Assembly: GCA_041660485.1 (NCBI GenBank)
Contig: JBAZWF010000001.1
Location: 346,224-410,223, forward strand
Source of the DNA: Candidatus Pacearchaeota archaeon
GTDB taxonomy: Archaea; Nanobdellota; Nanobdellia; Pacearchaeales; GW2011-AR1
Direction of reading: 5' to 3'
DNA length: 64,000 nucleotides
The notes under the pieces were generated by a model that saw only the letters and a list, made by a program, of their open reading frames with translations, ran no database searches and had not been told where the DNA came from. How positions within the stretch are numbered: position 1 is the stretch's first letter; each line of letters opens with the position of its first letter. The position numbers and the translations under genes are program-made. Below are positions 1 through 64,000 of this stretch, piece after piece.

Positions 1-1478
1 CAGGTTATGCAACAATTCCCCCAATTACTCCAAGTCAACTTGAAACAATTTTACATCCTCTTCCTGCTGAAAATAATTACGTATCAAAACTAACTAATAT
101 TGTTACATTTAATAGATTTCAAGGAAAAAATGAAGAATTAATGCAAGAAGCAAAAAATTCAGATTGCCCAACCTGTGCAAAAGAAGTTGAAGAAGACCCC
201 AATAATGGTCCAGGTTTAGGAGATAATACAATTGGAAGAAATTATGATATTACTTTATCTCCACAAGAACTTTGGAAAGATAAATTTATGAGTAATGGAA
301 AAACAGTTTATGTTAGTGCTATAAGGTCTGTTGATGCATATGACCTTAATTTAAAAATGGATTTATCTGGATTAAATAGTGGAGATTCATTTTATGTAAT
401 TGACCCAACTTTACCAAGTAGCATGGGCCCATTTAAATATGAAAATAATGAAACAACATATTCTGGACAATGGATGCCTACAGTAGAAGGAGATACAGCT
501 GTTCTTGTAGCAGTTACCTCTTCAAATCAAACACCAAATATAACTGCTAAAGAAATTAGTCATATGTTTATTCCAATTGGTGATATACCTTATGAAACTA
601 TGCCTAAAGAAGATCTTGAAAAACGTCTTCCTTGCATGTTAGATGTTATGTGCTCAAATAATCAAGCTGCAAAAGGAATTACTGCAACAAGTGCAGGTTT
701 TCTTAAAATAACTACAAATCAAGGTTCTTGGTATTGTAGTGGAAATTTAATTAATAATCCTAATACTCCTGAAAAAGAACCGTATTTAGTTACTGCACAT
801 CATTGCATTAAAAATAATTCAGAAGCAGTTGGAACAGAAGTATTTTGGGATTTTAAAAGACTTGCATGTGGTGGGCAAATTCCTGATAAAAATAATTTAG
901 GTAATTTCCCAAGAAGTCAGGGAAAAAAACTTCTTGCTACAAACAGCTCTCTTGATGGCACTTTAATTGAATTAAAAAGTGTTCCAGGAGGCATAAATGG
1001 TAGAAATTTTATGGGTTATAATACTTCGCAAAGAGCAGTAAACGAAAATATTTATGGTGTACACTTTCCCGATTCAACACGAATGTCTTATTCAGCTGGA
1101 AAAATTACTGAAGTAAATATGCCTGATTATAGAGTAAGTAATTTTATTTGGTCTCATCAGAATTTTATTGATTGGAATATATCTATGGCTGAACCAGGCT
1201 CTTCAGGTTCTGCATTGTTAAATAACCAAAATGAAATTATAGGTATGCTCAGTGCAGGCCATAAAATTCCATATACATGTAATGATGATTGGGCATGTTA
1301 TAGTTCATTTAGACATTTCTATAGCGATAATAATCTTAAGAAATGGTTATATGATAAACCAATTGAACCACCACCTTGTACAGGTTCAGAATGTGGAATA
1401 AAAATGGGTGGACAAGGAATATCTCTTGCAGGACTTGCTATGCTTAGTCCGCTTATGTTTAGAAGAAGAAAGAAATAA
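1..1478 (+). CDS. secreted trypsin-like (S1 family) serine protease, 5' partial
   Basis: The frame is open from the window edge, with no stop upstream of the M at 141. His motif VTAHHC and Ser motif EPGSSGSAL are present. The C-terminus has a hydrophobic helix followed by RRRKK. Confidence 0.65.
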   Translation, partial: GYATIPPITPSQLETILHPLPAENNYVSKLTNIVTFNRFQGKNEELMQEAKNSDCPTCAKEVEEDPNNGPGLGDNTIGRNYDITLSPQELWKDKFMSNGKTVYVSAIRSVDAYDLNLKMDLSGLNSGDSFYVIDPTLPSSMGPFKYENNETTYSGQWMPTVEGDTAVLVAVTSSNQTPNITAKEISHMFIPIGDIPYETMPKEDLEKRLPCMLDVMCSNNQAAKGITATSAGFLKITTNQGSWYCSGNLINNPNTPEKEPYLVTAHHCIKNNSEAVGTEVFWDFKRLACGGQIPDKNNLGNFPRSQGKKLLATNSSLDGTLIELKSVPGGINGRNFMGYNTSQRAVNENIYGVHFPDSTRMSYSAGKITEVNMPDYRVSNFIWSHQNFIDWNISMAEPGSSGSALLNNQNEIIGMLSAGHKIPYTCNDDWACYSSFRHFYSDNNLKKWLYDKPIEPPPCTGSECGIKMGGQGISLAGLAMLSPLMFRRRKK

Positions 1479-1480
1479 AA

Positions 1481-1906
1481 TTAAGAAACTTCTTTTATAG
1501 AATTATTATTTTCTCTTCCAAATTTTGTTATAACATCAACTCCTAAATAAGTTGCTATTCCTGCAATTAGTGTTGCAGGCACATCTTTTATATCTGGTGT
1601 CCCTGGCAATATTTGAGGAAGCAATGTTTCTCCAAGAAACATATAAGCAGTTGCGCAAGCAGTTGTTATTTTTGGAAAATATTCTGCTATTTTAACTAAA
1701 TTATTGCAACCTCGTTTCTCTGCTTCATTTATAACTATTCTGCTAGCAATTGCAGGTAAAATTCCTGAATAAGCAGCAATATAAGACCAATCACCAATAT
1801 AATCACTTACATAAGGAATCTCTTTTTGTGTAAGTTCCAAAATTGTATCTAGTGTTTGTCCAGACAAAGATACTAAAAATCCAATTTTACTTGCATTGCT
1901 AATCAT
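1481..1906 (-). CDS. hypothetical protein
   Basis: 141-aa ORF packed tightly between neighbouring genes. No motif recognised. Confidence 0.4.
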   Translation of the reverse strand: MISNASKIGFLVSLSGQTLDTILELTQKEIPYVSDYIGDWSYIAAYSGILPAIASRIVINEAEKRGCNNLVKIAEYFPKITTACATAYMFLGETLLPQILPGTPDIKDVPATLIAGIATYLGVDVITKFGRENNNSIKEVS

Positions 1907-1998
1907 TTATTTTATCATTTCTCTGTTATTTTAAACATTTCTATTCCCAAATATTCTCTTCCCAAAAACCTTTTAACCTATATCTCCTTGAATAGATT

Positions 1999-4359
1999 AT
2001 GGTTGAAATTAATTTACAGGAAATAGAAACAAAATGGAAAAATTATTGGGAAAAAGAAAAAATTTATCAGTTTAATCAAAAATCAAAAGCAAAAATATAT
2101 TCAGTTGATACTCCTCCTCCAACTGTTTCAGGAGAAATGCATATTGGGCATGCATGTTCATATTCTCAGCAGGATTTTCTTGTGAGGTATAAACGAATGA
2201 AAGGGTTTAATATATTTTATCCATTTGGAACAGATGATAACGGACTCCCTACAGAAAGATTAGTTGAAAAAACAAAAAATGTAAAAGCAAAAGACATGTC
2301 TCGTTCAGAATTTATAAAAATTTGCAAAGATTTCTTAAAAGAAGTTCGCCCAAAATATATTCAAGACTGGAAAAATATTGGTATAAGCTGTGACTGGGAT
2401 ATTTTATATTCGACAATTGATGATCATTCAAGAAAAATTGCACAATGGTCTTTTTTAGATTTGCATAAGAAAAAAAGAGTTTATCAAAAAGATGCACCTG
2501 CAATGTGGTGCCCAGAATGCAGAACAGGGGTTGCTCAAGTAGAGGTTCAAGATAAAGAAATAGATTCAACATTTAATGATATTATTTTTAAAGTTGCTGG
2601 CCAGCCATTAACAATAGCAACAACTCGTCCAGAATTACTCCCTGCTTGTGTTTCAATTTTTTATCATCCTTCTGATAAACGATATAAAAAATATCTTGGT
2701 AAAAAAGCAAAAGTTCCGCTTTTTAATTTTGAAGTTCCAATTATGGAAGATGAGCGAGTAGATGTTGAAAAAGGAACCGGAATTGTAATGTGTTGCACAT
2801 TTGGAGATCAAACTGATATGGAATGGCAAAAAGCACATAATCTTCCGATAAAACTTGCAATAACAACTGAAGGAAAAATGTCAGAGCTTGCTGGAAAATA
2901 TAAAGACTTGCCAATAAAAGCTGCAAGAAAACAAATTATTGAAGATTTGAAAGCAAATGGTTTATTGACAAAACAAATTCCAATTAAACACGCAGTTAAT
3001 GTTCATGAAAGATGTGGAACAGAAATCGAATTTATAAAAAGCAAGCAATGGTTTGTAAAATATTTAGATTTGAAGAAAGATATGTTAAAATGGGGAAATG
3101 AATTAAATTGGTATCCTGCATTTATGAAACATCGTTATGATAATTGGGTTAAAGGTTTGCAATGGGACTGGCTGATATCAAATCAAAGATATTTTGGAGT
3201 TGCATTTCCAGTATGGTATTGTAAAAAATGCAATGAAGTTATTTTAGCAAATGAAAAAGATCTTCCAGTTGACCCTGAAAAAGATTCTCCGCCTATTAAA
3301 CAATGTCCTAAATGTAAATCCCACGAATTTAAACCTGAAACAGATGTTCTTAATACCTGGTTTACATCTTCAATGACTCCGCAAATAGCAACCTGGCTTA
3401 TGCCAAAGCCAATTCAACCAAAATTATTTCCAATGAGTCTTCGTCCTCAGGCACACGAGATTATTTCATTCTGGTTATTTAATACAATAGTAAAATCAAG
3501 ACTGCATTTTAATAAAAATCCTTGGAAAGATGCTGCATTATCTGGTTTTGTAACATTGCAAGGTGAAAAAATGTCAAAGTCAAAAGGAAATATTATTCGT
3601 CCTCAGGAAATTATGGAAAAATACAGTGCAGATGCAGTAAGATACTGGGCAGCTTCATCAAAACTTGGAGAAGACTTTGATTATCAGGAAAAAGATGTTT
3701 TAACTGGAAAGAAATTTGTTACAAAAATACTTAATGCAACAAATTTTGTTATAACTAATTTAAAATATCAGAAAAAAATGCCGGTTTTAGAAGAAACTGA
3801 CAGAATTTTTTTAATTCAACTAAATAAAACAATTGAAGCATGTGGAAAAGCATTTGAAGAATATAACTATTCGCGTGCAAAAACCGAAGCAGATAATTTC
3901 TTTTGGAAAACATTTGCAGACAATTATCTAGAAATAGTTAAATTCAGAGTTTACAACGGAAATGCAAAGCAAAAAGCTTCTGCAAGCTATACATTATATC
4001 AAGCATTATTAACAATTCTTAAACTAATGGCTCCAATTACTCCATTTATAACAGAAGAATTATACCAATCCCACTTTAGAAAAAATGAAGGTAAAAAATC
4101 AGTGCATCTTGAAAACTGGCCAGAACAGTTTAAAATTAAATCTCAAAAATCAGATGATAAAATTTGGGAAAAGTTAATTGAAATTATTTATCTTGTTCGT
4201 CAGGAAAAATCCAAAGCTCAAAAGTCTATGAAAGCTGAAATAATCCTCACAATTCCAAAAGACGATAAAAAACTTCTTTTGCCAGTTCTTGATGATTTAA
4301 AATCAGTATCAAGTGTTAAAGAACTTAGAGAAGGTAGTTTTAGTGTTGAGTTTCTATAA
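1999..4359 (+). CDS. valS: valyl-tRNA synthetase
   Basis: Class I aaRS signatures PPPTVSGEMHIGHA (HIGH) and KMSKSKGN (KMSKS). The 786-aa size and N-terminal motif fit archaeal ValRS. Confidence 0.85.
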   Translation: MVEINLQEIETKWKNYWEKEKIYQFNQKSKAKIYSVDTPPPTVSGEMHIGHACSYSQQDFLVRYKRMKGFNIFYPFGTDDNGLPTERLVEKTKNVKAKDMSRSEFIKICKDFLKEVRPKYIQDWKNIGISCDWDILYSTIDDHSRKIAQWSFLDLHKKKRVYQKDAPAMWCPECRTGVAQVEVQDKEIDSTFNDIIFKVAGQPLTIATTRPELLPACVSIFYHPSDKRYKKYLGKKAKVPLFNFEVPIMEDERVDVEKGTGIVMCCTFGDQTDMEWQKAHNLPIKLAITTEGKMSELAGKYKDLPIKAARKQIIEDLKANGLLTKQIPIKHAVNVHERCGTEIEFIKSKQWFVKYLDLKKDMLKWGNELNWYPAFMKHRYDNWVKGLQWDWLISNQRYFGVAFPVWYCKKCNEVILANEKDLPVDPEKDSPPIKQCPKCKSHEFKPETDVLNTWFTSSMTPQIATWLMPKPIQPKLFPMSLRPQAHEIISFWLFNTIVKSRLHFNKNPWKDAALSGFVTLQGEKMSKSKGNIIRPQEIMEKYSADAVRYWAASSKLGEDFDYQEKDVLTGKKFVTKILNATNFVITNLKYQKKMPVLEETDRIFLIQLNKTIEACGKAFEEYNYSRAKTEADNFFWKTFADNYLEIVKFRVYNGNAKQKASASYTLYQALLTILKLMAPITPFITEELYQSHFRKNEGKKSVHLENWPEQFKIKSQKSDDKIWEKLIEIIYLVRQEKSKAQKSMKAEIILTIPKDDKKLLLPVLDDLKSVSSVKELREGSFSVEFL

Positions 4360-4404
4360 ATAAATCATATAAATCTTTTTAAAACAATTTTTCTTTTATA
4401 AAAT

Positions 4405-4674
4405 ATGTCACATATCCCATATATACCATTACAATATAGAAAAACAAAGATAGGAGAATCTGTTGAAGAAAAAAAAGCTTTTATTGAAAAGAAATCTGAC
4501 CATTTTATGTTAATTTGTGATTCAGAAAATCCCGACATATATGTTTTTGGAACTGTCAGTTTAAAAGATGAGGATAGTTATAATTTTTTACCAAGAGCAA
4601 GCGAATTAGAAAAAGATAACACTTTAGTTGAATTATTATACAAAAATCTAAAAGAGGTAATGATTCCTTTTTAA
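4405..4674 (+). CDS. hypothetical small protein (tandem paralog 1)
   Basis: 89-aa ORF. It shares a weak pattern with the next ORF (EK..I...S...LI.D.....G.V......Y.F.P). Confidence 0.4.
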   Translation: MSHIPYIPLQYRKTKIGESVEEKKAFIEKKSDHFMLICDSENPDIYVFGTVSLKDEDSYNFLPRASELEKDNTLVELLYKNLKEVMIPF

Positions 4675-4680
4675 TTTAAA

Positions 4681-4974
4681 ATGTTACCAAGATTACCAGG
4701 TGCATTTAATGAATCTTTAATTAAAGAAGAAACACCTATAAGTGAAAAAGAGAAAATCATTAAATCAAACAGTCTCACTTATGTACTGATAAAAGATTTA
4801 TCTAAATCAGATAGGACACAATATATGGGACTAGTAAGACCAAATAATAATGAAACTTATTTTTTCAACCCAGTAAATGCAAATGGAGAGCAGAGACTTC
4901 GATACACTGACTTAGCTTCTTTACTTCTCGGCCCAACAGTCAGCAGTTTATTAAGAGAGCCTGAAAATTCTTAA
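4681..4974 (+). CDS. hypothetical small protein (tandem paralog 2)
   Basis: 97-aa ORF starting 6 nt after the previous one, with weak similarity to it. Confidence 0.4.
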   Translation: MLPRLPGAFNESLIKEETPISEKEKIIKSNSLTYVLIKDLSKSDRTQYMGLVRPNNNETYFFNPVNANGEQRLRYTDLASLLLGPTVSSLLREPENS

Positions 4975-5171
4975 TAACGAATTATCCTAATAAATTATCT
5001 AATTAATCATATTTATCTAATGATACTTATAATAACTTAAATTAATAAAACCTATGATAGTCACGTGAGTAGATACGAACGAATGTTCTTATCTTTCTAA
5101 AAAAGATATTTTTTCTATCTGTTTATATCTTCTATACTAAAATTTATTAACCTGAATTAACACCTCTTTTT

Positions 5172-6269
5172 ATGACAGATGCAAAATCACTTGACTTTCA
5201 AGAATTTGTAGAAAAAATTGCTAGCTTTAGAGGCCGGCATACCGAGCTAGTGACAGTGCTGATACCTGCAGAGTATAATGTTAATTCAGTTGTTCATCAA
5301 CTAGAAGGTGAAAAATCAACAGCTTCAAATATTAAATCACGAACAACACGAAATAATGTAATTGAAGCACTTGAAAAAATAGTTCGTGAATTAAAATTAG
5401 GCCCTCAAAAATATGAAAAAGGAATTGCAATTTACTGCGGAAATATTTCTCAAGTTGAAGGACAAACAGACATTCAATTTTTTTCAATAGAGCCACCACA
5501 ACCATTAAAAGTTAGAATGTATCGTTGTGATCAGGAATTTGTTTATCAACCATTAAAAGAAATGACTGAAATAAGTGAAGTTTATGGATTATTAGTAATT
5601 GAAAGAAAAGAAGCAACAATTGGTTTATTAGAAGGTACACAAATTAAAGTTCTTCATAAAATGACTTCAGGAGTTCCTGGAAAAATTAGGGCTGGAGGGC
5701 AATCATCTCAGAGATTTCACCGTGTAACAGAAGGACTTGCAAAAGAATTTTTTAGACGAGTTGCCGAAGCAATGAAAGAATATTTTTTTGATATGCCAAA
5801 ACTAAAAGGAATTTTAATTGGTGGTCCAATACCAACTAAAGAAGAATTTATTGAAGAAGGACAATTAGTCACAGCACTTAAAAGTAAAATAATTGGTGTT
5901 AAAGATATTGGCTATGCAGATGAACACGGACTTCAATTATTAGTAGAAGCAAGTAAAGATGTTCTTGCTGAACAAGAAATAACTAAAGAGAAAAAAATTC
6001 TTGAAAATTTCTTTAATACTCTTGGAAAATTCCCTGAGAAAACTGCTTATGGTTATGAAAAAGTAAAAAAAGCACTTGAAATGGGTGTTGTGCAAACATT
6101 AATACTATCTGAAAAAATTCCAAAAGAGAAAATAAAAGAATTAATAAAAATTGCAGATCAAATGAGTACTGAAATTGAAATTGTCTCTATTGAAACTGGT
6201 GAAGGAGAGCAATTTTTTAATCTTTCAGGGATTGGGGCAATCTTAAGATATGCAGCTAATTTAAATTAA
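5172..6269 (+). CDS. prf1: peptide chain release factor aRF1
   Basis: Contains the NIKS motif (TASNIKS), the YxCxxxF motif (YRCDQEF) and the GGQ motif (AGGQSSQRF). Confidence 0.9.
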   Translation: MTDAKSLDFQEFVEKIASFRGRHTELVTVLIPAEYNVNSVVHQLEGEKSTASNIKSRTTRNNVIEALEKIVRELKLGPQKYEKGIAIYCGNISQVEGQTDIQFFSIEPPQPLKVRMYRCDQEFVYQPLKEMTEISEVYGLLVIERKEATIGLLEGTQIKVLHKMTSGVPGKIRAGGQSSQRFHRVTEGLAKEFFRRVAEAMKEYFFDMPKLKGILIGGPIPTKEEFIEEGQLVTALKSKIIGVKDIGYADEHGLQLLVEASKDVLAEQEITKEKKILENFFNTLGKFPEKTAYGYEKVKKALEMGVVQTLILSEKIPKEKIKELIKIADQMSTEIEIVSIETGEGEQFFNLSGIGAILRYAANLN

Positions 6270-6432
6270 TTTAATTTAAAATAATAAATATTCATTTTTA
6301 TTTCTTTGGAGTAATATTTGTTTAATACAAGGGTTTAAAAATCCCTCAAGCTACGATTATAATTATGAAAAAACAAATAAGACTTGTTTTTTCTATTAAA
6401 CTATAAATAAAATTACAAGGAGGTAAAAAATA

Positions 6433-6618
6433 ATGGTTGAAGCATATTGTGTTAAGTGTAAAGCAAAAAGTCAAATGAAGAACCCGGAAATTGTTCAGAC
6501 TGCTAGAGGAGGATACATGGCAAAAGGAAAATGTGGTTGTGGAACAGTTATGTGTGCTATGATGTCTAAGGAAAACGCAGAAAAAGCAATTAAAGACGGT
6601 GCTAAAAAAGCTTTTTGA
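6433..6618 (+). CDS. small zinc-ribbon protein (DUF5679-like)
   Basis: Cys pairs CVKCKAK...CGCG. A strong Shine-Dalgarno (SD) sequence, AAGGAGGT, lies upstream. Confidence 0.5.
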   Translation: MVEAYCVKCKAKSQMKNPEIVQTARGGYMAKGKCGCGTVMCAMMSKENAEKAIKDGAKKAF

Positions 6619-6678
6619 TAAAAAAACTCATTTTCTATTAACCGAAAGGTTTTTTAGTCTTGTTTTAAATTCTTTTAT

Positions 6679-6996
6679 ATGAATAACGAAAATAACCAAC
6701 AGCCAGAACAGAAAATAAGAGTTAAACTTCCAAGAAATCGGGAAGTTATAGGTCTTATTGACCAAAGGGTTGGTGGAAGTAGAATGCTTGTTAAATGTAG
6801 TGATGGCAAGGTTAGAAACTGCAAGGTTCCTGGTAGACTTAGAAGATCTTTATGGATAAGAGAAGGAGATTATGTTATTGTTGAACCTTGGGAATTTGAT
6901 GATGAAAAAGGAGATATTTTATTTAAATATAATCCAAATGAGATTAGAATTTTAAGAGAAAGAAATCTTTTAAACGGAATTGACTCTGAATTTTAA
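6679..6996 (+). CDS. eif1a: translation initiation factor aIF-1A
   Basis: S1-like OB domain with the characteristic strings VRVKLPR..EVIG, GGSRMLVKCSDGKVR.CKVPGRLRR..WIREGD.V.V.PW. Confidence 0.85.
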   Translation: MNNENNQQPEQKIRVKLPRNREVIGLIDQRVGGSRMLVKCSDGKVRNCKVPGRLRRSLWIREGDYVIVEPWEFDDEKGDILFKYNPNEIRILRERNLLNGIDSEF

Positions 6997-6997
6997 T

Positions 6998-7474
6998 ATG
7001 AAAACACTTTTTATAAAATCTGCAAGAAAAATAATGCAGAACCAAAAAGAACTTGAAACAAAGTTAAAAGTTAAATTAAATGTTAAAGGACAAAATATTT
7101 CTATTTCAGGAAATGAAGTAAATGAATTTTTTGCTGAACGTGTTTTAATAGCTTTAGATTATCCATTTTTAGTTGAAGATGCACTTTTATTATCAGATGA
7201 AGATTATATGTTTGAGGCAATTAATATAAAAAGTCGTACCCATAGAAAAGATTTAAGTGTTATTAAGGGAAGAATAATTGGAAAAGAAGGAAAAACACTA
7301 AAAGTTTTAGAAGAGCTAACAGGAGCAATTATTGCTGTAAAAGACAATAATGTTGCAATAATTGCAAGAAGTGATAATTTTGAAAAAGCTGTGCAAGGAG
7401 TTATTTCTTTAATACAAGGAAGCAAACAAGGAAATGTTTATGCTTATCTTGAAAAAGCTAATAAAAGAATTTAA
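6998..7474 (+). CDS. KH-domain RNA-binding protein (Dim2/Pno1-like)
   Basis: KH GXXG-type core IGKEGKTLKVLEELTG. ATG at 6998 directly follows the aIF-1A stop, so the track start at 6980 is probably over-extended. Confidence 0.6.
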   Translation: MKTLFIKSARKIMQNQKELETKLKVKLNVKGQNISISGNEVNEFFAERVLIALDYPFLVEDALLLSDEDYMFEAINIKSRTHRKDLSVIKGRIIGKEGKTLKVLEELTGAIIAVKDNNVAIIARSDNFEKAVQGVISLIQGSKQGNVYAYLEKANKRI

Positions 7475-7926
7475 GCAGGAACCGGGTCAAAAACAGTATT
7501 TTCTTCTAAGCTTTTAATAAATTTATTATAAATTATATCCATCTGTTCTTTATCTCTTTTATATTCATCGGAATAAAATGAAAAGATAATTTTTTGAGTT
7601 AGTTCAGAATATAAGTGTTTTGAAAGTATAAAACATTCATTTTGTAATCTTTTTACTTTTTCATATTTCTTTTCCCATCTCTCTAATGCCTTCATGCCTT
7701 TTGAACCAAACATTCTATTTTCTGCCCATCTGCGAACTTGTTCTTCATCTTCTTTTGCATCATCTATTATTTCTTTTGCTTTGTTTAAAGTTGTTTCAAT
7801 TGCCTTATAATCATTAATTATTGTTTCAATACCAGAATAATTATGCTCTTTTTTCATAATATAATCTAAAAATTCTATATGATTCATAAATTCATGGAAA
7901 TGGTCTAAATCTACATGTTCTTCCAT
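7471..7926 (-). CDS. hypothetical protein
   Basis: 151-aa ORF with helical, charged composition and no recognised motif. Confidence 0.4.
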   Translation of the reverse strand: MEEHVDLDHFHEFMNHIEFLDYIMKKEHNYSGIETIINDYKAIETTLNKAKEIIDDAKEDEEQVRRWAENRMFGSKGMKALERWEKKYEKVKRLQNECFILSKHLYSELTQKIIFSFYSDEYKRDKEQMDIIYNKFIKSLEENTVFDPVPA

Positions 7927-8048
7927 TTCATTTCATATTCCTTCTATTTTTAAGGTTTTATGTTTTTGCAGATAGTTAGTTTTATAAATACAATCAACTC
8001 CCTTTTATTGAATGCCTCGGTAGCTCAGTTGGTAGAGCACACGGCTGT

Positions 8049-8547
8049 AAGACAATAGGTTTAAAGTGAAAGATCCAAGAACTTACAAAGACAGAAGAAA
8101 ATATAACATTGAAGCTGTTTCAAGACGGAGAAAAGAAATTCGTCTTAAAGCAATTTTGCACCTTGGTGGAAAATGCATGAAATGTGGATATTCAAAATAT
8201 CCTGAAGTGTTAGAATTTCATCATAGAAATCCATTGCAAAAAGATTTCAATATATCAAGAAAAGGACATTGTAGGAGTTGGAGTAGAGTAAAAACAGAAA
8301 TTGAAAAATGCGATTTGCTTTGTGCAAATTGTCACAGAGAAACTCACGTTGAACTTAATAAGTTAGCAGCTTCTGAAAGAAATTTCAGAATGAACAGCGA
8401 GTAAATTCAGGGAAACCCTACATTAAAGATGAGGACAATCCTGAGCCAAGCCAGAAATGGAAGGTGCAGAGACTAGACACTCGCCACCTAAAGCCAAAAG
8501 CCAAGGTGATGGTATAGTCCTACCCTCTAAGTAATTGGAGAAGGTTG
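8049..8547 (+). mobile_element. group I intron (IC3-like) in the anticodon loop, between positions 35 and 36
   Basis: P1: exon GCUGU 8044-8048 pairs with the internal guide sequence (IGS) GCAGC 8366-8370, with a U8048-G8366 wobble. P10: GUUA 8362-8365 pairs with exon 2 UAAC 8548-8551. P2: 8371-8390, 8 bp with a GAAA loop. P3: 8397-8402 with 8479-8484. J3/4 is AAA. P4: 8406-8412 with 8439-8445. P6: CCA-GAAA-UGG 8451-8460. P7: 8469-8475 with 8515-8520, with one bulged A. P8: 8485-8489 with 8504-8508. The intron ends in G8547. Confidence 0.85.
8066..8404 (+). CDS. intron-encoded HNH homing endonuclease
   Basis: HNH signature CMKCG...EFHHRNP...N...CANCHRETH. GTG start at 8066, with an in-frame stop at 8048-8050 just upstream. 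The ORF lies entirely inside the intron. Confidence 0.75.
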   Translation: MKDPRTYKDRRKYNIEAVSRRRKEIRLKAILHLGGKCMKCGYSKYPEVLEFHHRNPLQKDFNISRKGHCRSWSRVKTEIEKCDLLCANCHRETHVELNKLAASERNFRMNSE

Positions 8548-8573
8548 TAACCGTGGGGTCAGAGGTCCGAGTC

Positions 8574-8587
8574 CTCTCCGAGGCGTT
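8574..8587 (+). repeat. direct repeat copy 1 (the genuine 3' terminus of tRNA-Asn)
   Basis: CTCTCCGAGGCGTT. This is the reference copy for the repeats at 9089 and 9889. Confidence 0.8.
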
Positions 8588-8662
8588 GCAATTTTAATTT
8601 AGAAAAGAGGGACTTAAAGAGAATATAATAATTCTTATAAAGTCAGAAATTTAAAATTAATT

Positions 8663-9037
8663 ATGGAACAAGAATTACAGATTGAAGGGTATAGATATAG
8701 TGGTAGATTTAAAATTGAAGAACATTCACATACTTACACTGATTGGATTGATTCAGAAGTGGGAAGATATCCTCAAACTACAACTAATCGTTGGTGGGAA
8801 GGTCAAGGGATTATAACTGATAAACAAACTGGTAATTTTCAGAAATTCTTAATTTCTTTAGATCATAATCAAACATTAGGAGAAAACAAGGAGCAAATAC
8901 AAATCGGTATAGATTATGCTAAAATTATTGATTCATCATTAGGTTCTATGTATGAATTAGCAGAAAAATCTGAAGATATTATTCCTAGAATTAAACCTGC
9001 TACTGAATCTTTAGTAGGATTATTAAAAGAAGAATAA
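8663..9037 (+). CDS. hypothetical protein (cassette 1)
   Basis: 124-aa ORF lying between tRNA-terminus copies 1 and 2. It is bracketed by the 10-bp inverted repeat GGGACTTAAA (8609-8618) / TTTAAGTCCC (9052-9061). Confidence 0.45.
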   Translation: MEQELQIEGYRYSGRFKIEEHSHTYTDWIDSEVGRYPQTTTNRWWEGQGIITDKQTGNFQKFLISLDHNQTLGENKEQIQIGIDYAKIIDSSLGSMYELAEKSEDIIPRIKPATESLVGLLKEE

Positions 9038-9088
9038 GTAATTAAATTTAATTTAAGTCCCCCTAAAACTGAAGTTTTACTGTTTCGT

Positions 9089-9109
9089 CTCTTCGAGGCG
9101 TTCTTTTTC
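9089..9109 (+). repeat. direct repeat copy 2 of the tRNA-Asn 3' terminus
   Basis: CTCTTCGAGGCGTT matches the tRNA end in 13 of 14 positions. The 16 nt CGAGGCGTTCTTTTTC are identical to copy 3. Confidence 0.75.
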
Positions 9110-9146
9110 ATATAAATATTTAAAAACTTTATAAAAATGTAATAAA

Positions 9147-9857
9147 ATGGCTAAAGTATTAGCAAAAACAAAAGTAGAAGATAGAATCAGACAAGATGAG
9201 AAAAGAGATAGACAAAGAATAATTGATGGATTATTTTATGAACCTTTTAATGATGCAATAACTCAATTCACAGGAATTTTTGGTTATTCTAAAGGAGAAG
9301 GTTATGATGCTATCGAAGGATTGCTTGAAGATTATTATGGGCGTTCAAGAATTGAGGGATTATTATCTGAGCAAAAGAGTCTTAGTTTTAATAAAACTTA
9401 TAGAGGAAGGCCTTCAATAGAGTATAAATTTTCATTTGATAAAGAAAGTGGTTTATATATCGGAGCGTGGAAAGGAAAAGATGCTTTTAATGGTCATTCG
9501 GTTTGTAAATTAGATAATGGTCTTATTCAACAAGATGTAGATTTTATATTAAATTATTTTAAATCTTTTGATGCAATGACTAATGAAGATCGAGCAAAAG
9601 CAATAATAGGTTATATGGTTGGAGAAGGACAATTAAATGTTTCACGAGATTCAAATGGAGAATTAATGTTTAGTCTTAGTGAAGAAGGAAAAAGATTATC
9701 AGAAGAAGCAAATAAAAAAATGACTCCTGAAGAAAAAACTGAAATGAATAAGTTTGTTGATAAAGCTATTAATCAAACCATGATAGAAATTGAACCAGTA
9801 TTTGATAAAGATGGTAAAGAAATTGATGGTTGGTCAAGCAACGATATCCCTTTTTAA
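9147..9857 (+). CDS. hypothetical protein (cassette 2)
   Basis: 236-aa ORF between repeat copies 2 and 3. No motif recognised. Confidence 0.45.
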   Translation: MAKVLAKTKVEDRIRQDEKRDRQRIIDGLFYEPFNDAITQFTGIFGYSKGEGYDAIEGLLEDYYGRSRIEGLLSEQKSLSFNKTYRGRPSIEYKFSFDKESGLYIGAWKGKDAFNGHSVCKLDNGLIQQDVDFILNYFKSFDAMTNEDRAKAIIGYMVGEGQLNVSRDSNGELMFSLSEEGKRLSEEANKKMTPEEKTEMNKFVDKAINQTMIEIEPVFDKDGKEIDGWSSNDIPF

Positions 9858-9888
9858 TCTGCTAAGTGTTACAGCATTAAACTATCTA

Positions 9889-9908
9889 CCTCCGAGGCGT
9901 TCTTTTTC
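9889..9908 (+). repeat. direct repeat copy 3 of the tRNA-Asn 3' terminus
   Basis: CTCCGAGGCGTT is an exact 12-nt match to 8576-8587. The extension CTTTTTC is shared with copy 2. Confidence 0.75.
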
Positions 9909-9951
9909 TAATTATCTAAATCTTTAAAAATTAAAACAAATAACATAAAAC

Positions 9952-10248
9952 ATGAGTGCAGAAGAAATAATCAAAGATAACATGGCTAAAATGTCTAAAG
10001 CAGAACATAATAATTTGGTTAAGAAAATAGCTACAGGCGGATTTAAGATTCCACAACTAGAAAAAGAAGAGGGCATAATAACCGGACATGTTTATATTAA
10101 AGAAACAAAACCCGATAACAATGCATATGATTGTAGAATATTTCCAGTTGCTTATATAAGTAATGAGCGCATTTATTTGGTTAACAAAGACCAACCGGCT
10201 TTAGAACAATATCATGACAAATTAAAAAAGATTGTTTTTGGGAAATAA
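9952..10248 (+). CDS. hypothetical protein
   Basis: 98-aa ORF with no recognised motif. Confidence 0.4.
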   Translation: MSAEEIIKDNMAKMSKAEHNNLVKKIATGGFKIPQLEKEEGIITGHVYIKETKPDNNAYDCRIFPVAYISNERIYLVNKDQPALEQYHDKLKKIVFGK

Positions 10249-10261
10249 TTCTTTTACCTTG

Positions 10262-10447
10262 TTATTTCTCCAACTTTTCTTCTTTTTTGATTTTTTCTTT
10301 CTCGAATTTTTCTATTTCTTTATCATAATACCTTACAAGTTCATCATCACCTAATTCTTCAGCATGTTTTCTTTTTTCCTCATGAATTCTTTTTTGTTCT
10401 TCTAAGGACTTAATACCTTTTTCAAGTCTTTTTTCTCTATTTACCAT
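10262..10447 (-). CDS. small K/E-rich coiled-coil protein
   Basis: 61-aa ORF overlapping the end of the upstream nucleotidyltransferase gene by 11 nt. Confidence 0.35.
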   Translation of the reverse strand: MVNREKRLEKGIKSLEEQKRIHEEKRKHAEELGDDELVRYYDKEIEKFEKEKIKKEEKLEK

Positions 10448-11219
10448 GTTCCAATATCTTCACATCATTATCTAACAATTTTAATAAAACATATAAATCA
10501 TTTGTCTTAATCTTTTGTTTTGTTTTTATTTCATCTTTTGCATTTTTATATGCTTCATAGATAGCATCAAAATCAATTTTTGATGCTTTTTTGATTATCC
10601 ATTCCTTAAATTTTTTATAAGAGTACTTTTCCCCTTTTAACAGCATATGAATAATAAATATCCCTCTTAATCTTAACATAATTGAATAAGGAACTGCCTG
10701 ACCTAAGAAATATTGTTCTTTAGTTTCATGACTTAGAAATTCTTGATTTACTTCTATTAGTCTTTTACACGAAGCAAAATATTCTTTAAAATCATTTACT
10801 TTTGGCTTATATTTTTCTTTAAGCTCATATAAAAGCTTTGAATTAATAATTACTTGAGCTTCTGAAAATATTGAATACATTAATAAAGGTTCTAATTTAA
10901 TTGCTTTTTCAATATTTTTCTCTTCAATGCAGTTTATTTCAAATCCTTTTGATTGAATTTTTATTTTTTTATTTGATACAATAAAAAGGTCAATATCTGA
11001 ATCTTCTCTTTGTTCAGCTCTTGCATATGAACCATAAAGATATACTCCGCTAATACTTTCAAGGTAAGGTTCTATAATCTCAATTATCTTTTCTTTAATA
11101 CTCTTCCTTGGCTGTTTTATAACAATAATCTGCTCTCCTGCCCATTCTTTAGGAACAAATATATGTGCCCCATTTCCAAATGCCTTTACCACTTTTACTA
11201 ATTGTTGTTCTTTTTCCAT
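10437..11219 (-). CDS. nucleotidyltransferase-domain protein with an AbrB/DUF2080-like N-terminus and a possible HEPN-like C-terminus
   Basis: Minimal nucleotidyltransferase (NTase) motif LYGSYARAEQREDSDIDLFIV. The N-terminus VKAFGNGAHIFVPKEWAG resembles DUF2080. The C-terminal RGIFIIH fits the Rx4-6H pattern. Confidence 0.55.
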   Translation of the reverse strand: MEKEQQLVKVVKAFGNGAHIFVPKEWAGEQIIVIKQPRKSIKEKIIEIIEPYLESISGVYLYGSYARAEQREDSDIDLFIVSNKKIKIQSKGFEINCIEEKNIEKAIKLEPLLMYSIFSEAQVIINSKLLYELKEKYKPKVNDFKEYFASCKRLIEVNQEFLSHETKEQYFLGQAVPYSIMLRLRGIFIIHMLLKGEKYSYKKFKEWIIKKASKIDFDAIYEAYKNAKDEIKTKQKIKTNDLYVLLKLLDNDVKILEHGK

Positions 11220-11348
11220 GTATATACTTAGTATATACCTTTTATAAAGTTTTTGATTAGATTTTCTTATTAGCGTTTATATTTTAAAGCATATTTCCAA
11301 CTGCCATTTAATTTAAAAACCCTAATTAGTTTTTATAAAAATAAAAAG

Positions 11349-12791
11349 ATGAGTGGTATTTTCGGAGTTGTTTCAGATGAGAACTGCATAGATGATCTTT
11401 TTTATGGTACTGATTATCATTCTCATTTAGGGAAAAAAATTGGCGGAATAGTTATTCAAAATGATAAAAAGTTTCATCGTGAAATAAAAGATATTTCTCT
11501 TTATCCTTTCAGACCTCAGCTTTCAGATTTTAAAAAAGATGTGCACGGAACAAAAGGTTTAGGGGTTGTTGGAGATTATGAGCCGCAACCATTAATTATT
11601 GGTTCTCAATTAGGAGATTATGCAATTGCTCATGTTGGAAAAGTAAATAATTTAGATGAAATTTTAAAAAAATCATATAGCAAAGGAATTCATTTTAATG
11701 AAATGAGTTTAGGTGGTGTTAATCCGGTTGAACTTATTAGTTCTTTAATAAACCAAGGCAAAAATTATGTTGATGGAATTGAAATTATGCAAAATACTGT
11801 TAATGGTTCTTCTTCTGTTATGCTTTTAACTCAAGAAGGCATTTATGTTGCAAGAGATAAATTTGGAAGAACACCAATTAATATAGGAAAAGGAAATAAT
11901 AAAACTGCTGCAAGTTTTGAATCATTTCCATTTGAAAATCTGGGATTTGAATTTAATAATCAATTAGGCCCAGGAGAAATTGGAATTATAACAAAAGAAG
12001 GTTATCAACAGCTAAAAAAACCAGAAGATTTATTGCAGATTTGCAGTTTCTTATATGTTTATTATGGAAATCCGGCAGCAATTTATGAAGGTGTTGAAGC
12101 AGAATTAACAAGAAACCATCTTGGAGCAAAGCTTGCAATATCAGATAGAAAAGATAATCTACAAGCTGATTTTGTTTCAGGAATTCCAGATTCTGGAATT
12201 GGAAGTGCAATAGGTTATGCAAATGAAAGTAGATTACCATACAAACGTCCGTTTATTAAATATACCGAAACCTGGCAAAGAAGTTTTATGCCCCAAAATC
12301 AAAATGAAAGAGAATTTGTTGCAAAAATGAAATTAATTCCAAGAAGAGGAATTATAAAAGGAGCAAGAATTGTTTTTACAGATGATAGTTTAGTAAGAGG
12401 AAGCCAGTCAAAAGATAAAATTGAAGTTGTTTTTTCTTGTAGTGCTCAAGATATTAATTTTAGATTATCATGCCCTCCTTTAATGAATTCCTGTAAATTT
12501 TTAAATTTTTCAATATCTGAATCTATTTATGACTTAGCTGCAAGAAGAACAATAAGAGATATTGAAGGAAAAGAAAATGTTGATATTTCTAAATATATTA
12601 ATGAAACATCAGATAAATATTCACAAATGGTTGAAGGAATAAGAAGAAAAGTTGGAGTTACTAATTTGAAATATCAAAGATTAAATGATTTAGTTTCTGC
12701 AATTGGTTTACCAAAAGAAAAATTATGCACTTATTGTTGGGATGGTTGTGATCCAACACATTGTAAAAGAAATATTATTCATTCTGTATAG
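11349..12791 (+). CDS. amidophosphoribosyltransferase (PurF)-like protein lacking the N-terminal Cys nucleophile
   Basis: Starts MSGIFGV, where PurF and other Ntn amidotransferases have MCGI. PRPP-binding-like motif IVFTDDSLVRGSQ. Cys-rich C-terminus CTYCWDGCDPTHC. Confidence 0.55.
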   Translation: MSGIFGVVSDENCIDDLFYGTDYHSHLGKKIGGIVIQNDKKFHREIKDISLYPFRPQLSDFKKDVHGTKGLGVVGDYEPQPLIIGSQLGDYAIAHVGKVNNLDEILKKSYSKGIHFNEMSLGGVNPVELISSLINQGKNYVDGIEIMQNTVNGSSSVMLLTQEGIYVARDKFGRTPINIGKGNNKTAASFESFPFENLGFEFNNQLGPGEIGIITKEGYQQLKKPEDLLQICSFLYVYYGNPAAIYEGVEAELTRNHLGAKLAISDRKDNLQADFVSGIPDSGIGSAIGYANESRLPYKRPFIKYTETWQRSFMPQNQNEREFVAKMKLIPRRGIIKGARIVFTDDSLVRGSQSKDKIEVVFSCSAQDINFRLSCPPLMNSCKFLNFSISESIYDLAARRTIRDIEGKENVDISKYINETSDKYSQMVEGIRRKVGVTNLKYQRLNDLVSAIGLPKEKLCTYCWDGCDPTHCKRNIIHSV

Positions 12792-12825
12792 AAATTCTTT
12801 TAAACTAATTAAACTTAAAATTACA

Positions 12826-13104
12826 ATGGAAAGCATAAAAGATAGCTATTTAGTTTCTGGATTGAGAAATATTGCAATTGCTACTGCAGTTGTTGCATCC
12901 GGATATATGGTAAGTGGATGTGCAACTAGTGGAAATTACGGACTTGAAGGTGGATTACTTGGTGCAGGTGCTGGTGCAATTATTGGAAATCAAAGTGGAG
13001 ATGCAGGAACAGGAGCCATTATAGGCGGACTTGGTGGAGCTTTGATTGGTTCACAAGTAGAAAAAAGAGATAGAGAAGAAAGACACGAACATCATCGAAG
13101 ATAA
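12826..13104 (+). CDS. glycine-zipper lipoprotein
   Basis: Signal peptide with a lipobox-like VSGC. Gly-zipper GGLLGAGAGAIIG...GAIIGGLGGALIG. ATG at 12826 is preferred over the track start at 12703, which overlaps the PurF-like gene. Confidence 0.55.
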   Translation: MESIKDSYLVSGLRNIAIATAVVASGYMVSGCATSGNYGLEGGLLGAGAGAIIGNQSGDAGTGAIIGGLGGALIGSQVEKRDREERHEHHRR

Positions 13105-13191
13105 ATAGTTAGTTTTGCAAAATTGAATTGTTTAGAGAGAGTGAAATTTATTTATCGTTATATTTAAATAGATTATTTTTCTTTATTTAAT

Positions 13192-13758
13192 ATGGATTTT
13201 GATAAAGTAATATCAGAAAGAAAAAGTGTTAGAAAATTTCATTCTAAAAAACCAAATTGGAGAGATATTATTGAAGCAGTTGATGCAGGAGTAAGAGCTC
13301 CGTTAGCCGGTGCAATTTCAAGTGTAAGATTTATTCTTGTGGATAATCCTGAAATAATTAGCAAACTTGCTACAGCAGCACAACAAGATTTTGTTGGTGA
13401 AGCTCATTATGTAGTTGTTGTTTGCTCTGATCCCACTGATGTCATAAGAAGCTATGATGAAAGAGGAGAAATTTATGTTAGACAACAAGCAGGAGCTGCA
13501 ATTGAAAATTTTATTCTTAAACTTACTGATCTTGGACTTGCAACTTGTTGGGTTGGAGATTTTGTTGATGAGCAAGTTAAATCAGCCTTAAGAATTCCAG
13601 CAAGTGTTTTTGTTGAAGCAATGTTTCCTATAGGATATTCTTTAGATAAAAGTGTGAAAAAAAGAGCTCCAAATCTCGATAAAACTTTATATTTTAATAG
13701 ATATAAATTAAGATTCTTAAAACCAAGAAAAGAAATTGATTCTTTTAGTGAGCATTAA
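13192..13758 (+). CDS. nitroreductase family protein
   Basis: N-terminal SERKSVRKF plus the overall nitroreductase pattern (ATCWVG). Confidence 0.6.
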   Translation: MDFDKVISERKSVRKFHSKKPNWRDIIEAVDAGVRAPLAGAISSVRFILVDNPEIISKLATAAQQDFVGEAHYVVVVCSDPTDVIRSYDERGEIYVRQQAGAAIENFILKLTDLGLATCWVGDFVDEQVKSALRIPASVFVEAMFPIGYSLDKSVKKRAPNLDKTLYFNRYKLRFLKPRKEIDSFSEH

Positions 13759-14171
13759 ATTTTCGCCCTGACAGAATGTTTTGCACCACATGCTAAACAA
13801 CGAATAAACATAAAATCTCCTTGTTTCATTAATTCTGTATCTGGTTTTTTACATTCTCTGCATACAACAAATTCATTAACATAAAGATTAAACTTTTCAT
13901 TAATTTGATTTGATTGGATTTTTCTGTTCATAACAAGTCTTTCGTTTTCCATTCTTGAGAAACTTGCAAGCTCTTTTGAAAGGAATTTTGCAACATGTTC
14001 AGGGTCTCTTCTAAGATAAGAACATATCTGAAGAAAATTTGATATTACTGTTTTATTTCCAATAACTTGAGAATTAACTTTAGGGATTTCAAATCTTTCA
14101 AAGCGTTCGCTGACAGAAACCGGTTTTATTTTTCCATAAGCTTCTTCAAGCATTTGTTCATAGTTTTCCAT
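13755..14171 (-). CDS. eif2b: translation initiation factor aIF-2 beta subunit
   Basis: YEQMLEEAY start, NF..I...L.R.PEHV.KFL.KELA pattern, and C-terminal zinc ribbon CRECKKPDT...CLACGA. Confidence 0.85.
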   Translation of the reverse strand: MENYEQMLEEAYGKIKPVSVSERFERFEIPKVNSQVIGNKTVISNFLQICSYLRRDPEHVAKFLSKELASFSRMENERLVMNRKIQSNQINEKFNLYVNEFVVCRECKKPDTELMKQGDFMFIRCLACGAKHSVRAKI

Positions 14172-14231
14172 AAATTACCTATTATATTACCATTTAAAAA
14201 GGTTTATAAGATAATATTTATTACATAATAT

Positions 14232-16370
14232 ATGAATGATTCGGAAAAAAGTAAATTTTCTTTTGTTGGAGTTGTTGTTACTTTTGGAGCAATTTTAATT
14301 GGGTTAGGTTTTGCATGGCTTATTGCAATGAATTGGGAATGGATGCCCGACTTTGTTAAAATATTAATTCTGGTTTTTTGTACTCTTGCTTCTTATGTTT
14401 CTGGATTTTTTTTAAGAGAAAAATTTCTTAAATCTGGAGAAAGTTTGATATTTCTTGGAGGACTTTTATATACCTTAAGTGTTTTTTTAATTGCGCAAAT
14501 ATTTAATATTGGTAAAACTCCAACTCAAATTACTTCTTTAACTTTAGTTATTTTTATTGGACTTATTTTAGCCGCTATTTTTTTAATTTCTAGAGGAAAT
14601 TATATTTTAGCAGCTATCTCATTTATTCTATTAGGTTCCCAAATATTTTCTTCTTGGTGTTCGCTTCCAAAATTTATCACTATTCCATTCTTAATATTTT
14701 TAGTCATAGGGATTTACTTTGTTGGAGTTATTCGAAAGTATAAACCGGAATTTGGTGGAGAGACATTTGTTTTTATGAGTAATTTATTTTTAATTTCTGT
14801 TTTTATCTTGTTTTTTTCATCATTTCTTGCTTTATTAATTCCTTCTTGTAATATTTATAATAATTACGGCAATTCATATTTAGGGTTATTTGGTTTGAGT
14901 ATGTTTTCATCAATTTTCTCTATGATTCCAATCTTACTTGTAATTTATTTTATATTTAGGAAGAAATTAAAAAACCAAAAAGGAGATTTGTTTTTCTTTA
15001 TTGGAGCATTATTTTTATCAATTAGCCTATTTTTAATTTGTAAAACCTTAGGATTAGAAATGAATTTACAGAATATAAGTTGGATATTCTTAATCTCACT
15101 TATTATTTTCTTTATAACTGCTTATGTATTTTCTTCAAAAAGCACTTTATTTCTTGCAATGACTTATTCGTTTATTTGGGTTTCAACTCAATTTTTAGCA
15201 TTTTATAATTTAATTAATTCTTCAAATCTTTCATTAGGAATATTATTGTTTTATTATTTATCTTTAGCTATCTTATTTTATTCATTTTCTTTAATTCATA
15301 AAAATTCTGAAAATGGATTTGGAAATGTGTATAAAATTTGGACTGCATTTTATATTTTATTATTTGGATATGCTTTAAGTTTCCTTGATTTTTCATTATT
15401 TATATGGGCTAAAGGAGTTGAAAGTTCAATTGGAGCATATATCTTACTTGCATTATTAATTATTGTTTCTCTGTCTGCTTTTATTTTCAGCTTATTCAAA
15501 TTAGATGGAAATAAAAATTTGAAAAAAGAAGTTTTAGGGTTTATTTTGATTATTTTACTTTTAGTAATTATTGTTTCTTCTGCAGGACTTGCAAATTATA
15601 GTTCAGGAAATTCTGATAAGGGGTATTGTTCTTTACAATCTTGTTCAATTTATAAAAATATTAATGAGTGCAGTTCTGCACCTGAAAAACTTAATTGTTT
15701 TTGGTATAATAATGTTTATTCTAATGGTTATATTAATGATAAAGGTATATGTAGTTCAGCTGCTTGTTATTATGGAAAAAATGAAACTGACTGTCTTAAA
15801 CTTTCTAAGTTTGGGTGTTCTTGGAATGAATCTTCTACCTATAACCGATGTAATACACCACCATGTTATGATTATAGAAATAAAGAGGAATGCAATTCAA
15901 TTAATGGGTGTGGATGGAATAATAATACCCTCTTATGTCGTTCTAATTTAGATAATTCTTTCGATGATTCATATCATGAATGCTCAAAATATAATAATAA
16001 TTATGAAGGTTGTAAACAAGCTTCTTATTGCAAATGGACATCTGATACATTTTCTTTTTATTTCCATAAATCAAATGAAGCTCCAATAAGTTTATTATTA
16101 TATTGGATATTTGCAAATATTATATTTATAATAATTATACTTGCAATTATCGGTTTTGGAAATTTAGAATCTTCAAAAGGAATTATTAATATGGGTATTC
16201 TTTTCTTTTCTTTGGAAATAATATCTAGGTATATTGGATTTATAATGGACTATTGGGGAACAAATTATAATTCTATTGCAATACTTTCTATTGTTGGAGG
16301 AGTTTTATTAATTGGAGGAGGGTTAGGTATTGAGATGTGGAGAAGAAAGTTAATAAAAAACATAAAATAA
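14232..16370 (+). CDS. polytopic membrane protein (DUF2157-like) with an inserted Cys-rich repeat ectodomain
   Basis: Many transmembrane (TM) helices. The region 15627-16040 encodes four repeats of the form C-x2-Y-x-N-x2-[DE]C-x4-6-C-x-W. Confidence 0.55.
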   Translation: MNDSEKSKFSFVGVVVTFGAILIGLGFAWLIAMNWEWMPDFVKILILVFCTLASYVSGFFLREKFLKSGESLIFLGGLLYTLSVFLIAQIFNIGKTPTQITSLTLVIFIGLILAAIFLISRGNYILAAISFILLGSQIFSSWCSLPKFITIPFLIFLVIGIYFVGVIRKYKPEFGGETFVFMSNLFLISVFILFFSSFLALLIPSCNIYNNYGNSYLGLFGLSMFSSIFSMIPILLVIYFIFRKKLKNQKGDLFFFIGALFLSISLFLICKTLGLEMNLQNISWIFLISLIIFFITAYVFSSKSTLFLAMTYSFIWVSTQFLAFYNLINSSNLSLGILLFYYLSLAILFYSFSLIHKNSENGFGNVYKIWTAFYILLFGYALSFLDFSLFIWAKGVESSIGAYILLALLIIVSLSAFIFSLFKLDGNKNLKKEVLGFILIILLLVIIVSSAGLANYSSGNSDKGYCSLQSCSIYKNINECSSAPEKLNCFWYNNVYSNGYINDKGICSSAACYYGKNETDCLKLSKFGCSWNESSTYNRCNTPPCYDYRNKEECNSINGCGWNNNTLLCRSNLDNSFDDSYHECSKYNNNYEGCKQASYCKWTSDTFSFYFHKSNEAPISLLLYWIFANIIFIIIILAIIGFGNLESSKGIINMGILFFSLEIISRYIGFIMDYWGTNYNSIAILSIVGGVLLIGGGLGIEMWRRKLIKNIK

Positions 16371-16885
16371 TGAAAAAACAAGTAAGATTAATTATATTTT
16401 TAGCATTATTAATTATAGGAATATCCTTATTTATCTTTTATTTATCCTGGCCTTTAATGACTGGAAAAATAGTTGTTTTATCAACTCATCCATTAGACCC
16501 TTTTGATGTTTTTAGGGGGCAATATATTTCAATTAATTATGATATTAGTACTATTCCTCAATCTCCTGAAATAACTGATTGTATTGAAAGTAATTGTATT
16601 ATTTCCCAAAAGATAATATATGTTGCTTTAAAAGAAAATACCTCTTCTGGGACATATGATTATTATTCCTCTTCTTTTTCAATACCTTCTTCTGGAGTAT
16701 TTATCAAAGGCAGGATAAAAGATTCAAATTATGATTCAGTTAATGTGGAATATGGTATTGAACAGTATTTCTTTGAAAGAAATAAAGAAATTACTTTAAA
16801 TGGTTTGCAAGTAGAGGTTAAAATTGATAATTCTGGACAGGCAAGAATTACTAGGCTTTTAAAAGAGGGGAAACTAGTTATTTAA
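16370..16885 (+). CDS. GDYXXLXY-domain membrane protein
   Basis: DPFDVFRGQYISINYDIS matches the GDYXXLXY signature. ATG at 16370 overlaps the upstream stop (TAATG). Confidence 0.6.
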   Translation: MKKQVRLIIFLALLIIGISLFIFYLSWPLMTGKIVVLSTHPLDPFDVFRGQYISINYDISTIPQSPEITDCIESNCIISQKIIYVALKENTSSGTYDYYSSSFSIPSSGVFIKGRIKDSNYDSVNVEYGIEQYFFERNKEITLNGLQVEVKIDNSGQARITRLLKEGKLVI

Positions 16886-16935
16886 CTAATATTTTTAGTA
16901 ATAAGGTTTATAAAAACAATTTATTTAAGTAATAT

Positions 16936-17499
16936 ATGAAAATAAAGAACCTAGTTATTGGACTTGCAATTATGATTTTAGCGAGTTTTGTTGCAATATA
17001 TGGAATAAAAACATTTTATGCAGAAGAACCGCAATATGATACTTATTGTGGGAATGTAACTTACCCAGGTTATGAAATTAATACTTCTGAACAATGTATG
17101 GCTTTTGGAGGAAAGTGGAATTCAAATGAAGGAATTTATGGTAAATATCCTTCAACACCTTCAGGATATTGTGATTTAACTTATAATTGTCAAAAACAAT
17201 TTGAAGAAGCTCAAAAAAGTTATTCAAAAAATTTATTTATTATAACTGTTCCAGTAGGTGTTGTATTAATTGCAATTGGAGGAGCTTTATTTGCTCTTGA
17301 AGCAGTGGGTGTTGGAATTATGCTTGGAGGAATTGTTACATTAATTTATGGAGCAAGTTCATACTGGCCAAGTGCAAATAATGCATTTAAATTTGGAATT
17401 TCTCTTGCAGGTTTAATAATTATTATTATTCTTGCTTATTGGCTTAATCAAAGGGAATTTTTTACTAATTTATTTAAGAAAGAAAAGAAAGCTAAATAA
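16936..17499 (+). CDS. membrane protein with a Cys-containing ectodomain
   Basis: N-terminal TM helix, an ectodomain with six Cys, then 2-3 C-terminal TM helices. Confidence 0.4.
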   Translation: MKIKNLVIGLAIMILASFVAIYGIKTFYAEEPQYDTYCGNVTYPGYEINTSEQCMAFGGKWNSNEGIYGKYPSTPSGYCDLTYNCQKQFEEAQKSYSKNLFIITVPVGVVLIAIGGALFALEAVGVGIMLGGIVTLIYGASSYWPSANNAFKFGISLAGLIIIIILAYWLNQREFFTNLFKKEKKAK

Positions 17500-17536
17500 T
17501 CGCACATTTTAAAAACTCCTTCTTCTTTTTCAAATT

Positions 17537-18292
17537 ATGTTAGATATTTGGTTTTATTCAATATTTAGTGTATTAATTATAAGTCTTGTTTCACTTATTG
17601 GAATTATTACTTTGCCAATTAATGCAAAAAGATTTGAACAAATTATTGTTTATATGATTTCTTTTTCTGCTGGAGCATTATTAGGAGATGCATTTATTCA
17701 TTTATTACCCGAAGCTATTAAAGAAAATGGATTTACAGTTCAAATATCTTTATTTTTAATTTCAGGAATTATTTTTTCATTTATTATAGAAAAAATTCTA
17801 CACTGGCGCCATTGTCATCATCCAACAACTAAAGAACATCCACATAATTTATCTACAATGAATTTATTTGGAGAAGGGGTCCATAATTTTATTGATGGTA
17901 TAATTATTGGAGCAAGTTATATTGTTTCAATTCCTGTGGGCATTGCTGCAACAACTGCTATTTTATTCCATGAAATTCCCCAAGAAATAGGAGATTATAG
18001 TGTTCTTGTTTATGGAGGATTTTCAAGAAGAAAAGCATTACTTATGAATTTTTTAATTTCTCTTACTGCAGTTTTAGGAGTAATAATCTCTTTAATTATG
18101 GGAATTTATACTGATAATTTCTTATTATTTTTAATTCCCTTTGCAGCAGGAAATTTTATTTATATTGCCTGTTCCGATTTAATCCCTGAAATCCATAAGA
18201 ACAGTGATAAAATTTCAAAATCTTTAATGCAATTGATTCTATTTATTTTAGGAATTGCAATAATGTACTTTTTTAGAATTTTTGGTAGTTAA
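17537..18292 (+). CDS. ZIP family metal transporter
   Basis: HEIPQEIGD signature, an H-rich loop (HWRHCHHPTTKEHPH), and multiple TM helices. Confidence 0.75.
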   Translation: MLDIWFYSIFSVLIISLVSLIGIITLPINAKRFEQIIVYMISFSAGALLGDAFIHLLPEAIKENGFTVQISLFLISGIIFSFIIEKILHWRHCHHPTTKEHPHNLSTMNLFGEGVHNFIDGIIIGASYIVSIPVGIAATTAILFHEIPQEIGDYSVLVYGGFSRRKALLMNFLISLTAVLGVIISLIMGIYTDNFLLFLIPFAAGNFIYIACSDLIPEIHKNSDKISKSLMQLILFILGIAIMYFFRIFGS

Positions 18293-18894
18293 ACTCCCAA
18301 GTATCTCATTAAACCCGGGCGAGGTTCATAAATAATGCCCTGTTCTAAAGCTTTTTTAATTTCTTGATTTATAAGTTCTGGTGAAGCTTTTAATTCCATA
18401 ATAAGTTTTTCAGAAGTAATTCCTTCTGGCTCTGCACTTTTAATTTTATCTATTAATTGGTCTGCAAGAACTAGAATTTGTTCTTTATTAACTGTTTTAG
18501 GAGCTTCTTTTTCAAATTCTAGTTTTCTAACTAATAAATATCTTGGATCTTGAATTCTAATTATTTCTGGAGTTATATATAACTCATCATTATAGCTTCT
18601 TAAAAGCCCAATAAGCATTACTGTATCTCCTTGACTAAGATTTGCAAATTTATTTACATCTTCACCAAATATTTTAATCCTAATTTGTCCTGAAGCATCA
18701 TCAATTGTTAAACTGATATATTGTTTTTCTTCTGAAGAATATTTATCTACTACATTTGCAACAATATTTACTCGAGAAATTTTTCTATCGCCTAATTCCA
18801 AGAAAGAAAATCTTTCATTATCCATAATAGGTTTTCCTTTTAGAATATCACCAATTCTAATTTTGTATGCTGTTTGTCTTTTAAAATCTGCCAT
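18289..18894 (-). CDS. OB-fold ssDNA-binding protein (RPA32-like) with a C-terminal winged helix
   Basis: OB-fold-like core VNIVANVV...ISLTIDDASGQIRIKIFG. Lies next to MCM. Assignment rests on pattern only. Confidence 0.45.
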   Translation of the reverse strand: MADFKRQTAYKIRIGDILKGKPIMDNERFSFLELGDRKISRVNIVANVVDKYSSEEKQYISLTIDDASGQIRIKIFGEDVNKFANLSQGDTVMLIGLLRSYNDELYITPEIIRIQDPRYLLVRKLEFEKEAPKTVNKEQILVLADQLIDKIKSAEPEGITSEKLIMELKASPELINQEIKKALEQGIIYEPRPGLMRYLGV

Positions 18895-19161
18895 TTTCCT
18901 CTTTTATTAATATATAAGTAACAATAAATAACCTATTTAAAAGTTTATTTTGTCTATTGCTATGATTAAATTTTATCTTTCTCTAGTGTTAAGTAAATAT
19001 ACTCTATCTTTACCAAACTTTTAGTAAGTTATAGTTAATTCTACTAGTTATTATAGATTATAATTGCATATTAACTTTTGACATTGATTTATTAATATTT
19101 TTATGTTTCCAAATAAAGTAAAAGTAATCTTTTTAATAAGTTATCTAATTATTACTCAACT

Positions 19162-21183
19162 TTATGAAGTCCTTTGTAAATATCCTTTTTTAGGATAAAA
19201 AATATCTCCAGATAAAGCTAATTTATCTAGGGCTTCTTCAATATCTTGTTTAGGAATTTTATCTCCAATTTCTTTTTCAATTTCTTCAATTGGAATTGTT
19301 TTTCCGATTCTTGATTCTAATTTATAGATTGTTTCTCTTACATCATTAATTTTTCCCCTTTTTGAAGCAGTTACCCCAGTCATAATTTTATCAATATCAA
19401 ATGATTTTGATTCATAATCAAAACCTGCTTGCATAAGATAATATTTCATTAAATTAATTGCTCTTTGTGCATCTTCTTTTTCAACAATTGGAGATAATCT
19501 TGTTTTAGCAGAAGCTTCTCCTAATCTAACAAGTGCTTCTAATTGTCTTGCAGTAATAGGGATAGGTGAAGGTTTCATAGGATCACTTGTTTGAGTATGT
19601 GCATTTCTAAGAGTAACATAAAAACTTTTAATTTCATTAACTGCATCATCAGAAAGTTTGGGAAAAACTTTTTGCTTTGCATAAGCAATGTATTTTCTAA
19701 ATAAAGCAGGATCAATTGAACCTCTTTGAACTGAACTTTGATGTTCAAATAAAACATGTGAAGCAATAGCTTCATCTTTAGCTTTATCAGGCAAATCTCT
19801 AAGCATAAAAATTACATCAAATCTATTTAATAGTGTTGGCTGAATATCAATTTGTGAGGCAATTGATTGATATGGGTCAAATCTTCCAAATTTAGGGTTT
19901 CCTGCAGCTAATACACTTGTTTCTGCTCTTAAAGATGCATTTACATTTGCTTTGCTAATTGTTACAGATTGTTGTTCCATTGCTTCATGCATTGCACTTC
20001 TATCCTGAGGGTCCATTTTTTCAATTTCATCAATACAAACTATTCCCTTATTTGAAAGAACCATTGCACCAGCTTCTAAACTCCAACCTTTCAAAAATTC
20101 ATCTCTAACAACTGTCGCTGTTAATCCTGCACCAGATGCACTTTTACCAACAACATATCTTCCTTTTGGAGCTATTTTAGAAATAAATTTTAATGTAATA
20201 CTTTTTGCTACTCCAGGATCACCCACTAAAAGTACGTGAATATCTCCTCTTGAAACAGTACCATCAACTTTTTGTTTTCTAACTCCTCCAAATAATTGTA
20301 ATACTAAAGCTTGTTTAACTTCTTCAAAACCATAAATACTTGGAGCAATATTTTCTGCAAGTTTTTTATAAACATGAGGATCAACTGCAAGTTCTTTTAT
20401 TTGTAGCTCATCTTCTTCAGAAATTTTTAATTCATCATAACTTTCTTCTAATGGAATAACATTATTTGCATCAATTGCTAAATCAAATCTTGTTGAAACT
20501 CCAATTGGTAAAGGTACAGTAACTTCATTTAAAATTCCAAGAATCCTTACTTTGCTTCCAGGAGTTGTTCTTTCTTCCATTTTAGGATCAACTAAATCTT
20601 CTTTAACAAAAACATTCATTCTTCTTGGCTGTTCTCCTCCAACAAGCGCTTCTGGACTTTCTTCAACAACTAATCTTTGAGTATCAACCATCTGTTTTGT
20701 TAATAATTTGAAGAAACCTTTTCTGCCACATGAACATCTTGAAGGTTCTTTAAACTTTTTTTCAAGTTGTAAAACCGAGATTACAGAACCGCAAGAAGGA
20801 CATTCAAACTTTGCACTTACAACTTGTGGGCGGACATCACTAGCCTGCCTTATAATTCCTTCAACCCAAATAAATTTATTTAGGTGTTTTGCCCTAATAT
20901 TTCTTATTTTAACAAAACTATCTGCAGGCAAATCAAATAATCTAATTTTAGGATTTTTAACTGGTAATCCAGTTTCTTGTAATGCAGTTTCTAAAAGGGT
21001 TATTATTTCTTCAGGTCTTTCTACTAAGGTTTCAGATATTTTAGGAGAAAAAGCAGATAAATCATTAAAACTAAGATAGAGAACTCCATCTTGTGAACGA
21101 ATTGCTTCTCCAATTTTCTTTTTTTGAGAATTGAAAAAAGATTTAGCCTCTGTTATGTATTCCTCTGTTTTTAACTTCTCCAT
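19162..21183 (-). CDS. mcm: MCM replicative helicase
   Basis: Walker A GDPGVAKS, Walker B CIDEIEKM, sensor/arginine finger SVLAAGNP...LLNRFDVIF, and an N-terminal zinc motif CPSCG...CSCG. Confidence 0.92.
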   Translation of the reverse strand: MEKLKTEEYITEAKSFFNSQKKKIGEAIRSQDGVLYLSFNDLSAFSPKISETLVERPEEIITLLETALQETGLPVKNPKIRLFDLPADSFVKIRNIRAKHLNKFIWVEGIIRQASDVRPQVVSAKFECPSCGSVISVLQLEKKFKEPSRCSCGRKGFFKLLTKQMVDTQRLVVEESPEALVGGEQPRRMNVFVKEDLVDPKMEERTTPGSKVRILGILNEVTVPLPIGVSTRFDLAIDANNVIPLEESYDELKISEEDELQIKELAVDPHVYKKLAENIAPSIYGFEEVKQALVLQLFGGVRKQKVDGTVSRGDIHVLLVGDPGVAKSITLKFISKIAPKGRYVVGKSASGAGLTATVVRDEFLKGWSLEAGAMVLSNKGIVCIDEIEKMDPQDRSAMHEAMEQQSVTISKANVNASLRAETSVLAAGNPKFGRFDPYQSIASQIDIQPTLLNRFDVIFMLRDLPDKAKDEAIASHVLFEHQSSVQRGSIDPALFRKYIAYAKQKVFPKLSDDAVNEIKSFYVTLRNAHTQTSDPMKPSPIPITARQLEALVRLGEASAKTRLSPIVEKEDAQRAINLMKYYLMQAGFDYESKSFDIDKIMTGVTASKRGKINDVRETIYKLESRIGKTIPIEEIEKEIGDKIPKQDIEEALDKLALSGDIFYPKKGYLQRTS

Positions 21184-21274
21184 ATTAACCCAAAATTATC
21201 TTCATTTATATTGATTTCTATGGAGAAATATAGATTAAAAAATCTCTTAACAACTTTTGAATGACAAGAAATTA

Positions 21275-21823
21275 TTACTTCTTATTTGCAAGAACTTCTT
21301 TAATATTCTTATTAAGTATAACCATACTATCGTCTAATTGCTGTTTATTCTTTGTTCCAGTACATACAAGTTTTCCATTGCTAAATAATAAAAATGTAGC
21401 ATTAGGTTCAATTAATTTGTATACTAATCCTGGAAATTGTTCAGGTTCATATTCTGTATTTTGTAAAGCCAAAGCAAGATAGTTCAAATTAAGTCTTAAA
21501 TCAATACTTCCAGAAGCTACAATATTTTGAACAGTAATTTTAGGTTTATCAGTTATTTTAACATTAATTCTTCTTAGTTGTTTAATTACTTGATTAATTA
21601 CTTCTTTAACTTGTGCAATAGATTTTGTTCCTGTGCATACCAAATTACCAGATGAAAAAACAAGAACAGCTGATTTTGGCTTTTTAATTCTTAAAACCAA
21701 GCCCGGAAATTGTTCAGGATTATACTCTGTATTTGTCTGAGTTCTAGCTAATTTTGTTAAACTCACAGGTTTTCCTAAAGAAGCAGTAGCAACAATATTT
21801 TGAACAGCGAGATTACTTGTCAT
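21275..21823 (-). CDS. tbp: TATA-box binding protein
   Basis: Two direct TBP repeats (VQNIVATASLG... and VQNIVASGSID...) with EQFPGLV in each. Confidence 0.9.
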   Translation of the reverse strand: MTSNLAVQNIVATASLGKPVSLTKLARTQTNTEYNPEQFPGLVLRIKKPKSAVLVFSSGNLVCTGTKSIAQVKEVINQVIKQLRRINVKITDKPKITVQNIVASGSIDLRLNLNYLALALQNTEYEPEQFPGLVYKLIEPNATFLLFSNGKLVCTGTKNKQQLDDSMVILNKNIKEVLANKK

Positions 21824-21825
21824 AT

Positions 21826-21854
21826 CCTTTATAAAGGCACCCCCTTTATAAAGC
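21826..21854. promoter_or_regulatory. pair of palindromic TATA-like boxes in the tbp upstream / divergent promoter region
   Basis: CCTTTATAAAGG at 21826-21837 is a perfect 12-bp palindrome. CCTTTATAAAGC at 21843-21854 is a near copy offset by 17 bp. Confidence 0.5.
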
Positions 21855-21928
21855 TATCGTTGTGGATTTTTCTGGAAATCTAACTGCGCCACAATAATCT
21901 ATTTAAACTAAAATATTGCTTTAAACAA

Positions 21929-22360
21929 ATGAATTATAAGGAAAATATAAAAGAATTTGATGCAAGGAATATTTATTTGTCCATGCTTACTTCAGAAACT
22001 GCAATAGAAATAGATAATTATATGCTAGGAAAAGACAATAAAAATGAAGCAGCAAAATATTTATCACAATTACTTAGTGAAACAACACAAGGAGAAAACC
22101 TTAAAGCATTATTACCTGGCAATTTTGGAATATTAAGCAATGCAATTTCATCTAGAGAACATTTCCAAGAATATTGGAAAGGTAAAGATACCAGCGATTT
22201 AACTTTTCAAATAAATTTAGTAGCAAAAGACTTAGGAGATTTTAAAAATTTAAGAAAAGGCCAACAAATATCATTACTAGAATTTTGCTGTAATCTTACT
22301 AAAGAGATTTTAATTCATCGAAACAAATATTATTCAAGAAGTTCTAGACTTGTTGCTTGA
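21929..22360 (+). CDS. hypothetical protein
   Basis: 143-aa ORF with no recognised motif. Confidence 0.4.
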   Translation: MNYKENIKEFDARNIYLSMLTSETAIEIDNYMLGKDNKNEAAKYLSQLLSETTQGENLKALLPGNFGILSNAISSREHFQEYWKGKDTSDLTFQINLVAKDLGDFKNLRKGQQISLLEFCCNLTKEILIHRNKYYSRSSRLVA

Positions 22361-22374
22361 AAAGTTAATAATAA

Positions 22375-23100
22375 CTATTTTCTCTTAAAAACAAAAATAG
22401 TGCAAATAAACCCATGGTCATTTAAATTTTTCTTTTGGTAAAGCTCAAACTTATTTTTCTTAAATAAATCAAGATAAAATGATTCTTCCCTATTATAATC
22501 AATTAATTTTCCAATTTCTGGAATATCCGAATAATGCAATACTTCTTTATATTTTTTGCCGGCAAAAGAAACAATATTATTTTCTATACATAAATCCTTT
22601 TTAGATTTTAACTTTTCTTCAAGATATTTTTCATCAGCAACAACCAGAATAAACTTACCTTCTTTATTAAGCATAGAATAAATTTTCTGTGATACTTTTT
22701 CTAAATCTTCGGAAGCAAAATGAGGAAACACATAAATTGCTGTAATAAAATCAAATTTTTCATCAATTTGAACCTCTTGAAATGTTTTATTATATGTAAT
22801 TAATTTAATAGTCTTTTCATAAAATTGACTTTTTCTTATAAAATTTTCATAATTTTTATGAGAAGGTTCACATCCAGCAATAGTGATATTATCATAATGT
22901 TTTTTCAAATCATTAGTTAACATTTTTATGAAAAATCCTATGCCAAATCCAATATCAAACAGCTTAATGCTCTTCTCTTTTTTATTCAAAATAATATTTT
23001 TAATAATATAATTATTTACAAGATAATTTATCTTTGTTTTTTCTTGATTTTCCCAATTAATTTTATCGTATTGTAAATAAAAGAAATTTTTGTTTTTCAT
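22375..23100 (-). CDS. class I SAM-dependent methyltransferase
   Basis: Motif I LFDIGFGIGFF and the general Rossmann-fold methyltransferase layout. Confidence 0.65.
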   Translation of the reverse strand: MKNKNFFYLQYDKINWENQEKTKINYLVNNYIIKNIILNKKEKSIKLFDIGFGIGFFIKMLTNDLKKHYDNITIAGCEPSHKNYENFIRKSQFYEKTIKLITYNKTFQEVQIDEKFDFITAIYVFPHFASEDLEKVSQKIYSMLNKEGKFILVVADEKYLEEKLKSKKDLCIENNIVSFAGKKYKEVLHYSDIPEIGKLIDYNREESFYLDLFKKNKFELYQKKNLNDHGFICTIFVFKRK

Positions 23101-23102
23101 TT

Positions 23103-24788
23103 TTACTTCTGCCCCTCATATTCTTTTTCAATGTCTTTTAAAGTTGCAATTTCACTAACTGATTTGTCCGGGCGCAAAGCAACAACTCTTGGAAACCTTA
23201 AAGCATAGCCAGAAGAATATGTTGGAGATTTTTGAATTTCTTGATAGATAATTGCAACAACAATTTTAGGTTTAACTCTAACATCACGCCCTTCTGCAGA
23301 AATTTCTAATGGCTTTAATAACTTTGTTAGTTCTTGAAATGAAACACCTTCTTCTGATTTTTCTTTTATACCCGTGCCTACACGCCCAACTTCTAAAAAT
23401 TCACCATTATTTTTGCATGCTAAAATAAAACTGCTCAACCATCCTGCTCTTTTTCCAGTTCCAAATTCTGCACCAACAATAACTAAATCTAAATCTCTAT
23501 GCTCGGGTTTCAACTTAACCATATAACCCACTCTTGAACCTGGCTTATAGATTCCCTGAAGATTTTTTATCATTAAACCTTCTTGATTTGATTTTAATGC
23601 TTCATCAAAAAATTCCTTTGCTTTTTTTTCATCATCTGTTATTAATTGTTTTGCAGCAATTATTCTATAAGGAATATTTTTAACAAGTTTTCTTAATAAC
23701 TTTGTTCTTTCAATAAAAGGTTTATTAATTAAATTTTCTCCATTATAAAAAAGAATATCAAAAACATTAACTTCTACTGGAAAATCTTTAACCATTTTTT
23801 CAATGTCATATTTTCTTTTTATTCTCTGACTTATTGACTGGAAAGGCAGATATTTTTTTGTCCTAGGTTCGTAACCAACAATCTCACAATCAATAATAAA
23901 CGAACTTCCACCAACAAATTTATCCACATATTCAACAACATCTGGAAATTGTTTAGAAACATTTTCTAATCTTCTTGTAAATAAAGTTATTTTTCCATCA
24001 CTCTTATTTATTATTAATCTAAATCCATCATATTTATATTCAAATGCGGCAGGTTTTCCAACAACTTCAAAACCTTCTGTAATTGAACTAACTTTCTGTG
24101 CAAGCATTGCTTTAACAGGAGTGCCAACATGCAAATTAATCTTTTCAATTTCTTTTAAACCTTTTTTAGCAGATTCAAACATTAAAACCATATCAGGATA
24201 TAAATCATAAGCAGATTGAATTTTTTTAGAAGCTTCTTGTTTTATATCTGGAAAAAAAGCTTCTCCAATTGCATCTCTAATTGTACTTTCCTGCAACCCA
24301 ATACGCAAATCATTTAATAATATTCTAACTAAATATTTTGCTTCAACTGGTTTTGCTTCTGACAACAAACCTGCAATTAAATCAATCTTCTTCCCAACAG
24401 TTCCTTTCCCTTCAAAATCTACTAATAATTTTAATTCATGAATAATTTTTTCTGTAGTTAAATTTTCATGAAACAAATGAGCTTGTTTTTTATTTCCAGT
24501 TAACTTTTCAGCAACTTGTCCTAAATCTCCTATTTTTCTCCATTCTTGGATTATTTTTCCTTCATTTTCTCCTGTTGCTTTTGAAATAGCTTTTATTACA
24601 GTCTGATTACTTATTCCAATTTGTTTATTGCCATATGCAGGATATATAGTTCCTAATAATAAATAAATAACTTCTTTATCTGAAATAGATAATTTTTTTA
24701 AAAAATATGAAATAATTGAAGTTTTTTCAAGACGTTTTGTTGTTGCATTTACTGCTTCATATACTTCACATAATTCAGAATATTTCAT
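23103..24788 (-). CDS. lig: ATP-dependent DNA ligase
   Basis: Adenylation motif EYKYDGFR, motif EGLMIK, and the overall archaeal Lig1 length and layout. Confidence 0.9.
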   Translation of the reverse strand: MKYSELCEVYEAVNATTKRLEKTSIISYFLKKLSISDKEVIYLLLGTIYPAYGNKQIGISNQTVIKAISKATGENEGKIIQEWRKIGDLGQVAEKLTGNKKQAHLFHENLTTEKIIHELKLLVDFEGKGTVGKKIDLIAGLLSEAKPVEAKYLVRILLNDLRIGLQESTIRDAIGEAFFPDIKQEASKKIQSAYDLYPDMVLMFESAKKGLKEIEKINLHVGTPVKAMLAQKVSSITEGFEVVGKPAAFEYKYDGFRLIINKSDGKITLFTRRLENVSKQFPDVVEYVDKFVGGSSFIIDCEIVGYEPRTKKYLPFQSISQRIKRKYDIEKMVKDFPVEVNVFDILFYNGENLINKPFIERTKLLRKLVKNIPYRIIAAKQLITDDEKKAKEFFDEALKSNQEGLMIKNLQGIYKPGSRVGYMVKLKPEHRDLDLVIVGAEFGTGKRAGWLSSFILACKNNGEFLEVGRVGTGIKEKSEEGVSFQELTKLLKPLEISAEGRDVRVKPKIVVAIIYQEIQKSPTYSSGYALRFPRVVALRPDKSVSEIATLKDIEKEYEGQK

Positions 24789-24835
24789 AATCTCTCTAAG
24801 AAGATATTGTATTTAAGTTTTGTGAGAATAACTTT

Positions 24836-25351
24836 TTATCTCAATGCTCTTGACTTAGTTCCTGCACTTGTTAATCCTCTAAAAGCTCTTTTTCTATTGT
24901 CTTTTTTACAAATCCAATTTATTGTAGGATCGCTTTTTATTTCAGGTACACTTGGATCGACTAAAATAACTTCATAAAAATAATTCATTCCATCTTTTCC
25001 AACTTCATAAGAATTAAGAACTTCCAAATTTTGATATTTTCTTCCTGCTCTTTGTTCAGCTACTCCTTGATAACTTATTGCAAGTATTTTTTTAACACTT
25101 AATGTTCTTCCTTTTTTTCTTGCTTTTCTTGGTCTTGGTCTTGCTCTTCCGCCTCTTAATATTTTAACTCTAACAACCATAAAACCGTTTTTAGCTTTAT
25201 ATCCTAAAGCTCTTGCTTTGTCTAATCTTAATGGTTTTTCAACTTGTACAATAGCTCCTTCGCTTCTCCATTTAGTCATTCTTTCACGAAGAACTTTTTG
25301 ATCTGGACTTTTCCAAGATTCTCTTATAAAATGATACATTCCTTTTGTCAT
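24836..25351 (-). CDS. rpl15e: ribosomal protein L15e
   Basis: N-terminal MYHFIRESWK and a basic RGGRARPRPRKARKKG region. Confidence 0.85.
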   Translation of the reverse strand: MTKGMYHFIRESWKSPDQKVLRERMTKWRSEGAIVQVEKPLRLDKARALGYKAKNGFMVVRVKILRGGRARPRPRKARKKGRTLSVKKILAISYQGVAEQRAGRKYQNLEVLNSYEVGKDGMNYFYEVILVDPSVPEIKSDPTINWICKKDNRKRAFRGLTSAGTKSRALR

Positions 25352-25401
25352 GTTTATTCATACGAAAAATGCTTTTTAAATCTTCCTTTTTAAATTATAT
25401 A

Positions 25402-25475
25402 TGAAGCTGCCAGGATTTGAACTTGGGACCCCTGCCTTATCAGAGCAGTGCTCTACCAGGCTGAGCTACAGCTTC
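25402..25475 (-). tRNA. tRNA-Ile(GAU)
   Basis: Cloverleaf read by hand. Acceptor stem GAAGCUG/CAGCUUC, anticodon loop CUGAUAA, T-loop UUCAAAU. One A-C mismatch in the T stem. Confidence 0.85.
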
Positions 25476-25535
25476 ATAGTTTTTTTAACTAAATTTTGTT
25501 TATAAGGCTTTGGTTTTTTGCTGTGATAGAAAATC

Positions 25536-26213
25536 TTACTTTAAGGCAAGTTCAAGAAAAAGTGTTTCGTCTTGTAAATAATAATTTATCAAGGGTAATT
25601 TAACATTTAAATCTTTAAAATATATTGCATTATCTGCAAGAGCTTTAATTTCAATTCCATTTTCAAGCAAATTCATATTTATTTTTTTAATAGATTTAAC
25701 TCCTGGCACAGATATTTCATAAACTATTTTATCTGATAATCTTCTGACATTTGTTTCAGCTTCTTTTCTTGGCAGAGATTTAGAGTTAATCAATAAATCT
25801 CTGTCAATCTTAGGAATTTCAACAGATTTTGTTGGCTGTCCAACAATTAAAGGATTTATTTCAATGTTATTTTTTGGCAAATTTGAAATATTTGATATTT
25901 TAATTGGTTTTTGCCCAGGGCTAGAAATATGAATACTAAAACTTGAAAAATTGCTTTTAATTGGAACTTCTTTTTTTATTGGAGCATTTTTTAATTCTCT
26001 ATCTAATTCTGACATTTGTTTGTTAAGTTCATTCATTAAAGAATTGAAAATTCCATTTAACCCTAAGGGCATAGGTTCAAATGTTTCTGAGTCTTCTTTT
26101 CCAATAAGTCCGTAATCTTCTTGTCTCAGATTAACTCTAACTCCACAAAACGGGCAAAAATCAAATTTATTGCCAACTTTCTTATCGCATCTTGGACAAC
26201 GTGATTTAAACAT
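25536..26213 (-). CDS. zinc-ribbon protein with a possible Hsp20/ACD-like C-terminal domain
   Basis: N-terminal CPRCD...CPFCG. The C-terminal beta-rich region resembles small heat-shock domains, but this is a low-certainty call. Confidence 0.35.
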   Translation of the reverse strand: MFKSRCPRCDKKVGNKFDFCPFCGVRVNLRQEDYGLIGKEDSETFEPMPLGLNGIFNSLMNELNKQMSELDRELKNAPIKKEVPIKSNFSSFSIHISSPGQKPIKISNISNLPKNNIEINPLIVGQPTKSVEIPKIDRDLLINSKSLPRKEAETNVRRLSDKIVYEISVPGVKSIKKINMNLLENGIEIKALADNAIYFKDLNVKLPLINYYLQDETLFLELALK

Positions 26214-26299
26214 AAAATTCTTAGCAGAAAATAGTTTAAAAAACTTATGTATCGTATCTGTATAAGAATATTTTTATACTATAAAATATCTAAGACTAA

Positions 26300-26509
26300 A
26301 TGAACGAACTAACCCTTGAAAAGCTTGGAAGGGAAATTTGTCTAGGGCATATAGTTAATCAGGCAAATGATTGTGCAAAATGCCCTTGGGACAGCACCAA
26401 AGATTCTTGTTTAATTAGAAGATATATCCCTGCAAATACTTCCCATCTTATTTATTCAGGGCTTCTTGTTCTGCCAGAAGACAAAAATGGAAAATATCAT
26501 GAGATTTAA
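26300..26509 (+). CDS. hypothetical small Cys-containing protein
   Basis: 69-aa ORF. Confidence 0.3.
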   Translation: MNELTLEKLGREICLGHIVNQANDCAKCPWDSTKDSCLIRRYIPANTSHLIYSGLLVLPEDKNGKYHEI

Positions 26510-26876
26510 TCAATCTAATTTCAAAGAAATTAATAATCAAATACCAAGAATTCCTCATTTAAGATGGAATCTTATTCCTTCAAAAGATTATAATGAAGGA
26601 GTTAAATGGTTTTTTCTTATTTTAAGTTATCCAAGAGAAATATCGGTTTATACTTCTAGGATTTATCAGCAGTTAAAACCAATTATGAAACATAATGAAA
26701 GTGATGGAGATGTTTTAGAAAGCAAATTAGTCTATCGCCTTATAACTCTTGAAACTCCTAAAGGAGAGGTTGATTTTAACAAAATATATTGTGGAAAAAG
26801 AGTTCGTGATGAAAGGCTTTATGACCGTCAGCAAAGAGATGGGCTTGAAGATTATATCTCAAATCAATTAGGTTAA
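26466..26876 (+). CDS. hypothetical protein (start uncertain; alternative ATG at 26487 or 26499)
   Basis: 136-aa ORF that overlaps the preceding ORF in another frame. Confidence 0.35.
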   Translation: MFCQKTKMENIMRFNQSNFKEINNQIPRIPHLRWNLIPSKDYNEGVKWFFLILSYPREISVYTSRIYQQLKPIMKHNESDGDVLESKLVYRLITLETPKGEVDFNKIYCGKRVRDERLYDRQQRDGLEDYISNQLG

Positions 26877-26906
26877 TTTTATTAATGCTTAACTTCTATT
26901 TAATCT

Positions 26907-28778
26907 ATGGCAAAGAATAAATTTTATGTAACAACCCCAATATATTACCCAAACGACATTCCACATATTGGGCATGCATATACTACAATAGTAGGAGATG
27001 TCTTAGCTAGATGGAATTCTTTGTTGGGAAAAGATGTTTTCTTTTTAACTGGAACAGATGAACACGGGAAGAAAATACAAGAAGCTGCAAAAAATCATAA
27101 TAAACAATCAAAACAATTTGTTGATGAAGTTGTTCCAAGATTTAAAGAAGCATGGAAAAAATTGAATATAAATTATAATCGTTTTATTAGAACAACTGAT
27201 GAAGATCATAAAAAAACTGTTCAGGAAATTTTAAAAATTGTTTATAAAAAAGGAGATATTTATCTTGGAGAGTATGAAGGTTTTTATTGTGTTCCTTGTG
27301 AAGCATATTATCTTGAAAAAGATTTAGTTGATGGATGTTGTCCGGTTCATAAGAAGCAGGTTGATAAATTAAAAGAAAAATCATATTTTTTTAAACTAAG
27401 CAAATATCAGAAAAAATTATTAGAATATTATAAAAAATATCCAGAATTTATACAGCCAGAATCAAAAAGACAGGAAATAATTAATAGAGTTAAAGAAAGG
27501 CTTGATGATTTAAGTATTTCGCGAACAAGTTTTAAATGGGGAATTGAAATTCCTTTTGATAAATCACATATAACTTATGTTTGGTTTGATGCTCTTACAA
27601 ATTATCTTTCTGGAGTTGGCTATCAGAATAATAAAAAACAATTTAAAGAATTCTGGCCGGCAGATGTTCATTTAGTTGGAAAAGATATTTTATGGTTTCA
27701 TGCAGTTATTTGGCCAGCAATACTAATGTCTACAGGGATAAAATTGCCTAAAAAAATATTTGCACATGGTTGGTGGACTTTTGAAAAAGAAAAAATATCA
27801 AAATCTCGTGGCAAAGTAGTTAATGTTGATGAATTGATTTCATTTGCAGGAGTTGATTCTGCAAGATACTTTTTGCTTAGAGAAACTCCTTTTGGACAAG
27901 ATGGAGATTTTTCTTCACAAGCGCTAATTGAAAGGCATAATGGAGAGTTAGCAAATAAATTCGGAAATCTAATTTCAAGAGTTTCAGCTCTTGCTGAAAA
28001 AGAAGGAATTAAAAAAACAGAAAATAAGCTGGTAAAAAAATTAAAACTAAAAGAAATTAAAAAGCATATTGATAATCTTGAATTTGATAAAGCATTAAAT
28101 GAAATATTTTCATTTATAGATATTTGTAACGAATATATTCAGGCTAAAAAACCATGGGAAGATAAAACAAAAGATAAAGATAAAATACTTTATGAATTAG
28201 CTGATTCAATAAAAACAATTGCTATTTTGTTATGGCCATTTATCCCTGAAACAAGTGAGAAAATAGCAAAGCAATTTAATTTTAAAATTGATTACCAGTC
28301 AATTAAAACTCCATTAAAGCCAGGTAAAATAGAAAAATCTGAGATTTTGTTTAAGAAAATAGAAATAAAAGAAGAAAACAAACAATCAGAGCAACCAAAA
28401 GATATTAAAATTATGAATGATAAGAAAATAGAGGGAATAATTACAATGGGTTCAATTGATTATAAAGACTGGGAAAAACTTGATTTAAGAGTTGGAAAAA
28501 TAATTAGTGTTGAAAATATAGAAGGAGCTGACAAACTATACAAACTTTCAATTGATATTGGCTCTGAAAAAAGAACTGTCTGTGCCGGACTTAAAAAATT
28601 TTATACAAAAGAACAATTGAAAAACAAGAAAATAATTCTTTTTGTAAATCTTGCTCCGAGAATGATGAGGGGTATTGAAAGTCAAGGTATGATTTTAGCA
28701 GCTGTTAATGAAGATGAAAGTAAAGTTATTCTTATTTCTCCTGAAAAAGACATTGAAATAGGTAGTAAAATCAGATAA
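26907..28778 (+). CDS. metG: methionyl-tRNA synthetase with a C-terminal tRNA-binding (Trbp111/EMAP-like) domain
   Basis: PIYYPNDIPHIGHAY (HIGH), KISKSRG (KMSKS), and a C-terminal OB domain LDLRVGKI...GIESQGMIL. Confidence 0.9.
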   Translation: MAKNKFYVTTPIYYPNDIPHIGHAYTTIVGDVLARWNSLLGKDVFFLTGTDEHGKKIQEAAKNHNKQSKQFVDEVVPRFKEAWKKLNINYNRFIRTTDEDHKKTVQEILKIVYKKGDIYLGEYEGFYCVPCEAYYLEKDLVDGCCPVHKKQVDKLKEKSYFFKLSKYQKKLLEYYKKYPEFIQPESKRQEIINRVKERLDDLSISRTSFKWGIEIPFDKSHITYVWFDALTNYLSGVGYQNNKKQFKEFWPADVHLVGKDILWFHAVIWPAILMSTGIKLPKKIFAHGWWTFEKEKISKSRGKVVNVDELISFAGVDSARYFLLRETPFGQDGDFSSQALIERHNGELANKFGNLISRVSALAEKEGIKKTENKLVKKLKLKEIKKHIDNLEFDKALNEIFSFIDICNEYIQAKKPWEDKTKDKDKILYELADSIKTIAILLWPFIPETSEKIAKQFNFKIDYQSIKTPLKPGKIEKSEILFKKIEIKEENKQSEQPKDIKIMNDKKIEGIITMGSIDYKDWEKLDLRVGKIISVENIEGADKLYKLSIDIGSEKRTVCAGLKKFYTKEQLKNKKIILFVNLAPRMMRGIESQGMILAAVNEDESKVILISPEKDIEIGSKIR

Positions 28779-28779
28779 G

Positions 28780-29547
28780 TTACTTCTTCAACCTTAAATT
28801 CATCATTATCTTTTCAAAAATCCCATATTCTTCACTATATTCTTTATCAAGAAGTTTAGCTGCAATAACTCTATAACTTCTAGCAGACTTGCTTTTAGGA
28901 TGAGTTGATAAAATAGAGTTTCTCATTGCAAGAGATTCTTGTATATTTTCATCTTCAGGAACAATACCTAAAATTGGAAGTTCAAGCATTTCTTTAATGT
29001 TAGCTAAAGGCATTTCACTTTTATTTCCTTTAACTCTTGTGATTATAACTCCTTTAATAGTTTTTCCCATACTTTCAGCAAGTTTAGCAGTTTTCAAAGC
29101 ATCTGTAACAGCAGGCATTTCTGGATTTGTTACAATTATAATTTCATCAGCAATTGAAAGAGCAGTTGTTGCTTCACTCCCTAAACCTGCTGCTGAATCA
29201 AAAATAACAATATCAGAAACTTTTCTTAAATCTTTTGCAACATTAAAAAGTTCTTTTTCATCTATACTCATAAGCTCTTTAATTGAAAGAGAAGAAGGAA
29301 TAACTTTTGCTCCAGAATCATGCTCATAAATTGCATCAACCAAATCTGCCTTACCAGAAAGCACATGATTTAAAGTAACTGGTACAACAGGAGCACCTAA
29401 ATGCAAACCAACATTAGGTGTTGATAAATTAACATCTACAAGGGTAACATCATGATCAAAAAGACTTATAGCAGTAGCAAGATTAACAGCAGTAGTTGTT
29501 TTTCCGACACCACCTTTCCCTGAAGTAATTACGATAAACTTTGACAT
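28780..29547 (-). CDS. minD: MinD/ParA-family ATPase
   Basis: Deviant Walker A SGKGGVGKTT, in a protein of about 255 aa. Confidence 0.75.
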   Translation of the reverse strand: MSKFIVITSGKGGVGKTTTAVNLATAISLFDHDVTLVDVNLSTPNVGLHLGAPVVPVTLNHVLSGKADLVDAIYEHDSGAKVIPSSLSIKELMSIDEKELFNVAKDLRKVSDIVIFDSAAGLGSEATTALSIADEIIIVTNPEMPAVTDALKTAKLAESMGKTIKGVIITRVKGNKSEMPLANIKEMLELPILGIVPEDENIQESLAMRNSILSTHPKSKSARSYRVIAAKLLDKEYSEEYGIFEKIMMNLRLKK

Positions 29548-29598
29548 TTTAGCAATTTTTTAGTTTCCTTTGAATTAGAAAACAGTCGTTTTCTGAAA

Positions 29599-30039
29599 CT
29601 AAGATGAGAGAAATTGTTTAAGATAATTTATAAACTTTTCTAAGGTAACTGAATACTCCTTTAGCTTGTCTAAATTGATTTTTATAACCTCTCCACGGTA
29701 TGTTACTTTCAAAGCAACATTTTTTCTAAATTCTCCCTCAGATTCTTTTTGAAGTTCTTCAACCCTCCTAAACATTTCATATAAATCAATTGTCTCAAGG
29801 ACAATAGACTCTTTTTTAAAAATCTCTTTTAAAATATCAATTTTCTGTTTTGGAGACTGAGGAATTGACTTAATTATCTTCTTTTTCTTCGCATTTTCCA
29901 AAAGACGGTCTAATCCATAATCAATCATAATTGTCCATCTAAGAATAAGATTAACTATAACTTCAGAAGTCTTAGTATATTTCAAACTAACATAAAGTAG
30001 GTGATCTGCACTTATTTTTTCTTTAATAATTCTGTCCAT
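29599..30039 (-). CDS. hypothetical protein
   Basis: 146-aa ORF downstream of the minD-like gene. Confidence 0.4.
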   Translation of the reverse strand: MDRIIKEKISADHLLYVSLKYTKTSEVIVNLILRWTIMIDYGLDRLLENAKKKKIIKSIPQSPKQKIDILKEIFKKESIVLETIDLYEMFRRVEELQKESEGEFRKNVALKVTYRGEVIKINLDKLKEYSVTLEKFINYLKQFLSS

Positions 30040-30293
30040 TTATTACACTTTAGGCCGTTTTTGATAAAAATGAAATTAGAATCCACAGCAAGCCAGTATA
30101 TATATTTTATTATAATAAAAATAACTGACAAGATTTGTGGGAAATTGGGTATTACATTCTAATAGGTTAATATCCTCGTTAGGCGTAGGAATTAAAGGCA
30201 GCGCTAGTATAAATACCTTTTGTTTAAAAGAAAATAAGCCTAAAACCTATAATCAATCAAAAAGATTAAAAACAAGCCCTTTTTCTAAGATAA

Positions 30294-31661
30294 ATGGTAA
30301 TGATTGGACTTGAAATACACGGATATCTCGCAACTAAAGAAAAGCTTTTTTGTAAGTGTAAGAATGAAAATAAAAATATAACACCAAATACAAATATTTG
30401 TCCAATCTGCACAGCTCAGCCAGGTTGCAAACCAATGCCTCCAAATGCAGAAGCAATTAAAAAAATAATTCAAATTGCATTAATGCTTAATAGTAAAGTT
30501 AATACTCATGAAATTGGAAAAAAATTAATCTGGCAGAGAAAACATTATAATTGGCCTGATTTACCAAAAGGATATCAAAATACTATATCTGGAGCTCATG
30601 CCATTCCAGTTGCTGAAAAAGGAAAGTTCTTAGGAATTAATATTACAGAAATGCATTTAGAAGAAGATCCTGCAGCTTGGGACCCTGAAACCGGTTGCAT
30701 AGACTACAATCGTTCAGGCGCACCACTAATAGAAATTGTTACAGAGCCAGAATTTAGCTCATCAGAACAAGTTGCAGACTGGTTAAAAAAACTAATTTTA
30801 ACATTATCATATATTAAAGCAATTGATAAAGAATCGGGAATAAAAGCAGATGTAAATGTCAGCATTCATAATTTATCTGAAAGAACAGAAATAAAAAATA
30901 TGCATTCAATTTCTGAAATAATTAAAGCAATTGAATATGAACTTAAAAGACATTCAAAAGAAAAACCTAAAACAAAAGAAACCCGTCGATGGAATTCTGA
31001 AACCGGAAAAACAGAGCAAATGAGAGAAAAAGAAGCTGCAGCAGATTATCGGTTTATTTCAGACCCGGATTTGCCAGTAATTAAAATATTTGATAAACAA
31101 GTTAAAGAAATTAAAAAACAACTTCCAGAAACTCCTCAAGAAAAACTTGAGAAGATAATTAAAAAATATAAGATAAGTCAGAAAGATGCAGAAGTTTTAA
31201 CAAATAATTTAGAACTTGTTGAATTCTTCGAAGCTGTTTCAGAAAAAATAAATCCACAGTTTGCACTTCATTGGGTTACTGGAGAATTATTAAGAATATT
31301 AAATTATAATAAAACAACTTTAGACCAGGTAAACATAAAACCCGAGCATTTTATAGAGTTAATTCAATATGTTCACGATAAAAAATTAACCGAGCTGAAA
31401 GCAAAGCAAATATTAAATAAATTTATTCCAAGCTCATTTTCACCAAAAAGTGAATTAGAAACCTCAGCGAGAATTTCAGACAAATCTCAGCTTGCAAACT
31501 GGGCAAAAGAAGCAATAAAAAATAATCCTCAGGCAGTCCAAGATTTCAAAGCAGGAAAAGCAGAGGCTCTTAATTTCCTAATAGGAATAATAATGAAACT
31601 TTCAGAGCGCAGAGCAGACTATGCTCTTGCCAAAGACGAGCTGTTAAAGTTGCTGAGGTAA
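30294..31661 (+). CDS. gatB: aspartyl/glutamyl-tRNA amidotransferase subunit B
   Basis: IGLEIHGYL...KLFCKC N-terminus and a C-terminal YqeY-like tail (ALNFLIGIIMK). Confidence 0.85.
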   Translation: MVMIGLEIHGYLATKEKLFCKCKNENKNITPNTNICPICTAQPGCKPMPPNAEAIKKIIQIALMLNSKVNTHEIGKKLIWQRKHYNWPDLPKGYQNTISGAHAIPVAEKGKFLGINITEMHLEEDPAAWDPETGCIDYNRSGAPLIEIVTEPEFSSSEQVADWLKKLILTLSYIKAIDKESGIKADVNVSIHNLSERTEIKNMHSISEIIKAIEYELKRHSKEKPKTKETRRWNSETGKTEQMREKEAAADYRFISDPDLPVIKIFDKQVKEIKKQLPETPQEKLEKIIKKYKISQKDAEVLTNNLELVEFFEAVSEKINPQFALHWVTGELLRILNYNKTTLDQVNIKPEHFIELIQYVHDKKLTELKAKQILNKFIPSSFSPKSELETSARISDKSQLANWAKEAIKNNPQAVQDFKAGKAEALNFLIGIIMKLSERRADYALAKDELLKLLR

Positions 31662-31993
31662 AATTTTATTCTCTCAATCATGCTAGCAAACCTAATTTGT
31701 TCAGATAATTGGGGAATAGAAATTTCTCTGCCATCATCTAATTTTATTCTGCAACAATATTTATTATAATCTGAATCATCTCTATCTCTCATGCCCCATT
31801 GCCCATCTTGATTTTGTAAATACTCTGGAATAATTTCAAGTTCCTCAATAATTCCACAATGAGAATCATGCCAGCACAAAGTATCAGCAACTTTAATAGC
31901 ATTTTCTGGAATATTTTCACTATGTTGATAATTACCAATAGAATGAAACTCGTTAAAAACAACTTTATCCCAAATATTAAATTTAAGTTTCAT
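31619..31993 (-). CDS. hypothetical protein (paralog A flanking the toxin-antitoxin pair)
   Basis: Shares MK..F...D.V and the C-terminal KLDDGR.IS with 32643-32960. Its 3' end overlaps gatB convergently by 43 nt. Confidence 0.45.
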   Translation of the reverse strand: MKLKFNIWDKVVFNEFHSIGNYQHSENIPENAIKVADTLCWHDSHCGIIEELEIIPEYLQNQDGQWGMRDRDDSDYNKYCCRIKLDDGREISIPQLSEQIRFASMIERIKFYLSNFNSSSLARA

Positions 31994-32096
31994 AATAAAG
32001 TAATATTTAATAGCTTTATCAATTTTATTATACTAAATTCATTTTTATATGGAGTGCTCTGCACTTTAAATAAACTGCTGAGATAAAACTTTATTC

Positions 32097-32357
32097 TTAC
32101 TCATAAATCTTATCGTGATGATCAAAATCTAAAATTCTTACAATTCCTCTAAGATAATCTATTTCAAAAGTTAGGACAAAATGCCCAAAATGAATTCTTC
32201 TTTCACCTTTCATGTTTCCTCTTAATGGCTTAAAATGTTCTGGATTTATTTTAAGCTCTTCAATCTTTTTTGTTATTGCTTCAAAAAGAACTTTATTTTT
32301 CTTAGCTATTTTATAGAATTTTCTATCAGCTAATTCAGAAACCTCAATAATATACAT
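32097..32357 (-). CDS. relE: RelE/ParE-family type II toxin
   Basis: 86 aa. Pattern ...KI..L..NP...KPL.G...G..R...G.F.L.F.ID... Lies immediately downstream of an RHH gene. Confidence 0.7.
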   Translation of the reverse strand: MYIIEVSELADRKFYKIAKKNKVLFEAITKKIEELKINPEHFKPLRGNMKGERRIHFGHFVLTFEIDYLRGIVRILDFDHHDKIYE

Positions 32358-32374
32358 AAAAAAACTAAATTAAT

Positions 32375-32596
32375 TTATCTTATATATCTTTTCTTAAAAT
32401 CATCAACTTTAACAAATCTACCTTTTCTAATTGTTTCAAGTTTCATGAGATATTCTTCTCTAACTTTAGGGCTCTCTGCCATTTGAGCTTGTATAAATAT
32501 CTCAACCTGTTTACTCATACTTATACCATTTGCCTTGCAAAACTCAGAAAACTTCTTGTAAACTTCTTCATTTAAGTTAAATGTCTTTAATACCAT
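32375..32596 (-). CDS. ribbon-helix-helix antitoxin
   Basis: 73 aa. The N-terminal beta strand plus helices (KTFNLNEEVYKKFSEFCKANGISMSKQVE) are typical of CopG/RHH proteins. Confidence 0.6.
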   Translation of the reverse strand: MVLKTFNLNEEVYKKFSEFCKANGISMSKQVEIFIQAQMAESPKVREEYLMKLETIRKGRFVKVDDFKKRYIR

Positions 32597-32642
32597 GTTA
32601 TTTAATATTAAATAAGGTTATTTAAATATTTCTAATCAAGTT

Positions 32643-32960
32643 TTAAATTTGCTGAGATGAATGAACTTCTGTTAAATGATATAAACAACGACTAGTTGAT
32701 ATTTTTCTGCCATCATCTAATTTTACTGTGTAACGATAAAAACGTGGATCGTCATCATACAGTACGTTAAATGGTGAATTATCCTCTTCTGATTTAGGAA
32801 ATAATCTCTTCTTACTAGTTATTGTTCCAAAGTTATACTCGATATAACCTCTAGTATGCCCATAAAGCATCTTATAAAAAGAACTATCTTTATCAAGCTC
32901 ATTAATATCCCGCTCATCCCCATAAACACATCTATCTCCTACTCTAAATCCTCGTTTCAT
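32643..32960 (-). CDS. hypothetical protein (paralog B flanking the toxin-antitoxin pair)
   Basis: See 31619-31993. Shares the YRYTVKLDDGRKIS motif. Confidence 0.45.
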   Translation of the reverse strand: MKRGFRVGDRCVYGDERDINELDKDSSFYKMLYGHTRGYIEYNFGTITSKKRLFPKSEEDNSPFNVLYDDDPRFYRYTVKLDDGRKISTSRCLYHLTEVHSSQQI

Positions 32961-33010
32961 AAAAATATTATTTCCAAATAGTTTATTAATATTACTATAC
33001 TAAAAACATC

Positions 33011-33151
33011 ATGCACTACAAATGCGAAAACTGCCAAAAAATGATTCAAGATTATTGGCGAATGATTAAATGCCAAATAAACAAAAAAGACGAAATCTAT
33101 TTCTGCAGTGATTCCTGCAAAGAAGAGTTTGAGAAAAAGAAGAGGAAATAA
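33011..33151 (+). CDS. small zinc-binding protein (TRASH/YHS-like Cys pattern)
   Basis: 46-aa ORF not in the supplied track: MHYKCENCQKMI...IYFCSDSCKEEFEKKKRK. Confidence 0.35.
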   Translation: MHYKCENCQKMIQDYWRMIKCQINKKDEIYFCSDSCKEEFEKKKRK

Positions 33152-33318
33152 TAATTAAATAAACATAACATATTGGTTTGTGCTGTGCAAAACCTTCCTA
33201 TTTTAACATCATTTAAACATTGATTAATAAGTTATTAAAATTTAAATCATATTTAATCTTTAGATGTCACATTTCCTAATAAGGAGGGTAGAGCGGTAGG
33301 GAAACTTGGTTCCCTGCG

Positions 33319-34452
33319 CTACTTAATCAAACCCAACTCCAAAATAATTGCTCCAATTAAAAGCAAAGAAATAATTAGAATAACTAACCAATTTATTGGT
33401 AGCCAATACTCTGGTTTTCTCTCACTGTATTTTTTAGATTGATAATTCATTAATAAAATTAAAATCCCTGTCAAACCTCCAGAAACAACCCCTCCAATTC
33501 CTAATATATTTTTAAAATCAAGTAAATTAAAAAAACTTATCAGCAAATACAAAGCCAAAGGCAAAATTGAAACTAAAATAAATGCATTTCTTTTATTAAT
33601 TTTCAAATCAGTTTTAAACATATCTCTTAAAGCAAAACTTAAAACAAAAAAACTGGTAGTCATTGTAAAAACTCCGAGGAGTCCAATTAACCTGCCAGAA
33701 GATAAAGTTGCAACTTCTTTAACCTCTATTCCAAAAGCCCCAACAAAAGCAAGTGTAAATAATAAATAAGCAATAATCGGAACAACACTTCCAATAATCA
33801 ATGCTTTTTTTAAATTACTTTTATGATATTCCATTACTCTTCCAACTTCAGGAATTGCACTAAATCCAAGAAGTGAAAATAAAACAACCCCCATTGGAAC
33901 AAAAAACATATTCCAATTATTATAAGAAAGATTTTCAGCTTTTAAATTAGGAAAAAAATAGAAAAATATTCCTATAATTATAATTAAAACCAAAAAAACT
34001 CCATAAGATTCAACTTTTTTCAAACCTCTAAGCCCTTCTCTTAATAACAAAGTCATAGCTAGCCAGAACAAAATTCCAAAAATAATTGCATATTGTCCGC
34101 TTCCAAATATTACATAAGATAAACTCTGCCCTTCACCAATTAAATATGCAATTAAAGCTGCATAAATTCCAAAAACCATTGCAAACACCATTAACCATTT
34201 TCCAAATTTGCCAAGATATTTTTCAGCATAACCTGTTAACTGATGATTTCCATGAGTTCTAAGCATTACTTCACCCATATACAAATGAACAAAAAGCATT
34301 AAAGCTCCAAGAATCAAGAGCCAAAATACTCCAATTAAAAATCCAGATTTTGCAAATACATAAGGCAAACCTAAAATTCCTGCTCCAATTATAGTTCCTA
34401 TTAAAGTAAAACTTCCTGCTAGCAATGTTTTTCCTCTCACTCTTTTTTCCAT
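33319..34452 (-). CDS. amino acid permease (Trp/Tyr-permease-like family)
   Basis: About 11 TM helices. N-terminal GTIIGAGILGLPY motif. Confidence 0.6.
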   Translation of the reverse strand: MEKRVRGKTLLAGSFTLIGTIIGAGILGLPYVFAKSGFLIGVFWLLILGALMLFVHLYMGEVMLRTHGNHQLTGYAEKYLGKFGKWLMVFAMVFGIYAALIAYLIGEGQSLSYVIFGSGQYAIIFGILFWLAMTLLLREGLRGLKKVESYGVFLVLIIIIGIFFYFFPNLKAENLSYNNWNMFFVPMGVVLFSLLGFSAIPEVGRVMEYHKSNLKKALIIGSVVPIIAYLLFTLAFVGAFGIEVKEVATLSSGRLIGLLGVFTMTTSFFVLSFALRDMFKTDLKINKRNAFILVSILPLALYLLISFFNLLDFKNILGIGGVVSGGLTGILILLMNYQSKKYSERKPEYWLPINWLVILIISLLLIGAIILELGLIK

Positions 34453-34471
34453 TTTAAAATTAATCTTTTAT

Positions 34472-34580
34472 GGGTCTAAGAGGATTTGAACACTTCAAAA
34501 CAAAGTTTTGAACGTCGCCAAGAATTTTATTCTTGTGCGCTTACAATTTATTTAAATTGTAAGGTGAAAATCCTCTACCC
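34472..34580. ncRNA. 109-nt four-way-junction (cloverleaf-topology) element built on a copy of the tRNA-Arg 3' end
   Basis: The closing stem pairs 34472-34487 with 34568-34580 (13 bp with a 3-nt bulge). It encloses three perfect hairpins at 34494-34512 (8 bp), 34519-34535 (7 bp) and 34540-34563 (10 bp). All pairs are Watson-Crick. Confidence 0.55.
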
Positions 34581-34587
34581 TTTTTAA

Positions 34588-34661
34588 TGGGTCTAAGAGG
34601 ATTTGAACCCCTATCGCCCGGTCCGAAGCCGAGAGCTCTATCCAGGTTAAGCTATAGACCC
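34588..34661 (-). tRNA. tRNA-Arg(UCG)
   Basis: Acceptor stem GGGUCUA/UAGACCC, anticodon loop CUUCGGA, T arm AGGGG-UUCAAAU-CCUCU, discriminator A. Confidence 0.85.
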
Positions 34662-34738
34662 ACAATAATTCTAATAATCTTGCCTTTAATATCTTTGCTT
34701 TACATAAGATTAATAAATCTAATTTATCTCATAAGTTC

Positions 34739-35587
34739 ATGAAAAAACTTCATATAACTCTAACAACAATTACAATAATAATACAAATATTCACAATAGT
34801 TGCATTAGTTTATCTTAACATAAATTTAATTACTCTTCAAAATACAACAAGTCTTGCATTAAATAAAACTATTACCGATTTTGATAATAAACTTTCAAAC
34901 AATCAACAAAGAAACGATGATAAAATGCTTGAACTTACAAATAATTTAGTAAATACCCAAAGAAGCTTAGCAAGTCAAATGGAACAATTAAAAGCAGATA
35001 CAACTGCTGATTTCTCTAGAATTATTCCAACAGTTCTAAAAGGAGTTGTAAGTGTATCAACAGATGTTGCACAAGGTTCAGGATTTATAATAAGTAAAGA
35101 AGGTTATATTGTAACAAATGCTCATGTTCTTTCTGGAGGGCATTACGCAAGAATTCTCCCATATCAAAGCGACAAGTGGATTTCAGCAGAACTAATCGGC
35201 TATGATTTAAATATGGACATTGCAGTATTAAAAATAACTTCTGCAGAAAATTATTTAACATTTGAAAATTCAGATAATGTTCAAATAGGTGAAAAGGTAA
35301 TTGCTCTTGGAAATCCACTAGGATTATCTTTTTCAGTTAGTGAAGGAATAATAAGTGCTCGTGATAGGGAAGGAATAAATAATCTAAATGCTTATTTCCA
35401 AGTTGATGTACCATTAAATCCAGGCAATTCAGGAGGGCCTTTAGTAAATAAAGCAGGAAAAGTAGTTGGTATAAACAATTTTAAACTACAAGATTCTGAG
35501 AATTTAGGATTCTCACTAGAATCAAACTATGCAAGAGATGCAATAAATAAAATATTAAATGAAGAACAAATAGGAGTTACAATATAA
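34739..35587 (+). CDS. membrane-anchored HtrA/DegP-like serine protease (no PDZ domain seen)
   Basis: GSGFIISKEGYIVTNAHV (His), DIAVLKI (Asp), GNSGGPLVN (Ser), and an N-terminal TM helix. Confidence 0.75.
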   Translation: MKKLHITLTTITIIIQIFTIVALVYLNINLITLQNTTSLALNKTITDFDNKLSNNQQRNDDKMLELTNNLVNTQRSLASQMEQLKADTTADFSRIIPTVLKGVVSVSTDVAQGSGFIISKEGYIVTNAHVLSGGHYARILPYQSDKWISAELIGYDLNMDIAVLKITSAENYLTFENSDNVQIGEKVIALGNPLGLSFSVSEGIISARDREGINNLNAYFQVDVPLNPGNSGGPLVNKAGKVVGINNFKLQDSENLGFSLESNYARDAINKILNEEQIGVTI

Positions 35588-37038
35588 TGACAGAAAAAAA
35601 AGACATTGGAATCACTGCAAAAAAAGAAGAAGATATGCCTGAATGGTATTCACAAGTTTGTTTAAAATCAGAACTTGCAGATTACGGTGTAACAAAAGGA
35701 ACAATGGTAATACGTCCAAATGGATATGCTATATGGCAGAAAATTCAAGATTATTTCAATGAAAAAATTGTAAAAAAAACAAATGCTCGAAATGCATATT
35801 TTCCACTATTTATTCCAGAATCATTTTTTAAAAAAGAAACAGAACATGCAAAAGGATTTACCCCTGAAGTTGCATGGATTGATACAAAAGTAACTGGTGA
35901 AGGAGAAAGACTTGCAATACGTCCAACATCAGAAACAATAATGTATGATTCTTATTCTAAATGGATTCGTTCATACAAAGACTTACCTTTAAAAATTAAT
36001 CAATGGTGCAATGTTGTCCGATGGGAAACTCAAGCTACAAAACTTTTTCTAAGGTCAAGAGAATTTTTATGGCAAGAAGGCCATTGTGTCTATGAAACTG
36101 AAAAAGAATGTAAAGAAGATACAATAAATTACATTAAATTATATTCAAAATTATGTGAAGAATTATTAGCCTTGCCAGTTATAGTTGGAATGAAAACAGA
36201 AAAAGAAAAGTTTGCAGGAGCAAAAACAACATATACAATTGAAGCATTTATGCCAGATGGAAAAGGACTTCAATGTGGAACTTCTCATGAATTAGGGCAG
36301 GGTTTTGCAAAGGCATTTAAAATTTCATATTTAGGAAAAGATGAAAAACCAAATACTCCGTGGCAAAATTCCTGGGGAATTTCAACACGATTAATTGGAG
36401 CATTAGTAATGACTCACAGTGATAATAAAGGACTTGTCCTTCCTCCAAATATAGCAGAAAATAAAATAGTAATAATCCCAATTATAAAAGGAAATGAAAA
36501 AGAAATTGAAAAGATTTTAAAAGAAGCTGAAAAAATCAAAAAAGAACTTCAGTATTTCAATCCAATTCTTGATGAAAGAAAAGAATATACTCCGGGCTGG
36601 AAATATAATGAATGGGAAATGAAAGGAATTCCAATTAGAATTGAAATAGGACCAAAAGATTTAGAGAAAAAATCTGTTATATTAGTAAGAAGAGATAATG
36701 GGGAGAAAAAATCAATTAAAACGGCTGTATTAAAAAAAGAAATTGAAAAAGAATTAAATGAAATACAAAATTTATTATTTATAAAAGCAAAAAAATATTT
36801 AGAAAGTCAAATTGTATCTGCTAAAAATATGCAAGAACTGATAAAAAATATTAGTCAAAAAAAATTAGTAAAAGTAAATTTCTGCAGTCAAGAACCATGT
36901 GAAGAAAATATAAAAGAAAAAACAGGCGGAGCTTCTTCTAGAGTTATTCCTTTTGATTCAAAAGTTTCAAAAGATGCAAAATGTATTTATTGTGGAAAGC
37001 CAGCTAAGATTGAAGTTTACTTTGCAAAAAGCTATTAA
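35587..37038 (+). CDS. proS: prolyl-tRNA synthetase (archaeal type)
   Basis: Class II motifs, an N-terminal PEWYSQV...VKG..VIRP.GYAIW, and a C-terminal zinc-type domain ending in Y. Confidence 0.88.
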   Translation: MTEKKDIGITAKKEEDMPEWYSQVCLKSELADYGVTKGTMVIRPNGYAIWQKIQDYFNEKIVKKTNARNAYFPLFIPESFFKKETEHAKGFTPEVAWIDTKVTGEGERLAIRPTSETIMYDSYSKWIRSYKDLPLKINQWCNVVRWETQATKLFLRSREFLWQEGHCVYETEKECKEDTINYIKLYSKLCEELLALPVIVGMKTEKEKFAGAKTTYTIEAFMPDGKGLQCGTSHELGQGFAKAFKISYLGKDEKPNTPWQNSWGISTRLIGALVMTHSDNKGLVLPPNIAENKIVIIPIIKGNEKEIEKILKEAEKIKKELQYFNPILDERKEYTPGWKYNEWEMKGIPIRIEIGPKDLEKKSVILVRRDNGEKKSIKTAVLKKEIEKELNEIQNLLFIKAKKYLESQIVSAKNMQELIKNISQKKLVKVNFCSQEPCEENIKEKTGGASSRVIPFDSKVSKDAKCIYCGKPAKIEVYFAKSY

Positions 37039-37087
37039 TTTAGGAAAGCTTCCACTAGCTATATTAATTTTTCACTTTAATTTATTT

Positions 37088-37252
37088 TTATACTTCTTCA
37101 AAAGTTAAACCATAAACCCTTGGAAATAATTCATCTCGCAATACATTTGATGCATCCATCACTTCCTGGTCATGCGTAAAGCCCCTTCCATCTTCATTGA
37201 TGAAAATAGGCTGAAGCAAGTCATATGGCTTTTCTATTTCATGTTGTGTCAT
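37088..37252 (-). CDS. hypothetical small protein (start at MTQHEIEK preferred)
   Basis: The longer track ORF reads through a triplicated 15-bp repeat. The ATG at 37252 has GGAG 9-10 nt upstream. Confidence 0.35.
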   Translation of the reverse strand: MTQHEIEKPYDLLQPIFINEDGRGFTHDQEVMDASNVLRDELFPRVYGLTFEEV

Positions 37253-37294
37253 TTTATTTTTTCTCCATTTATTTTTTCTCCATTTATTTTTTCT
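37250..37294 (-). repeat. three tandem 15-bp units, each carrying an SD-like GGAG plus an ATG
   Basis: Minus strand reads AGAAAAAATAAATGG x2 then AGAAAAAATAAAATG. The first two ATGs open 4-codon ORFs (MEKK-stop). Confidence 0.7.
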
Positions 37295-37547
37295 CAAGAA
37301 ATAATCAGAATTTTCCAACCTAAATTAGTGTTATGTAAGATTTAATTCAGGTTAGAAAATGTTTGTCTGAATTAAATCAAGAGAATCGATTTAGCAACTA
37401 AATTAGCTCTATTACATTTCACTTTATTCATATGTGCTATTCTAGTTTGCATTTATTATTATATCTCAATAAGTATATATACTTTTCGATTGTTGAGAAA
37501 AAATATGAATTAGATATGTTTATTAATCTCATTTTTTTCAATTTTTT

Positions 37548-38609
37548 ATGTTAAGCAAAGAACAATGTGAAGAAATTAAAGAACATCTTAATGCAAGCCA
37601 AAATCCAGTTTTCTTTTTTGACAATGACTGTGATGGCCTAATGGCATTTGTACTTATGAGAAGGTATATTGGACGAGGTAAAGGTGTTGCAATAAAATCT
37701 TTCCCAGAACTTGATAAGACTTATGTAAGAAAAGTTGAAGAATTTAATTCAGATTATATTTTCATTTTAGATAAGCCTCAAGTATCCCAAGAATTTATTG
37801 AAGAAATTCAAAGCAAAAATATTCCAATTGTATGGGTTGACCATCACGATGTAGAAATGAATTTTAAGGATAAAAATTTATTTTACTATAATCCTGCAAA
37901 AAATAAAAATAAATCAAATGAACCAACAAGCTATCTTGCATATAAAATTACTGGAAATAAAGAAGATATGTGGTTAGCAATGGTGGGATGTATAGCAGAT
38001 AATTTTATGCCCGAATTTTATAAAGAGAACTTTTCAAAATATCCTGAATTATTCAAAAAAATTTCTAGTTCAGCTTTTGAAGTTTTATATGAAACTGAAT
38101 TTGGAAAATTAATAATGATGATAAATTTTGCACTTAAAGATAGAACAAGTAATGTTGTTTCAATGATTAATCTTTTAGTTAAAATAAAATCGCCTTTTGA
38201 AATATTAAAAGAAGATGATAAAAATTATATGATAAATCAAAGATATAAATATATACAAAATTTCTATACAAATCTTCTTGAAAAAGCAAAGAAGATTGCA
38301 AGAACTTCAAATAAAATTGTATTTTTTCAATATGGTGGCGAATTCAGTATAAGTGCAGATTTAGCAAATGAGCTGTCCTATTGTTTTCCAGGTAAAGTTA
38401 TTATTGTTGCATATTTAAAAGGTTCAATTGCAAATATTTCTATAAGGGGTAAAAACATAAGAACAATAACAATTAATGCAGTTAAAACAATTGAAGGAGC
38501 AACAGGCGGTGGCCATGAAAATGCAACAGGTGCAAAAATGAGTAGTGGTGATCTCTCTAAATTCAGAGAATTCTTTGAAAAAGAAATAAGAAAAAATTAT
38601 AAAAAATAA
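37548..38609 (+). CDS. DHH/DHHA1 phosphoesterase (RecJ/NrnA-like)
   Basis: Motifs DNDCDG, VWVDHHD and GGGHENATGA. Confidence 0.7.
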   Translation: MLSKEQCEEIKEHLNASQNPVFFFDNDCDGLMAFVLMRRYIGRGKGVAIKSFPELDKTYVRKVEEFNSDYIFILDKPQVSQEFIEEIQSKNIPIVWVDHHDVEMNFKDKNLFYYNPAKNKNKSNEPTSYLAYKITGNKEDMWLAMVGCIADNFMPEFYKENFSKYPELFKKISSSAFEVLYETEFGKLIMMINFALKDRTSNVVSMINLLVKIKSPFEILKEDDKNYMINQRYKYIQNFYTNLLEKAKKIARTSNKIVFFQYGGEFSISADLANELSYCFPGKVIIVAYLKGSIANISIRGKNIRTITINAVKTIEGATGGGHENATGAKMSSGDLSKFREFFEKEIRKNYKK

Positions 38610-38621
38610 AAAAACAGGCAA

Positions 38622-39353
38622 TTACTTTAATTCATAAACTGCCTGTACATTTGCAGTAATTGTAAGTGCTTGAGGTGAAATCTTTGTAGATGCAGATTTC
38701 ATTTCAGCAGAACTTGCACCCATAGCCCGATTGTCATAAGCCATGTAAGGCATGTAATTATAATTGCTTGTACTTATTGAAATTAATCTTCCTATTGTTC
38801 CTCCAGAGCCTCTTGCAACTGCTTCAGCCTTGTTTCTTGCATCACGAGTAGCATTTTCAATTGCTTGTGCTTTAAGTTCATTTTCTTTCTGAACACTTAC
38901 TTCAAAATTAATATAGCTTATAATTGCTCCTGCATCAACAGCTTTGTCAATAACAGTTCCTGCAAAATTATATTCTTTAAGTTTAACTTTTAACTGATTT
39001 GTTGCCTTATATCCTTTCAAAGTCTGCTGTCCATTATTCCAATCATAATCTGGATAGATATTATATGAAATTGTTTCTATATCTTCATCCTTTAAATTCA
39101 AATTTTTTAATGCAGACATTACTTTTTCACTTATTAAAGAATTTGCAGTTTTTGCATCATCTGCACTTTTATTAGTTGTTTCAATAGTAATATAAATTGA
39201 AACAAATTCAGGTGAAGCAGTTAACTCAGAATTTCCATCAACACTTATCTGTGATTTTTGCCCAGGAGCAATTGTATTTGTATAAACATATGCCCCAACA
39301 GCTAAAAATGCCACCACAAGAATCACAATAATTGCATTTTTTCCTAGATCCAT
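38622..39353 (-). CDS. SIMPL (DUF541) domain protein, membrane-anchored
   Basis: N-terminal TM helix and the typical SIMPL layout (ISVDGNSELTASPE...). Confidence 0.55.
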   Translation of the reverse strand: MDLGKNAIIVILVVAFLAVGAYVYTNTIAPGQKSQISVDGNSELTASPEFVSIYITIETTNKSADDAKTANSLISEKVMSALKNLNLKDEDIETISYNIYPDYDWNNGQQTLKGYKATNQLKVKLKEYNFAGTVIDKAVDAGAIISYINFEVSVQKENELKAQAIENATRDARNKAEAVARGSGGTIGRLISISTSNYNYMPYMAYDNRAMGASSAEMKSASTKISPQALTITANVQAVYELK

Positions 39354-39363
39354 TTTTACCTCC

Positions 39364-39954
39364 TTATAATTTTCTCCAGTTTAATATCATATAAATCATT
39401 AGAGCAAAAATTCCTCCAAGTAAAAACCAAAGCCAGATTTCAGGCATTATATTAATTAAACTTCCAGCTGAAGTAGTCATACTTGCAGGTGCAGAGCCAG
39501 CAGAAATGCAATCTGAACCTGCAGTACAATCTGAACCTACAATCTCAAGTGCTTTTGTCTGAAAATTTGTAGAAATATTGCTTGTATAAAGTTTTAATAA
39601 AAATGCACCTATTCCAGTTGCAAGCAATGCAGAAATAATTCCAGTAGTATTAGAAGAATTTTTAGGTGAAATTAAAATTGATTTTTTTGCAACCCTATAA
39701 ATTAAAACCTTTTTCCCTTTAACACTCCAAAAGTAATTCTTAGTTGTTTCAATAAGTCCACATTCAACAAGTTTTTTTATATTATAATTAACAGTATTTG
39801 CAGGGATATTCAATTTCTGGGCAATTTCAGTTTCACTTGATTCATTATCTGCTAAAAACTCAAGAATTTTTTTAGAAGTTTTATTTGAGAGAACATCTGC
39901 TAAAACAGATAGTTTATCATCATCAAGCGACACTACAACATATTTTTTATTCAT
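39364..39954 (-). CDS. winged-helix (ArsR-like) regulator with C-terminal TM segments
   Basis: HTH ILEFLADNESSETEIAQKLNIPANTVNYNIKKLVECGLIE, followed by two hydrophobic helices. Confidence 0.55.
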   Translation of the reverse strand: MNKKYVVVSLDDDKLSVLADVLSNKTSKKILEFLADNESSETEIAQKLNIPANTVNYNIKKLVECGLIETTKNYFWSVKGKKVLIYRVAKKSILISPKNSSNTTGIISALLATGIGAFLLKLYTSNISTNFQTKALEIVGSDCTAGSDCISAGSAPASMTTSAGSLINIMPEIWLWFLLGGIFALMIYMILNWRKL

Positions 39955-40080
39955 GATTATATAATAAAAAACCTATATTTAAATCGTTTGATAGGTTCAA
40001 GAGAGATTGAAGCTAATCTTTTTCTGTTATATAGTATAGAAAACCAATATATTTTTAAAGCAAGATGAAATATTATTAAC

Positions 40081-40269
40081 ATGAATAAATGGGTTGAAAT
40101 CCTCTTAGGATTAATCTTGGTTTTAGGTGCAGTATTCCTTGTTTTTGGAAATATGACACCGACCTGGGCACAAGCTACTTGGGTAGTACTAAAGGGCGGA
40201 ATCGTATGGGGAGTTTTCTTTGTAGGTTTATTATTCCTTATGCTAGGAATAAGTGACTTGAAAGGATAA
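40081..40269 (+). CDS. small two-TM membrane protein
   Basis: 62 aa with a clean hydrophobic pattern. Preferred over the overlapping antisense ORF 39957-40289. Confidence 0.4.
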   Translation: MNKWVEILLGLILVLGAVFLVFGNMTPTWAQATWVVLKGGIVWGVFFVGLLFLMLGISDLKG

Positions 40270-40416
40270 AATAATAAGAATGCAAACAAATTAATTTTAT
40301 ATTTTTTTAATTTTATAATTTTATATTTGTTAAAGGTTTTAATGAGTTTAGAGAATAATACAACTTTACCAAATCTTACATCATTTTAGTAAAGCATTAT
40401 CAGTTTAAGTTATTTG

Positions 40417-40850
40417 TATAGATTATAATAAACTACTATCTATCAAAAAAACAATGGGCCACCGCACCATAAATGGTGCGGTTTGTGACAGGCCCTTGTT
40501 TTTAGATTCCCAAAAAAATTCGCATAAACAAGCAACCGCAACATAAATATTGCGGATTTTTTTTAGGATTAATAAAAAGTTTAGATTCAACATTTCAAGA
40601 TAATATAATAAGGAATTTTGCTTGGCAAAATTCCCAATCAAAGAGCCGAGCCGAGAAATTTTGCAAGGGCTAATTAAATATACTCGCGAGCGAAGTTTCG
40701 AGTAGAAGCGAAGCGATATTAATTAAACATACCATATCTTTGCCTAACTTTAAGTTGTTTAAATATAGATTAATTAGTTTACACAAATTTCAATCAAACA
40801 ATATCTTTAGATGCCACATTTCCAAATAATATAATATCTAGCATAGCTAG
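40417..40850 (+). other. array of promoter-like TAGAT/AT-rich boxes, each followed by a hairpin (candidate small RNA genes)
   Basis: Boxes at 40417-40433, 40501-40520, 40580-40611 and 40806-40836. Hairpins at 40456-40495 (followed by TTGTTTTT), 40536-40555 (followed by T8), 40612-40634 and 40838-40850. Confidence 0.35.
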
Positions 40851-40901
40851 CAATCTTATCACCACACAAATCTATTAAAATCTCGTAATAAATATTAATT
40901 T

Positions 40902-42026
40902 ATGGAAGAGGTACAAAAGCCAGTATTTAATAAAACTCAATTTATAGGAAGCTCGCCTCCTGAAATATTTGTTGGCAAATATGATTATCCTCACATTTAT
41001 ACCGGAATATTAGCCCCAATACAAAGCGGAGATACAGATGAATTTTCAAATCCAGAAACCTGGTTTAGAAAAAGAGCAACAATTCAGCAAGTCTTAGATT
41101 ATAGAAAAAATTTAATTTATTCGCGTTTTAAAACAGATATAAAAAAAGTTAGAGTTGAAAGCAAACTTCATACTGCCCTAAATCAAGTAGCAATGGCTAG
41201 TAAATCTGTAAATGCAGAGTTTATTCTTAATCGAGCTCCTTCTTTTAACCCAATTAAAGAAAATTCTGTCCCACTAATTGGCAATCCTGCCCCTTTAAAA
41301 AATATAAACATTCAAGAAAATCCAAAAATAGAAAAAAAAGTTGACTATCTTGTAAATGATAGTTATATAAAAGCAAATCAAGGAATCAAAGAGCTATATC
41401 AAAATAAAATTCAAATAAGCAACATTGTCAAAATTCTTTCAGCAGGATTATTGGGGATGAAGAAACAAAGAAAAATGGTTCCAACAAAATGGGCAATAAC
41501 TGCAGTAGATGATTCTATTTCAAAGGAAATGTTAAAAAAAATAAAACTATTTCCAGAAATTAACGAATTCCAACTTTTCCATAGCGAATATCTTGGAAAT
41601 CATTATGAAATTCTCCTGCTCCCCGATAAATTTTCATTTGAAGTAATAGAAATGGCTATGAAATACCCGGGAGTCTGGCATGATTATGAAGGATTTTTCC
41701 CAAGAAAAGAATATGCTTCAAGTGTTACAGGAGCTTATTATGCAAATCGTCTTGCTTTAAGTGAATATTTAACAAAAATTCATCGTCAGGCATCTGCAAT
41801 TTTCTTCCGTGAAGTTCGCCCAGAATATACTTCCCCATTAGGTGTAGGTATTTTAAGGGAAGTAACTCGTTCAGCATTTCAAAGTCAGCCAGAAAAATAT
41901 TCAACACTTAATGAAGCACTTCAATCAATTCAAACTCGTCTTCAGCTTCCAATATCTCAATTCACAGACAAATCAATTATCTTAAAAGAGCGAGGCAAAC
42001 AAAAACGGCTAAATCAATGGTTTTAA
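40902..42026 (+). CDS. nreA: Nre-family DNA repair protein (DUF650/DUF651) with a C-terminal PCNA-interacting (PIP) box
   Basis: N-terminal SSPPEIFVGKYDYPHIYTGILAP. The C-terminal QKRLNQWF fits the PIP consensus Qxx[LIM]xx[FYW][FYW]. Confidence 0.6.
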   Translation: MEEVQKPVFNKTQFIGSSPPEIFVGKYDYPHIYTGILAPIQSGDTDEFSNPETWFRKRATIQQVLDYRKNLIYSRFKTDIKKVRVESKLHTALNQVAMASKSVNAEFILNRAPSFNPIKENSVPLIGNPAPLKNINIQENPKIEKKVDYLVNDSYIKANQGIKELYQNKIQISNIVKILSAGLLGMKKQRKMVPTKWAITAVDDSISKEMLKKIKLFPEINEFQLFHSEYLGNHYEILLLPDKFSFEVIEMAMKYPGVWHDYEGFFPRKEYASSVTGAYYANRLALSEYLTKIHRQASAIFFREVRPEYTSPLGVGILREVTRSAFQSQPEKYSTLNEALQSIQTRLQLPISQFTDKSIILKERGKQKRLNQWF

Positions 42027-42166
42027 ATTAATTTTTAATGTTATAGTGAATTATAATAATTTAATTAATTATCTATCAAATACTCGAAAATTTATGCAAA
42101 TAAATTTTTCAACTCTACCAATTATCTAATATCCACAATTTTTGCTTTGCAAAAATTGTTTTCAAT

Positions 42167-42919
42167 TTACTTCACAAAAAAAATCAGCCCTGTCTCAATA
42201 ATTGCAGCTATAACAAGCAGAGGAACAATAACAAAAATAAAGATACGTATTGACTCGCGGAAATAATTCTTAAATGTTAAAGCTGGAGTTTTGCTAAATG
42301 CAAAAGTTCCAAACTTAACTCCTAAAGCAATTGCAATTATCACAGCAGGTAATTCAAATATTCCATGAGGAAAAAGTTTCCATAAAACAAGAATACCAGA
42401 AGCACCAATAGATTTCTCTGAAATAAATCCTAAAACATAACCATTAGATAATGCAGTTAATAATGGAAAAAGTCCAAAAAAACATCCAGAAATAATTGAT
42501 ATAAAAGCAACTGAACAATTATTTGAAAAAATAAACCAAAGCATATCAAAAAATCCAAAACCTTTTGTATTTTCAACTAACTCTTCAACCATTTTTTTAA
42601 CTAAATCAACAATATAATCTGGTTGATATAAAAATCCAACAATTAATGCCCCAATAAATAAAATAATAACTAATAAAATAAAATATTTCAAAGACTTTAA
42701 AAATTTCCAGCTTTTTGAATAATTTTTTCTTTCCGAATTAATAAAATAAGCTAAACCAAAAAAATAAGCAGTTGCAAAACCAATAATTTTAAGTGAAATA
42801 AGTAATACAAATTTATCTCCTGTGATATTACCATAAAACGAGCTAAATAACATTATAATGAGCCCTAATAAAGAAAAAAGTATTAATAATCTTCTTTTAA
42901 CATTTTTAATCTTTTTCAT
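42167..42919 (-). CDS. SpoIIM-like (DUF95) membrane protein
   Basis: FPHGIFELPAVIIAIALG signature and multiple TM helices. Confidence 0.55.
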   Translation of the reverse strand: MKKIKNVKRRLLILFSLLGLIIMLFSSFYGNITGDKFVLLISLKIIGFATAYFFGLAYFINSERKNYSKSWKFLKSLKYFILLVIILFIGALIVGFLYQPDYIVDLVKKMVEELVENTKGFGFFDMLWFIFSNNCSVAFISIISGCFFGLFPLLTALSNGYVLGFISEKSIGASGILVLWKLFPHGIFELPAVIIAIALGVKFGTFAFSKTPALTFKNYFRESIRIFIFVIVPLLVIAAIIETGLIFFVK

Positions 42920-43785
42920 TGGATATACCTATTAAGCAATTTAACTTTTTTTGCATATTTAATTCTTAAATAAAATCCAAAAACTAATCCTGCTATAAAT
43001 CCTCCAAAGTGTGCCATATTTCCAATTGGTAATGTAACAAACAAACCTACAATTACTAAAGGCAATATAGCTACAATAGGAATAATCCAAAATGGAATTT
43101 TCAATGGCAATGCAATTTTTAAGAGTTTAGGATTAAAAGAAAATATTGCAAATAAAGAAATAAACATATAAATTTGTACAAAGAAACTGATTATTCCAAA
43201 TACTGATGAATCTGCAATTAAAGTATTAAAAACTGCTTCTGCAATAATCGCTAAAAGCGGTCCTACAATCAAATAAACTTTTGCTCTAGGCGTTAACACT
43301 GCAAGCACTCCTAAAAGTCCAAAAATTGCTCCAGAAGCTCCAACTCCTGCAACATTCGGATCTCCAAATATTTTCATTCCTAAATCACTATTTCCAAACA
43401 TAACTGAAAGCAAAGCAAAAAATAATCCTGCAAATAATCCTGCAATTATATAAAACCATAAATACCTTTTTCTGCCAATTAATTTTTCAACAAATCTTCC
43501 AATAAAATATAAAGAAAACATATTAAAAAATAAATGTGCAAACCCTGCATGCATAAACATACTAGTTAAAAATGTCCAGAGATATTTACCCTGTAAAACA
43601 TATGCAGGTGTTAAAGTAATATACTTTACAAAAGCTGGATTAAAAATAAAGACAATTGAAAGTATAACAAAAATAAGGACATTAATAAAAATAAGCCAAG
43701 TTGTAATGCTAATGCTCTTAATAAATGAAGAAAATAAATTTCTTCCTAAATTTCTATGGGTATAACGCCTTAATTGATTATCCAT
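42916..43785 (-). CDS. rhomboid family intramembrane serine protease
   Basis: HAGFAHLFFNM (H..xxxN), GASGAIFGL (GxSG) and AHFGGFIAG. Confidence 0.8.
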   Translation of the reverse strand: MDNQLRRYTHRNLGRNLFSSFIKSISITTWLIFINVLIFVILSIVFIFNPAFVKYITLTPAYVLQGKYLWTFLTSMFMHAGFAHLFFNMFSLYFIGRFVEKLIGRKRYLWFYIIAGLFAGLFFALLSVMFGNSDLGMKIFGDPNVAGVGASGAIFGLLGVLAVLTPRAKVYLIVGPLLAIIAEAVFNTLIADSSVFGIISFFVQIYMFISLFAIFSFNPKLLKIALPLKIPFWIIPIVAILPLVIVGLFVTLPIGNMAHFGGFIAGLVFGFYLRIKYAKKVKLLNRYIQ

Positions 43786-43812
43786 ATTTTAAAGAATATT
43801 TTTTGTTTTAAA

Positions 43813-44517
43813 TTACTTTGCTTTCTTGCCTTTTTTCTTACTAACTGGCTTTTTAACTTTTTTTGCAGTAGGTTTTTTAACTTTCTTATTTTTTGTAGCA
43901 GTCTTTTTTCTTTCTATTTGGGCAAGTCTTCTTTTCTCTGCTTTTTCCTTTTCTAATTTTTTCTTATCACTTTCCATTTTCTTAACTCTTTTATCTTCAA
44001 CAATATCTAATTCTTTATTAATTTCCTCAAGCTGTCTTTTCAAACGATTTATATTTGAGCTAATTTCACTTATTGATTTTTTATTATCGTTTAAAACATA
44101 AACTTCTCCGCATTCTGGGCAGAGAAAATTATTCAATAATGCATTTTCTTCGCTAACTTCTGCACTGCATGAAGGACATATATAAAATCTTTTCATTTCA
44201 CGCACTTTAAGCTGCCCTTCTAATTGATTTATCTGTTCAACAATATTTTTCTGTAAAATTAAAAGAGCTTTATCAGTATTAAATGTCCAAAAATAAGTAT
44301 ACCATCCTTTTTTCCTATCTTTTTTTCTTACAAATGAAACAAGTCCTTCATCAGAAAGTTTATATAAAATATTTCTTGTCTGATTAATAGTTAAATTTAA
44401 TTTTTTCGCAATTAGAAATTCATTAACATTTTTCTTATCAAAAAGTAAATTTACTATCGGGCCGGTGTTTTTTCCAGCAACCATAGTTGCTACGTCCCTC
44501 ATAAGGTCTATTTTCAT
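43813..44517 (-). CDS. tfe: transcription factor E (TFE alpha) with a Lys-rich tail
   Basis: N-terminal winged helix (EFLIAKKLNLTINQTRNILYKLSDEGLV...KKGWYTYFW). Zinc ribbon CPSC...CPECG. Confidence 0.75.
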   Translation of the reverse strand: MKIDLMRDVATMVAGKNTGPIVNLLFDKKNVNEFLIAKKLNLTINQTRNILYKLSDEGLVSFVRKKDRKKGWYTYFWTFNTDKALLILQKNIVEQINQLEGQLKVREMKRFYICPSCSAEVSEENALLNNFLCPECGEVYVLNDNKKSISEISSNINRLKRQLEEINKELDIVEDKRVKKMESDKKKLEKEKAEKRRLAQIERKKTATKNKKVKKPTAKKVKKPVSKKKGKKAK

Positions 44518-44629
44518 TTTTTTATTACAAATACATAGATTAATATAGTTTTCTATAGCCCAATTTAGAAAGTGTTACTATTAAAAAATGAAACTAAACA
44601 TATAAATAGAAAATTTCAAAATTAAGATA

Positions 44630-45319
44630 ATGGGTTTTTTCAAAAAAAGTAGTGAAAAAAAAGAAGACATGTCTAAATTGCCAGGGCTTCCACCTTTACC
44701 AGAAGAATCTATTAAAACTACTTATCCTCCTGAAAAAGCTTTTCAACCAGAACAGAGAAAAAATTTCACTCTTCCTTCTTTTCCAGACTCTAATTTTGGT
44801 CAAAAAATGAATCAAGAAACAATTAAAGGAGCAATTACAGAAAAAAATAATGAAGAAAAACCAATTGGAGGATACATACCTCCTCAAAAAGCAAAAACTC
44901 AAGAAATTAGCGATATTAAATCAGTAAGGTCGCTTCAACCTTCGGAATTTGAAATGCGAGAAATGAAGCCAAGAACAATGGAAATCTCAGATTGGAGTCA
45001 AAATAAACCTCAACAATCTGAATGGGTTCCAAGCAGACTGCAAAAATCTCAGCAAATGCCTATTCAAAAATATGAAACTCAAAGAGAATTTCAAAAAATA
45101 AAAAAAGCAGAACCCCTATTTATTAAACTTGAAAAATTCGAAAGTACAATTTCTACATTTAATGAAATAAAAATGAAAATATCAGAAATTGAATCCCTTT
45201 TAAGAAATATTCGTGAAATAAAGTTAAAAGAAGAAAAAGAATTAAGTGATTGGGAAAAAGAAATAGAAATGATTAAGGCTCGTTTAGACCAAATTGATCG
45301 TGAAGTTTTCAAAATCTAA
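44630..45319 (+). CDS. hypothetical protein (Pro/Gln-rich N-terminus, coiled-coil C-terminus)
   Basis: 229-aa ORF. Confidence 0.4.
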   Translation: MGFFKKSSEKKEDMSKLPGLPPLPEESIKTTYPPEKAFQPEQRKNFTLPSFPDSNFGQKMNQETIKGAITEKNNEEKPIGGYIPPQKAKTQEISDIKSVRSLQPSEFEMREMKPRTMEISDWSQNKPQQSEWVPSRLQKSQQMPIQKYETQREFQKIKKAEPLFIKLEKFESTISTFNEIKMKISEIESLLRNIREIKLKEEKELSDWEKEIEMIKARLDQIDREVFKI

Positions 45320-45320
45320 A

Positions 45321-45662
45321 ATGGTAGACAACTCAATTTATTCTAAAATTGAATATGGAGATGCAATTGTAGCAAAAAGAGAAATTCTTGAAATGCAAAG
45401 AAATTTGCTTAACACAATGCAAAAAATTGAATCTTACAAAGAGTTAAGAAAAAAAGAGTTAATGCTTAAACTAAAACTTAAAAATAATTTAAAAGAAATT
45501 CGTGAAAGATTTATTAAAATTAATAACCACGTACCACAAACAAAAGGCATAAAAAAGCCAAAAATAATTCACGCCAAAATGCGGGAAAAAGAGGTAAAGA
45601 GGAATCTATCAATTGAAGAGCAGCTCCTTGACATACAACAAAAGTTAAGCGAGCTGCACTGA
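45321..45662 (+). CDS. hypothetical coiled-coil protein
   Basis: ATG at 45321 lies 1 nt after the upstream stop, so the track start at 45294 is probably over-extended. Confidence 0.4.
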   Translation: MVDNSIYSKIEYGDAIVAKREILEMQRNLLNTMQKIESYKELRKKELMLKLKLKNNLKEIRERFIKINNHVPQTKGIKKPKIIHAKMREKEVKRNLSIEEQLLDIQQKLSELH

Positions 45663-45774
45663 TTCCTCTTAAAAATATTAATTCTTAGGATTAATAATAT
45701 ATTTTTACCAAACTTAAATAGATTATATTGAAAATTAATCAGTTTAGATTTTACTTTAGTAATAATTTTAGAGT

Positions 45775-45872
45775 CATAGATTCCAAATATTATAATAACA
45801 AGTTTTCAAAGAAAACTTGCAACCTCTGCGAGCACAAAGTGCGAGCAGTTAGTAAACATACAATAATTTTTT
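45775..45872 (+). other. alaS upstream module: TAGAT/AT-rich box, a 9-bp hairpin, a GC-rich element, then a T tract
   Basis: Box at 45775-45798. Hairpin CAAGTTTTC-AAA-GAAAACTTG at 45799-45819. TGCGAGCA occurs twice (45827-45834 and 45840-45847), or equivalently the segment 45826-45848 folds as a stem with a tandem G-A internal loop. T6 tract at 45867-45872. Confidence 0.35.
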
Positions 45873-45896
45873 AAACATCCCATTCTTACCATTTTA

Positions 45897-47675
45897 ATGA
45901 AACCAGTCTTAACTCGGCAAGAACTTATTAAAGAATATCAAGAATTTTACAAATCAAAAAACCATGCAATTATTCCTTCATCACCATTAATCCCTGAAAA
46001 TGACCCAACAGTATTATTTACAACAGCAGGAATGCATCCTCTTGTCCCGTATTTGCTTGGCCAACCACATCCTTTAGGAAAAAGATTAGCAGATGTTCAA
46101 AAATGCATAAGAACCCAGGATATTGAAGAAGTTGGTGATCCTTTTCACCATACTTTTTTTGAAATGATGGGCAACTGGAGCTTAGGAGATTATTGGAAAA
46201 AAGAAGCAATAACTTATTCATTTGAATTTTTAACAAAAGTTCTTAAAATACCAATTGAAAAACTTGCAGTATCTGTTTTCACAGGAGATAAAGATGCACC
46301 AAAAGATGAAGAATCTGCAAAAATCTGGATTTCTTTAGGAATTCCAAAAGAACGAATAGCTTATCTTCCAAAAAAAGATAATTGGTGGGGTCCTGCAGGA
46401 GAATCTGGCCCGTGTGGCCCAGATACTGAAATGTTCTTTTACACCGGTCAAAAAACCCCAAAAATATTTGATACAAAAGACAAAAAATGGGTTGAAATAG
46501 GAAATGATGTTTTAATGGAATATAATAAAACTAAAAAAGGTTATGAAAAAGCATCTCAAAAAAATGTTGACTTTGGAGGAGGTGTTGAAAGAACACTTGC
46601 AATACTTAATGACCTAGATGATAATTATCAATCATCAATTTTCCAACCAATAATAAATGAAATAGAAAAAATTTCTAAAAAATCATATAAAACTGAAGAG
46701 AATAAAAAAGCTATGAGAATCATTGCTGACCATTTAAGAGCTGCAGTTTTTATATTAGGTGACATAAGAGCAGTAAAACCTTCAAATGTTTCACAAGGCT
46801 ATGTTCTAAGACGTTTAATAAGGCGGGCAATTCGTTATGGAAAAATATTAGGTATAGAAACGAACTTCACAGCTTCAATTGCAAGAAAAATAATTCCAAT
46901 TTATCCAGATTATGATGAACTTAAACATAATGAAAAATTTATTTTAGAAGAGCTTGAACAAGAAGAAAATCGTTTTAACCAAACTCTTACTCAAGGAATT
47001 AAAAAGTTCAATGAGCTTGCTAAAGATAAATTAATTAGTGGAAAAGATGCTTTTCTTTTATTTCAATCATATGGTTTCCCAATTGAAATAACTCAAGAAC
47101 TTGCACAAGAAAAAAATATTAAAGTAAATATAAAAGCTTATCAACAAGAATTTGAAAATCATCAAGAACTTTCAAGAACAGCTTCAGCAGGAACTTTCAA
47201 ATCAGGACTTGCAGACAATTCTGAAATAACAAAGCGCCTTCATACTGCAACTCATCTATTAAACGAAGCACTAAGAAAAGTATTAAACTATGATGTAAAA
47301 CAAAAAGGCTCTAATATAACTCCAGAAAGATTAAGATTTGACTTTAACTTTCCAAGAAAATTAACAGATGAAGAAATAAAAAAAGTAGAATATTTTGTAA
47401 ATCAAAAAATCAAAGAATCTATTCCTATAATTTGTGAAGTTAAACCCATTAAAGAAGCACTTTCATCAGGAGCCCAAGGCGAATTTGGAATGAAATATCC
47501 TGAAAAAGTAACTGTCTATACAATTGCAGATAAAAAAGAAAAATGTGGATGGTGCTCAAAAGAAATCTGCACTGGCCCTCATGTAGATAATACAAAAGAG
47601 CTCGGGCATTTTAAAATAATCAAAGAAGAATCAGTTGCAGCAGGAATTAGAAGAATTAAAGCAGTATTAGAATAA
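45897..47675 (+). CDS. alaS: alanyl-tRNA synthetase, short form without a C-Ala domain
   Basis: FTTAGMHPLVPY, WWGPAGESGPCGPDTEMF, and editing-domain motifs HTATHLL and CTGPH. Only 592 aa. Confidence 0.85.
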   Translation: MKPVLTRQELIKEYQEFYKSKNHAIIPSSPLIPENDPTVLFTTAGMHPLVPYLLGQPHPLGKRLADVQKCIRTQDIEEVGDPFHHTFFEMMGNWSLGDYWKKEAITYSFEFLTKVLKIPIEKLAVSVFTGDKDAPKDEESAKIWISLGIPKERIAYLPKKDNWWGPAGESGPCGPDTEMFFYTGQKTPKIFDTKDKKWVEIGNDVLMEYNKTKKGYEKASQKNVDFGGGVERTLAILNDLDDNYQSSIFQPIINEIEKISKKSYKTEENKKAMRIIADHLRAAVFILGDIRAVKPSNVSQGYVLRRLIRRAIRYGKILGIETNFTASIARKIIPIYPDYDELKHNEKFILEELEQEENRFNQTLTQGIKKFNELAKDKLISGKDAFLLFQSYGFPIEITQELAQEKNIKVNIKAYQQEFENHQELSRTASAGTFKSGLADNSEITKRLHTATHLLNEALRKVLNYDVKQKGSNITPERLRFDFNFPRKLTDEEIKKVEYFVNQKIKESIPIICEVKPIKEALSSGAQGEFGMKYPEKVTVYTIADKKEKCGWCSKEICTGPHVDNTKELGHFKIIKEESVAAGIRRIKAVLE

Positions 47676-48131
47676 TTATTCTCCGCAAATCTCAACAATC
47701 AGCTCACTCAATGGCTTTTCAACTATTTTACTTGCTTCTTCTTCAGCTTGTTTTTGAACCTGTACTGCCCAATTATATCTTCTACTATTTTGTTCAATAT
47801 ATGAATCAATATATTTTTTATCATACCAAATATCAAATCTTGTTCTTTGTGTTTTAAACTCTCTATCTTTTCCATTTTGTATTTCTTCTTTGTTAAATCT
47901 TAAAAAAGCATCATTAAAATCTTTACAACCATTATGAACCATAAAACCAGCTATCCATATTTGTTGATGTAAATTTCTATGTTCAATACTTGGCACTTCG
48001 ACAATATTTCCAGAATCAAGAATATTAATAATTTTTGAATGATATTCTTCAACTTCTTTTCTCCCAGCACAAGGGGTTTCTTTAATCATTTGCGAAATTT
48101 CTTCAAGGGATTTAGACAATTGCTGATACAT
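47676..48131 (-). CDS. hypothetical protein
   Basis: 151-aa ORF abutting the alaS stop. Confidence 0.4.
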   Translation of the reverse strand: MYQQLSKSLEEISQMIKETPCAGRKEVEEYHSKIINILDSGNIVEVPSIEHRNLHQQIWIAGFMVHNGCKDFNDAFLRFNKEEIQNGKDREFKTQRTRFDIWYDKKYIDSYIEQNSRRYNWAVQVQKQAEEEASKIVEKPLSELIVEICGE

Positions 48132-48196
48132 GATATTAAACTATCTTTTTTGTATTTAAATTTAATCAATATATAAACTATATAATCTATCCAGAA

Positions 48197-48445
48197 TCAA
48201 TTTTCTCTTTCAATTACCTTATATTTTTTATCAAATCTTTTCTGCTTTGACCAAGAGATAAGACCTTCAACAGTTAAACCAACACCTGCCAAGAGCCAGA
48301 GCCAGTCAGAAGAAAAAGTATATCCCCAAATTACTTTCATAGCACTAAAAATAGTCATTAAAACCCCTACAAGAATAAATGCTTCATATCTAATCATATT
48401 TTCAATTCTTCCTTCAATCTGCCCTAGGGTATTTTTCATTTCCAT
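48197..48445 (-). CDS. small two-TM membrane protein
   Basis: 82-aa ORF with two hydrophobic helices. Confidence 0.4.
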   Translation of the reverse strand: MEMKNTLGQIEGRIENMIRYEAFILVGVLMTIFSAMKVIWGYTFSSDWLWLLAGVGLTVEGLISWSKQKRFDKKYKVIEREN

Positions 48446-48516
48446 AATTAATTTAATAATCTAGGGTTTTTAAACACTATATAAAATCTTTAAAACCCTT
48501 CCTTATATCTAATTAA

Positions 48517-50250
48517 ATGAAAAAAGAGTTGATAGAATTTACAAATAAAAGCAAACTTTCTCCATTTTCACAGCCAGAAATAATTATTTTACCCGATGAA
48601 GAAGATATTTTTAAAACTCGTGATGCAAAAGCAGTATATAAAAAAGTATTAACTAAAATATCTTCAAAATTTATATTTGATAATACTAAAGAGTTATGGA
48701 ATTTTTTTGCACTTACAAAATCCACAGCTGAAATAGAAAAAAGGCAAAATTATTTTCAGCAGATAAATGTAAATAAAGACAATTTATTTCTTAAAGAATT
48801 AAAAAAACCGAAATCATGGTGGAAACCAAGATATGATGTCCTGGTAGTAACTGAAAATGAAAAAACATTTTTAGAACTTAAAGAGCTTGATTGTCCTGTA
48901 AAATTTATAACTTCTCAGCAAGATGTTTTAAATCTCGAAAAATATGACCTTGTTCAGGTTATTGATTGTGAAGAATTTGGCAGTTTAATAGAAACCTTGC
49001 CTCAAAGTGTTTTTATAGACTCTTCAGAAGATGTGTATCTTGAAAGATACTTAGAAATACTCTCTAGTTGGGAGCAAAATATAAAATTAATTGAAAAAAA
49101 TCAAACAAATGAGCAAATACAAAATATTGTAACCGATTTATCAAAACTATTAATTCTTCTTTCAAATTCTACATCAGAAAAAATAACACGTCCCCAAATA
49201 GAAAATTCACTAGATTTAATTAATCAACAAATTCAAGAAAAAATAAAGGAAATGAGTATATCCGGAAGTTCACTATTTGCAATGTTAAGCAGAAATAAAA
49301 TGCCTCCAGAACTTGAAGTAATAATAACCAAAGCAATTAGTGAAAGTAAATTGCCTTTTAGTATATTTACTTCAACAATACCTGTCACAATTGATGAGCA
49401 AGAAATAGATAATATAATAAAAAGACAAAATGCAGATGAATTTACAGATTTATCAAAAGAAATTCAAAATTATTCAAAAGAATTAAAAAAAATACCTATT
49501 CAAATTGAAAATCTATCAAATCAGCTAATAATATTTGATTTTGAATCAGGCATAAGCCAGTTTATTTCAGAAAGTCATGAATTTCCAAATATATCAAATA
49601 ATTTATCCATTGAAAAATCAGAAAATATCTTTTTAGAATTTGCACAGCCAATATCATTTACTTTAGATAATAAAAACAAATGTTCAATCTTAACAGGAGC
49701 AAATAGTGGAGGAAAAACAACATTGTTAGAACATATAATTCAATTAATTGTCCTAATTCAAATTGGGCTCCCAATAAAAGGAAATGTTCAAATGCCTTTA
49801 TTTTCACAAGTATATTATTTTGCAAAAACAAAAGGTTCAGCAAACAAAGGAGCTTTTGAAACTCTTTTAACACAAATGTCTAAAATAAAACCGAGTATTA
49901 ATACACTTATTTTAGCAGATGAAATAGAAGCAGTTACAGAACCCGGAGTTGCAGGAAAAATTGTAAGTGCAACAGCAGATTTTTTTATTAAAAAAGGTTG
50001 TTTCTTAATAATTGCAACTCATCTTGGACAAGATATACAAAAAGTTCTTCCTGAAAATGCAAGAGTAGATGGTATTGAAGCAAAAGGATTAGATGAAAAC
50101 TTTGAGCTTATTGTTGACCATAACCCTGTTCTTGGAAGATTAGCACATTCAACTCCAGAACTAATTGTAGAAAAAATGGCCTCAAGTGAAAAAACAAAGA
50201 CAGATTATTTTATTTTTCTCAATGAATTTTTAAAGAATAATAAAGATTAA
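48517..50250 (+). CDS. MutS-family ATPase-domain protein (MutS2/archaeal MutS-like)
   Basis: Walker A TGANSGGKTTLLEH, the GAFETLLTQM segment (compare STFMVEM in MutS), and Walker B LILADEIEAVTEP followed by ATH. Confidence 0.6.
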   Translation: MKKELIEFTNKSKLSPFSQPEIIILPDEEDIFKTRDAKAVYKKVLTKISSKFIFDNTKELWNFFALTKSTAEIEKRQNYFQQINVNKDNLFLKELKKPKSWWKPRYDVLVVTENEKTFLELKELDCPVKFITSQQDVLNLEKYDLVQVIDCEEFGSLIETLPQSVFIDSSEDVYLERYLEILSSWEQNIKLIEKNQTNEQIQNIVTDLSKLLILLSNSTSEKITRPQIENSLDLINQQIQEKIKEMSISGSSLFAMLSRNKMPPELEVIITKAISESKLPFSIFTSTIPVTIDEQEIDNIIKRQNADEFTDLSKEIQNYSKELKKIPIQIENLSNQLIIFDFESGISQFISESHEFPNISNNLSIEKSENIFLEFAQPISFTLDNKNKCSILTGANSGGKTTLLEHIIQLIVLIQIGLPIKGNVQMPLFSQVYYFAKTKGSANKGAFETLLTQMSKIKPSINTLILADEIEAVTEPGVAGKIVSATADFFIKKGCFLIIATHLGQDIQKVLPENARVDGIEAKGLDENFELIVDHNPVLGRLAHSTPELIVEKMASSEKTKTDYFIFLNEFLKNNKD

Positions 50251-50666
50251 TTTAATGCATTTATTAATTTATCAATATCTTTTTGATCTAACTTCCCATC
50301 ACTATTAATATCATAACAAATATTAAAGTCTTCAATTTGAAGAACTCCATTAATTACTTTTTGAACATCAACCATATTAACAATTCCATTGCTATTAACA
50401 TCTCCAGCAGAATTAGTTCTACAATTTACTTTAACATCAATAAAATCTCCATTTTTAGTTGTAAATGCAATTTTATTATTTCCAGATAAAACAAATCCTT
50501 GAGTTCCAGAATCAGTTTGAGATATTGAATCAACTTCAAGATTATCAATTGCAGGAGATAAATTAATAGTTCCATTCATAGTATAAAATATAAAAAATAT
50601 AAATCCTACAAATAATAAGAAAGTTGCTAAACAAATATACATACGTTTATTATGTCCAAGCTTCAT
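50247..50666 (-). CDS. dockerin-domain secreted or anchored protein
   Basis: Two calcium-loop repeats, DVNSNGIVNMVD and DINSDGKLDQKD. N-terminal TM helix or signal peptide. Confidence 0.6.
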   Translation of the reverse strand: MKLGHNKRMYICLATFLLFVGFIFFIFYTMNGTINLSPAIDNLEVDSISQTDSGTQGFVLSGNNKIAFTTKNGDFIDVKVNCRTNSAGDVNSNGIVNMVDVQKVINGVLQIEDFNICYDINSDGKLDQKDIDKLINALN

Positions 50667-50907
50667 AAAATATTATATTTAGCTATGTTTATAATAATTG
50701 CTATTATCAAAAAGTAAGATAATATATTATAATTTTGCCAAGATTTAATATAACTTATATATTAATTATTTAATTTAAATAAATTATAATCTACGTGGCT
50801 TGTTCAGATGTGCAGATTACTAATAATGTAATCAATTTTGCAAAGCAAAACTGCACAATTAAAAAGGTTATAATAGTCTATGCTTCACAAAACTCTTCGG
50901 CCCTGCG

Positions 50908-53391
50908 CTACTCCACAAAAACAGCAGGTCTTCCAGGCTTTGCTTTTCCAGACTTATTTTCAGGGTCGTATTTGACTTTATCATTTACTGCAAAAACCTT
51001 AACTTTTTTGTTTAACCTTTTTTCAAGAACTTCAATATTATAATTTGCTAATTCATTTGGAATTACATAAAGGTAAACAGCTTCACTTTCTTTTCCTTGC
51101 TTTTCTTTAATTATATTTAAAATATTTAAAACATCTGAAACAGTTTTTTCAACTGCTTGTTCTTGTGCCTCTAATTTCAAATCAATTTTCTTTTCATCAC
51201 AAACCGGCCATTTTTCAACACTCACAAATCCTTTACCATTAATTTTCTCCCATAATTCTTCTGCAATATGTGGTGCAAAAGGAGATAATAGTTCAATAAA
51301 ACTCTCTAAATCTTTTACAGCTATTTCATTTTCCCCTTCAATTGCTTCAAATAAACCGCGAAGTTTAATTATTGCAAGATTATATCTAAAATTCTCAATA
51401 TCTTCAGTTATTTCTTTAATAGTTTTATTTACCTTGCTTTCAATTCTCTTTGATGATTTTCCTTTTTTAATATTAGGAATTTTTTCAATAACTTTATTTA
51501 TAAATTTATAACTTCCAATTAAAACTTTTTCATCCCAATTTGTATCTTTATCAGGTGAAGCAAATGACATTAATGCCATTCTTAATGAATCAGCCCCGTA
51601 TTTATCAATAATCTCAATTGGATTAATTACATTTCCCAAAGATTTAGACATTTTATTTCCATCACTTCCATGCAACATTCCCTGATTAAATAATTTTGTA
51701 AAAGGCTCATCAAATTTCAAATATCCTAAATCTCTTAATGATTTTGTGAAAAATCTTGCATAAATTAAATGCATACAAGCATGTTCTGCTCCTCCAATAT
51801 ACTGGTCAACAGGCATCCAATATTCTATTTTTTTACTATCAAACGGTTTTTTTGAATTATTATTGTCACAATATCTTAAAAAATACCAAGAACTATCAAA
51901 AAATGTATCCATTGTATCTGTTTCTCTTCGAGCTTTACCTTTACATTTAGGACATTTTGTTTCAAGGAATTTTTTATTAGTTGCTAGTGGATTGCCCTTT
52001 CCAAATTCAACCTTTTCAGGCAACTCAATAGGCAATTCTTTTTCAGGAACAGGAACAACTCCACATTTATCACAATAAATCATAGGTATAGGTGTTCCCC
52101 AATATCTCTGCCTGCTAATTAACCAATCTCTTAATTTATACTGAACAACTTTTTTTCCAAGTTTCTTTTTGTTTAAATGCTCAGTTATTTCATTAATTGC
52201 ATCTTTACTATTAACTCCATTAAACTCTCTAGAATTTATCAGCTTTCCTTCACCTGTAAATGCTCTTGACATTTTCTCTGCATTTAATTCATACGAATCT
52301 GGACTTATAACAACTTTAATAAAAATCTTATACTTTTTTGCAAATTCAAAATCTCTTTGATCATGTGCAGGAACAGCCATTACCATCCCACTACCATAAT
52401 CTGCAACAACAAAATTTCCAATATAAACCGGAATTTTTTCATTTGTCAATGGATTAATAGCATAACTTCCTGTAAAAGCTCCTTCTTTTTCAAGCTCTTC
52501 CATATCTTTTTCACTTGTTGATTTAATTTTTTTCAAAAAATAATCAACTTCTGGTTTCTGTTCTTTAGTCACAAGTTCATTTAATTTCGGATGTTGTGCA
52601 GAAACAACCATAAATGTAACCCCATAAATTGTATCTGGACGAGTTGTAAATACTGGCCAATTTACACCATTTATTTTAAAATTAATTTCAGTTCCATAAC
52701 TTTTTCCAATCCAGTTTTCCTGCATTAATTTTATTCTTTCAGGCCATTGCAATTTTCCAATATCTTTTAACAATTCATCTGCATATTTTGTTGTTCTAAT
52801 AAACCATTGTTCTAAGGGTTTTATCTGAACTTCTGTATCTCCATGCCTCCAACAGAATCCATTATGCACTTGTTCATTTGCTAAAACCGTATCACATTTA
52901 GGGCAATAATTAACACTTGCTTTTTTTCTGTAAACCAAACCATTTTCAAAAAATTTTAAAAAGAAATACTGATTCCATTTATAATATTCAGGCTCACATG
53001 TAACAACTTTTCTATCCCAATCATAACTTAAACCTAAAGCCTTTTGTTGCATCATAAAGTTTTTCATAGAATTATCTGTATATTTCTTTGGATGTTCCCC
53101 TGCTTTTATTGCAGCATTTTCAGCAGGCAATCCAAATGCATCATACCCCATTGGATATAACACATTAAACCCATTCATTCTCTTAAAACGAGCATAAATA
53201 TCTCCAATTGTATAGTTTAAAGCATGCCCCATATGCAAACCTGCTCCAGAAGGATACGGAAACATCTCTAAATTATAAAATTTCTTTCCCTTTCCATCTT
53301 TAACAGAAAATACTTTTTTCTCTTCCCATTTTTTCTGCCATTTCTGTTCTAATTTAACAAAATTAATCTCTGCCATAGAAAAGGTTATCAA
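50908..53391 (-). CDS. leuS: leucyl-tRNA synthetase
   Basis: MFPYPSGAGLHMGHA (HIGH) and KMSKSLGN (KMSKS). 827 aa. Confidence 0.9.
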   Translation of the reverse strand: MITFSMAEINFVKLEQKWQKKWEEKKVFSVKDGKGKKFYNLEMFPYPSGAGLHMGHALNYTIGDIYARFKRMNGFNVLYPMGYDAFGLPAENAAIKAGEHPKKYTDNSMKNFMMQQKALGLSYDWDRKVVTCEPEYYKWNQYFFLKFFENGLVYRKKASVNYCPKCDTVLANEQVHNGFCWRHGDTEVQIKPLEQWFIRTTKYADELLKDIGKLQWPERIKLMQENWIGKSYGTEINFKINGVNWPVFTTRPDTIYGVTFMVVSAQHPKLNELVTKEQKPEVDYFLKKIKSTSEKDMEELEKEGAFTGSYAINPLTNEKIPVYIGNFVVADYGSGMVMAVPAHDQRDFEFAKKYKIFIKVVISPDSYELNAEKMSRAFTGEGKLINSREFNGVNSKDAINEITEHLNKKKLGKKVVQYKLRDWLISRQRYWGTPIPMIYCDKCGVVPVPEKELPIELPEKVEFGKGNPLATNKKFLETKCPKCKGKARRETDTMDTFFDSSWYFLRYCDNNNSKKPFDSKKIEYWMPVDQYIGGAEHACMHLIYARFFTKSLRDLGYLKFDEPFTKLFNQGMLHGSDGNKMSKSLGNVINPIEIIDKYGADSLRMALMSFASPDKDTNWDEKVLIGSYKFINKVIEKIPNIKKGKSSKRIESKVNKTIKEITEDIENFRYNLAIIKLRGLFEAIEGENEIAVKDLESFIELLSPFAPHIAEELWEKINGKGFVSVEKWPVCDEKKIDLKLEAQEQAVEKTVSDVLNILNIIKEKQGKESEAVYLYVIPNELANYNIEVLEKRLNKKVKVFAVNDKVKYDPENKSGKAKPGRPAVFVE

Positions 53392-53415
53392 GCTAGATAT
53401 TTAAGGATTTTGGAT

Positions 53416-54513
53416 TTACTCTGACTCAAATTTTTTATAAACAATTAATTTCTCAAAATACTCCAACCAATCAAGTGCCTTTTTATTTGGCTCTCCATTT
53501 CCTACAAAAATAACTGGTAATTTCAACTTTTGCCCGCTTTTAACTGCAGCCATTATATCTGACTCACTAATCACCTTTTTATCTTTAGCAAGACATAAAT
53601 ATTTCTTATTATCTGAAGAAACAATAGCAGAATAATCTTTTTTCTTAAATTTCTCGTTTTCAACTACTATAAAATTTTCATTCTGTAAAACAGATAATAT
53701 ATTAACAACAAAAACTGGTTTTTCTTTTACCTTCACTTTTCTAACAATCTTATGAACAATAGGAACTTTAACTTCTTCTTTTAAGACTTCTTTAATTTCC
53801 TCAATAGGTTTTTCAAATATTGGTTCAATTATTTTTTCAGGAGATTCTTCTTTTATTTCAACTTGTTTTTCAATAATCTCAGGTTCTTTCACAATAATTT
53901 CTTTTTTAACAGGTTCAATAAATTCAATCCTCTTTGGTTCTTCTTTAATAATCTCTTCTTTAATCTCTTGAGCTTTTTCAGTTAAATTTTTTTGAGTTTC
54001 AATAGTTTGCTCACCAACAGGCTTATGATTAGTCTGATAAAATCTAGGTATCTGGCTGAAATTAACTCCTCCATTTTCAATCATTTTAATTGCATCTTCT
54101 TCATTTGTTTTAATAAATCTCCAATATAAATCATCATTATACTCAAACGGAAATGCAAAATCTTTTATTGCTCTTAAAGCAACTCTTATTGGAGGCAGCA
54201 TAAATCTATCTTGTAAAACCCCGTGTTCTTTTAATAAATAAAATGCTTCTCTTTCTTTTCCAGGAAGATAATTAGCATATTTCTCCAATTGAAATTCTTG
54301 CCCCCTTATAAAATAAAGCGGAGAATTCCCCACCCGAAGGTTACTTATTTTTAGCTCTTTTTCAGAAAGCAAATCTGCAAGAAATGCAGATGCTAAAAGT
54401 GAATTTAATCTTAAATGTCCTGAAATATGCACAGGCAGACTTGGCCCATTAACTTCAATAAAGTCTTTTATCTTCTCTTTTTGCACCTCAAGATTCATAG
54501 TCCTATTCTCCAT
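53416..54513 (-). CDS. hypothetical protein (possible N-terminal winged helix, E/K/I-rich linker, C-terminal globular domain)
   Basis: 365-aa ORF. The domain guesses rest on composition only. Confidence 0.35.
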   Translation of the reverse strand: MENRTMNLEVQKEKIKDFIEVNGPSLPVHISGHLRLNSLLASAFLADLLSEKELKISNLRVGNSPLYFIRGQEFQLEKYANYLPGKEREAFYLLKEHGVLQDRFMLPPIRVALRAIKDFAFPFEYNDDLYWRFIKTNEEDAIKMIENGGVNFSQIPRFYQTNHKPVGEQTIETQKNLTEKAQEIKEEIIKEEPKRIEFIEPVKKEIIVKEPEIIEKQVEIKEESPEKIIEPIFEKPIEEIKEVLKEEVKVPIVHKIVRKVKVKEKPVFVVNILSVLQNENFIVVENEKFKKKDYSAIVSSDNKKYLCLAKDKKVISESDIMAAVKSGQKLKLPVIFVGNGEPNKKALDWLEYFEKLIVYKKFESE

Positions 54514-54563
54514 AAAATTCTCAATAAGGCAAAGATTATAAAGTTTATTGTAGGAATTTTTAT

Positions 54564-54758
54564 ATGAAATGCAATAAATGTGGTAATGAAATGAATCTTA
54601 AATTAGGAGCAAAGCTTATTTCAAAGGGTTGTAAAATCCTAACTGCTATGACAACAATAGTTACAGTTCAATGTGACCAATGCAATGCACTATTTCAAAT
54701 ACCTATTACCGGGAATTCTTTTATTACAGTAAAACAAGAAAAAGAAAAAAAAGAATAA
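54564..54758 (+). CDS. small zinc-ribbon protein
   Basis: Cys pairs CNKCGN...CDQCN. Confidence 0.4.
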   Translation: MKCNKCGNEMNLKLGAKLISKGCKILTAMTTIVTVQCDQCNALFQIPITGNSFITVKQEKEKKE

Positions 54759-54765
54759 AAATTAT

Positions 54766-55053
54766 TTACTTAACTTTTTTTCCAATTAATTGATGTATCC
54801 ATAAAAGCAACCATCCAAATATATAACCAAAGATAAATGTTATAATAACTAAGAATATTGCATTTACAAAATTGAAAGTAGTTATTTGCATATAGGGAGT
54901 TAATGAATGAAGCTGAAAAAGCCAATTTAAAAATGCCTGTAAAGTTCCGGGCATAATAGCTACCATCAAAGTCCAGATTGCATGAAGTCCTGCAATAAAT
55001 GCTCCAAAAACTAACCCTGCTTGATTTTTACTTATCATTTTACCTCCTTTCAC
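54766..55053 (-). CDS. small membrane protein
   Basis: 95 aa with three hydrophobic helices. Confidence 0.4.
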   Translation of the reverse strand: MKGGKMISKNQAGLVFGAFIAGLHAIWTLMVAIMPGTLQAFLNWLFQLHSLTPYMQITTFNFVNAIFLVIITFIFGYIFGWLLLWIHQLIGKKVK

Positions 55054-55064
55054 TTCTTTTAAAA

Positions 55065-55646
55065 TTAAGGCCTAAGCCATGAAATTTCATAATAGGTTAT
55101 GCTTCCTTCACTATCAACAACACCTACAAGCAAATTTTTCTTTGTTGAATGCGCAACACGATTTTTAGCTGAAAATTCATGCCATGTCAAATCCTGTGAC
55201 TCGCTAACTGCATAAAGTATCCACTTAGAATGTTCTTTTCCAGGCTTCTTACCTTTTTCATAAACTCTAAAATCTGCCCCAAATTTCAAAGCAGTTTTCA
55301 ATAAATAGCCTCTATTTCTTAAATCCTTATAAACTAAATATTTTACCTGTATTTTTTTATCAATTTGCTTACACTTTTCCATAAGCTGGCTAAAACTCAG
55401 TTTTTTTGTTTTTACAAATACTTCAATCTTTTTTCTATCAACTAAATACAAAGATTCAATTAAAGAATAATGAATTTTTCCATCAATATATTCTCCGAAT
55501 AAACTCTGACTGTATAAATCCTTTGCCCCCTGTGAACTACTTAAAATACTTTCTCCGCTAAAAATTGCTTTTATATTATTTTTCAGTTTGCCAGAATACA
55601 TTGAATTTCGAGCCTTATTTTGATTAAGTTTAGTTTGTTTTAGCAT
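55065..55646 (-). CDS. endA: tRNA-splicing (bulge-helix-bulge) endonuclease
   Basis: Catalytic-domain pattern YLVYKDLRNRGYLLKTALKFGADFRVYEKG...HSKWILYAV. Confidence 0.8.
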   Translation of the reverse strand: MLKQTKLNQNKARNSMYSGKLKNNIKAIFSGESILSSSQGAKDLYSQSLFGEYIDGKIHYSLIESLYLVDRKKIEVFVKTKKLSFSQLMEKCKQIDKKIQVKYLVYKDLRNRGYLLKTALKFGADFRVYEKGKKPGKEHSKWILYAVSESQDLTWHEFSAKNRVAHSTKKNLLVGVVDSEGSITYYEISWLRP

Positions 55647-55770
55647 GCCAGTAACAACAAAATAAATTATTTAAAGCTTTGGCAAACAAAACAAAAAACC
55701 AGATGTATGGGCTAATTAGTAGCCTAGAGAAAGATTTAAATATGAAAAATCGAACCTTAGATAATAGAAA

Positions 55771-55989
55771 ATGGGAAGAATAAAATCAACTCTAATTAAA
55801 AGAACAGCTAGAACTTTAGTTAAAGAAAACAGCGGGTTTAGTGGTAATTTTGACCATAATAAAAAAGTTCTCGAACAATATACTCTTCCAGATAAAGGAA
55901 CAAGAAACAAAGTAGCAGGTTATATCGTAAGAATCAAACGAGCAGGTAATGTACCTAAACCAAGAAAAGTTATAGCAAAAGATGAATAA
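55771..55989 (+). CDS. rps17e: ribosomal protein S17e
   Basis: N-terminal MGRIKSTLIKRTARTLV. Confidence 0.8.
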   Translation: MGRIKSTLIKRTARTLVKENSGFSGNFDHNKKVLEQYTLPDKGTRNKVAGYIVRIKRAGNVPKPRKVIAKDE

Positions 55990-56311
55990 AGAAGAAAAAA
56001 CAAGTAGAAAAGAAGGGGTTCAAAAAAAGAACACTAACCAGATTTTTATAGGCAATAAGCCATTTATGAAATATGTAATTGCTACAATAATGCAGCTTAA
56101 AGAAGAATCAAATAATTCTGCTACAGTTAAAGCAAGAGGTAAATTTATTTCAAGGGCAGTTGATGTTGCAGAAGTTGTTAAAAAGAAAGTCAAAGAAACA
56201 GATAAAATAGAATTAAAAGATAAAATAAAGATTAATACAGAAGGATTCATAAATGAAGAAGGGAGAAATATTAATATTTCAACGATTGAAATAAATCTTG
56301 CAAAGAAATAA
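55982..56311 (+). CDS. albA: Alba DNA/RNA-binding protein
   Basis: NQIFIGNKPFMKYV...VKARGKFISRAVDVAEVV pattern. Confidence 0.75.
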   Translation: MNKEEKTSRKEGVQKKNTNQIFIGNKPFMKYVIATIMQLKEESNNSATVKARGKFISRAVDVAEVVKKKVKETDKIELKDKIKINTEGFINEEGRNINISTIEINLAKK

Positions 56312-56524
56312 TTATTTCTTATTTAATTTTCTATTAATTTGTTTAACATTCTCTAAAATTTCTTTTAATAATTTATTTTTCTTTTGACTTACAACTAAAT
56401 TTATAATCCAAAAAATCAAATAAATACCTGCTAAACCAATAATTACCCCTACAGCTGCAACAAGAGTCTCAACACTTTGCTGCATACCTGAACTAACTAC
56501 ATTAGTTACATTTTGAATAGCCAT
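56312..56524 (-). CDS. small membrane protein
   Basis: 70 aa with one TM helix and a basic tail. Confidence 0.35.
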   Translation of the reverse strand: MAIQNVTNVVSSGMQQSVETLVAAVGVIIGLAGIYLIFWIINLVVSQKKNKLLKEILENVKQINRKLNKK

Positions 56525-56566
56525 ACAATAAATAAGAGTTAAGTGTTTAAAAATGTTTTTTAAAAA

Positions 56567-56639
56567 TGGCGCTTCCCAGATTTGAACTGGGGATCCCTAC
56601 CTTATGAGAGTAGTGCTTTAACCACTAAGCTAAAGCGCC
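56567..56639 (-). tRNA. tRNA-Met/Ile2(CAU), elongator type
   Basis: Acceptor stem GGCGCUU/AAGCGCC, anticodon loop CUCAUAA, T arm CCCAG-UUCAAAU-CUGGG. No initiator-type A1-U72 pair or GGG/CCC anticodon stem. Confidence 0.8.
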
Positions 56640-56679
56640 ATATAAATCTGAGGAAACTTCATTTAAAAGTCTTGTCCCC

Positions 56680-57027
56680 TTACCCAATAACTTTAATTTT
56701 ATCGCCTTTTTTTCTTGGAAGAACATGAATATGTGCATGCATAACAATTTGGTCAGCAGCTGAAAAATTATTAACAAGAACATTAAAACCTTCATATTTT
56801 TTCTTTAAAATAATCTGTCCAACCTCTTTTACAGCATCCATCATTTCTCTACCAAGAGTAGATGGCATATCCATTAAATTTGTATAATGTTTTTTAGAAA
56901 TAATTAAAGAATTTCCTTTAATATCTTGATTTTGATCTAATATTGCAAAAAAATTATCATTTTCAAAAATAAATTCCACAGGAATTTCCTTTTTTGCCAT
57001 CTTGCAAAATATACAATCTTCTACCAT
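56680..57027 (-). CDS. HIT family hydrolase
   Basis: Histidine triad HAHIHVLPR. Confidence 0.8.
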   Translation of the reverse strand: MVEDCIFCKMAKKEIPVEFIFENDNFFAILDQNQDIKGNSLIISKKHYTNLMDMPSTLGREMMDAVKEVGQIILKKKYEGFNVLVNNFSAADQIVMHAHIHVLPRKKGDKIKVIG

Positions 57028-57097
57028 AAATAATAAAGGAAAATAGAGTTTAAAAAAATATACTTATTAATATTTATTTAAAAATAACTTCAGATTT

Positions 57098-58441
57098 TTA
57101 ATATAAATAACCCCAAGTCTGTAATCTATCAGAATCACCAAGCCATTTTAAACCGATATCAGTCCTATAATACATATTCTGTAGAATTATATTTCCAAGT
57201 CTAGCATATGCCTGTCTTCTTGCTTCATCAACAGTTATTCCAGAGCCAGTAATAACAAGAACATATCCTGAATCCCCTGCAACTGCCCAAACATTATTTA
57301 CCAATTTAACATCTCCAAGATGAACTCCGTCTAAATTTGGTTTTCTAAAAAGTATTGAAAGGTCTGTATAAACAAAAGTCTCTTTTTTATCTTCATATGG
57401 AAATGGAGGAACAACTGCAACAACCCCTACTTGAAAGCCTCTTTTTGTTTTTAATTCAGCATTTTCTTTATTAGCAATTTTATACAAAAATTCTCCCCAT
57501 TCAGAAATAACTCCTTCCATTTGAATACTTATAGTTGGATATCCAAATCTTGCAGTAAACTCCAAAGGATATACTCCTCTAGCATTTGCAATACAATTAA
57601 TATCAAAATAACCTACATAACCTGATTTAATTAATTCATCTTTAATTTTTAAAAGAGTAAGATTAAATATTTCATTTGGAGGAGACCAATACATCAAAGT
57701 ACCCATTTCACCTGTATATGGTCCAATGTCTCCTGGAAATAATTTTTTATGTTCAAAATTAACATTGATTGGATAAATAAAATCATTTCCATTAAAAAAA
57801 GCTCCAACAGCTACTTCAACACCATCTGCCATCTTTTGTAATTGGAATTTTTTAATTTTTTTAGCCCAAGTTTCTTTATTTTGTTCTAAAATTTCTATTA
57901 AATCAATACCATCTTCTTCTTGCCCTAAAAATAAAATTCCTTTTTGATCAGAGGGTGTATTCCCAGAAGGTTTGAAAACATATCTTCCCGGATTACTTTT
58001 AATAAATTCAACAGCTGAATCAAAATCTGTAAAATCCCAATGAGGTAATACTAACATACCAACTCTTTTCATTTCATTTTGCCCAAATTCCCTATCTTCT
58101 TCCAGTCTATCAGTATATAAACTGCCCCCAACAACTAATTTTCCTTTTTTACGAAGAGAATCTGCTTCTTTTCCAAATCCAATATCATCAAAAACAACAA
58201 CATCAGCCCAATCAACAAAATCTTTCCAATTATCTATTTTTTCTAAAAATCCATCATAAACTTCTTTATCTTCTTCTCTTTCAATATAACATTTAACTTC
58301 GTTTCCTTCTTTTTTTATTTGCAAAGCTAAATCTCCGCTTAAACTTTCAAATGAAACAAATAAAAATTTCTTTGGAGAAAAAGGAATTTTATTCTTATTA
58401 CCGTTCCCGTTCTTTACATGATTATTTTCTTGTTCTGACAT
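57098..58441 (-). CDS. PurD-like ATP-grasp protein (phosphoribosylamine-glycine ligase family, divergent)
   Basis: The C-terminal GYVLVITGSG.TVDEARRQAY....I....YYRTDIG resembles the PurD C-domain. The canonical GGREHA N-terminal motif is missing. Confidence 0.5.
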   Translation of the reverse strand: MSEQENNHVKNGNGNKNKIPFSPKKFLFVSFESLSGDLALQIKKEGNEVKCYIEREEDKEVYDGFLEKIDNWKDFVDWADVVVFDDIGFGKEADSLRKKGKLVVGGSLYTDRLEEDREFGQNEMKRVGMLVLPHWDFTDFDSAVEFIKSNPGRYVFKPSGNTPSDQKGILFLGQEEDGIDLIEILEQNKETWAKKIKKFQLQKMADGVEVAVGAFFNGNDFIYPINVNFEHKKLFPGDIGPYTGEMGTLMYWSPPNEIFNLTLLKIKDELIKSGYVGYFDINCIANARGVYPLEFTARFGYPTISIQMEGVISEWGEFLYKIANKENAELKTKRGFQVGVVAVVPPFPYEDKKETFVYTDLSILFRKPNLDGVHLGDVKLVNNVWAVAGDSGYVLVITGSGITVDEARRQAYARLGNIILQNMYYRTDIGLKWLGDSDRLQTWGYLY

Positions 58442-58647
58442 TCTTAATAATTATTTTTTATAAAAAATATTTTTATAAAATCTTTCTATTAAAAATAATA
58501 AAATTTAAATATTTAAATGTATCTAATTTTTAAAAAATAAAATAAAAAATTAAATTCATTGAATAGTAATTAAAAAATAAATAATATAATATTATCCGTC
58601 GATAAAATAGAAAAATTAATAAAAATTATTGAAAAAATAAAAAATTA

Positions 58648-60315
58648 TTAATTTTCTTTAACCCTTGTTTCAACTTTTTTTCCAAGATTAATCAAATTTT
58701 CTCCTTTGATAACTTTTTTTACAATTTCTTTTAATTCAGATATTTTTATTCTAACTTGTTGAGTTGTATCTCTATCTCTTATAGTAACAGTTTTATTTGA
58801 CATACTTTCTTCATCAATTGTTATGCACATAGGAGTTCCAATCTCATCATTTCTTGCATATCTTCTTCCAATACTTCCAGATTTATCATAAACCACATTA
58901 AAATCTTCCCTTAAATTATCAACTATACTCTGTGCAATTTTTTCATATTCTGGAGTTTTAACAATTGGAAAAACAGCAGCTTTAACAGGAGCAATTTTAG
59001 CAGGAATCTTTAAAACAACATAATCTCTTTTATCGTCGTAAAAATAAGCTTTTGTCAAAACAGCTAAAAATGCTCTTTCCATTCCAAATGTTGGTTCAAT
59101 AACTCTCGGAACAACCTTTTTCTTATACTTTTCATCAAATATTTCCATGCTTTCCTTGCTTTCTTTTTGATGCTGTGTTAAATCATATTGTCCCCTATTA
59201 GCAATTCCTCCAACTTCTTTAGAACCAAAACCATACATATAATCTAAATCAAAAGTTGCAGAAGAATAATGTGAAAGCTCATCTTTGGTATGTTCTCGAA
59301 TTTTTATTTCATTTAATCCTAAACTATAAAACCACATAACCTGTTCAGCAAGCCAATAAGCATGCCATTCATCTAATTTTCCTTTTTGCAAAAGTTCATG
59401 AATAGTTGTAATTTTTAATTCTTCACTTCCTGCTTTCTGGGTTTCTGCATCAAGAAAATTAATCTGTAAATTCAAATGCATATCTTCAAGCAAGTCACAT
59501 TTAAATTCTTCAGGATTAATAAAAAATTCAAATTCAGCAATATTAAATTCTCTGCTTCTAAATAAAAAGTCTCTTGGTGCAATTTCATTTCTAAAACATC
59601 TTCCAACCTGTGCAATTCCAAATGGCAGTTGCATTCTTGATGTCTGTTGAATCAATTTAAAATCCATAAACATTCCCTGAGCAGTTTCTCCCCTAAGATA
59701 AGCTTCCATCGGATTTAAAGCTCCAATTGAAGTCTTAAACATTAAATTAAATTCTCCTTTAACTTCATATTCTCCCCCACATTCACATTTAACTTTTCCA
59801 ACTTCACTTTTATCTATTTTATTTGCTTTACCACAAACCTTACAAACAACAGACATATCACTAAAACTTGCAATATGCCCGCTTGCTTTCCAAGTTCTAG
59901 GATGACTAATAATACTTGCTTCCATCCCTACCATATTTTCTCTCTTTTTCACAAAAAAATTCCACCAATCTGATTTAATATTATTAAAAAGCTCAACTCC
60001 TAAAGGCCCAAAATCCCAAAAACCAGCCAAACCCCCATAAATATCAGAACTTCTAAAAACAAATCCTTTTGCCTTGCAAAAATTAGAAAGCTCTTCAATA
60101 TTTAATTCATTTTTATTTTCCATAATTCCAATCTGACTTGTATGCTTTAAATCTTTTTCTACACTTGATTTTAATTCATTAAGCTTTTTTTCAGCTTCTT
60201 CATGAGTCTTACCTCCATAAGCAAGAGTTTTAGATTTAATTTTATCTCCTTCACGAGAACTTTCTCTGATATAATAATACTCTTTCCCAGATATTATCTT
60301 TTTAACAATAAACAT
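58648..60315 (-). CDS. glyS: glycyl-tRNA synthetase (archaeal/eukaryotic type) with a 64-aa N-terminal extension
   Basis: KGFVFRSSDIYGGLAGFWDFGPLG and class II motifs. The canonical start would be M65 (MENKNE..., at 60123). Confidence 0.85.
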   Translation of the reverse strand: MFIVKKIISGKEYYYIRESSREGDKIKSKTLAYGGKTHEEAEKKLNELKSSVEKDLKHTSQIGIMENKNELNIEELSNFCKAKGFVFRSSDIYGGLAGFWDFGPLGVELFNNIKSDWWNFFVKKRENMVGMEASIISHPRTWKASGHIASFSDMSVVCKVCGKANKIDKSEVGKVKCECGGEYEVKGEFNLMFKTSIGALNPMEAYLRGETAQGMFMDFKLIQQTSRMQLPFGIAQVGRCFRNEIAPRDFLFRSREFNIAEFEFFINPEEFKCDLLEDMHLNLQINFLDAETQKAGSEELKITTIHELLQKGKLDEWHAYWLAEQVMWFYSLGLNEIKIREHTKDELSHYSSATFDLDYMYGFGSKEVGGIANRGQYDLTQHQKESKESMEIFDEKYKKKVVPRVIEPTFGMERAFLAVLTKAYFYDDKRDYVVLKIPAKIAPVKAAVFPIVKTPEYEKIAQSIVDNLREDFNVVYDKSGSIGRRYARNDEIGTPMCITIDEESMSNKTVTIRDRDTTQQVRIKISELKEIVKKVIKGENLINLGKKVETRVKEN

Positions 60316-60348
60316 ATATTAGGTACTACAACCATATACTTAAATTTT

Positions 60349-60569
60349 TCTTTATTACTTTTTAAGTTAAATACTCTGTAGCTTGCTGTGACTCAAAAAG
60401 TCATTAGAGAAATTCTGTCTCAAACTTTGTAAATATCCTAAGATTTAGAATTTATCTTTATTACTTTTTGAGTTAAATACTCTGTAGCTTGCTATATCTC
60501 AAAAAGTCATTAGAGAAATTCTGTCTCAAACTTTGTAAATATCTTAAAATTTAGAATTTATCTTTATTA
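60349..60569. repeat. 106-bp tandem repeat, two full copies plus 9 nt
   Basis: Copies at 60349-60454 and 60455-60560, then a 9-nt partial copy at 60561-60569. I counted 7 mismatches between the full copies. Each copy holds a 10-bp inverted repeat, ACTTTTTGAG / CTCAAAAAGT. Confidence 0.8.
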
Positions 60570-63500
60570 ACTAGATATAGAACTCGACTTAACCTTAAAT
60601 CCATAGCTTTTATTTGAATTCTGTTGCTTTAACTTTCTTATTCTATAGATCATAAATGCTAAAAATACCAAAAATACCACAATAATTACAAAACTAACAA
60701 AGGTATCTGTTCCTTCCTTTGTTGAAAATATTGCAAGCCCGCTTATAGGAGAACTAAGTATAACATTTTCCTGCACAAATGTAGAATAAGAAGCAGAATT
60801 AAGATTAATAAGAAGATTAAAATTACCTTTTAAATTTTTGTCAATTGGAATAATAGTTTCAAAAGAATTTTTTTCATTAGGATTAAGCACTTTAGTTTCA
60901 GTTATTTCAGCAACCTTACTATCTTCACTATCAAATAATAAGAATTGTATATCAACATCCTGACTAATTCCAGAAAGCTCTTCAACATAATATTTTACAC
61001 TTAAATGAGTTTCATCAATTCTTTCTGCTTTAATAATACTAAACTGAAGTTTTTTCTCAACAATTTCAACATCCATTTTCGTTGAAGAAGTAGATTCAGA
61101 GCATTCAACAGCTAATGAAACTTGATTATTTCCTGGTTTTGCATCTTCAGGAACATTTAACTCAAATGCAAACTCTCCTTCTTCTCCAGCACCAAGTTTT
61201 ATAACTCCATTTGATGAAATCCAAGAAGTATAATCTCCAGTTCCAATTAATTTACAGGTATTCAAAAATCTCGTTCCAATATTTTTAACATTAACTACAA
61301 TTTTTTTAGTTTCTCCAGGATTTGCAATTAAACTAGAAATTGAACTAAACTCAATTTTTCCACTTCCAGTAGTATAATTACTCGCTGTTCCACTACTACT
61401 TCCTCCGCCAGATCCGCCTCCGCTACTTCCTCCCGGACCAATAACCCCTGTTCCAGAAGATTGTGTTGTAAACTGATAAGGATTAAACGGCTCTTGGGGC
61501 TCTTGTGAACAACTTGAATCAGTGCAACTTATAATTCTATAAAAATAACTTGTACTTGCACTTAATCCTGTTAATGTAACAGAATGATGTGTTACACTAT
61601 CATTAATACTTACAACCTGCCCAAGAGAAGTAGAAACCCCATAATATACACTTGAATTTGAAGCAGTATTAGTATCCCAACTAATTATTGCAGAAGAACT
61701 TGAAGGTGTTCCTGAACTCAAATTAAATATAAGTGGAAGAGAAAATTCTGTCCACCTAATTGAAAAATTTAATAAATCAATAGCTGTCAAAGAATTTTTT
61801 TCAACATCTATCATTAAAGAAAGATTATTTGAATTTAATCCAGAAATTGTAGTTCCATTTACAATATAATTTCCAAGAGAATCTAAATTAATCCAAGAAC
61901 CGTTTCCAAAACGATATTTTAATACAAATGGTGTTCTCTGCCCATCTCCTTTTGCATTTGCAGTATTATTTTCAGTCCAATCAATTGTAAAACTAGTAAT
62001 ATTATTTAAAGTTATAATTGGCTGAAAAACAAAATTTCCAAATAAACTAGTTGAATTAATATGCATTGCACTATTATTCCAGAATACATTGCTAGTTGAT
62101 AAAATTGAAGAATTATCAATAAAATCATCATAAATTGATTTATTAAATCTAAGTTCAATATTTACTTCATTAATTTTTACAATATTATCGCTATTATTTG
62201 CAAAAATATTTACCTTATTATTTCCTTCATTAATTCTTGTAAATCCATAATATGAAGAACAGCCAGGGCATAAAGTCATATTTGCTCCATTATTAATATT
62301 ATACCATAATGAAGTTTGCATATTTAAGGTTACATTTATTTCAGGAGTATAATCAGAGATTACTGAATTATTTTCAGGCAAATTAACATTGATAACAACC
62401 GGTGTTGCAATCTTTGTTACCCATATGGGATTACTCCAGATTTTTTTATTATTTGAATCAATTCCTTCTAATCTATAATATCCTGATAAAGAAATATTTT
62501 CAGAATAACTAAATGAACAATTTTGTGCTGTTGGACAATCGGTTTTAATACTTATATTATTTCCATCTTTAATTAAAGTAATATTCTGAACTTTAAATGT
62601 TGAATTTGTTGCTGAAATTGTTGCATTGACACTTATAGAAGAACAATTTGCACTCTGTCCCATATGATAACTATCTGTTCCATCGCAAATAAGTGTGAAT
62701 GGTCCGCCATCCATGCTCGGTCCTTGTGAAGCATAAAAATATCCTGTCTTCATAGAATCAATATAAGCTTGTTGTGTAAATTCAGACATATACACTTTTG
62801 TCCATCCATAACCTAAATCAATATTAACTTGATGCATATCATCTGAAGCAACCCCAAATATTTTCTTTCCAGTTTTTAAAACTGCATCCCATTTATCAAT
62901 TGCATACGGATCAGGTGTTAATCTTTCAATAACTTTATTATAAATTTCCATCGCAGTATAGTTTTGCAACGAAGTTAACTCACTAACACTCCAGATAGTT
63001 GAACTCCAATTAGGATGAGCAGCAATAGAAAATCCTCCACCATCATTTGCAGCATTAACTGCATTTTGTAAATTAATTGCATTATTATTATAAGGAGCTG
63101 TAACATTTACTCTTACAACATGTTTTGTAGAAGTCCATTCTTCTGAATTAACACAAAGAAAATTTGCACTTAAATTAGTAAAAGGAGTGCAATTAGTAAC
63201 AAAGCCATGATCTGTAATTGTTAAAATATTATATCCTAAATTTCTATATAAACCAACAACAACACTTGGAGAACTATCTCCGTCTGAATTAGTAGTATGC
63301 ATATGAGTATTTGCTTTTGCCCAAAAAGGAGTATATGGAGTTATTATATTAACAGAAATATTTCTTTCTAAGCTTAAAGCAGAATTAACTCCATCAGAAC
63401 AATTTACTTTCCAAGTATAATTTCCATTTGATAAAGAATAAGAAATAGAAGTATTTATTCCAGTAATAACAGAAGAATTTACAGCAACTCCAACACTATT

Positions 63501-64000
63501 AACTAATAAACTGCAATTTAAAGAAGTTGCACGATTATCAGTTGCATTAAAAACAAAATTAATTAATGAACTTGAATTTTCAAGATAATTGTTTATTGGG
63601 GAAATTAAATCAACCTGAGGATTTGCAATATCTCCAATAATCGTCCTATTAGAATTAGCAAAAGTGCAGTTTCCATTAACATTACAAGCAAAACAATTCC
63701 ATTTAATTGTAGAAGTAATTTCACTTAATGTAAAAGTTGTTGTATTTGATGTTCCTGAAATTGTTCTTGTAGGTTCACTAGGCATCCAACCAAATTTATC
63801 ATAATATAAAGTCACATTTTCAAGTTGAGCACTTGAAGATGCAGAACAAGTTACATTAATATTGTATTCATTTGTTAAATAATTATCAGCCGGATTATCA
63901 AGCGAAACAGATAAATCTGCAATTAAATCATAATTTATAGTGATATTATATAATTTAAGTAAAGTATTTTCAAAATAAGCTTTATATTGTAAGTATCTTG
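60567..64000 (-). CDS. very large surface protein with a PHP-family metallohydrolase domain, Ig/FN3-like repeats and a C-terminal TM anchor; 5' partial
   Basis: I translated 63816-63998 by hand in the same frame and found no stop, so the ORF runs off the window. PHP motifs ANTHMHTTNSDGD and ITDHG. FN3-like SWDT...YYRI. G/S linker. C-terminal TM helix followed by basic residues. Confidence 0.7.
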   Translation of the reverse strand, partial: RYLQYKAYFENTLLKLYNITINYDLIADLSVSLDNPADNYLTNEYNINVTCSASSSAQLENVTLYYDKFGWMPSEPTRTISGTSNTTTFTLSEITSTIKWNCFACNVNGNCTFANSNRTIIGDIANPQVDLISPINNYLENSSSLINFVFNATDNRATSLNCSLLVNSVGVAVNSSVITGINTSISYSLSNGNYTWKVNCSDGVNSALSLERNISVNIITPYTPFWAKANTHMHTTNSDGDSSPSVVVGLYRNLGYNILTITDHGFVTNCTPFTNLSANFLCVNSEEWTSTKHVVRVNVTAPYNNNAINLQNAVNAANDGGGFSIAAHPNWSSTIWSVSELTSLQNYTAMEIYNKVIERLTPDPYAIDKWDAVLKTGKKIFGVASDDMHQVNIDLGYGWTKVYMSEFTQQAYIDSMKTGYFYASQGPSMDGGPFTLICDGTDSYHMGQSANCSSISVNATISATNSTFKVQNITLIKDGNNISIKTDCPTAQNCSFSYSENISLSGYYRLEGIDSNNKKIWSNPIWVTKIATPVVINVNLPENNSVISDYTPEINVTLNMQTSLWYNINNGANMTLCPGCSSYYGFTRINEGNNKVNIFANNSDNIVKINEVNIELRFNKSIYDDFIDNSSILSTSNVFWNNSAMHINSTSLFGNFVFQPIITLNNITSFTIDWTENNTANAKGDGQRTPFVLKYRFGNGSWINLDSLGNYIVNGTTISGLNSNNLSLMIDVEKNSLTAIDLLNFSIRWTEFSLPLIFNLSSGTPSSSSAIISWDTNTASNSSVYYGVSTSLGQVVSINDSVTHHSVTLTGLSASTSYFYRIISCTDSSCSQEPQEPFNPYQFTTQSSGTGVIGPGGSSGGGSGGGSSSGTASNYTTGSGKIEFSSISSLIANPGETKKIVVNVKNIGTRFLNTCKLIGTGDYTSWISSNGVIKLGAGEEGEFAFELNVPEDAKPGNNQVSLAVECSESTSSTKMDVEIVEKKLQFSIIKAERIDETHLSVKYYVEELSGISQDVDIQFLLFDSEDSKVAEITETKVLNPNEKNSFETIIPIDKNLKGNFNLLINLNSASYSTFVQENVILSSPISGLAIFSTKEGTDTFVSFVIIVVFLVFLAFMIYRIRKLKQQNSNKSYGFKVKSSSISS

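Follow-up and report, generated by a model that had tools for sequence, protein, structure and literature searches.

A group I intron of the IC3 kind in an archaeal tRNA-Asn gene, probably mobile and of bacterial origin

How does a tRNA gene of a Pacearchaeota archaeon come to be split by a sequence that resembles a bacterial ribozyme, and how would the mature tRNA be made? The question is raised by a locus in a 64-kb window, the whole stretch of DNA analysed here. According to reviews and surveys, archaeal tRNA introns are all spliced by proteins and archaeal group I introns occur in rRNA only. The initial annotation called a group I intron in an archaeal tRNA unusual; group I introns as such were already known in archaea, though only in rRNA genes, with 39 introns of subgroups IA3 and IB4 reported, all in 23S or 16S rRNA, none in tRNA and none accepted as IC3 (Nawrocki, Jones and Eddy, 2018; PMC6125680). 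The sole earlier tRNA hit, also from Pacearchaeota, was explained as a mis-binned bacterial scaffold or contamination (Williams, 2020; bioRxiv 10.1101/2020.01.27.920355). The reading favoured here, with a probability of about 0.8, is that a mobile IC3-type group I intron interrupts a native Pacearchaeota (DPANN) tRNA-Asn(GUU) gene between U35 and U36, with the mechanism and origin proposed below.

The split gene and its ribozyme

The exon coordinates and the tRNA-Asn(GUU) identity first assigned to the locus proved exact. ARAGORN recognised the joined exons (8014-8048 and 8548-8585) as a 73-nt tRNA-Asn(gtt), and in intron mode it reported a tRNA-Asn with a 499-nt intron in the native DNA; with default settings it missed the split gene in the 64-kb window. 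The insertion point lies between tRNA positions 35 and 36 (CUGU/UAA). A TATA-box-like motif upstream, present also upstream of the tRNA of a close relative (L001), is a putative archaeal promoter of the gene. The parts of the gene are:

7982-7991, + strand: TATA-box-like element TTTATAAATA, about 28 nt 5' of the tRNA start, read from the sequence
8014-8048, + strand: tRNA-Asn exon 1, 35 nt, positions 1-35, ending in GGCUGU (C32, U33, G34, U35); ARAGORN on joined and native sequence
8049-8547, + strand: group I (IC3-like) intron, 499 nt; RF00028, covariation and identity to four IC3 seeds
8066-8404, + strand: HNH-type endonuclease ORF, 112 aa, GTG start, AGGU 6-9 nt upstream
8548-8585, + strand: tRNA-Asn exon 2, 38 nt, positions 36-73, starting with UAACCG, discriminator G73, no encoded CCA; ARAGORN

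The covariance-model match expected of a group I intron was obtained. Model RF00028 (Intron_gpI) aligned over its positions 1-253 to 8346-8541 of the + strand with 81.4 bits (E 4.5e-21; local scan, permissive filters), the gathering threshold being 50 bits. In gathering mode, a whole-window Rfam scan returned only three ordinary tRNAs and no intron, which was missed because of the speed filters. The helices P1-P10 first listed for the intron, the bulged A in P7 and the terminal G8547 are all present, and the conserved strings quoted with them were all found in the sequence:

8044-8048 (GCUGU) with 8366-8370 (GCAGC), + strand: P1; U8048.G8366 wobble, U8048 occupying -1 at the 5' splice site
8362-8370, + strand: internal guide, GUUA (P10) followed by GCAGC (3' strand of P1)
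8362-8365 (GUUA) with 8548-8551 (UAAC), + strand: P10, from the sequence
8371-8378 with 8383-8390, + strand: P2, 8 bp, GAAA loop; compensatory changes in eight of eight pairs
8397-8402 with 8479-8484, + strand: P3, enclosing P4, P5, P6 and P6a; covariation per helix
8407-8412 with 8439-8444, + strand: P4, inside P3
8416-8435, + strand: P5, inside P3
8446-8447 with 8463-8464, + strand: P6, inside P3
8451-8453 with 8458-8460, + strand: P6a, GAAA loop, inside P3
G8469-C8520 and 8471-8475 with 8515-8519, + strand: P7, bulged A8470, pseudoknot with P3; guanosine-binding site
8485-8508, + strand: P8; CCUAAA...CAAGG is a variant 11-nt GAAA-tetraloop receptor; four of five pairs covary
8522-8524 with 8543-8545, + strand: P9.0, from alignment and covariation
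8525-8530 with 8535-8540, + strand: P9, GUAA loop
G8547, + strand: terminal G, an invariant column, as is the following UAA

From guide to terminal G the ribozyme core measures 186 nt, and a minimum free energy fold recovers P2, P3, P4, P5, P6a, P8 and P9. The canonical form of the P8 receptor (CCUAAG..UAUGG) is found in a homologue (L003) and in the Azoarcus-type seed.

The fold is established by conservation and covariation in an alignment of 60 homologous ribozymes, in which 49 pairs were scored. Pairing was found in 87.9% of the cells, versus 35-46% when the partners were slid, and compensatory changes occurred in 38 of the 49 pairs. The covariation score was 0.517 (about 0.1 in slid controls), and none of 500 shuffles reached the observed values. 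The window copy agrees with all 34 columns that are invariant across the 60 sequences, including those of the guide, P7 and the terminal G. Of the six P7 pairs five are invariant, and in the remaining one A-U has given way to U-A in 13 compensatory changes; the 3' strand of P1, GCAGC, is likewise invariant, and the full guide (GUUA and GCAGC) is conserved in the archaeal introns and in 'type 1' bacterial introns.

Seed sequences of the Azoarcus-type tRNA-Ile, Synechococcus tRNA-Leu, tRNA-Arg and tRNA-fMet introns, cited as IC3 per the intron database, were taken from the supplement of Williams (2020). The window intron is colinear with all four, shares their helix order and is 54.6-58.2% identical to them, which bears out the first description of it as IC3-like and supports its classification, from sequence, as an IC3 intron with a complete group I ribozyme.

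The intron-encoded protein and the condition of the element

The HNH-type ORF sits in the loop of P1 and extends through the guide and P2 into the 5' strand of P3. Its product is identical to NCBI MFA6022894.1, a protein of a Pacearchaeota metagenome-assembled genome (MAG) on an 857-kb contig, and the 90% cluster of this protein is also found on other contigs (413 and 867 kb). The sequence has the invariant motif CxxC..HH..CxxCH..H. Among 18 homologues, C37, C40, H52, H53, C86, N88, C89, H90 and H94 do not vary, a pattern of zinc-binding CxxC pairs and catalytic His/Asn/His. The initial annotation had an HNH endonuclease encoded in the intron; the HNH-type ORF is there, but its assignment to the Pfam HNH family is weaker than stated, since PF01844 scored 16.8 bits, below the cut-off of 21.4. 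In a search of PDB sequences the CxxCHRExH stretch aligned weakly with McrA (6ghc; E 0.022). The predicted structure (pLDDT 86.7) drew mostly HNH nucleases among the top 29 Foldseek matches, including T4 endonuclease VII, Cap5, Gme HNH and the HNH of Cas9, at E values of 0.19 or more that are not significant. Codon comparison demonstrates that the ORF is maintained under purifying selection (dN/dS 0.08-0.21; 0.14 against the closest relative). The protein may be a homing endonuclease aimed at intron-less tRNA-Asn genes, a role to which the low dN/dS, the precise presence or absence of the intron in relatives and the link of the family with tRNA-Asn genes lend indirect support.

Whether the element still works has to be weighed against several blemishes. 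It might be a decaying relic whose ribozyme or tRNA, or both, have ceased to work, with another chromosomal tRNA-Asn gene supplying the cell. Exon 2 carries the T-loop UCCGAGU, with C at position 55, versus U55 in all seven other spliced archaeal copies; the window copy has a C8416.A8435 mismatch in P5 and CAAGG in place of UAUGG in the P8 receptor; in L001 both P6a and the GTG start are gone; and in another relative (L029) the HNH gene is frameshifted. Against this, C55 also occurs in a tRNA-Asn of a CPR bacterium (L053), the ribozyme departs from none of the invariant columns, the ORF is intact with every invariant residue kept, its dN/dS is low, and no second tRNA-Asn was found in the 64-kb window. 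Decay of this kind is unlikely, and a functional, mobile intron remains the preferred reading.

Archaeal host and bacterial relatives

The window encodes aRF1, MCM, ATP-dependent DNA ligase, EndA and aIF1A, and the archaeal host assumed from the outset is confirmed by these genes and by a syntenic locus in 12 DPANN assemblies. The following genes serve as landmarks:

6679-6996, + strand: aIF1A (Pfam eIF-1a, 74.8 bits), synteny anchor
6980-7474, + strand: KH-domain protein, synteny anchor upstream of the tRNA
55065-55646, - strand: EndA tRNA-splicing endonuclease (TIGR00324, 111 bits), where the initial annotation had placed it; the host thus has the protein-based pathway of intron removal as well

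About 540 nt separate the KH-protein gene from the tRNA-Asn gene downstream of it, and aIF1A lies about 1 kb upstream of the tRNA. Twelve archaeal (DPANN) MAG loci from independent projects repeat the order aIF1A, KH protein, tRNA-Asn, HNH; the KH protein lies upstream of tRNA-Asn and HNH in 12 of 12 and aIF1A in 8 of 12. At the acceptor end the archaeal copies have G1-C72 and no CCA, whereas bacterial copies have U1-A72 and often CCA. The suggestion that the exons were bacterial-like is therefore not upheld: those of the window tRNA are of archaeal type, G1-C72 without CCA, as in the other archaeal copies.

It is very improbable that bacterial DNA was wrongly joined to an archaeal contig by chimeric assembly or mis-binning. 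The intron class is overwhelmingly bacterial, and Williams (2020) and Nawrocki (2018) set such archaeal hits aside as possible contaminants. However, the locus lies within 64 kb of archaeal sequence on the 857-kb contig, near the KH protein and aIF1A, its gene order is shared among the 12 MAG loci, its exons differ from every bacterial copy, and an archaeal TATA-like box precedes it. Archaeal synteny and archaeal-type exons effectively refute a chimera.

Relatives of the HNH protein were found in at least 513 GTDB species genomes. Among the best 80 of these relatives, 68 are bacterial and come from many phyla, and in nearly all of the 68 the HNH gene is inside or next to a tRNA-Asn gene that is interrupted at the very site of the window intron. 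This count and the common insertion site support the inter-domain origin that had been suspected for the intron. The nearest bacterial ribozyme among the matches listed (L031) is 75% identical. ARAGORN labelled many bacterial loci tRNA-Thr, Tyr, Ser or His; most became tRNA-Asn after re-derivation, ARAGORN having misplaced the boundary, in the Thr-labelled loci by 2 nt. In the trees the archaeal ribozymes group together in a single clade (bootstrap 92%), and so, with moderate support (63%), do the archaeal HNH proteins.

Other arrangements of the same components are found in archaea, bacteria and phages. Two relatives, L019 and L020, carry an uninterrupted tRNA-Asn at the syntenic locus, which establishes from sequence a precise presence/absence of the intron in archaea. 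Sister lineages have intron-less genes, EndA-type introns or an ORF-less group I intron, and in each of these states the HNH gene is free-standing and adjacent. Some bacteria and some DPANN archaea, as well as phage tRNA arrays, have free-standing HNH relatives that adjoin tRNA-Asn, and three of them (L006, L115 and L143) stand beside an ORF-less intron. Zeng, Bonocora and Shub are said to have described in 2009, as 'collaborative homing', the pairing of an intron that has no ORF with an endonuclease gene nearby. In a set of 80 of the 535 viral HNH relatives, 47 have a tRNA-Asn gene no more than 300 nt away, some in phage tRNA arrays. Similarly, T4 SegB is a free-standing homing endonuclease, of GIY-YIG type, in a phage tRNA cluster (PMC2330249), unlike the window endonuclease, whose gene is inside the intron.

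Removal of the insert by EndA at a bulge-helix-bulge, its group I resemblance being irrelevant to splicing, has hardly any probability. EndA is encoded in the window, and sister lineages, L007 and L009 among them, have short EndA-type introns at 37/38 of the syntenic tRNA-Asn gene, two bases from the group I site (in L009, a 4-bp helix CUGU/GCAG between two 3-nt bulges). But folding of the window splice junctions found no such motif of two 3-nt bulges and a 4-bp helix; the 5' splice site lay in a loop of 7 nt and the 3' site within a helix. Moreover, dozens of bacteria without EndA keep the intron, its helices covarying, and it is bounded canonically by U-1 and a terminal G.

The group I intron can be compared with several known systems. 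Its host and site had both been called unusual. An archaeal tRNA as host is indeed new; tRNA-Asn 35/36 is not, being the site of the Asn.4Ug class, which is present in the seed alignment as Pam37.Asn.4Ug (Williams, 2020) and widespread in bacteria. Like Asn.4Ug introns, the window intron resides in tRNA-Asn, follows the fourth base of the anticodon loop, and has U at -1, a terminal G and the guide GCAGC; many of the bacterial loci examined here carry a homologous HNH ORF in the P1 loop as well. Asn.4Ug was defined on bacterial genomes, whereas the window host is an archaeon with archaeal-type exons, and the window ribozyme, 55% identical to that of Pam37, is short and lacks the extra hairpin between P7 and P3' of Pam37 and most bacterial copies.

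With the IC3 introns of Azoarcus tRNA-Ile(CAU) and cyanobacterial tRNA-Leu(UAA) it shares an anticodon-loop insertion site, a compact core from P2 to P9, the P2 GAAA loop with the P8 receptor, and a GNRA loop on P9. The blocks AAAUUC.GGGAAACC, GAGCCAAGC, GAAGGUG.AGAGACUAGAC and AUAGUCC are common to them, and the window intron is 57-58% identical to these introns. Those introns are inserted at 36/37 or 34/35, contain no ORF and have no archaeal host; the window intron lies at 35/36 of tRNA-Asn, and between the two strands of its P1 there is a 317-nt loop with the ORF in it. The Synechocystis tRNA-fMet intron encodes I-Ssp6803I, according to a passage of PMC3984707 that cites Bonocora and Shub (2001). 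The window intron resembles it in having its own homing endonuclease, here a predicted one, aimed at the anticodon region of a tRNA gene, and differs in that the Synechocystis host is bacterial and the tRNA another. I-Ssp6803I is of the PD-(D/E)xK type, not HNH. With the archaeal rRNA introns it has in common that these are group I ribozymes of archaea, in many cases DPANN, found alongside EndA-type introns.

Proposed mechanism, origin and meaning

Transcription from the archaeal TATA-type promoter would yield a 572-nt precursor. P1 would arise when the last five bases of exon 1, GCUGU, meet the guide GCAGC, 318 nt farther on, the U.G wobble marking the splice site, and the 186-nt core (P2-P9) would fold so that a free guanosine bound in P7 could attack after U8048. 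Exon 2 would then be aligned by GUUA through P10, G8547 would enter the guanosine site, and the exons would be ligated into a 73-nt tRNA whose CCA would remain to be added. Self-splicing by a catalytically active intron is what the conserved architecture suggests. The HNH protein from the P1 loop may cut intron-less tRNA-Asn genes, after which repair would copy the intron in.

The D-arm and anticodon-loop target is nearly identical in bacteria and archaea. Since the exons are archaeal-type (G1-C72, no CCA), only the intron would have crossed between the domains; transfer of a whole tRNA gene from bacteria is ruled out by these exons. The most likely history, judged from the sequences, is a single transfer of the intron lineage from bacteria to archaea followed by spread within DPANN archaea, a direction suggested by diversity and distribution only.

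The window locus and its 11 syntenic relatives demonstrate that the earlier Pacearchaeota tRNA hit was real, and at the sequence level they are new and solid evidence of a group I intron in archaeal tRNA genes. The host range of tRNA group I introns is extended to a second domain, in a clear case of a mobile RNA element that crossed between bacteria and archaea into a target conserved in both. For annotation, tRNA-Asn of such DPANN genomes is missed unless group I introns are allowed, as the standard filtered Rfam scan missed the window copy.

A wider proposal is held more tentatively, at somewhat less than even odds: that DPANN archaea mature an essential tRNA by means of a bacterial-type ribozyme, and that the four gene states (intron-less, EndA-type, ORF-less and ORF-in-intron) form a natural series in the union of endonuclease and intron. 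If so, the series would show how a ribozyme intron and an endonuclease gene merge into a single mobile element. Here, too, one could test directly whether group I introns are replaced by EndA-type introns, or whether the latter guard against the endonucleases of the former, an idea attributed to Tocchini-Valentini in a passage of PMC6125680. The coexisting gene states make the association of introns with homing endonucleases, and the interplay of group I and EndA-type introns, tractable.

An intron in tRNA-Asn(GUU)

The tRNA-Asn gene of the window is interrupted in its anticodon loop and carries an open reading frame within the interruption.

Features of the split gene
8014-8048, + strand, tRNA-Asn exon 1 (ARAGORN)
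8066-8404, + strand, HNH-type ORF of 112 aa, GTG start with AGGU upstream
8548-8585, + strand, tRNA-Asn exon 2 (ARAGORN)

The joined exons form a 73-nt cloverleaf that ARAGORN calls as tRNA-Asn(gtt), and with introns allowed the same program recovers this gene, with a 499-nt intron, from the native DNA; the exon boundaries and tRNA identity proposed in the initial annotation are both confirmed. A TATA-like sequence, TTTATAAATA, can be read ~28 nt 5' of the gene. In a local Rfam scan with permissive filters, the full group I model (RF00028, Intron_gpI; threshold 50 bits) matched 8346-8541 and scored 81.4 bits (E 4.5e-21), in agreement with the proposed group I identity. Default ARAGORN did not call the split tRNA-Asn on the window, and a filtered Rfam scan of the whole window (1-64000; gathering thresholds, default filters) did not report the intron despite its 81 bits. 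Such filter losses may explain the under-reporting of these introns in AT-rich DPANN genomes. The archaeal copy L001, with P6a deleted, was likewise absent from the results of a 12-locus Rfam scan.

Every ribozyme element named in the initial annotation, from P1 with its U.G pair to the terminal G, was located in the sequence.

Elements of the window ribozyme
P1, G31 C32 U33 G34 U35 (8044-8048) with GCAGC 8366-8370; wobble U8048.G8366 at the splice site
P10, GUUA 8362-8365 with UAAC 8548-8551, a possible pairing
P2, 8371-8378/8383-8390, GAAA loop
P3, 8397-8402/8479-8484
P4, 8407-8412/8439-8444
P5, 8416-8435
P6 and P6a, GAAA loop
P7, G8469-C8520, bulged A8470, 8471-8475/8515-8519; crosses P3
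P8, 8485-8489/8504-8508, CCUAAA..CAAGG, resembling a tetraloop receptor
P9.0 and P9, GUAA loop
G8547, terminal G, last intron base

Minimum-energy folding of 8362-8547 returns P2, P3, P4, P5, P6a, P8 and P9 (z-score -2.5). The window structure was also mapped onto 60 ribozymes from loci with a homologous ORF (alignment A2), spanning four bases 5' of the guide to four bases 3' of the terminal G; controls were partners slid by 1-3 columns and 500 shuffles. Paired cells amounted to 87.9%, versus 35-46% for the slid controls, and the covariation score was 0.517 versus ~0.1; none of the 500 shuffles matched the observed values. Both sides changed in 38 of 49 pairs. Covariation was rich in P2, P3, P4, P6 and P8, while in P7 five of six pairs were invariant and the sixth showed 13 A-U to U-A swaps. 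The invariant columns comprise the guide GCAGC, the AGAGACU and AUAGUCC strands, the terminal G and the first exon-2 bases.

A U (pseudouridine) at tRNA position 55 is normally conserved universally. The T-loop of the window gene (8566-8572, UCCGAGU) has C55, which could reflect an error in sequencing, a change that the tRNA tolerates, or decay; U55 is present in all seven other spliced archaeal copies (UUCGAGU in six, UUCGAAC in L005), and C55 recurs in one CPR bacterial tRNA-Asn (L053). Together with a C.A mismatch in P5 and the variant form of the P8 receptor, it keeps alive the improbable reading that the window copy is a decayed relic. Removal of the intron by EndA is unlikely, since folds of the junctions 8048/8049 and 8547/8548 contain no bulge-helix-bulge motif. 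The findings are consistent with a group I intron of the standard type, which would splice itself and home.

The HNH gene, its relatives and the archaeal host

Most of the ORF lies in the 317-nt stretch that separates the 5' splice site from the guide; it continues across the guide and P2 into the 5' strand of P3. Its product is identical to MFA6022894.1 (NCBI), a protein encoded on an 856,651-bp contig of a Candidatus Pacearchaeota MAG. All source names among the best 120 of 747 homologs (63-100% identity) are Pacearchaeota, Woesearchaeota or Nanoarchaeota, and the 90% cluster, drawn from several projects, has 27 members, whose contigs reach 867 kb. A CxxC..HH..CxxCH..H pattern is invariant in 18 homologs. 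This motif, a weak match to McrA, a Pfam HNH score below threshold and a confident structural model (pLDDT 86.7) whose best neighbours are HNH nucleases, at non-significant E-values, suggest a putative HNH endonuclease. Among archaeal copies, dN/dS is 0.08-0.21 in the ORF part 5' of the ribozyme overlap, indicating that purifying selection acts on the protein.

HNH relatives are encoded at no fewer than 513 loci when each GTDB species is represented by one genome. The best 80 comprise 12 archaeal (59-91% identity) and 68 bacterial loci (50-65%), the latter spread over many phyla, among them Omnitrophota, Planctomycetes, Elusimicrobia, CPR groups, Melainabacteria, Acidobacteriota and Nitrospira. 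In 63 sequences, the window and 62 of these 80, a tRNA-Asn(GUU) interrupted at the identical point (...CUGU/intron...G/UAA...) was re-derived.

The window also encodes characteristic neighbours.

Archaeal genes near the tRNA
5172-6269, aRF1
6679-6996, aIF1A

MCM, ATP-dependent DNA ligase and EndA are encoded as well. In the 12 archaeal loci, which stem from independent MAG projects, a KH-domain protein (12/12) and aIF1A (8/12) adjoin tRNA-Asn/HNH as in the window; these neighbours occur in none of the bacterial loci among the best 80. Spliced archaeal tRNAs have G1 and a C72-G73 end with no encoded CCA, whereas the bacterial ones all have U1 and an A72-G73 end, often with CCA encoded; the exons thus indicate that the tRNA body stays domain-specific and that the intron alone is common to both domains. 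The D-arm (GUAGCUCAGUUGGUAGAGC) and anticodon loop are near-identical in archaea and bacteria and would present a common target. Archaeal genes, conserved synteny, domain-typical exons and a TATA-like box together exclude, for practical purposes, a chimera or a mis-binned piece of bacterial DNA, and the archaeal host holds.

Elsewhere in this otherwise archaeal window, the leucyl-tRNA synthetase (50908-53391, - strand) scores 946 bits with TIGR00396 leuS_bact versus 242 bits with the archaeal model, and was likely acquired horizontally.

Association of HNH genes with tRNA-Asn

At one syntenic archaeal position, after aIF1A and the KH protein, tRNA-Asn occurs in four states. The free-standing HNH genes of states a-c are homologous and lie just 3' of the tRNA.

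States of archaeal tRNA-Asn
a, L019:2366-2836 and L020:2382-2806, intron-less tRNA; free-standing HNH ~60 nt 3'
b, L007:2350-2815 (24 nt) and L009:1615-2068 (51 nt), short non-group-I, EndA-type intron at 37/38; free-standing HNH
b, L029:2100-2701, ~28-nt intron of this type at 37/38 plus a second, D-arm insert; free-standing HNH
c, L006:982-1680, ORF-less 223-nt group I intron at 35/36; free-standing HNH
d, window, L001-L005 and L008, HNH within the intron

These states resemble steps by which an endonuclease gene and an intron became associated. Five bacterial loci (L010, L032, L054, L060, L063), all among the 63 sequences split at the shared point, have an ORF-less tRNA-Asn intron (242-312 nt) and a free-standing HNH gene immediately 5' or 3' of the tRNA; the free-standing arrangement is therefore not limited to archaea.

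Some archaeal copies carry what, on sequence, are signs of decay: GTT replaces the GTG start and the P6a hairpin is missing in L001:2484-2973, the anticodon stem has a C.A mismatch in L004:2445-3028, and HNH is frameshifted in L029:2333-2701.

The 37/38 intron of L009 has a 4-bp helix, CUGU/GCAG, flanked by two 3-nt bulges. This central helix (L009:1647-1702), between the anticodon-loop CUGU and the intron 3'-end GCAG, is the same pairing as group I P1 (GCUGU/GCAGC; window 8366-8369). The likeness may simply follow from the need of both introns to pair with one and the same loop; it bears on ideas of one intron type replacing the other.

Viral contigs (IMG/VR) hold 535 HNH relatives. The best 80 (43-61% identity) are free-standing, as in L088:3001-3341 and L099:2995-3353, and 47 of them have a tRNA-Asn(GTT) gene no more than 300 nt away, for the most part in phage tRNA arrays, although Asn accounts for only 12.7% of tRNAs in these loci. 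Two of the 80 (L115:568-1149, L143:3001-3779) have an ORF-less tRNA-Asn intron adjoining HNH. Adjacency in phages, bacteria and archaea thus indicates that this HNH family is tied to the tRNA-Asn gene.

Transfer, class and earlier reports

Identity to the window copy is 83-96% among the archaeal ribozymes, which group in a single clade (bootstrap 92%). A single clade likewise unites the archaeal HNH proteins (63%), and within it the in-intron copies make up a sub-clade (44.5%). That bacteria are far more diverse while the archaea form one tight clade favours the inter-domain transfer initially suggested, as one event from bacteria to DPANN archaea, with a direction that we only infer because the trees are simple neighbour-joining ones. 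The nearest bacterial ribozyme (75% identity to the window) is a tRNA-Asn intron in a groundwater Omnitrophota MAG (L031:2776-3023), the other bacterial ribozymes reaching at most 71%; either the donor lineage or a back-transfer may account for it.

Compared with the seed alignment of bacterial tRNA introns (Williams, 2020, supplement), the window ribozyme is 57% identical to the Azoarcus-type tRNA-Ile seed, 58% to Synechococcus tRNA-Leu, 55% to tRNA-Arg, 56% to tRNA-fMet and 47% to tmRNA. It is colinear with the first four, whose classical classes are IC3 in the public intron database (Williams, 2020). The earlier IC3-like designation is consistent with this colinearity and 55-58% identity, as a comparison with seeds rather than with subgroup-specific models.

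An unusual host had also been proposed. As regards the site this was not upheld: the host tRNA and insertion point are already described for bacteria as class Asn.4Ug (insertion after the fourth anticodon-loop base; seed Pam37.Asn.4Ug; Williams, 2020), which includes the tRNA-Asn introns of these loci. The archaeal tRNA host, in contrast, had not been accepted in the papers searched. Hausner et al. (2014) stated that archaea had no known group I introns. Nawrocki et al. (2018) listed 39, all in rRNA, and put aside two IC3 matches as possible contaminants, and a single split tRNA from 'Ca. Pacearchaeota archaeon RBG_16_35_8' was attributed to mis-binning (Williams, 2020). Among open-access papers and preprints, none of later date was found to describe a group I intron in a tRNA of an archaeon. 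The element is thus best described as a probable Asn.4Ug/IC3-type mobile intron, new in its host domain. The locus reverses the earlier dismissal of such a hit, and its interest is raised further by the range of gene states among related genomes.

Follow-up and report, generated by a model that had tools for sequence, protein, structure and literature searches.

Introduction

Partial tRNA genes are documented in Archaea as the attR scars of integrated elements (PMC9897764), and, in a passage of 10.1101/2020.11.02.365908 that cites Williams 2002, the integrases that target tRNA genes are assigned three sublocations, an asymmetric one at the 3' end among them. The known elements of this kind measure 9-23 kb or more, are flanked by repeats of about 40-50 bp and possess an integrase. 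Casposons and other transposons also insert at the 3' ends of tRNA genes, with target duplications of 14-15 bp. Integron gene-cassette arrays, which have also been reported in Archaea, carry an attC site at each cassette end, an imperfect palindrome with the cores RYYYAAC ... GTTRRRY. Little is known about mobile elements and gene flow in the DPANN archaea, to which Pacearchaeota belong.

Here we describe a locus of a Pacearchaeota genome in which three direct copies of the 3' end of a tRNA-Asn gene, R1, R2 and R3, all lie on the forward strand inside 1.3 kb of a 64-kb window (the whole stretch of DNA that was analysed). What we find is a familiar type of integration scar in an unusually miniature form, and no proven array of mobile gene cassettes.

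A tRNA-Asn gene split by a group I intron

The two exons of the tRNA-Asn gene, at positions 8014-8048 and 8548-8585 of the forward strand, are separated by an intron of 499 nt (8049-8547, same strand) in the anticodon loop, between tRNA positions 35 and 36. The joined exons form a canonical tRNA-Asn(GTT), called as tRNA-Asn(gtt) by ARAGORN; because the intron splits the gene, tRNA finders miss it, and neither ARAGORN nor the Rfam tRNA model makes a call on the unspliced sequence. The intron matches the Rfam group I model (RF00028, 81.4 bits, E 1.4e-20; gathering score 50), and its borders follow the group I boundary rule, the 5' exon ending in ...CTGT (the U) and the intron in ...GGTTG (the G). 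Inside it lies an ORF for an HNH endonuclease (8066-8404; PHROG HNH endonuclease, E 2e-28). In comparisons with relatives, the intron and its HNH gene are 90-97% identical at the nucleotide level and 90-92% at the amino acid level, against 61-69% for the flanking housekeeping proteins; on these values, the intron with its HNH gene clearly appears to be moving between species.

Three copies of the tRNA 3' end

R1 (CTCTCCGAGGCGTT, 8574-8587), inside exon 2, is the live 3' end of tRNA-Asn, that is, tRNA positions 62-73, plus TT; the tRNA is left intact here, the spliced exons folding as tRNA-Asn(GTT). R2 (CTCTTCGAGGCGTT, 9089-9102) matches R1 at 13 of 14 positions, with a single mismatch, and R3 (ACCTCCGAGGCGTT, 9888-9901) differs from R1 at two positions and is identical to it from 9890 on (12/12). 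R2 and R3 are each followed by a T-run (9089-9109 and 9888-9908, both on the forward strand) and share CGAGGCGTTCTTTTTC in full (16/16 between 9094-9109 and 9893-9908), as well as a block of 19 nt with one mismatch (18/19 identical). The matches claimed by an earlier, sequence-only reading of this DNA are thus all present, and, as it stated, the two intervals contain one sizeable ORF each, ORF1 (8663-9037) and ORF2 (9147-9857). Three copies of the 14-mer with up to two mismatches are observed in comparison to 0.03 expected from dinucleotide-preserving shuffles. The possibility, raised in that reading, that the motif is a general terminator-like sequence can be set aside: CCGAGGCG has no further copy within the 64-kb window (28.8% GC). 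Logan contig L001, from a second assembly, matches the window from 8391 to 19420 with 0 mismatches.

Additional copies were sought near the nitroreductase gene that bounds the locus on the right and, in decayed form, at the right end of the block that follows R3, with no significant match in either place. The spacer that follows ORF2 in the related locus L005 has its best local match in the window at 11277-11297, under the shuffle threshold. A decayed R3 after ORF2 in L005 (GAAGCATTTTTCTTTT versus GAGGCGTTTTTTCTTTT) was rejected as indistinguishable from chance in T-rich DNA, and the similarity of the R3-flank promoter to other leaders was discarded as evidence of homology, given the strong consensus TATAAATNNTTAAAAA common to these genomes.

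Conserved backbone and variable spacers

The related loci of Pacearchaeota and Woesearchaeota have in common the backbone KH gene - tRNA-Asn - (ORF2) - nitroreductase, and everything between the tRNA and nitroreductase genes except ORF2 differs among them. The KH-domain gene (6980-7474, forward strand), 61-65% identical to its relatives, is located immediately 5' of tRNA-Asn in L003, L005, L007, L015 and L024, and the nitroreductase gene (13192-13758, forward strand) immediately 3' of tRNA-Asn in L024 and of ORF2 in L015. A scan of genome contigs with the intron/exon junction returned mostly random bacterial matches, the useful ones being L015 and L024 only. The spacer between the tRNA and ORF2 is empty in three genomes and is occupied by ORF1 in the window, a PIN-containing three-gene block in L003, three small ORFs in L028, a 91-aa ORF in L036 and a 176-aa ORF in L033. 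The spacer between ORF2 and the nitroreductase gene contains no ORF, an ORF of 89, 94, 158 or 202 aa, or about 3 kb of DNA, and in one Woesearchaeota locus the nitroreductase gene directly adjoins tRNA-Asn. This comparison of related loci supports the view of the tRNA-Asn 3' flank as an insertion hot spot. On the 5' side of the tRNA, an ORF of 151 aa (7471-7926, reverse strand) that has no family match in profile searches is absent between the KH and tRNA-Asn genes in all related loci and, by synteny, is evidently a lineage-specific insertion.

ORF2 (9147-9857, forward strand) encodes a protein of 236 aa with a beta-barrel, a helical or winged-helix-like part and an acidic ...DIPF tail. In the AF2 model (pLDDT 81), eight strands form a barrel, after which come helices; among PDB structures, calycin/nitrobindin-like barrels match best, though weakly, and no Pfam, PHROG or NCBIfam family matches the protein. 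The possibility that ORF2 is a recombinase was ruled out by the barrel fold in the model and the absence of family matches. ORF2 has 16 detected homologues, adjoins tRNA-Asn in at least seven related loci, with no flanking tRNA-end repeat there, and is 61-69% identical to its relatives, similar to the neighbouring eIF1A, KH and nitroreductase genes. It thus appears to be a resident, conserved gene of this locus that was probably inherited vertically, and not a mobile cassette. The suggestion that the second interval is a cassette is accordingly not supported: its gene is syntenic, has diverged like its neighbours and occurs in relatives without flanking repeats, the very situation that the sequence-only reading had named as contradicting it.

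Insertion 1 and the second accessory block

The 501 bp between R1 and R2 (insertion 1; 8588-9088, forward strand) carry ORF1 (8663-9037, 124 aa) with a promoter-like box of its own. Insertion 1 is missing from L005, L015 and L007, in which the tRNA end abuts the ORF2 promoter; in these empty sites, the tRNA end is followed by a T-run and then by the promoter ATATAAATATTTAAAA-ORF2, and in the window this T-run/promoter flank comes after R2, not R1. The right flank of R2 (9110-9150) is orthologous to the tRNA-to-ORF2 spacer of the same three loci. Judging from this alignment, R2 plus its flank is evidently the original tRNA end, terminator and ORF2 promoter, the segment 9089-9109 comprising the displaced old tRNA 3' end and then the old T-run terminator (CTCTTCGAGGCGTTCTTTTTC), and insertion 1 is apparently a lineage-specific insertion bounded exactly by R1 and R2. 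The sequence-only reading had proposed a search for presence or absence of the intervals precisely at the repeats, and interval 1 shows it in the three empty sites; interval 2 does not, all three of these genomes having ORF2 and no repeats around it.

Insertion 1 contains subterminal inverted repeats (8606-8629 and 9041-9064; 24 nt, 79%) located 18-24 nt inside its ends, and no terminal inverted repeats, the ends GCAATTTTAA... and ...CTGTTTCGT not being complementary. ORF1 has 17 distant homologues of similar size that are 33-44% identical to it, one of them in an ordinary chromosomal setting, with ribosomal protein genes on one side and PPDK on the other, and the rest on short contigs. Profile searches against Pfam, PHROGs and NCBIfam yield no family for either ORF1 or ORF3 (see below). 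By base composition, ORF1 and ORF2 are not set apart.

R3, which has no counterpart 3' of ORF2 in the related loci compared, forms the left edge of the second variable block and evidently marks the start of a second accessory block that consists of ORF3, a 61-aa ORF and a DUF2080-nucleotidyltransferase gene. ORF3 (9952-10248, forward strand; 98 aa) is an orphan that matches only itself among 5.8 billion proteins, with a GC3 of 0.23 compared to 0.09-0.12 in housekeeping genes; GC3 is slightly raised in ORF3 and in the HNH and nucleotidyltransferase genes. The 61-aa ORF and a gene for a 260-aa protein follow on the reverse strand (10262-11219). The latter protein combines an N-terminal DUF2080 domain, annotated as 'transposase-associated' (NCBIfam NF033496, 40.5 bits versus a cut-off of 22), with an MNT-type nucleotidyltransferase domain (Pfam PF18765 and PF01909), and its matches to MntA and HalB are under their cut-offs. 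The sequence-only reading described this gene as NTase/HEPN-like; a HEPN domain was not detected. Further to the right, a PurF-like gene and a Gly-zipper gene (11349-13104, forward strand), recognized by profile matches, have no counterpart at this position in relatives, being absent between ORF2 and nitroreductase in L003, L005, L007 and L015. Synteny extends the accessory region, which the sequence-only reading had continue to about 11220, to about 13191, where the nitroreductase gene starts. The cargo has the flavour of mobile elements (orphan ORF3, only distant homologues of ORF1, DUF2080 on the nucleotidyltransferase); ORF1 and ORF3 are variable or orphan, and ORF2 is conserved and syntenic.

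Parallels at other tRNA genes

In L033/L032, a single-ORF insertion lies between the tRNA end and a 15-nt remnant, which is followed by the orthologous ORF2 promoter. The remnant has the acceptor allele CTAGGGCG, as in the sister genomes L007 and L036, and appears to be an independent parallel to the R1/R2 insertion. The live tRNA of L033 differs from the remnant on both acceptor strands and, hence, is not explained by a single crossover at position ~60. This tRNA lacks the group I intron and has a 36-nt insert in the D-loop and a PD-(D/E)xK-like ORF overlapping its 5' end.

The window contains another duplicated tRNA end: the T-loop-to-3'-end portion of a tRNA-Arg gene, followed by a 96-nt structured insert, recurs as a perfect 21-nt copy 117 nt downstream (element 34470-34586). 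The start of the duplication coincides exactly with the T-loop, which is what an integrase would be expected to produce; the element may be either an integration remnant or a structured RNA.

Origin of the repeats

From the direct observations, namely the repeats, the exact empty site of ORF1, the hot spot and the lack of an integrase near the repeats, we conclude with moderate confidence that the three copies represent the live tRNA-Asn end (R1) and two scars (R2 and R3) of site-specific integration, with the integrase lost or acting in trans. R2 and R3 would each go back to an insertion of its own, in which foreign DNA entered a hot spot beginning at the 3' end of the tRNA. In the case of R2, recombination within the final 12-15 nt of the tRNA gene would join a small DNA carrying ORF1 to the chromosome; the incoming DNA would supply a new copy of the last bases of the tRNA, which would therefore stay intact (R1), and the old bases (R2) would be shifted 515 bp downstream, taking the old terminator and the promoter of ORF2 with them. 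R3, the second copy of the tRNA end, would presumably have been brought to its position just past ORF2 as the left border of another accessory block. The recombination would most likely be performed by a tyrosine-type integrase, with the crossover at the T-loop/T-stem border (about tRNA positions 59-62), in the '3'-end' sublocation, with CTCYCGAGGCGTT as the candidate core. The gene for the integrase would lie elsewhere or have been lost, and deletion would have reduced the inserted elements to single genes. In all three cases, the remnants begin at nearly one tRNA position (about 59-64), and this near-common left border fits a fixed crossover site.

The sequence-only reading saw no recognizable integrase in the intervals, and the searches agree: no integrase or recombinase was detected in or near them (ORFs from 7471 to 11219) with Pfam, PHROGs, NCBIfam or PADLOC, and a crude screen found no box-II motif in any ORF of the window. 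Viral contigs, searched for exact matches to the R2 junction and to the R3-type motif and also scanned for the tRNA-Arg insert, yielded no attP-like junction and nothing else of relevance, the one match being to a GC-rich phage coding region. R3 cannot be the simple attR of an element that entered the tRNA gene because ORF2, located between R2 and R3, looks vertically inherited, and the preservation of R3 is too good for the age of ORF2's origin at this locus. Among the insertions in the same spacer, that in L028 has no tRNA-end repeat, that in L036 has at most 9 nt, and that in L003 is associated with a different repeat, 20 nt of the promoter region.

The same scars could, in principle, result from break repair, an explanation that we consider unlikely. 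The HNH endonuclease of the intron, or another homing nuclease that entered with the incoming DNA, could have cut both strands within the tRNA-Asn gene or close to it, and the break would be mended from foreign DNA with its own tRNA-Asn and neighbour gene; copying would pass the tRNA, and an illegitimate join to the resected stump of the old tRNA would leave its last 12-15 nt as a scar. Integrase would be unnecessary, and the contrast between the intron with its HNH gene (90-97% nucleotide identity across species) and the flanking proteins (61-69%), the apparent replacement of the whole L033 tRNA, after which no more than the final ~15 nt of the sister-type allele persist downstream, and the lineage-specific insertion at 7471-7926 on the 5' side of the tRNA are all in its favour. 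Random resection, however, predicts otherwise than the observed starts of the three remnants within a few nt (about positions 59-64), and the insertion site of the intron, in the anticodon, lies 25 nt upstream of these starts, although group I intron homing nucleases usually cut near the intron insertion site. Furthermore, a donor with tRNA-Asn-ORF1 is not known, the tRNA-Arg duplication begins exactly at the T-loop, as for integrases, and R3 downstream of ORF2 is explained no better than by integration.

Quite improbable, in our estimate, is a cassette platform, in which the tRNA-Asn 3' end would act as an attI-like site where single-gene circles, each with one tRNA-end-like site, are inserted serially by a recombinase encoded elsewhere, resulting in the array tRNA / ORF1-R2 / ORF2-R3 / .... 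Such a platform would account for the single ORF in each interval, for the promoter-like box that each ORF has and the T-run that forms part of the repeat, for the identity of R2 and R3 at 18 of 19 positions and for the hypervariability between genomes of the spacers on either side of ORF2. It also has a possible counterpart in the Pacearchaeota contig L010, where an ORF2 homologue in a different locus is found among successive single genes separated by a palindromic site with 14-nt arms, these sites following one another as attL / attP / attR would if two circles, of 592 and 749 bp, were integrated in tandem. Nevertheless, ORF2 is syntenic, diverged to the same extent as its neighbours and repeat-free in all relatives; such repeats are absent from most small-ORF insertions in relatives; and no more copies occur rightward before the nitroreductase gene. 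There is no attC-like hairpin (z -1.9 for R2 and +0.2 for R3 in folds of 55-75 nt), the core GTTCTTT is unlike the integron consensus GTTRRRY, and the neighbours of the attachment site are the KH gene, the 151-aa orphan ORF and the HNH intron ORF, with no IntI-like gene. The resemblance to a cassette array noted in the sequence-only reading thus does not extend to integron-like features, given the lack of attC-like folding and the promoter-like box of each ORF. A Pacearchaeota gene-capture system, with circles of 0.5-0.8 kb carrying one gene that are inserted, excised and stacked by a recombinase in trans, is a long shot; in it, each circle would carry a short attachment site that mimics the 3' end of a gene (tRNA-Asn here, the palindromic site in L010). 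If true, this would amount to an integron-like platform anchored at a tRNA, with a site type of its own and ORF2-family genes as a recurring cargo; the 96-nt structured insert that follows tRNA-Arg might have arisen in this way too.

It is hardly credible that the repeats arose by chance, or that they are a functional terminator or an RNA-processing motif with no more than a resemblance to the tRNA end. R2 and R3 do lie 31-52 nt past a stop codon, each with an oligo-T run, which usually signals termination in archaea, and R2 can form a 6-bp hairpin (CGTCTC/GAGGCG), but only 0.03 copies are expected, the motif is missing from the other ~60 gene ends in the window, R3 lacks the hairpin of R2, ORF2 is terminated without the motif in relatives, and the R2 flank is demonstrably the old tRNA flank.

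Significance and comparison with known systems

The locus is a clean, base-resolved example of one tRNA gene at which small foreign genes have landed in several species, and it allows a direct comparison of the empty site, a filled site and the scars. Should an integrase have mediated the events, tRNA positions of about 59-73 are the attachment site that the scars define and with which to hunt for unknown integrating elements; if no integrase exists, the locus would point to gene gain driven by break repair around a tRNA gene with a homing intron. In either case, such scars allow orphan genes in very small genomes to be dated and delimited.

With group I intron homing accompanied by co-conversion, the locus shares a mobile, HNH-encoding intron in a tRNA gene with rearranged flanks, along with the apparent replacement of the entire tRNA in L033; duplicated exon ends, however, are not a known product of homing. 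Like casposons, insertion 1 comes with a direct repeat of 14 bp at a tRNA 3' end; in contrast to them, it has a subterminal inverted repeat only, encodes neither Cas1 nor PolB and measures 0.5 kb. The single-ORF units, the recurring short site and the fixed attachment point adjoining them are as in integron cassette arrays, whereas an IntI gene, attC hairpins and the GTTRRRY core are lacking, the ORFs have their own promoters, and ORF2 does not vary between genomes as a cassette would. Compared with the tRNA-targeting integrative elements, the intervals are short (0.5 and 0.8 kb, to our knowledge far smaller than any known autonomous integrative element), the repeats are of 12-21 nt, no integrase is found, and one interval contains a resident conserved gene. 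Nonetheless, it is these elements, exemplified by PYG1 of Pyrococcus yayanosii and by the partial tRNA genes listed in PMC9897764, that the locus resembles in having an intact tRNA with part of its 3' end repeated downstream, an insert present or absent exactly at the repeat, accessory or orphan cargo and more than one scar at a single tRNA gene.

Organization of the split tRNA-Asn gene and copies of its 3′ end

The three direct copies of a tRNA-Asn 3′ terminus are all found exactly where the sequence-only reading had placed them: R1, the end of the live gene (CTCTCCGAGGCGTT, 8574-8587), and the downstream copies R2 (CTCTTCGAGGCGTT, 9089-9102) and R3 (CTCCGAGGCGTT, 9890-9901; ACCTCCGAGGCGTT when read from 9888). 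R2 and R3 have CGAGGCGTTCTTTTTC in common, the total shared block spanning 19 nt with one mismatch. The G+C content of the window is 28.8%; the GC-rich core of the repeat, CCGAGGCG, has no sites in the window beyond these copies (that in R2 with one mismatch), and shuffling yields an expectation of 0.03 matches for the 14-mer. The Logan contig L001, assembled independently from the same population, is identical to window 8391-19420, which excludes a single-assembler artefact as the source of the repeat arrangement. The Logan assembly breaks at 8391, within the intron of the tRNA gene and close to the end of the HNH ORF; this break could stem from a mixture of strains that have or lack the HNH gene, or from a repeat.

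Neither ARAGORN nor the Rfam tRNA model calls a tRNA at this locus because the gene is split by a 499-nt group I intron (8049-8547; Rfam RF00028, 81.4 bits), which is located in the anticodon loop, between anticodon positions 35 and 36 of tRNA-Asn(GTT), and contains an HNH endonuclease ORF (8066-8404). When 8014-8048 and 8548-8585 are joined, a canonical tRNA-Asn(GTT) of 73 nt results, so that the tRNA end had been named correctly and R1 comprises tRNA positions 62-73 and two flanking T. A group I intron is also present in tRNA-Asn(GTT) of the related loci L003, L005, L007, L015, L024, and L028; it bears the HNH gene in some genomes and is ORF-less in L005 (253 nt) and L024. Between species, the intron and its HNH gene show 90-97% nucleotide and 90-92% amino acid identity, compared with 61-69% for the neighboring proteins. 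The intron thus appears to spread horizontally between species, and the tRNA-Asn gene would be a recurrent homing target, hence a site of double-strand breaks. The LAGLIDADG intein in aRF1 of the related Pacearchaeote L003 (12800-15187), missing from the aRF1 of the window (5172-6269), likewise points to homing elements being active in this group. In a survey of archaeal group I introns (2018), 39 of 39 were located in rRNA genes (PMC6125680), and a text search of the literature found no report of such introns in archaeal tRNA genes; this intron may be a more unusual feature of the stretch than the repeats.

Comparative anatomy of the locus

The loci retrieved via homologues of ORF2 (9147-9857) and via the intron/exon junction share the backbone eIF1A - KH - tRNA-Asn - ORF2 - nitroreductase. 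In the woesearchaeal locus L024, the nitroreductase gene directly follows tRNA-Asn, and in L015/L026 of Pacearchaeota the order is tRNA - ORF2 - nitroreductase with no other genes. The tRNA-to-ORF2 spacer contains no gene in L005, L007, and L015 and is occupied by differing small genes in the window (ORF1, 8663-9037), L003 (a PIN-containing block on the opposite strand), L028, L035, L036, and L033/L032; the ORF2-to-nitroreductase spacer is equally variable. Synteny accordingly puts the accessory region at 8586-13191 rather than ending it at about 11220, as had been proposed. In all related loci, the tRNA promoter comes directly after the KH stop codon, and the 151-aa ORF that sits between these in the window (7471-7926, minus strand; no family) is missing, so that in the window lineage the tRNA-Asn gene has taken up an insertion on its 5′ side as well.

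In L005, the empty site reads ...CCTCTCCGAGGCG TTTTTTCTTTT...CATATAAATATTTAAAAGC...ATG(ORF2). The T-run, the promoter and the start of ORF2 as in L005 lie downstream of R2 in the window (CTCTTCGAGGCG TTCTTTTTC ATATAAATATTTAAAAAC...), and the sequence after R1 is unrelated to the L005 tRNA flank; R2 is thus the former end of the tRNA, still joined to its former flank. On this comparison, 501 bp (8588-9088) arrived with ORF1, as did the final dozen bases that the tRNA now has, and interval 1 (R1 to R2) is a true insertion, bounded by the repeat and with classical attL/attR geometry, as had been suggested.

Interval 2 (R2 to R3) is different. The identity of ORF2 to its syntenic relatives (61-69%) is similar to that of eIF1A (65-69%), KH (61-65%), and nitroreductase (61-65%), with L005 the closest relative for most of these four, and no copy of the tRNA end follows ORF2 in any relative examined. 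Given this neighbor-like divergence and the lack of a repeat in relatives, ORF2 is best read as a resident gene, and interval 2 is probably no cassette. The match of R3 to R2 extends into the lineage-specific flank TTCTTTTTC, so that R3 looks young. It lies at the start of the second variable region, before the orphan ORF3 (9952-10248) and the DUF2080-nucleotidyltransferase block; a search for its right-hand partner found none. R3 might derive from a second element that entered a secondary site by crossover at the left edge of a tRNA-like attP, from re-acquisition of ORF2 on a mini-element targeting tRNA-Asn, or from local duplication.

Gene content around the repeats

ORF1 and ORF2 (WC781_02285 and WC781_02290 of a Candidatus Pacearchaeota MAG, contig of 856,651 bp) differ in conservation: ORF1 has no close relatives and 17 distant ones (33-44% identity), whereas the well-conserved family of ORF2 includes 16 relatives (51-69%), all from Pacearchaeota and without annotation. 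The sole match of ORF3 is itself. No family is assigned to ORF2 by Pfam, PHROG or NCBIfam. Its AlphaFold model (pLDDT 81) combines a barrel of eight strands with a helical/winged-helix-like part, and the acidic tail that terminates in DIPF is disordered; the matches in PDB are weak and of the calycin/nitrobindin type. A role of ORF2 as a recombinase was rejected on this predicted fold. The acidic C-terminal tail is conserved in the family alignment, ...(D/E)DDIPF, and is similar to the C-terminal tip with which bacterial SSB binds its partners. A weak LmuC-like match to ORF2 comes from PADLOC (E 5e-4).

The 260-aa protein encoded at 10437-11219 (minus strand) is a fusion of an N-terminal DUF2080 ("transposase-associated") domain (NCBIfam NF033496, score over the cut-off) with an MNT/HalB-like nucleotidyltransferase domain. 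Of its earlier designation as NTase/HEPN-like, the nucleotidyltransferase part stands; neither a HEPN domain nor a HEPN partner was detected. Upstream of this gene and overlapping it, a 61-aa ORF encodes a charged, coiled-coil-like peptide. Profile searches including Pfam, PHROG, and NCBIfam found no recombinase encoded in 7471-11219, in agreement with the initial impression that an integrase is lacking, and a crude motif screen across the window found none.

A proposed recombination point

L033/L032 offers an independent parallel to interval 1: here a single ORF of 176 aa separates the tRNA end (…CCTCCCCGAGGCG CTTTTTATTTTT) from a remnant (GTCTTCCTAGGGCG CTTTTTATTTTT) that is followed by the ORF2 promoter. 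The remnant has the acceptor allele CTAGGGCG of the live tRNAs in the sister genomes L007 and L036 and is thus a displaced resident tRNA end. The left borders of the remnants are only a few nucleotides apart (tRNA positions ~59-62 in R2, ~61-64 in R3, and ~59-61 in L033), and this near-coincidence speaks for recombination at a fixed point on the T-loop/T-stem border. The paper 10.1101/2020.11.02.365908 (citing Williams 2002) treats the "3′-end" sublocation of tRNA-targeting integrases as an established category.

A further hint of such a point comes from tRNA-Arg(TCG) (34587-34662, minus strand), which has a perfect 21-nt copy of its T-loop-to-3′-end (TTCAAATCCTCTTAGACCCAT) 117 nt downstream (duplication region 34470-34607, minus strand). 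The downstream copy and the 96 nt between the copies fold together into three hairpins enclosed by a closing stem of 13 bp (RNA MFE -41.1 kcal/mol, z -7.4). This element, also an unusual feature of the stretch, is single-copy within the window, has no Rfam match, and was not found in the viral contigs searched; its possible identities are an integration remnant, a miniature element and a structured RNA of a new type.

Proposed origin of the scars

The explanation that we favor, and to which we give an even chance, takes R2 and R3 as scars left when DNA was inserted site-specifically, on two separate occasions, into a hot spot at the tRNA-Asn 3′ end. The inserted DNA would later have shrunk to single accessory genes, and the neighborhood lacks the recombinase. 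The original integrative interpretation is retained for ORF1, the only ORF shown to be inserted exactly at the repeats, and given up for ORF2, which is resident. The lack of a recombinase in 7471-11219 and the size of the intervals, an order of magnitude below that of known elements, count against a simple integrase reading; furthermore, some insertions in relatives lack tRNA-end repeats, and L003 has a 20-nt promoter-region repeat in their place.

A serious rival is that the scars stem from repair of double-strand breaks at the tRNA-Asn gene. Recurrent homing into this gene speaks for it, as does L033, where a replacement of the entire tRNA-Asn gene seems to have occurred: compared with the sister genomes, the gene differs on both acceptor strands, in intron status and in its 5′ neighborhood. 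Break repair is weakest in accounting for the left border that the remnants have in common, which site-specific insertion would explain. At 4426-5263 of L033 (= L032 1-125), tRNA-Asn is without the group I intron and has a D-loop insert of ~36 nt; an ORF of ~250 aa with a PD-(D/E)xK-like motif (FFPDF...EVTAWEG) enters the 5′ part of the tRNA and stops inside this insert. The gene may here have a selfish element of a second kind associated with it.

An array of tRNA-Asn-anchored single-ORF cassettes is improbable: although each interval holds a single ORF with its own promoter box and T-run, R2 and R3 are almost identical, and L010 has sites resembling tandem single-gene circles, ORF2 is conserved and syntenic at the tRNA-Asn locus, the R2 and R3 regions show no attC-like folding, there is no integron integrase, and no further copies occur rightward of R3. 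In L010, another Pacearchaeota contig, the ORF2 homologue is at a different locus. A site whose inverted arms are 14 nt long separates successive single genes there; two of the genes have the full site between them and half sites on their outer sides, an order reminiscent of attL - attP - attR in two putative tandem circles (592 and 749 bp). The site arms in L010 7909-10708 (TAATAAGGTCTTCA / TGAAGACCTTATTA) occur in five exact copies in 2.8 kb (0.4 expected), among a 94-aa ORF with a Glycos_transf_3 gene, an AAA-kinase-like gene and the ORF2 homologue, with the full site separating the last two genes of the run.

Partial tRNA genes as attR scars have been documented in Archaea (PMC9897764), and the phenomenon itself is well known; the tRNA-Asn locus is a small-scale instance of it, lacking an integrase, from a lineage that has received little study.

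Follow-up and report, generated by a model that had tools for sequence, protein, structure and literature searches.

What kind of element separates a tRNA-Arg(UCG) gene from an amino-acid permease gene in a Pacearchaeota genome, and is its predicted four-way junction the mark of a functional RNA or of events at the DNA level? The element lies in the window, by which we mean the whole stretch of DNA analyzed here, 64 kb in length. The window is AT-rich (26-32% GC) and has an archaeal gene content, including MetRS, GatB, an archaeal-type ProRS, and a DHH protein. At the locus, the plus strand encodes ProRS and a trypsin-like protease, and the minus strand carries, in this order, tRNA-Arg(UCG), the element, and the permease. 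The tRNA gene (34588..34661, minus strand) is intron-less, has no encoded CCA, and belongs to sequence "type A"; it is reported by ARAGORN and matches Rfam RF00005 with 59.3 bits. The permease (33319..34452, minus strand), considered here as context only, belongs to the aromatic amino-acid (Trp/Tyr) family and is not arginine-related. Its ATG, at 34452, is located 18 nt past the element; the original prediction had the order on the minus strand right and gave this distance as 19 nt. The neighbors of the cassette in the window are syntenic housekeeping genes. A second, independent contig from the Logan collection carries a locus identical to that of the window, so the element is no obvious assembly artefact. 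When the permease and the protease were looked up by exact match, only this further contig was retrieved and no strain variant of the locus, and a first scan of genome contigs using a single protein as query gave no match.

Direct and inverted copies of the T-loop and 3' end of the tRNA are nested in this region, together with two unrelated palindromes (hairpins hp1 and hp2). The segment TGGGTCTAAGAGGATTTGAAC forms an exact 21-nt direct repeat at two sites of the window, 34471-34491 and 34588-34608, as had been claimed, and 0/100 shuffles gave a match, even at 3 mismatches allowed. The copy at 34588-34608 is the 3' part of tRNA-Arg(UCG) on the minus strand. The other, distal copy accordingly spans the T-loop, the 3' strand of the T-stem, the 3' strand of the acceptor, and the discriminator. 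The full repeat is 26 nt long with 1 mismatch (34466-34491 and 34583-34608) and reaches 5 nt beyond the tRNA 3' end; as this trailer is part of the repeat, the duplicated unit is DNA, not mature tRNA. The two copies are 117 nt apart, and the 96 bp in between hold no ORF.

Read along the minus strand, the tRNA discriminator is followed by a 7-nt spacer, UUAAAAA (34581..34587), with no oligo-T run directly after the tRNA, and then by an inverted partial copy of the tRNA 3' end, GGGT---AGAGGATTTtcACC (34563..34580). This copy corresponds to the above 21-nt segment in reverse complement, minus 3 nt (CTA) and with 2 mismatches; its existence had been recognized, but it is larger than the 34567-34580 first assigned to it. 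It provides the 5' strand of the closing stem of the element, the 3' strand being the direct copy (34466..34491, of which 21 nt are exact and the 5 nt of trailer contain 1 mismatch), and it would pair equally well with the genuine tRNA 3' end or with the distal copy. Three hairpins, all on the minus strand, lie between these two strands. In the predicted folds, hp1 (34540..34563) is a perfect AT-rich palindrome of 10 bp, CTTACAATTT / AAATTGTAAG, with a 4-nt loop. The second one, hp2 (34516..34539), consists of CAAGAAT/ATTCTTG and a 3-bp GC clamp beyond a 1-nt bulge, and reads CGC-CAAGAAT-TTT-ATTCTTG-T-GCG on the plus strand, while hp3 (34494..34512) is an 8-bp palindrome with T-loop-like arms, GTTCAAAAC / GTTTTGAAG. 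No partial copies flank either of the remaining two tRNAs of the window. At 40093-40110, 18 nt inside a coding sequence form an inverted near-copy of the tRNA end, which was judged a chance match.

From 34580 to 34471 on the minus strand, the element is predicted to fold into a four-way junction with an MFE of -41.1 kcal/mol (z = -8.1, 0/200 shuffles as stable), which bears out the folding that had been anticipated. The predicted fold reproduces the closing stem, GGGU/ACCC plus AGAGGAUUU/AAAUCCUCU with a 3-nt UAG bulge, and hairpins of 10, 7, and 8 bp, the 7-bp one adding 3 pairs past its 1-nt bulge. With the discriminator, the element measures 110 nt, not 109 nt. All predicted pairs (44/44) are Watson-Crick, again as claimed, with 0 G-U pairs on either strand. 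In a sliding-window scan, this is the most stable 120-nt segment of all 64 kb (GC-corrected z = -5.0). The plus strand is predicted to fold as well (-41.6, z = -6.9), and so is single-stranded DNA (z = -7.9). The absence of G-U pairs and the equal predicted stability of both strands point to DNA palindromes rather than to an RNA under selection and, together with the trailer inside the repeat, they argue for a DNA-level origin of the fold. The original observation is thereby confirmed, and the interpretation attached to it, whose anatomy is right, is partly supported.

The gene order ProRS, protease, tRNA-Arg(UCG), permease is widely kept in Pacearchaeota and Woesearchaeota MAGs. The loci with the closest permeases (L002, L007, and L008; 70-72% identity) lack a cassette, and their tRNA-Arg is of the other sequence type and lies on the opposite strand. 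L004 and L005 (permease 66%) carry the tRNA type of the window followed by one simple hairpin only, and this hairpin and the window have GATTTTCACCTTA in common. In the window, this 13-nt trailer motif stands after the proximal copy of the repeat (a short match to L004, E = 0.6), and CCCATAAA, which stands after the distal copy, likewise gives a short match to L004. A simple attL/attR pair predicts the ancestral trailer after the distal copy, and the proximal position of the 13-nt motif may count against the integration reading developed below. In L089/L090 and L114, the identical 21-mer is found within an intron-bearing tRNA and the cassette is absent; a mini T-loop palindrome comes immediately after the tRNA in L114. 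An empty site would read ...TTAGACCCA joined straight to TAAAAGATT. As judged from the loci compared, the four-way junction is lineage-specific: the conservation looked for in related genomes did not materialize, the whole junction being absent at orthologous sites and only hp2 having homologues. The whole junction is known from one genome only, with no homologues on which covariation could be tested.

A comparable layout recurs at tRNA-Arg(UCG) in several Pacearchaeota/Woesearchaeota lineages. It comprises a spacer of ~7 nt, an inverted copy of the T-loop/3' end, at least one hairpin, and a direct copy of the 3' end at +80 to +99, and it is found in the window, L006/L009, L049, L063, and L071, which are non-sister lineages. 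In L006/L009 the inverted copy lies at +7, the same 7-nt spacing as in the window, and the direct copy at +80; the latter is at +95 in L049 and at +99 in L071. L070 (+40) and L119 represent reduced forms, with a hairpin and a direct copy and no clear inverted copy. In every case, the partial copies track the local tRNA sequence: in L006, CTAGTAGGCC is present in tRNA and copy alike, and in L119 the tRNA has CTAGCAGGCC and the copy has CTAGCAAGCC. L049 carries two tandem cassettes, which share a 4-nt acceptor-strand insertion and differ in their central hairpins, an arrangement expected from repeated insertion at one attachment site; acceptor-strand insertions of 2-4 nt are seen in the copies of L049 and L071. 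Mirror-image cassettes occur at the tRNA 5' end in L052, L063, and L071.

All cassettes seen are flanked by the tRNA on one side and, downstream, by an ORF of the same orientation. Those of L049, L063, and L119 come after the tRNA and point away from the permease, which ties them to the tRNA and not to the transporter. This arrangement and the Trp/Tyr family of the permease speak against the suggested regulation of the permease gene. The related proposal of a tRNA-mimicking permease leader fares no better, as the tRNA models miss the element and the orthologous site of the nearest relatives lacks it. ARAGORN and Rfam reported no tRNA for 34471-34580, even at E <= 10, and only 34588-34661 scored. 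With both gathering and permissive thresholds, tRNA was the only Rfam family matched in the window, L071, and L006, and the mascRNA model did not detect the element.

At the sequence level, L049, L063, and L071 have cassettes with no relation to that of the window: in them a long hairpin, closed by the T-stem, replaces the T-loop of the partial 3' copy. In the Woesearchaeota-type cassette, 11/24 pairs show a compensatory change and some are G-U (n=5 related sequences); a covariance model of it recovered its training sequences alone, and the strand preference of these cassettes is inconsistent. The sole interior part of the window element with homologues elsewhere is hp2, which is found in L006/L009 and L119, abutting their partial tRNA copy. 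Across the 3 sequences, 9/9 pairs of hp2 are kept, with 1 compensatory change (A-U to G-C), and 182/500 shuffles are as good, so that with this number of sequences the result is not significant. Local alignment of the interior to L006 beats 299/300 shuffles in one orientation, with a score of 25 vs 22 in the other orientation, too close to call the interior inverted relative to L006. As L006 and L119 are not sister to the window lineage, hp2 is either an old feature with frequent losses or one that moves horizontally. The L006 cassette does not close into a junction, L119 has only hp2 and an unpaired 3' copy, and the cassettes of the relatives lack the acceptor-like helix of the window element.

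Neither the window nor any related locus has an integrase, casposase, or other mobile-element gene beside the cassette, and no Cas1 or PolB gene is present in the neighborhood. That no recombinase gene or free element was found in these searches is a point against insertion. When searched by blastn-short against the window and 90 related loci, the element returned only itself, the tRNA, and matches of 13-16 nt. The multiple copies anticipated for a MITE are thus missing from the 64-kb window, and the 90 related loci yield hp2 only. Several dispersed copies of hp1-hp3 and GGGTAGAGGATTTTCACC would support a MITE or mobile cassette. Viral contigs gave 0 matches for the 21-mer, the hp1-hp2 arrangement, the junction of hp2 with the tRNA copy, and the Woesearchaeota-type motif. 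A looser hp2 pattern had 20 matches, which were unrelated and attributed to chance, and the type-B tRNA end matched solely phage tRNA genes. A single scan of metagenome contigs with the 21-mer detected 6 loci, none with two copies, 4/6 being bacterial tRNAs.

How does the element compare with known systems? The T-arm/3' end of tRNA genes is a classical target of archaeal integrases. Partial tRNA copies beside intact tRNA genes are a known signature of the integration of archaeal elements, and PYG1 of Pyrococcus yayanosii has 44-bp repeats (PMC9897764). As in such att-repeat integration (PMC9897764), a complete tRNA is accompanied by a direct copy of its 3' T-arm/acceptor part, at a locus with inversions. 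The differences are that 96 bp lie between the repeats here vs 9-23 kb, with no genes and no integrase, that the element has an extra inverted copy 7 nt past the tRNA and 5 nt of trailer in the repeat, and that the ancestral-looking trailer stands after the proximal copy in the window. The originally proposed att scar therefore survives as a DNA cassette bounded by tRNA ends and recurring patchily, but not in its classical form, given the missing integrase, the 96 bp, and the proximal trailer. [quoted passage not shown] Their target duplication is ~14-15 bp, with a tRNA overlap of only ~5 bp (PMC5137440). The element resembles a casposon in its direct duplication overlapping the tRNA 3' end and in an insert bounded by inverted repeats. 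It falls outside this class in that its repeat covers 21-26 bp from the T-loop onward and its inverted repeats are copies of the tRNA end itself, with no Cas1/PolB seen.

MITEs and small palindromic intergenic repeats, such as the Neisseria Correia elements and REP/BIME, are ~100 bp long, non-coding, and located near gene starts, and have terminal inverted repeats and stable stem-loops. The window element is likewise ~100 bp, non-coding, and intergenic, possibly with a TAAAA flanking duplication, and it has terminal inverted repeats of 13 bp plus 3 more pairs with a 3-nt indel. Unlike a MITE, it is single-copy in the 64 kb, has no match in the collections searched, and ends in copies of the neighboring tRNA that vary with the local tRNA of each lineage. 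Of the earlier MITE-like proposal, the tRNA-like terminal inverted repeat thus stands and the multi-copy nature does not, no other copy being present in the 64 kb. tRNA-like processing signals in mRNAs include the plant mitochondrial t-elements and mascRNA/MALAT1. Like these, the element would have an acceptor-like helix with a discriminator, located after another RNA and ahead of an ORF, and this helix may in principle be cleavable by RNase P/RNase Z; unlike them, it has no equivalent of the T-loop or D-arm and is not conserved. The cassette is a variant of what is known from the 3' ends of tRNA genes, where gene fragments and palindromic cassettes occur.

Our preferred reading, to which we assign a probability of roughly one half, is that the element is a product of recombination or insertion at a tRNA 3'-end hot spot, thus a miniature non-autonomous cassette or scar that arose at the DNA level. 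From its composition, it looks like a non-coding "tRNA-end cassette" in which AT-rich palindromes are bracketed by inverted and direct partial copies of tRNA-Arg(UCG). Recombination or insertion at the T-arm/3' end of the tRNA would have left either a non-autonomous insertion cassette of miniature size or a larger element stripped down to a remnant. Local fold-back duplications may afterwards have produced the T-loop-like palindromes, and the four-way junction would be a by-product of nested inverted repeats. Read-through from the putative tRNA promoter would then give a very stable 3' trailer or 5' leader. The restriction to one tRNA, the patchy distribution, the tandem accretion, and the block inversions described below suggest that such recombination or insertion at the T-arm/3' end was repeated. 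The structure bears no sign of selection, and we infer that the junction lacks a function. If the preferred reading is true, the element in itself amounts to a curiosity, palindromes combined with a fragment of a tRNA gene, and serves as a caution that spectacular predicted folds beside tRNA genes can stem from nested DNA repeats.

Replication template switching also predicts the direct-inverted-direct order, an observation that weighs against insertion. It would involve a fold-back duplication without any mobile element: a stall at the palindromic T-arm, a snap-back generating the inverted copy, and a re-alignment generating the direct copy, with smaller such events leading to hp3. The order of tRNA 3' end, inverted copy 7 nt on, and direct copy fits this scheme, as do hp3, which is a direct plus inverted T-loop-like pair beside the direct copy, the match of all copies to the local tRNA, the duplication of the trailer, the failure to find a recombinase gene or free element, and the mini T-loop palindrome straight after the tRNA in L114. 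Such an origin is nonetheless unlikely in our estimate, as it does not explain hp1 and hp2, which are unrelated to the tRNA, the occurrence of hp2 in both the window and the L006/L119 clade, the similar 80-99-nt spacing across independent lineages, the tandem cassettes of L049, or the restriction to tRNA-Arg(UCG). We also hold it doubtful that the element is a functional structured RNA co-transcribed with tRNA-Arg, acting as a trailer or leader that insulates, terminates, or processes read-through between tRNA and mRNA. For example, the 13-bp stem with its discriminator could mimic an acceptor/T minihelix for RNase Z/RNase P, by which the permease mRNA would have its 5' end defined or protected. 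The exceptional predicted stability favors such an RNA, as do the plausible read-through in the absence of oligo-T after the tRNA, the 9/9 pairs of hp2 kept in three lineages with one compensatory change, and the 11/24 compensatory pairs, with some G-U, of the Woesearchaeota-type cassette. The constant place of the cassettes, in all cases seen between the tRNA and an ORF of the same orientation, is compatible with a role at the RNA level and is, to that extent, an observation against our preferred reading; so are the perfect hairpins and the perfect 21-nt repeat, which could reflect selection. The tracking of the local tRNA by the copies would mean concerted evolution or selection. On the other side, the four-way junction occurs in one genome only, the L006 cassette has no junction closure and L119 merely hp2 with an unpaired 3' copy, the window shows zero G-U pairs and full strand symmetry, and the copies of L049 and L071 have 2-4-nt insertions in the acceptor strand. 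Moreover, the covariation statistics are weak (182/500 shuffles as good at n=3 for hp2, and five related sequences for the Woesearchaeota type), the Woesearchaeota type shows no consistent strand preference, and no Rfam family matches. A scan for sigma-70 promoters and terminators was uninformative, the host being an archaeon.

A broader version of an RNA-level role, improbable in our view, is that the cassettes at Pacearchaeota/Woesearchaeota tRNA-Arg(UCG) genes form a previously undescribed class of co-transcribed "tRNA-end modules", made up of an anti-T-loop segment, hairpin(s), and a 3'-end mimic, in which selection keeps the match to the local tRNA. They would act, for example, as a decoy or processing site parting tRNA from mRNA, or as a switch between the real and the mimic 3' end, and the window element would be their most elaborate member. 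Finally, the element might be a piece of a tRNA gene that is split, permuted, or interrupted by a T-loop intron. The distal copy (positions 53-73) would then serve as the actual 3' exon, and removal of the hairpins by the splicing endonuclease would allow its ligation to a 5' part, either the body of this very tRNA or a piece encoded elsewhere. Split tRNA genes and bulge-helix-bulge introns are known from Nanoarchaeum equitans and Caldivirga. The window lineage belongs to the phylum of Nanoarchaeum, the tRNA-Arg(UCG) of its relatives often bears an intron (17-142 nt), the distal copy, beside a structured flank, reproduces a tRNA 3' end perfectly down to the discriminator, and a 213-nt predicted fold pairs the tRNA 5' strand with this copy. 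Yet no bulge-helix-bulge (3-4-3) motif can be drawn at the putative junctions, where there is only a 3-nt bulge beside a 4-bp helix without a partner bulge and the putative junction helix would be 6 bp; the introns of the relatives are all at the canonical 37/38 site; no 5' tRNA piece is present in the 64-kb window; and L049 and L071 have damaged equivalents of the copy. The fragment is limited to positions 53-73 and adjoins an intact, intron-less tRNA, so that splicing would give the same product, and we regard this explanation as highly improbable. The interior does not appear to be a displaced tRNA intron either: the introns of L002, L007, L089, and L114 have no convincing similarity to it, beyond a short GAT(A/T)(T/C)CAC(C/T)TT resemblance.

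The part most worth follow-up is the pattern in DPANN archaea, where cassettes recur at tRNA-Arg(UCG) and this tRNA gene flips its orientation. One tRNA gene of these ultra-small genomes displays four instabilities, namely orientation flips, sequence-type swaps, intron gain or loss, and self-derived cassettes, which make it a candidate target for a recombination activity or a tiny mobile element directed at the T-arm. Identifying such an activity would enlarge the very sparse knowledge of Pacearchaeota mobile DNA; should the cassettes turn out to function as RNAs, they would constitute a new type of archaeal tRNA-linked cis element. Among the ~60 tRNA-Arg(UCG) genes beside permease homologues, the tRNA is on the same strand as the permease in 38 loci and on the opposite one in 22. 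Introns are present in 16 of these genes, and the distribution of the two tRNA sequence types is at odds with the permease tree. These comparisons mark the tRNA block, with the cassette where present, as invertible in evolution, its neighbors staying the same in both orientations, and the locus as recombinationally active. In L006 and L119, the tRNA block stands in opposite orientations at 80% permease identity.

An aromatic amino-acid permease is adjoined by tRNA-Arg(UCG) throughout Pacearchaeota and Woesearchaeota (relatives' loci L002–L091; positions 34588–34661 of the window). At the loci of permease homologues, the tRNA gene lies on the same strand as the permease in 38 cases and on the opposite strand in 22, and it carries an intron of 17–142 nt at the canonical site in 16 loci. 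Two sequence types of this tRNA are observed, whose distribution is discordant with the permease tree.

A conserved cassette of ~88 nt is present in three of the relatives' loci: L049 (about 2109–2293, minus strand), where it forms a tandem duplicate, L063 (1961–2047 and 2238–2326) and L071 (2339–2426). Compensatory changes are found in 11 of its 24 pairs among five related sequences, and a search of Rfam returned no match to it. The cassette is made up of a partial 3′ tRNA copy with a long hairpin in place of the T-loop.

Mirror-image cassettes occur on the 5′ side of the gene, about 53 nt upstream of tRNA-Arg, in L052, L063 and L071. Their order is a direct copy of tRNA positions 1–15, a hairpin and an inverted-like copy immediately before tRNA-Arg. 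L063 carries an additional 48-nt copy of the 5′ part of the tRNA, followed by an insert of the same kind.

Other features accompany tRNA-Arg in some relatives. Directly upstream of the intron-bearing tRNA-Arg of L087 and L088, the usual protease gene is replaced by a free-standing ORF of the homing-endonuclease-type LAGLIDADG_3 family (1179–1916 and 1146–1883, respectively), which may introduce double-strand breaks at the tRNA-Arg locus. Between the protease gene and tRNA-Arg of L089 (about 1930–2200), the motif ATCCTGCCATATTCTGCCTTATTTTAATG... is present in three imperfect copies, each roughly 90–100 nt.

In the window, four small ORFs lie on the minus strand between GatB and the permease (31619–32960); one of them encodes a ParE-family toxin (32097–32357, minus strand), and two, of 105 and 124 aa, resemble each other. 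As the permease directly abuts GatB in L004 and L091, this segment has the appearance of an insert that is specific to the strain and carries a toxin-antitoxin module.

An 18-nt near-copy of the tRNA-Arg T-loop/T-stem, with one mismatch, is found on the opposite strand at 40093–40110 of the window, within the start of an ORF (MNKWVEILLGL...); it was judged a chance match. Two further intergenic folds of the window, at 40441–40560 and 45586–45705, are unusually stable (z about −6 each) and have no match in Rfam. In the former, GC-rich hairpins precede U-runs and resemble terminators.
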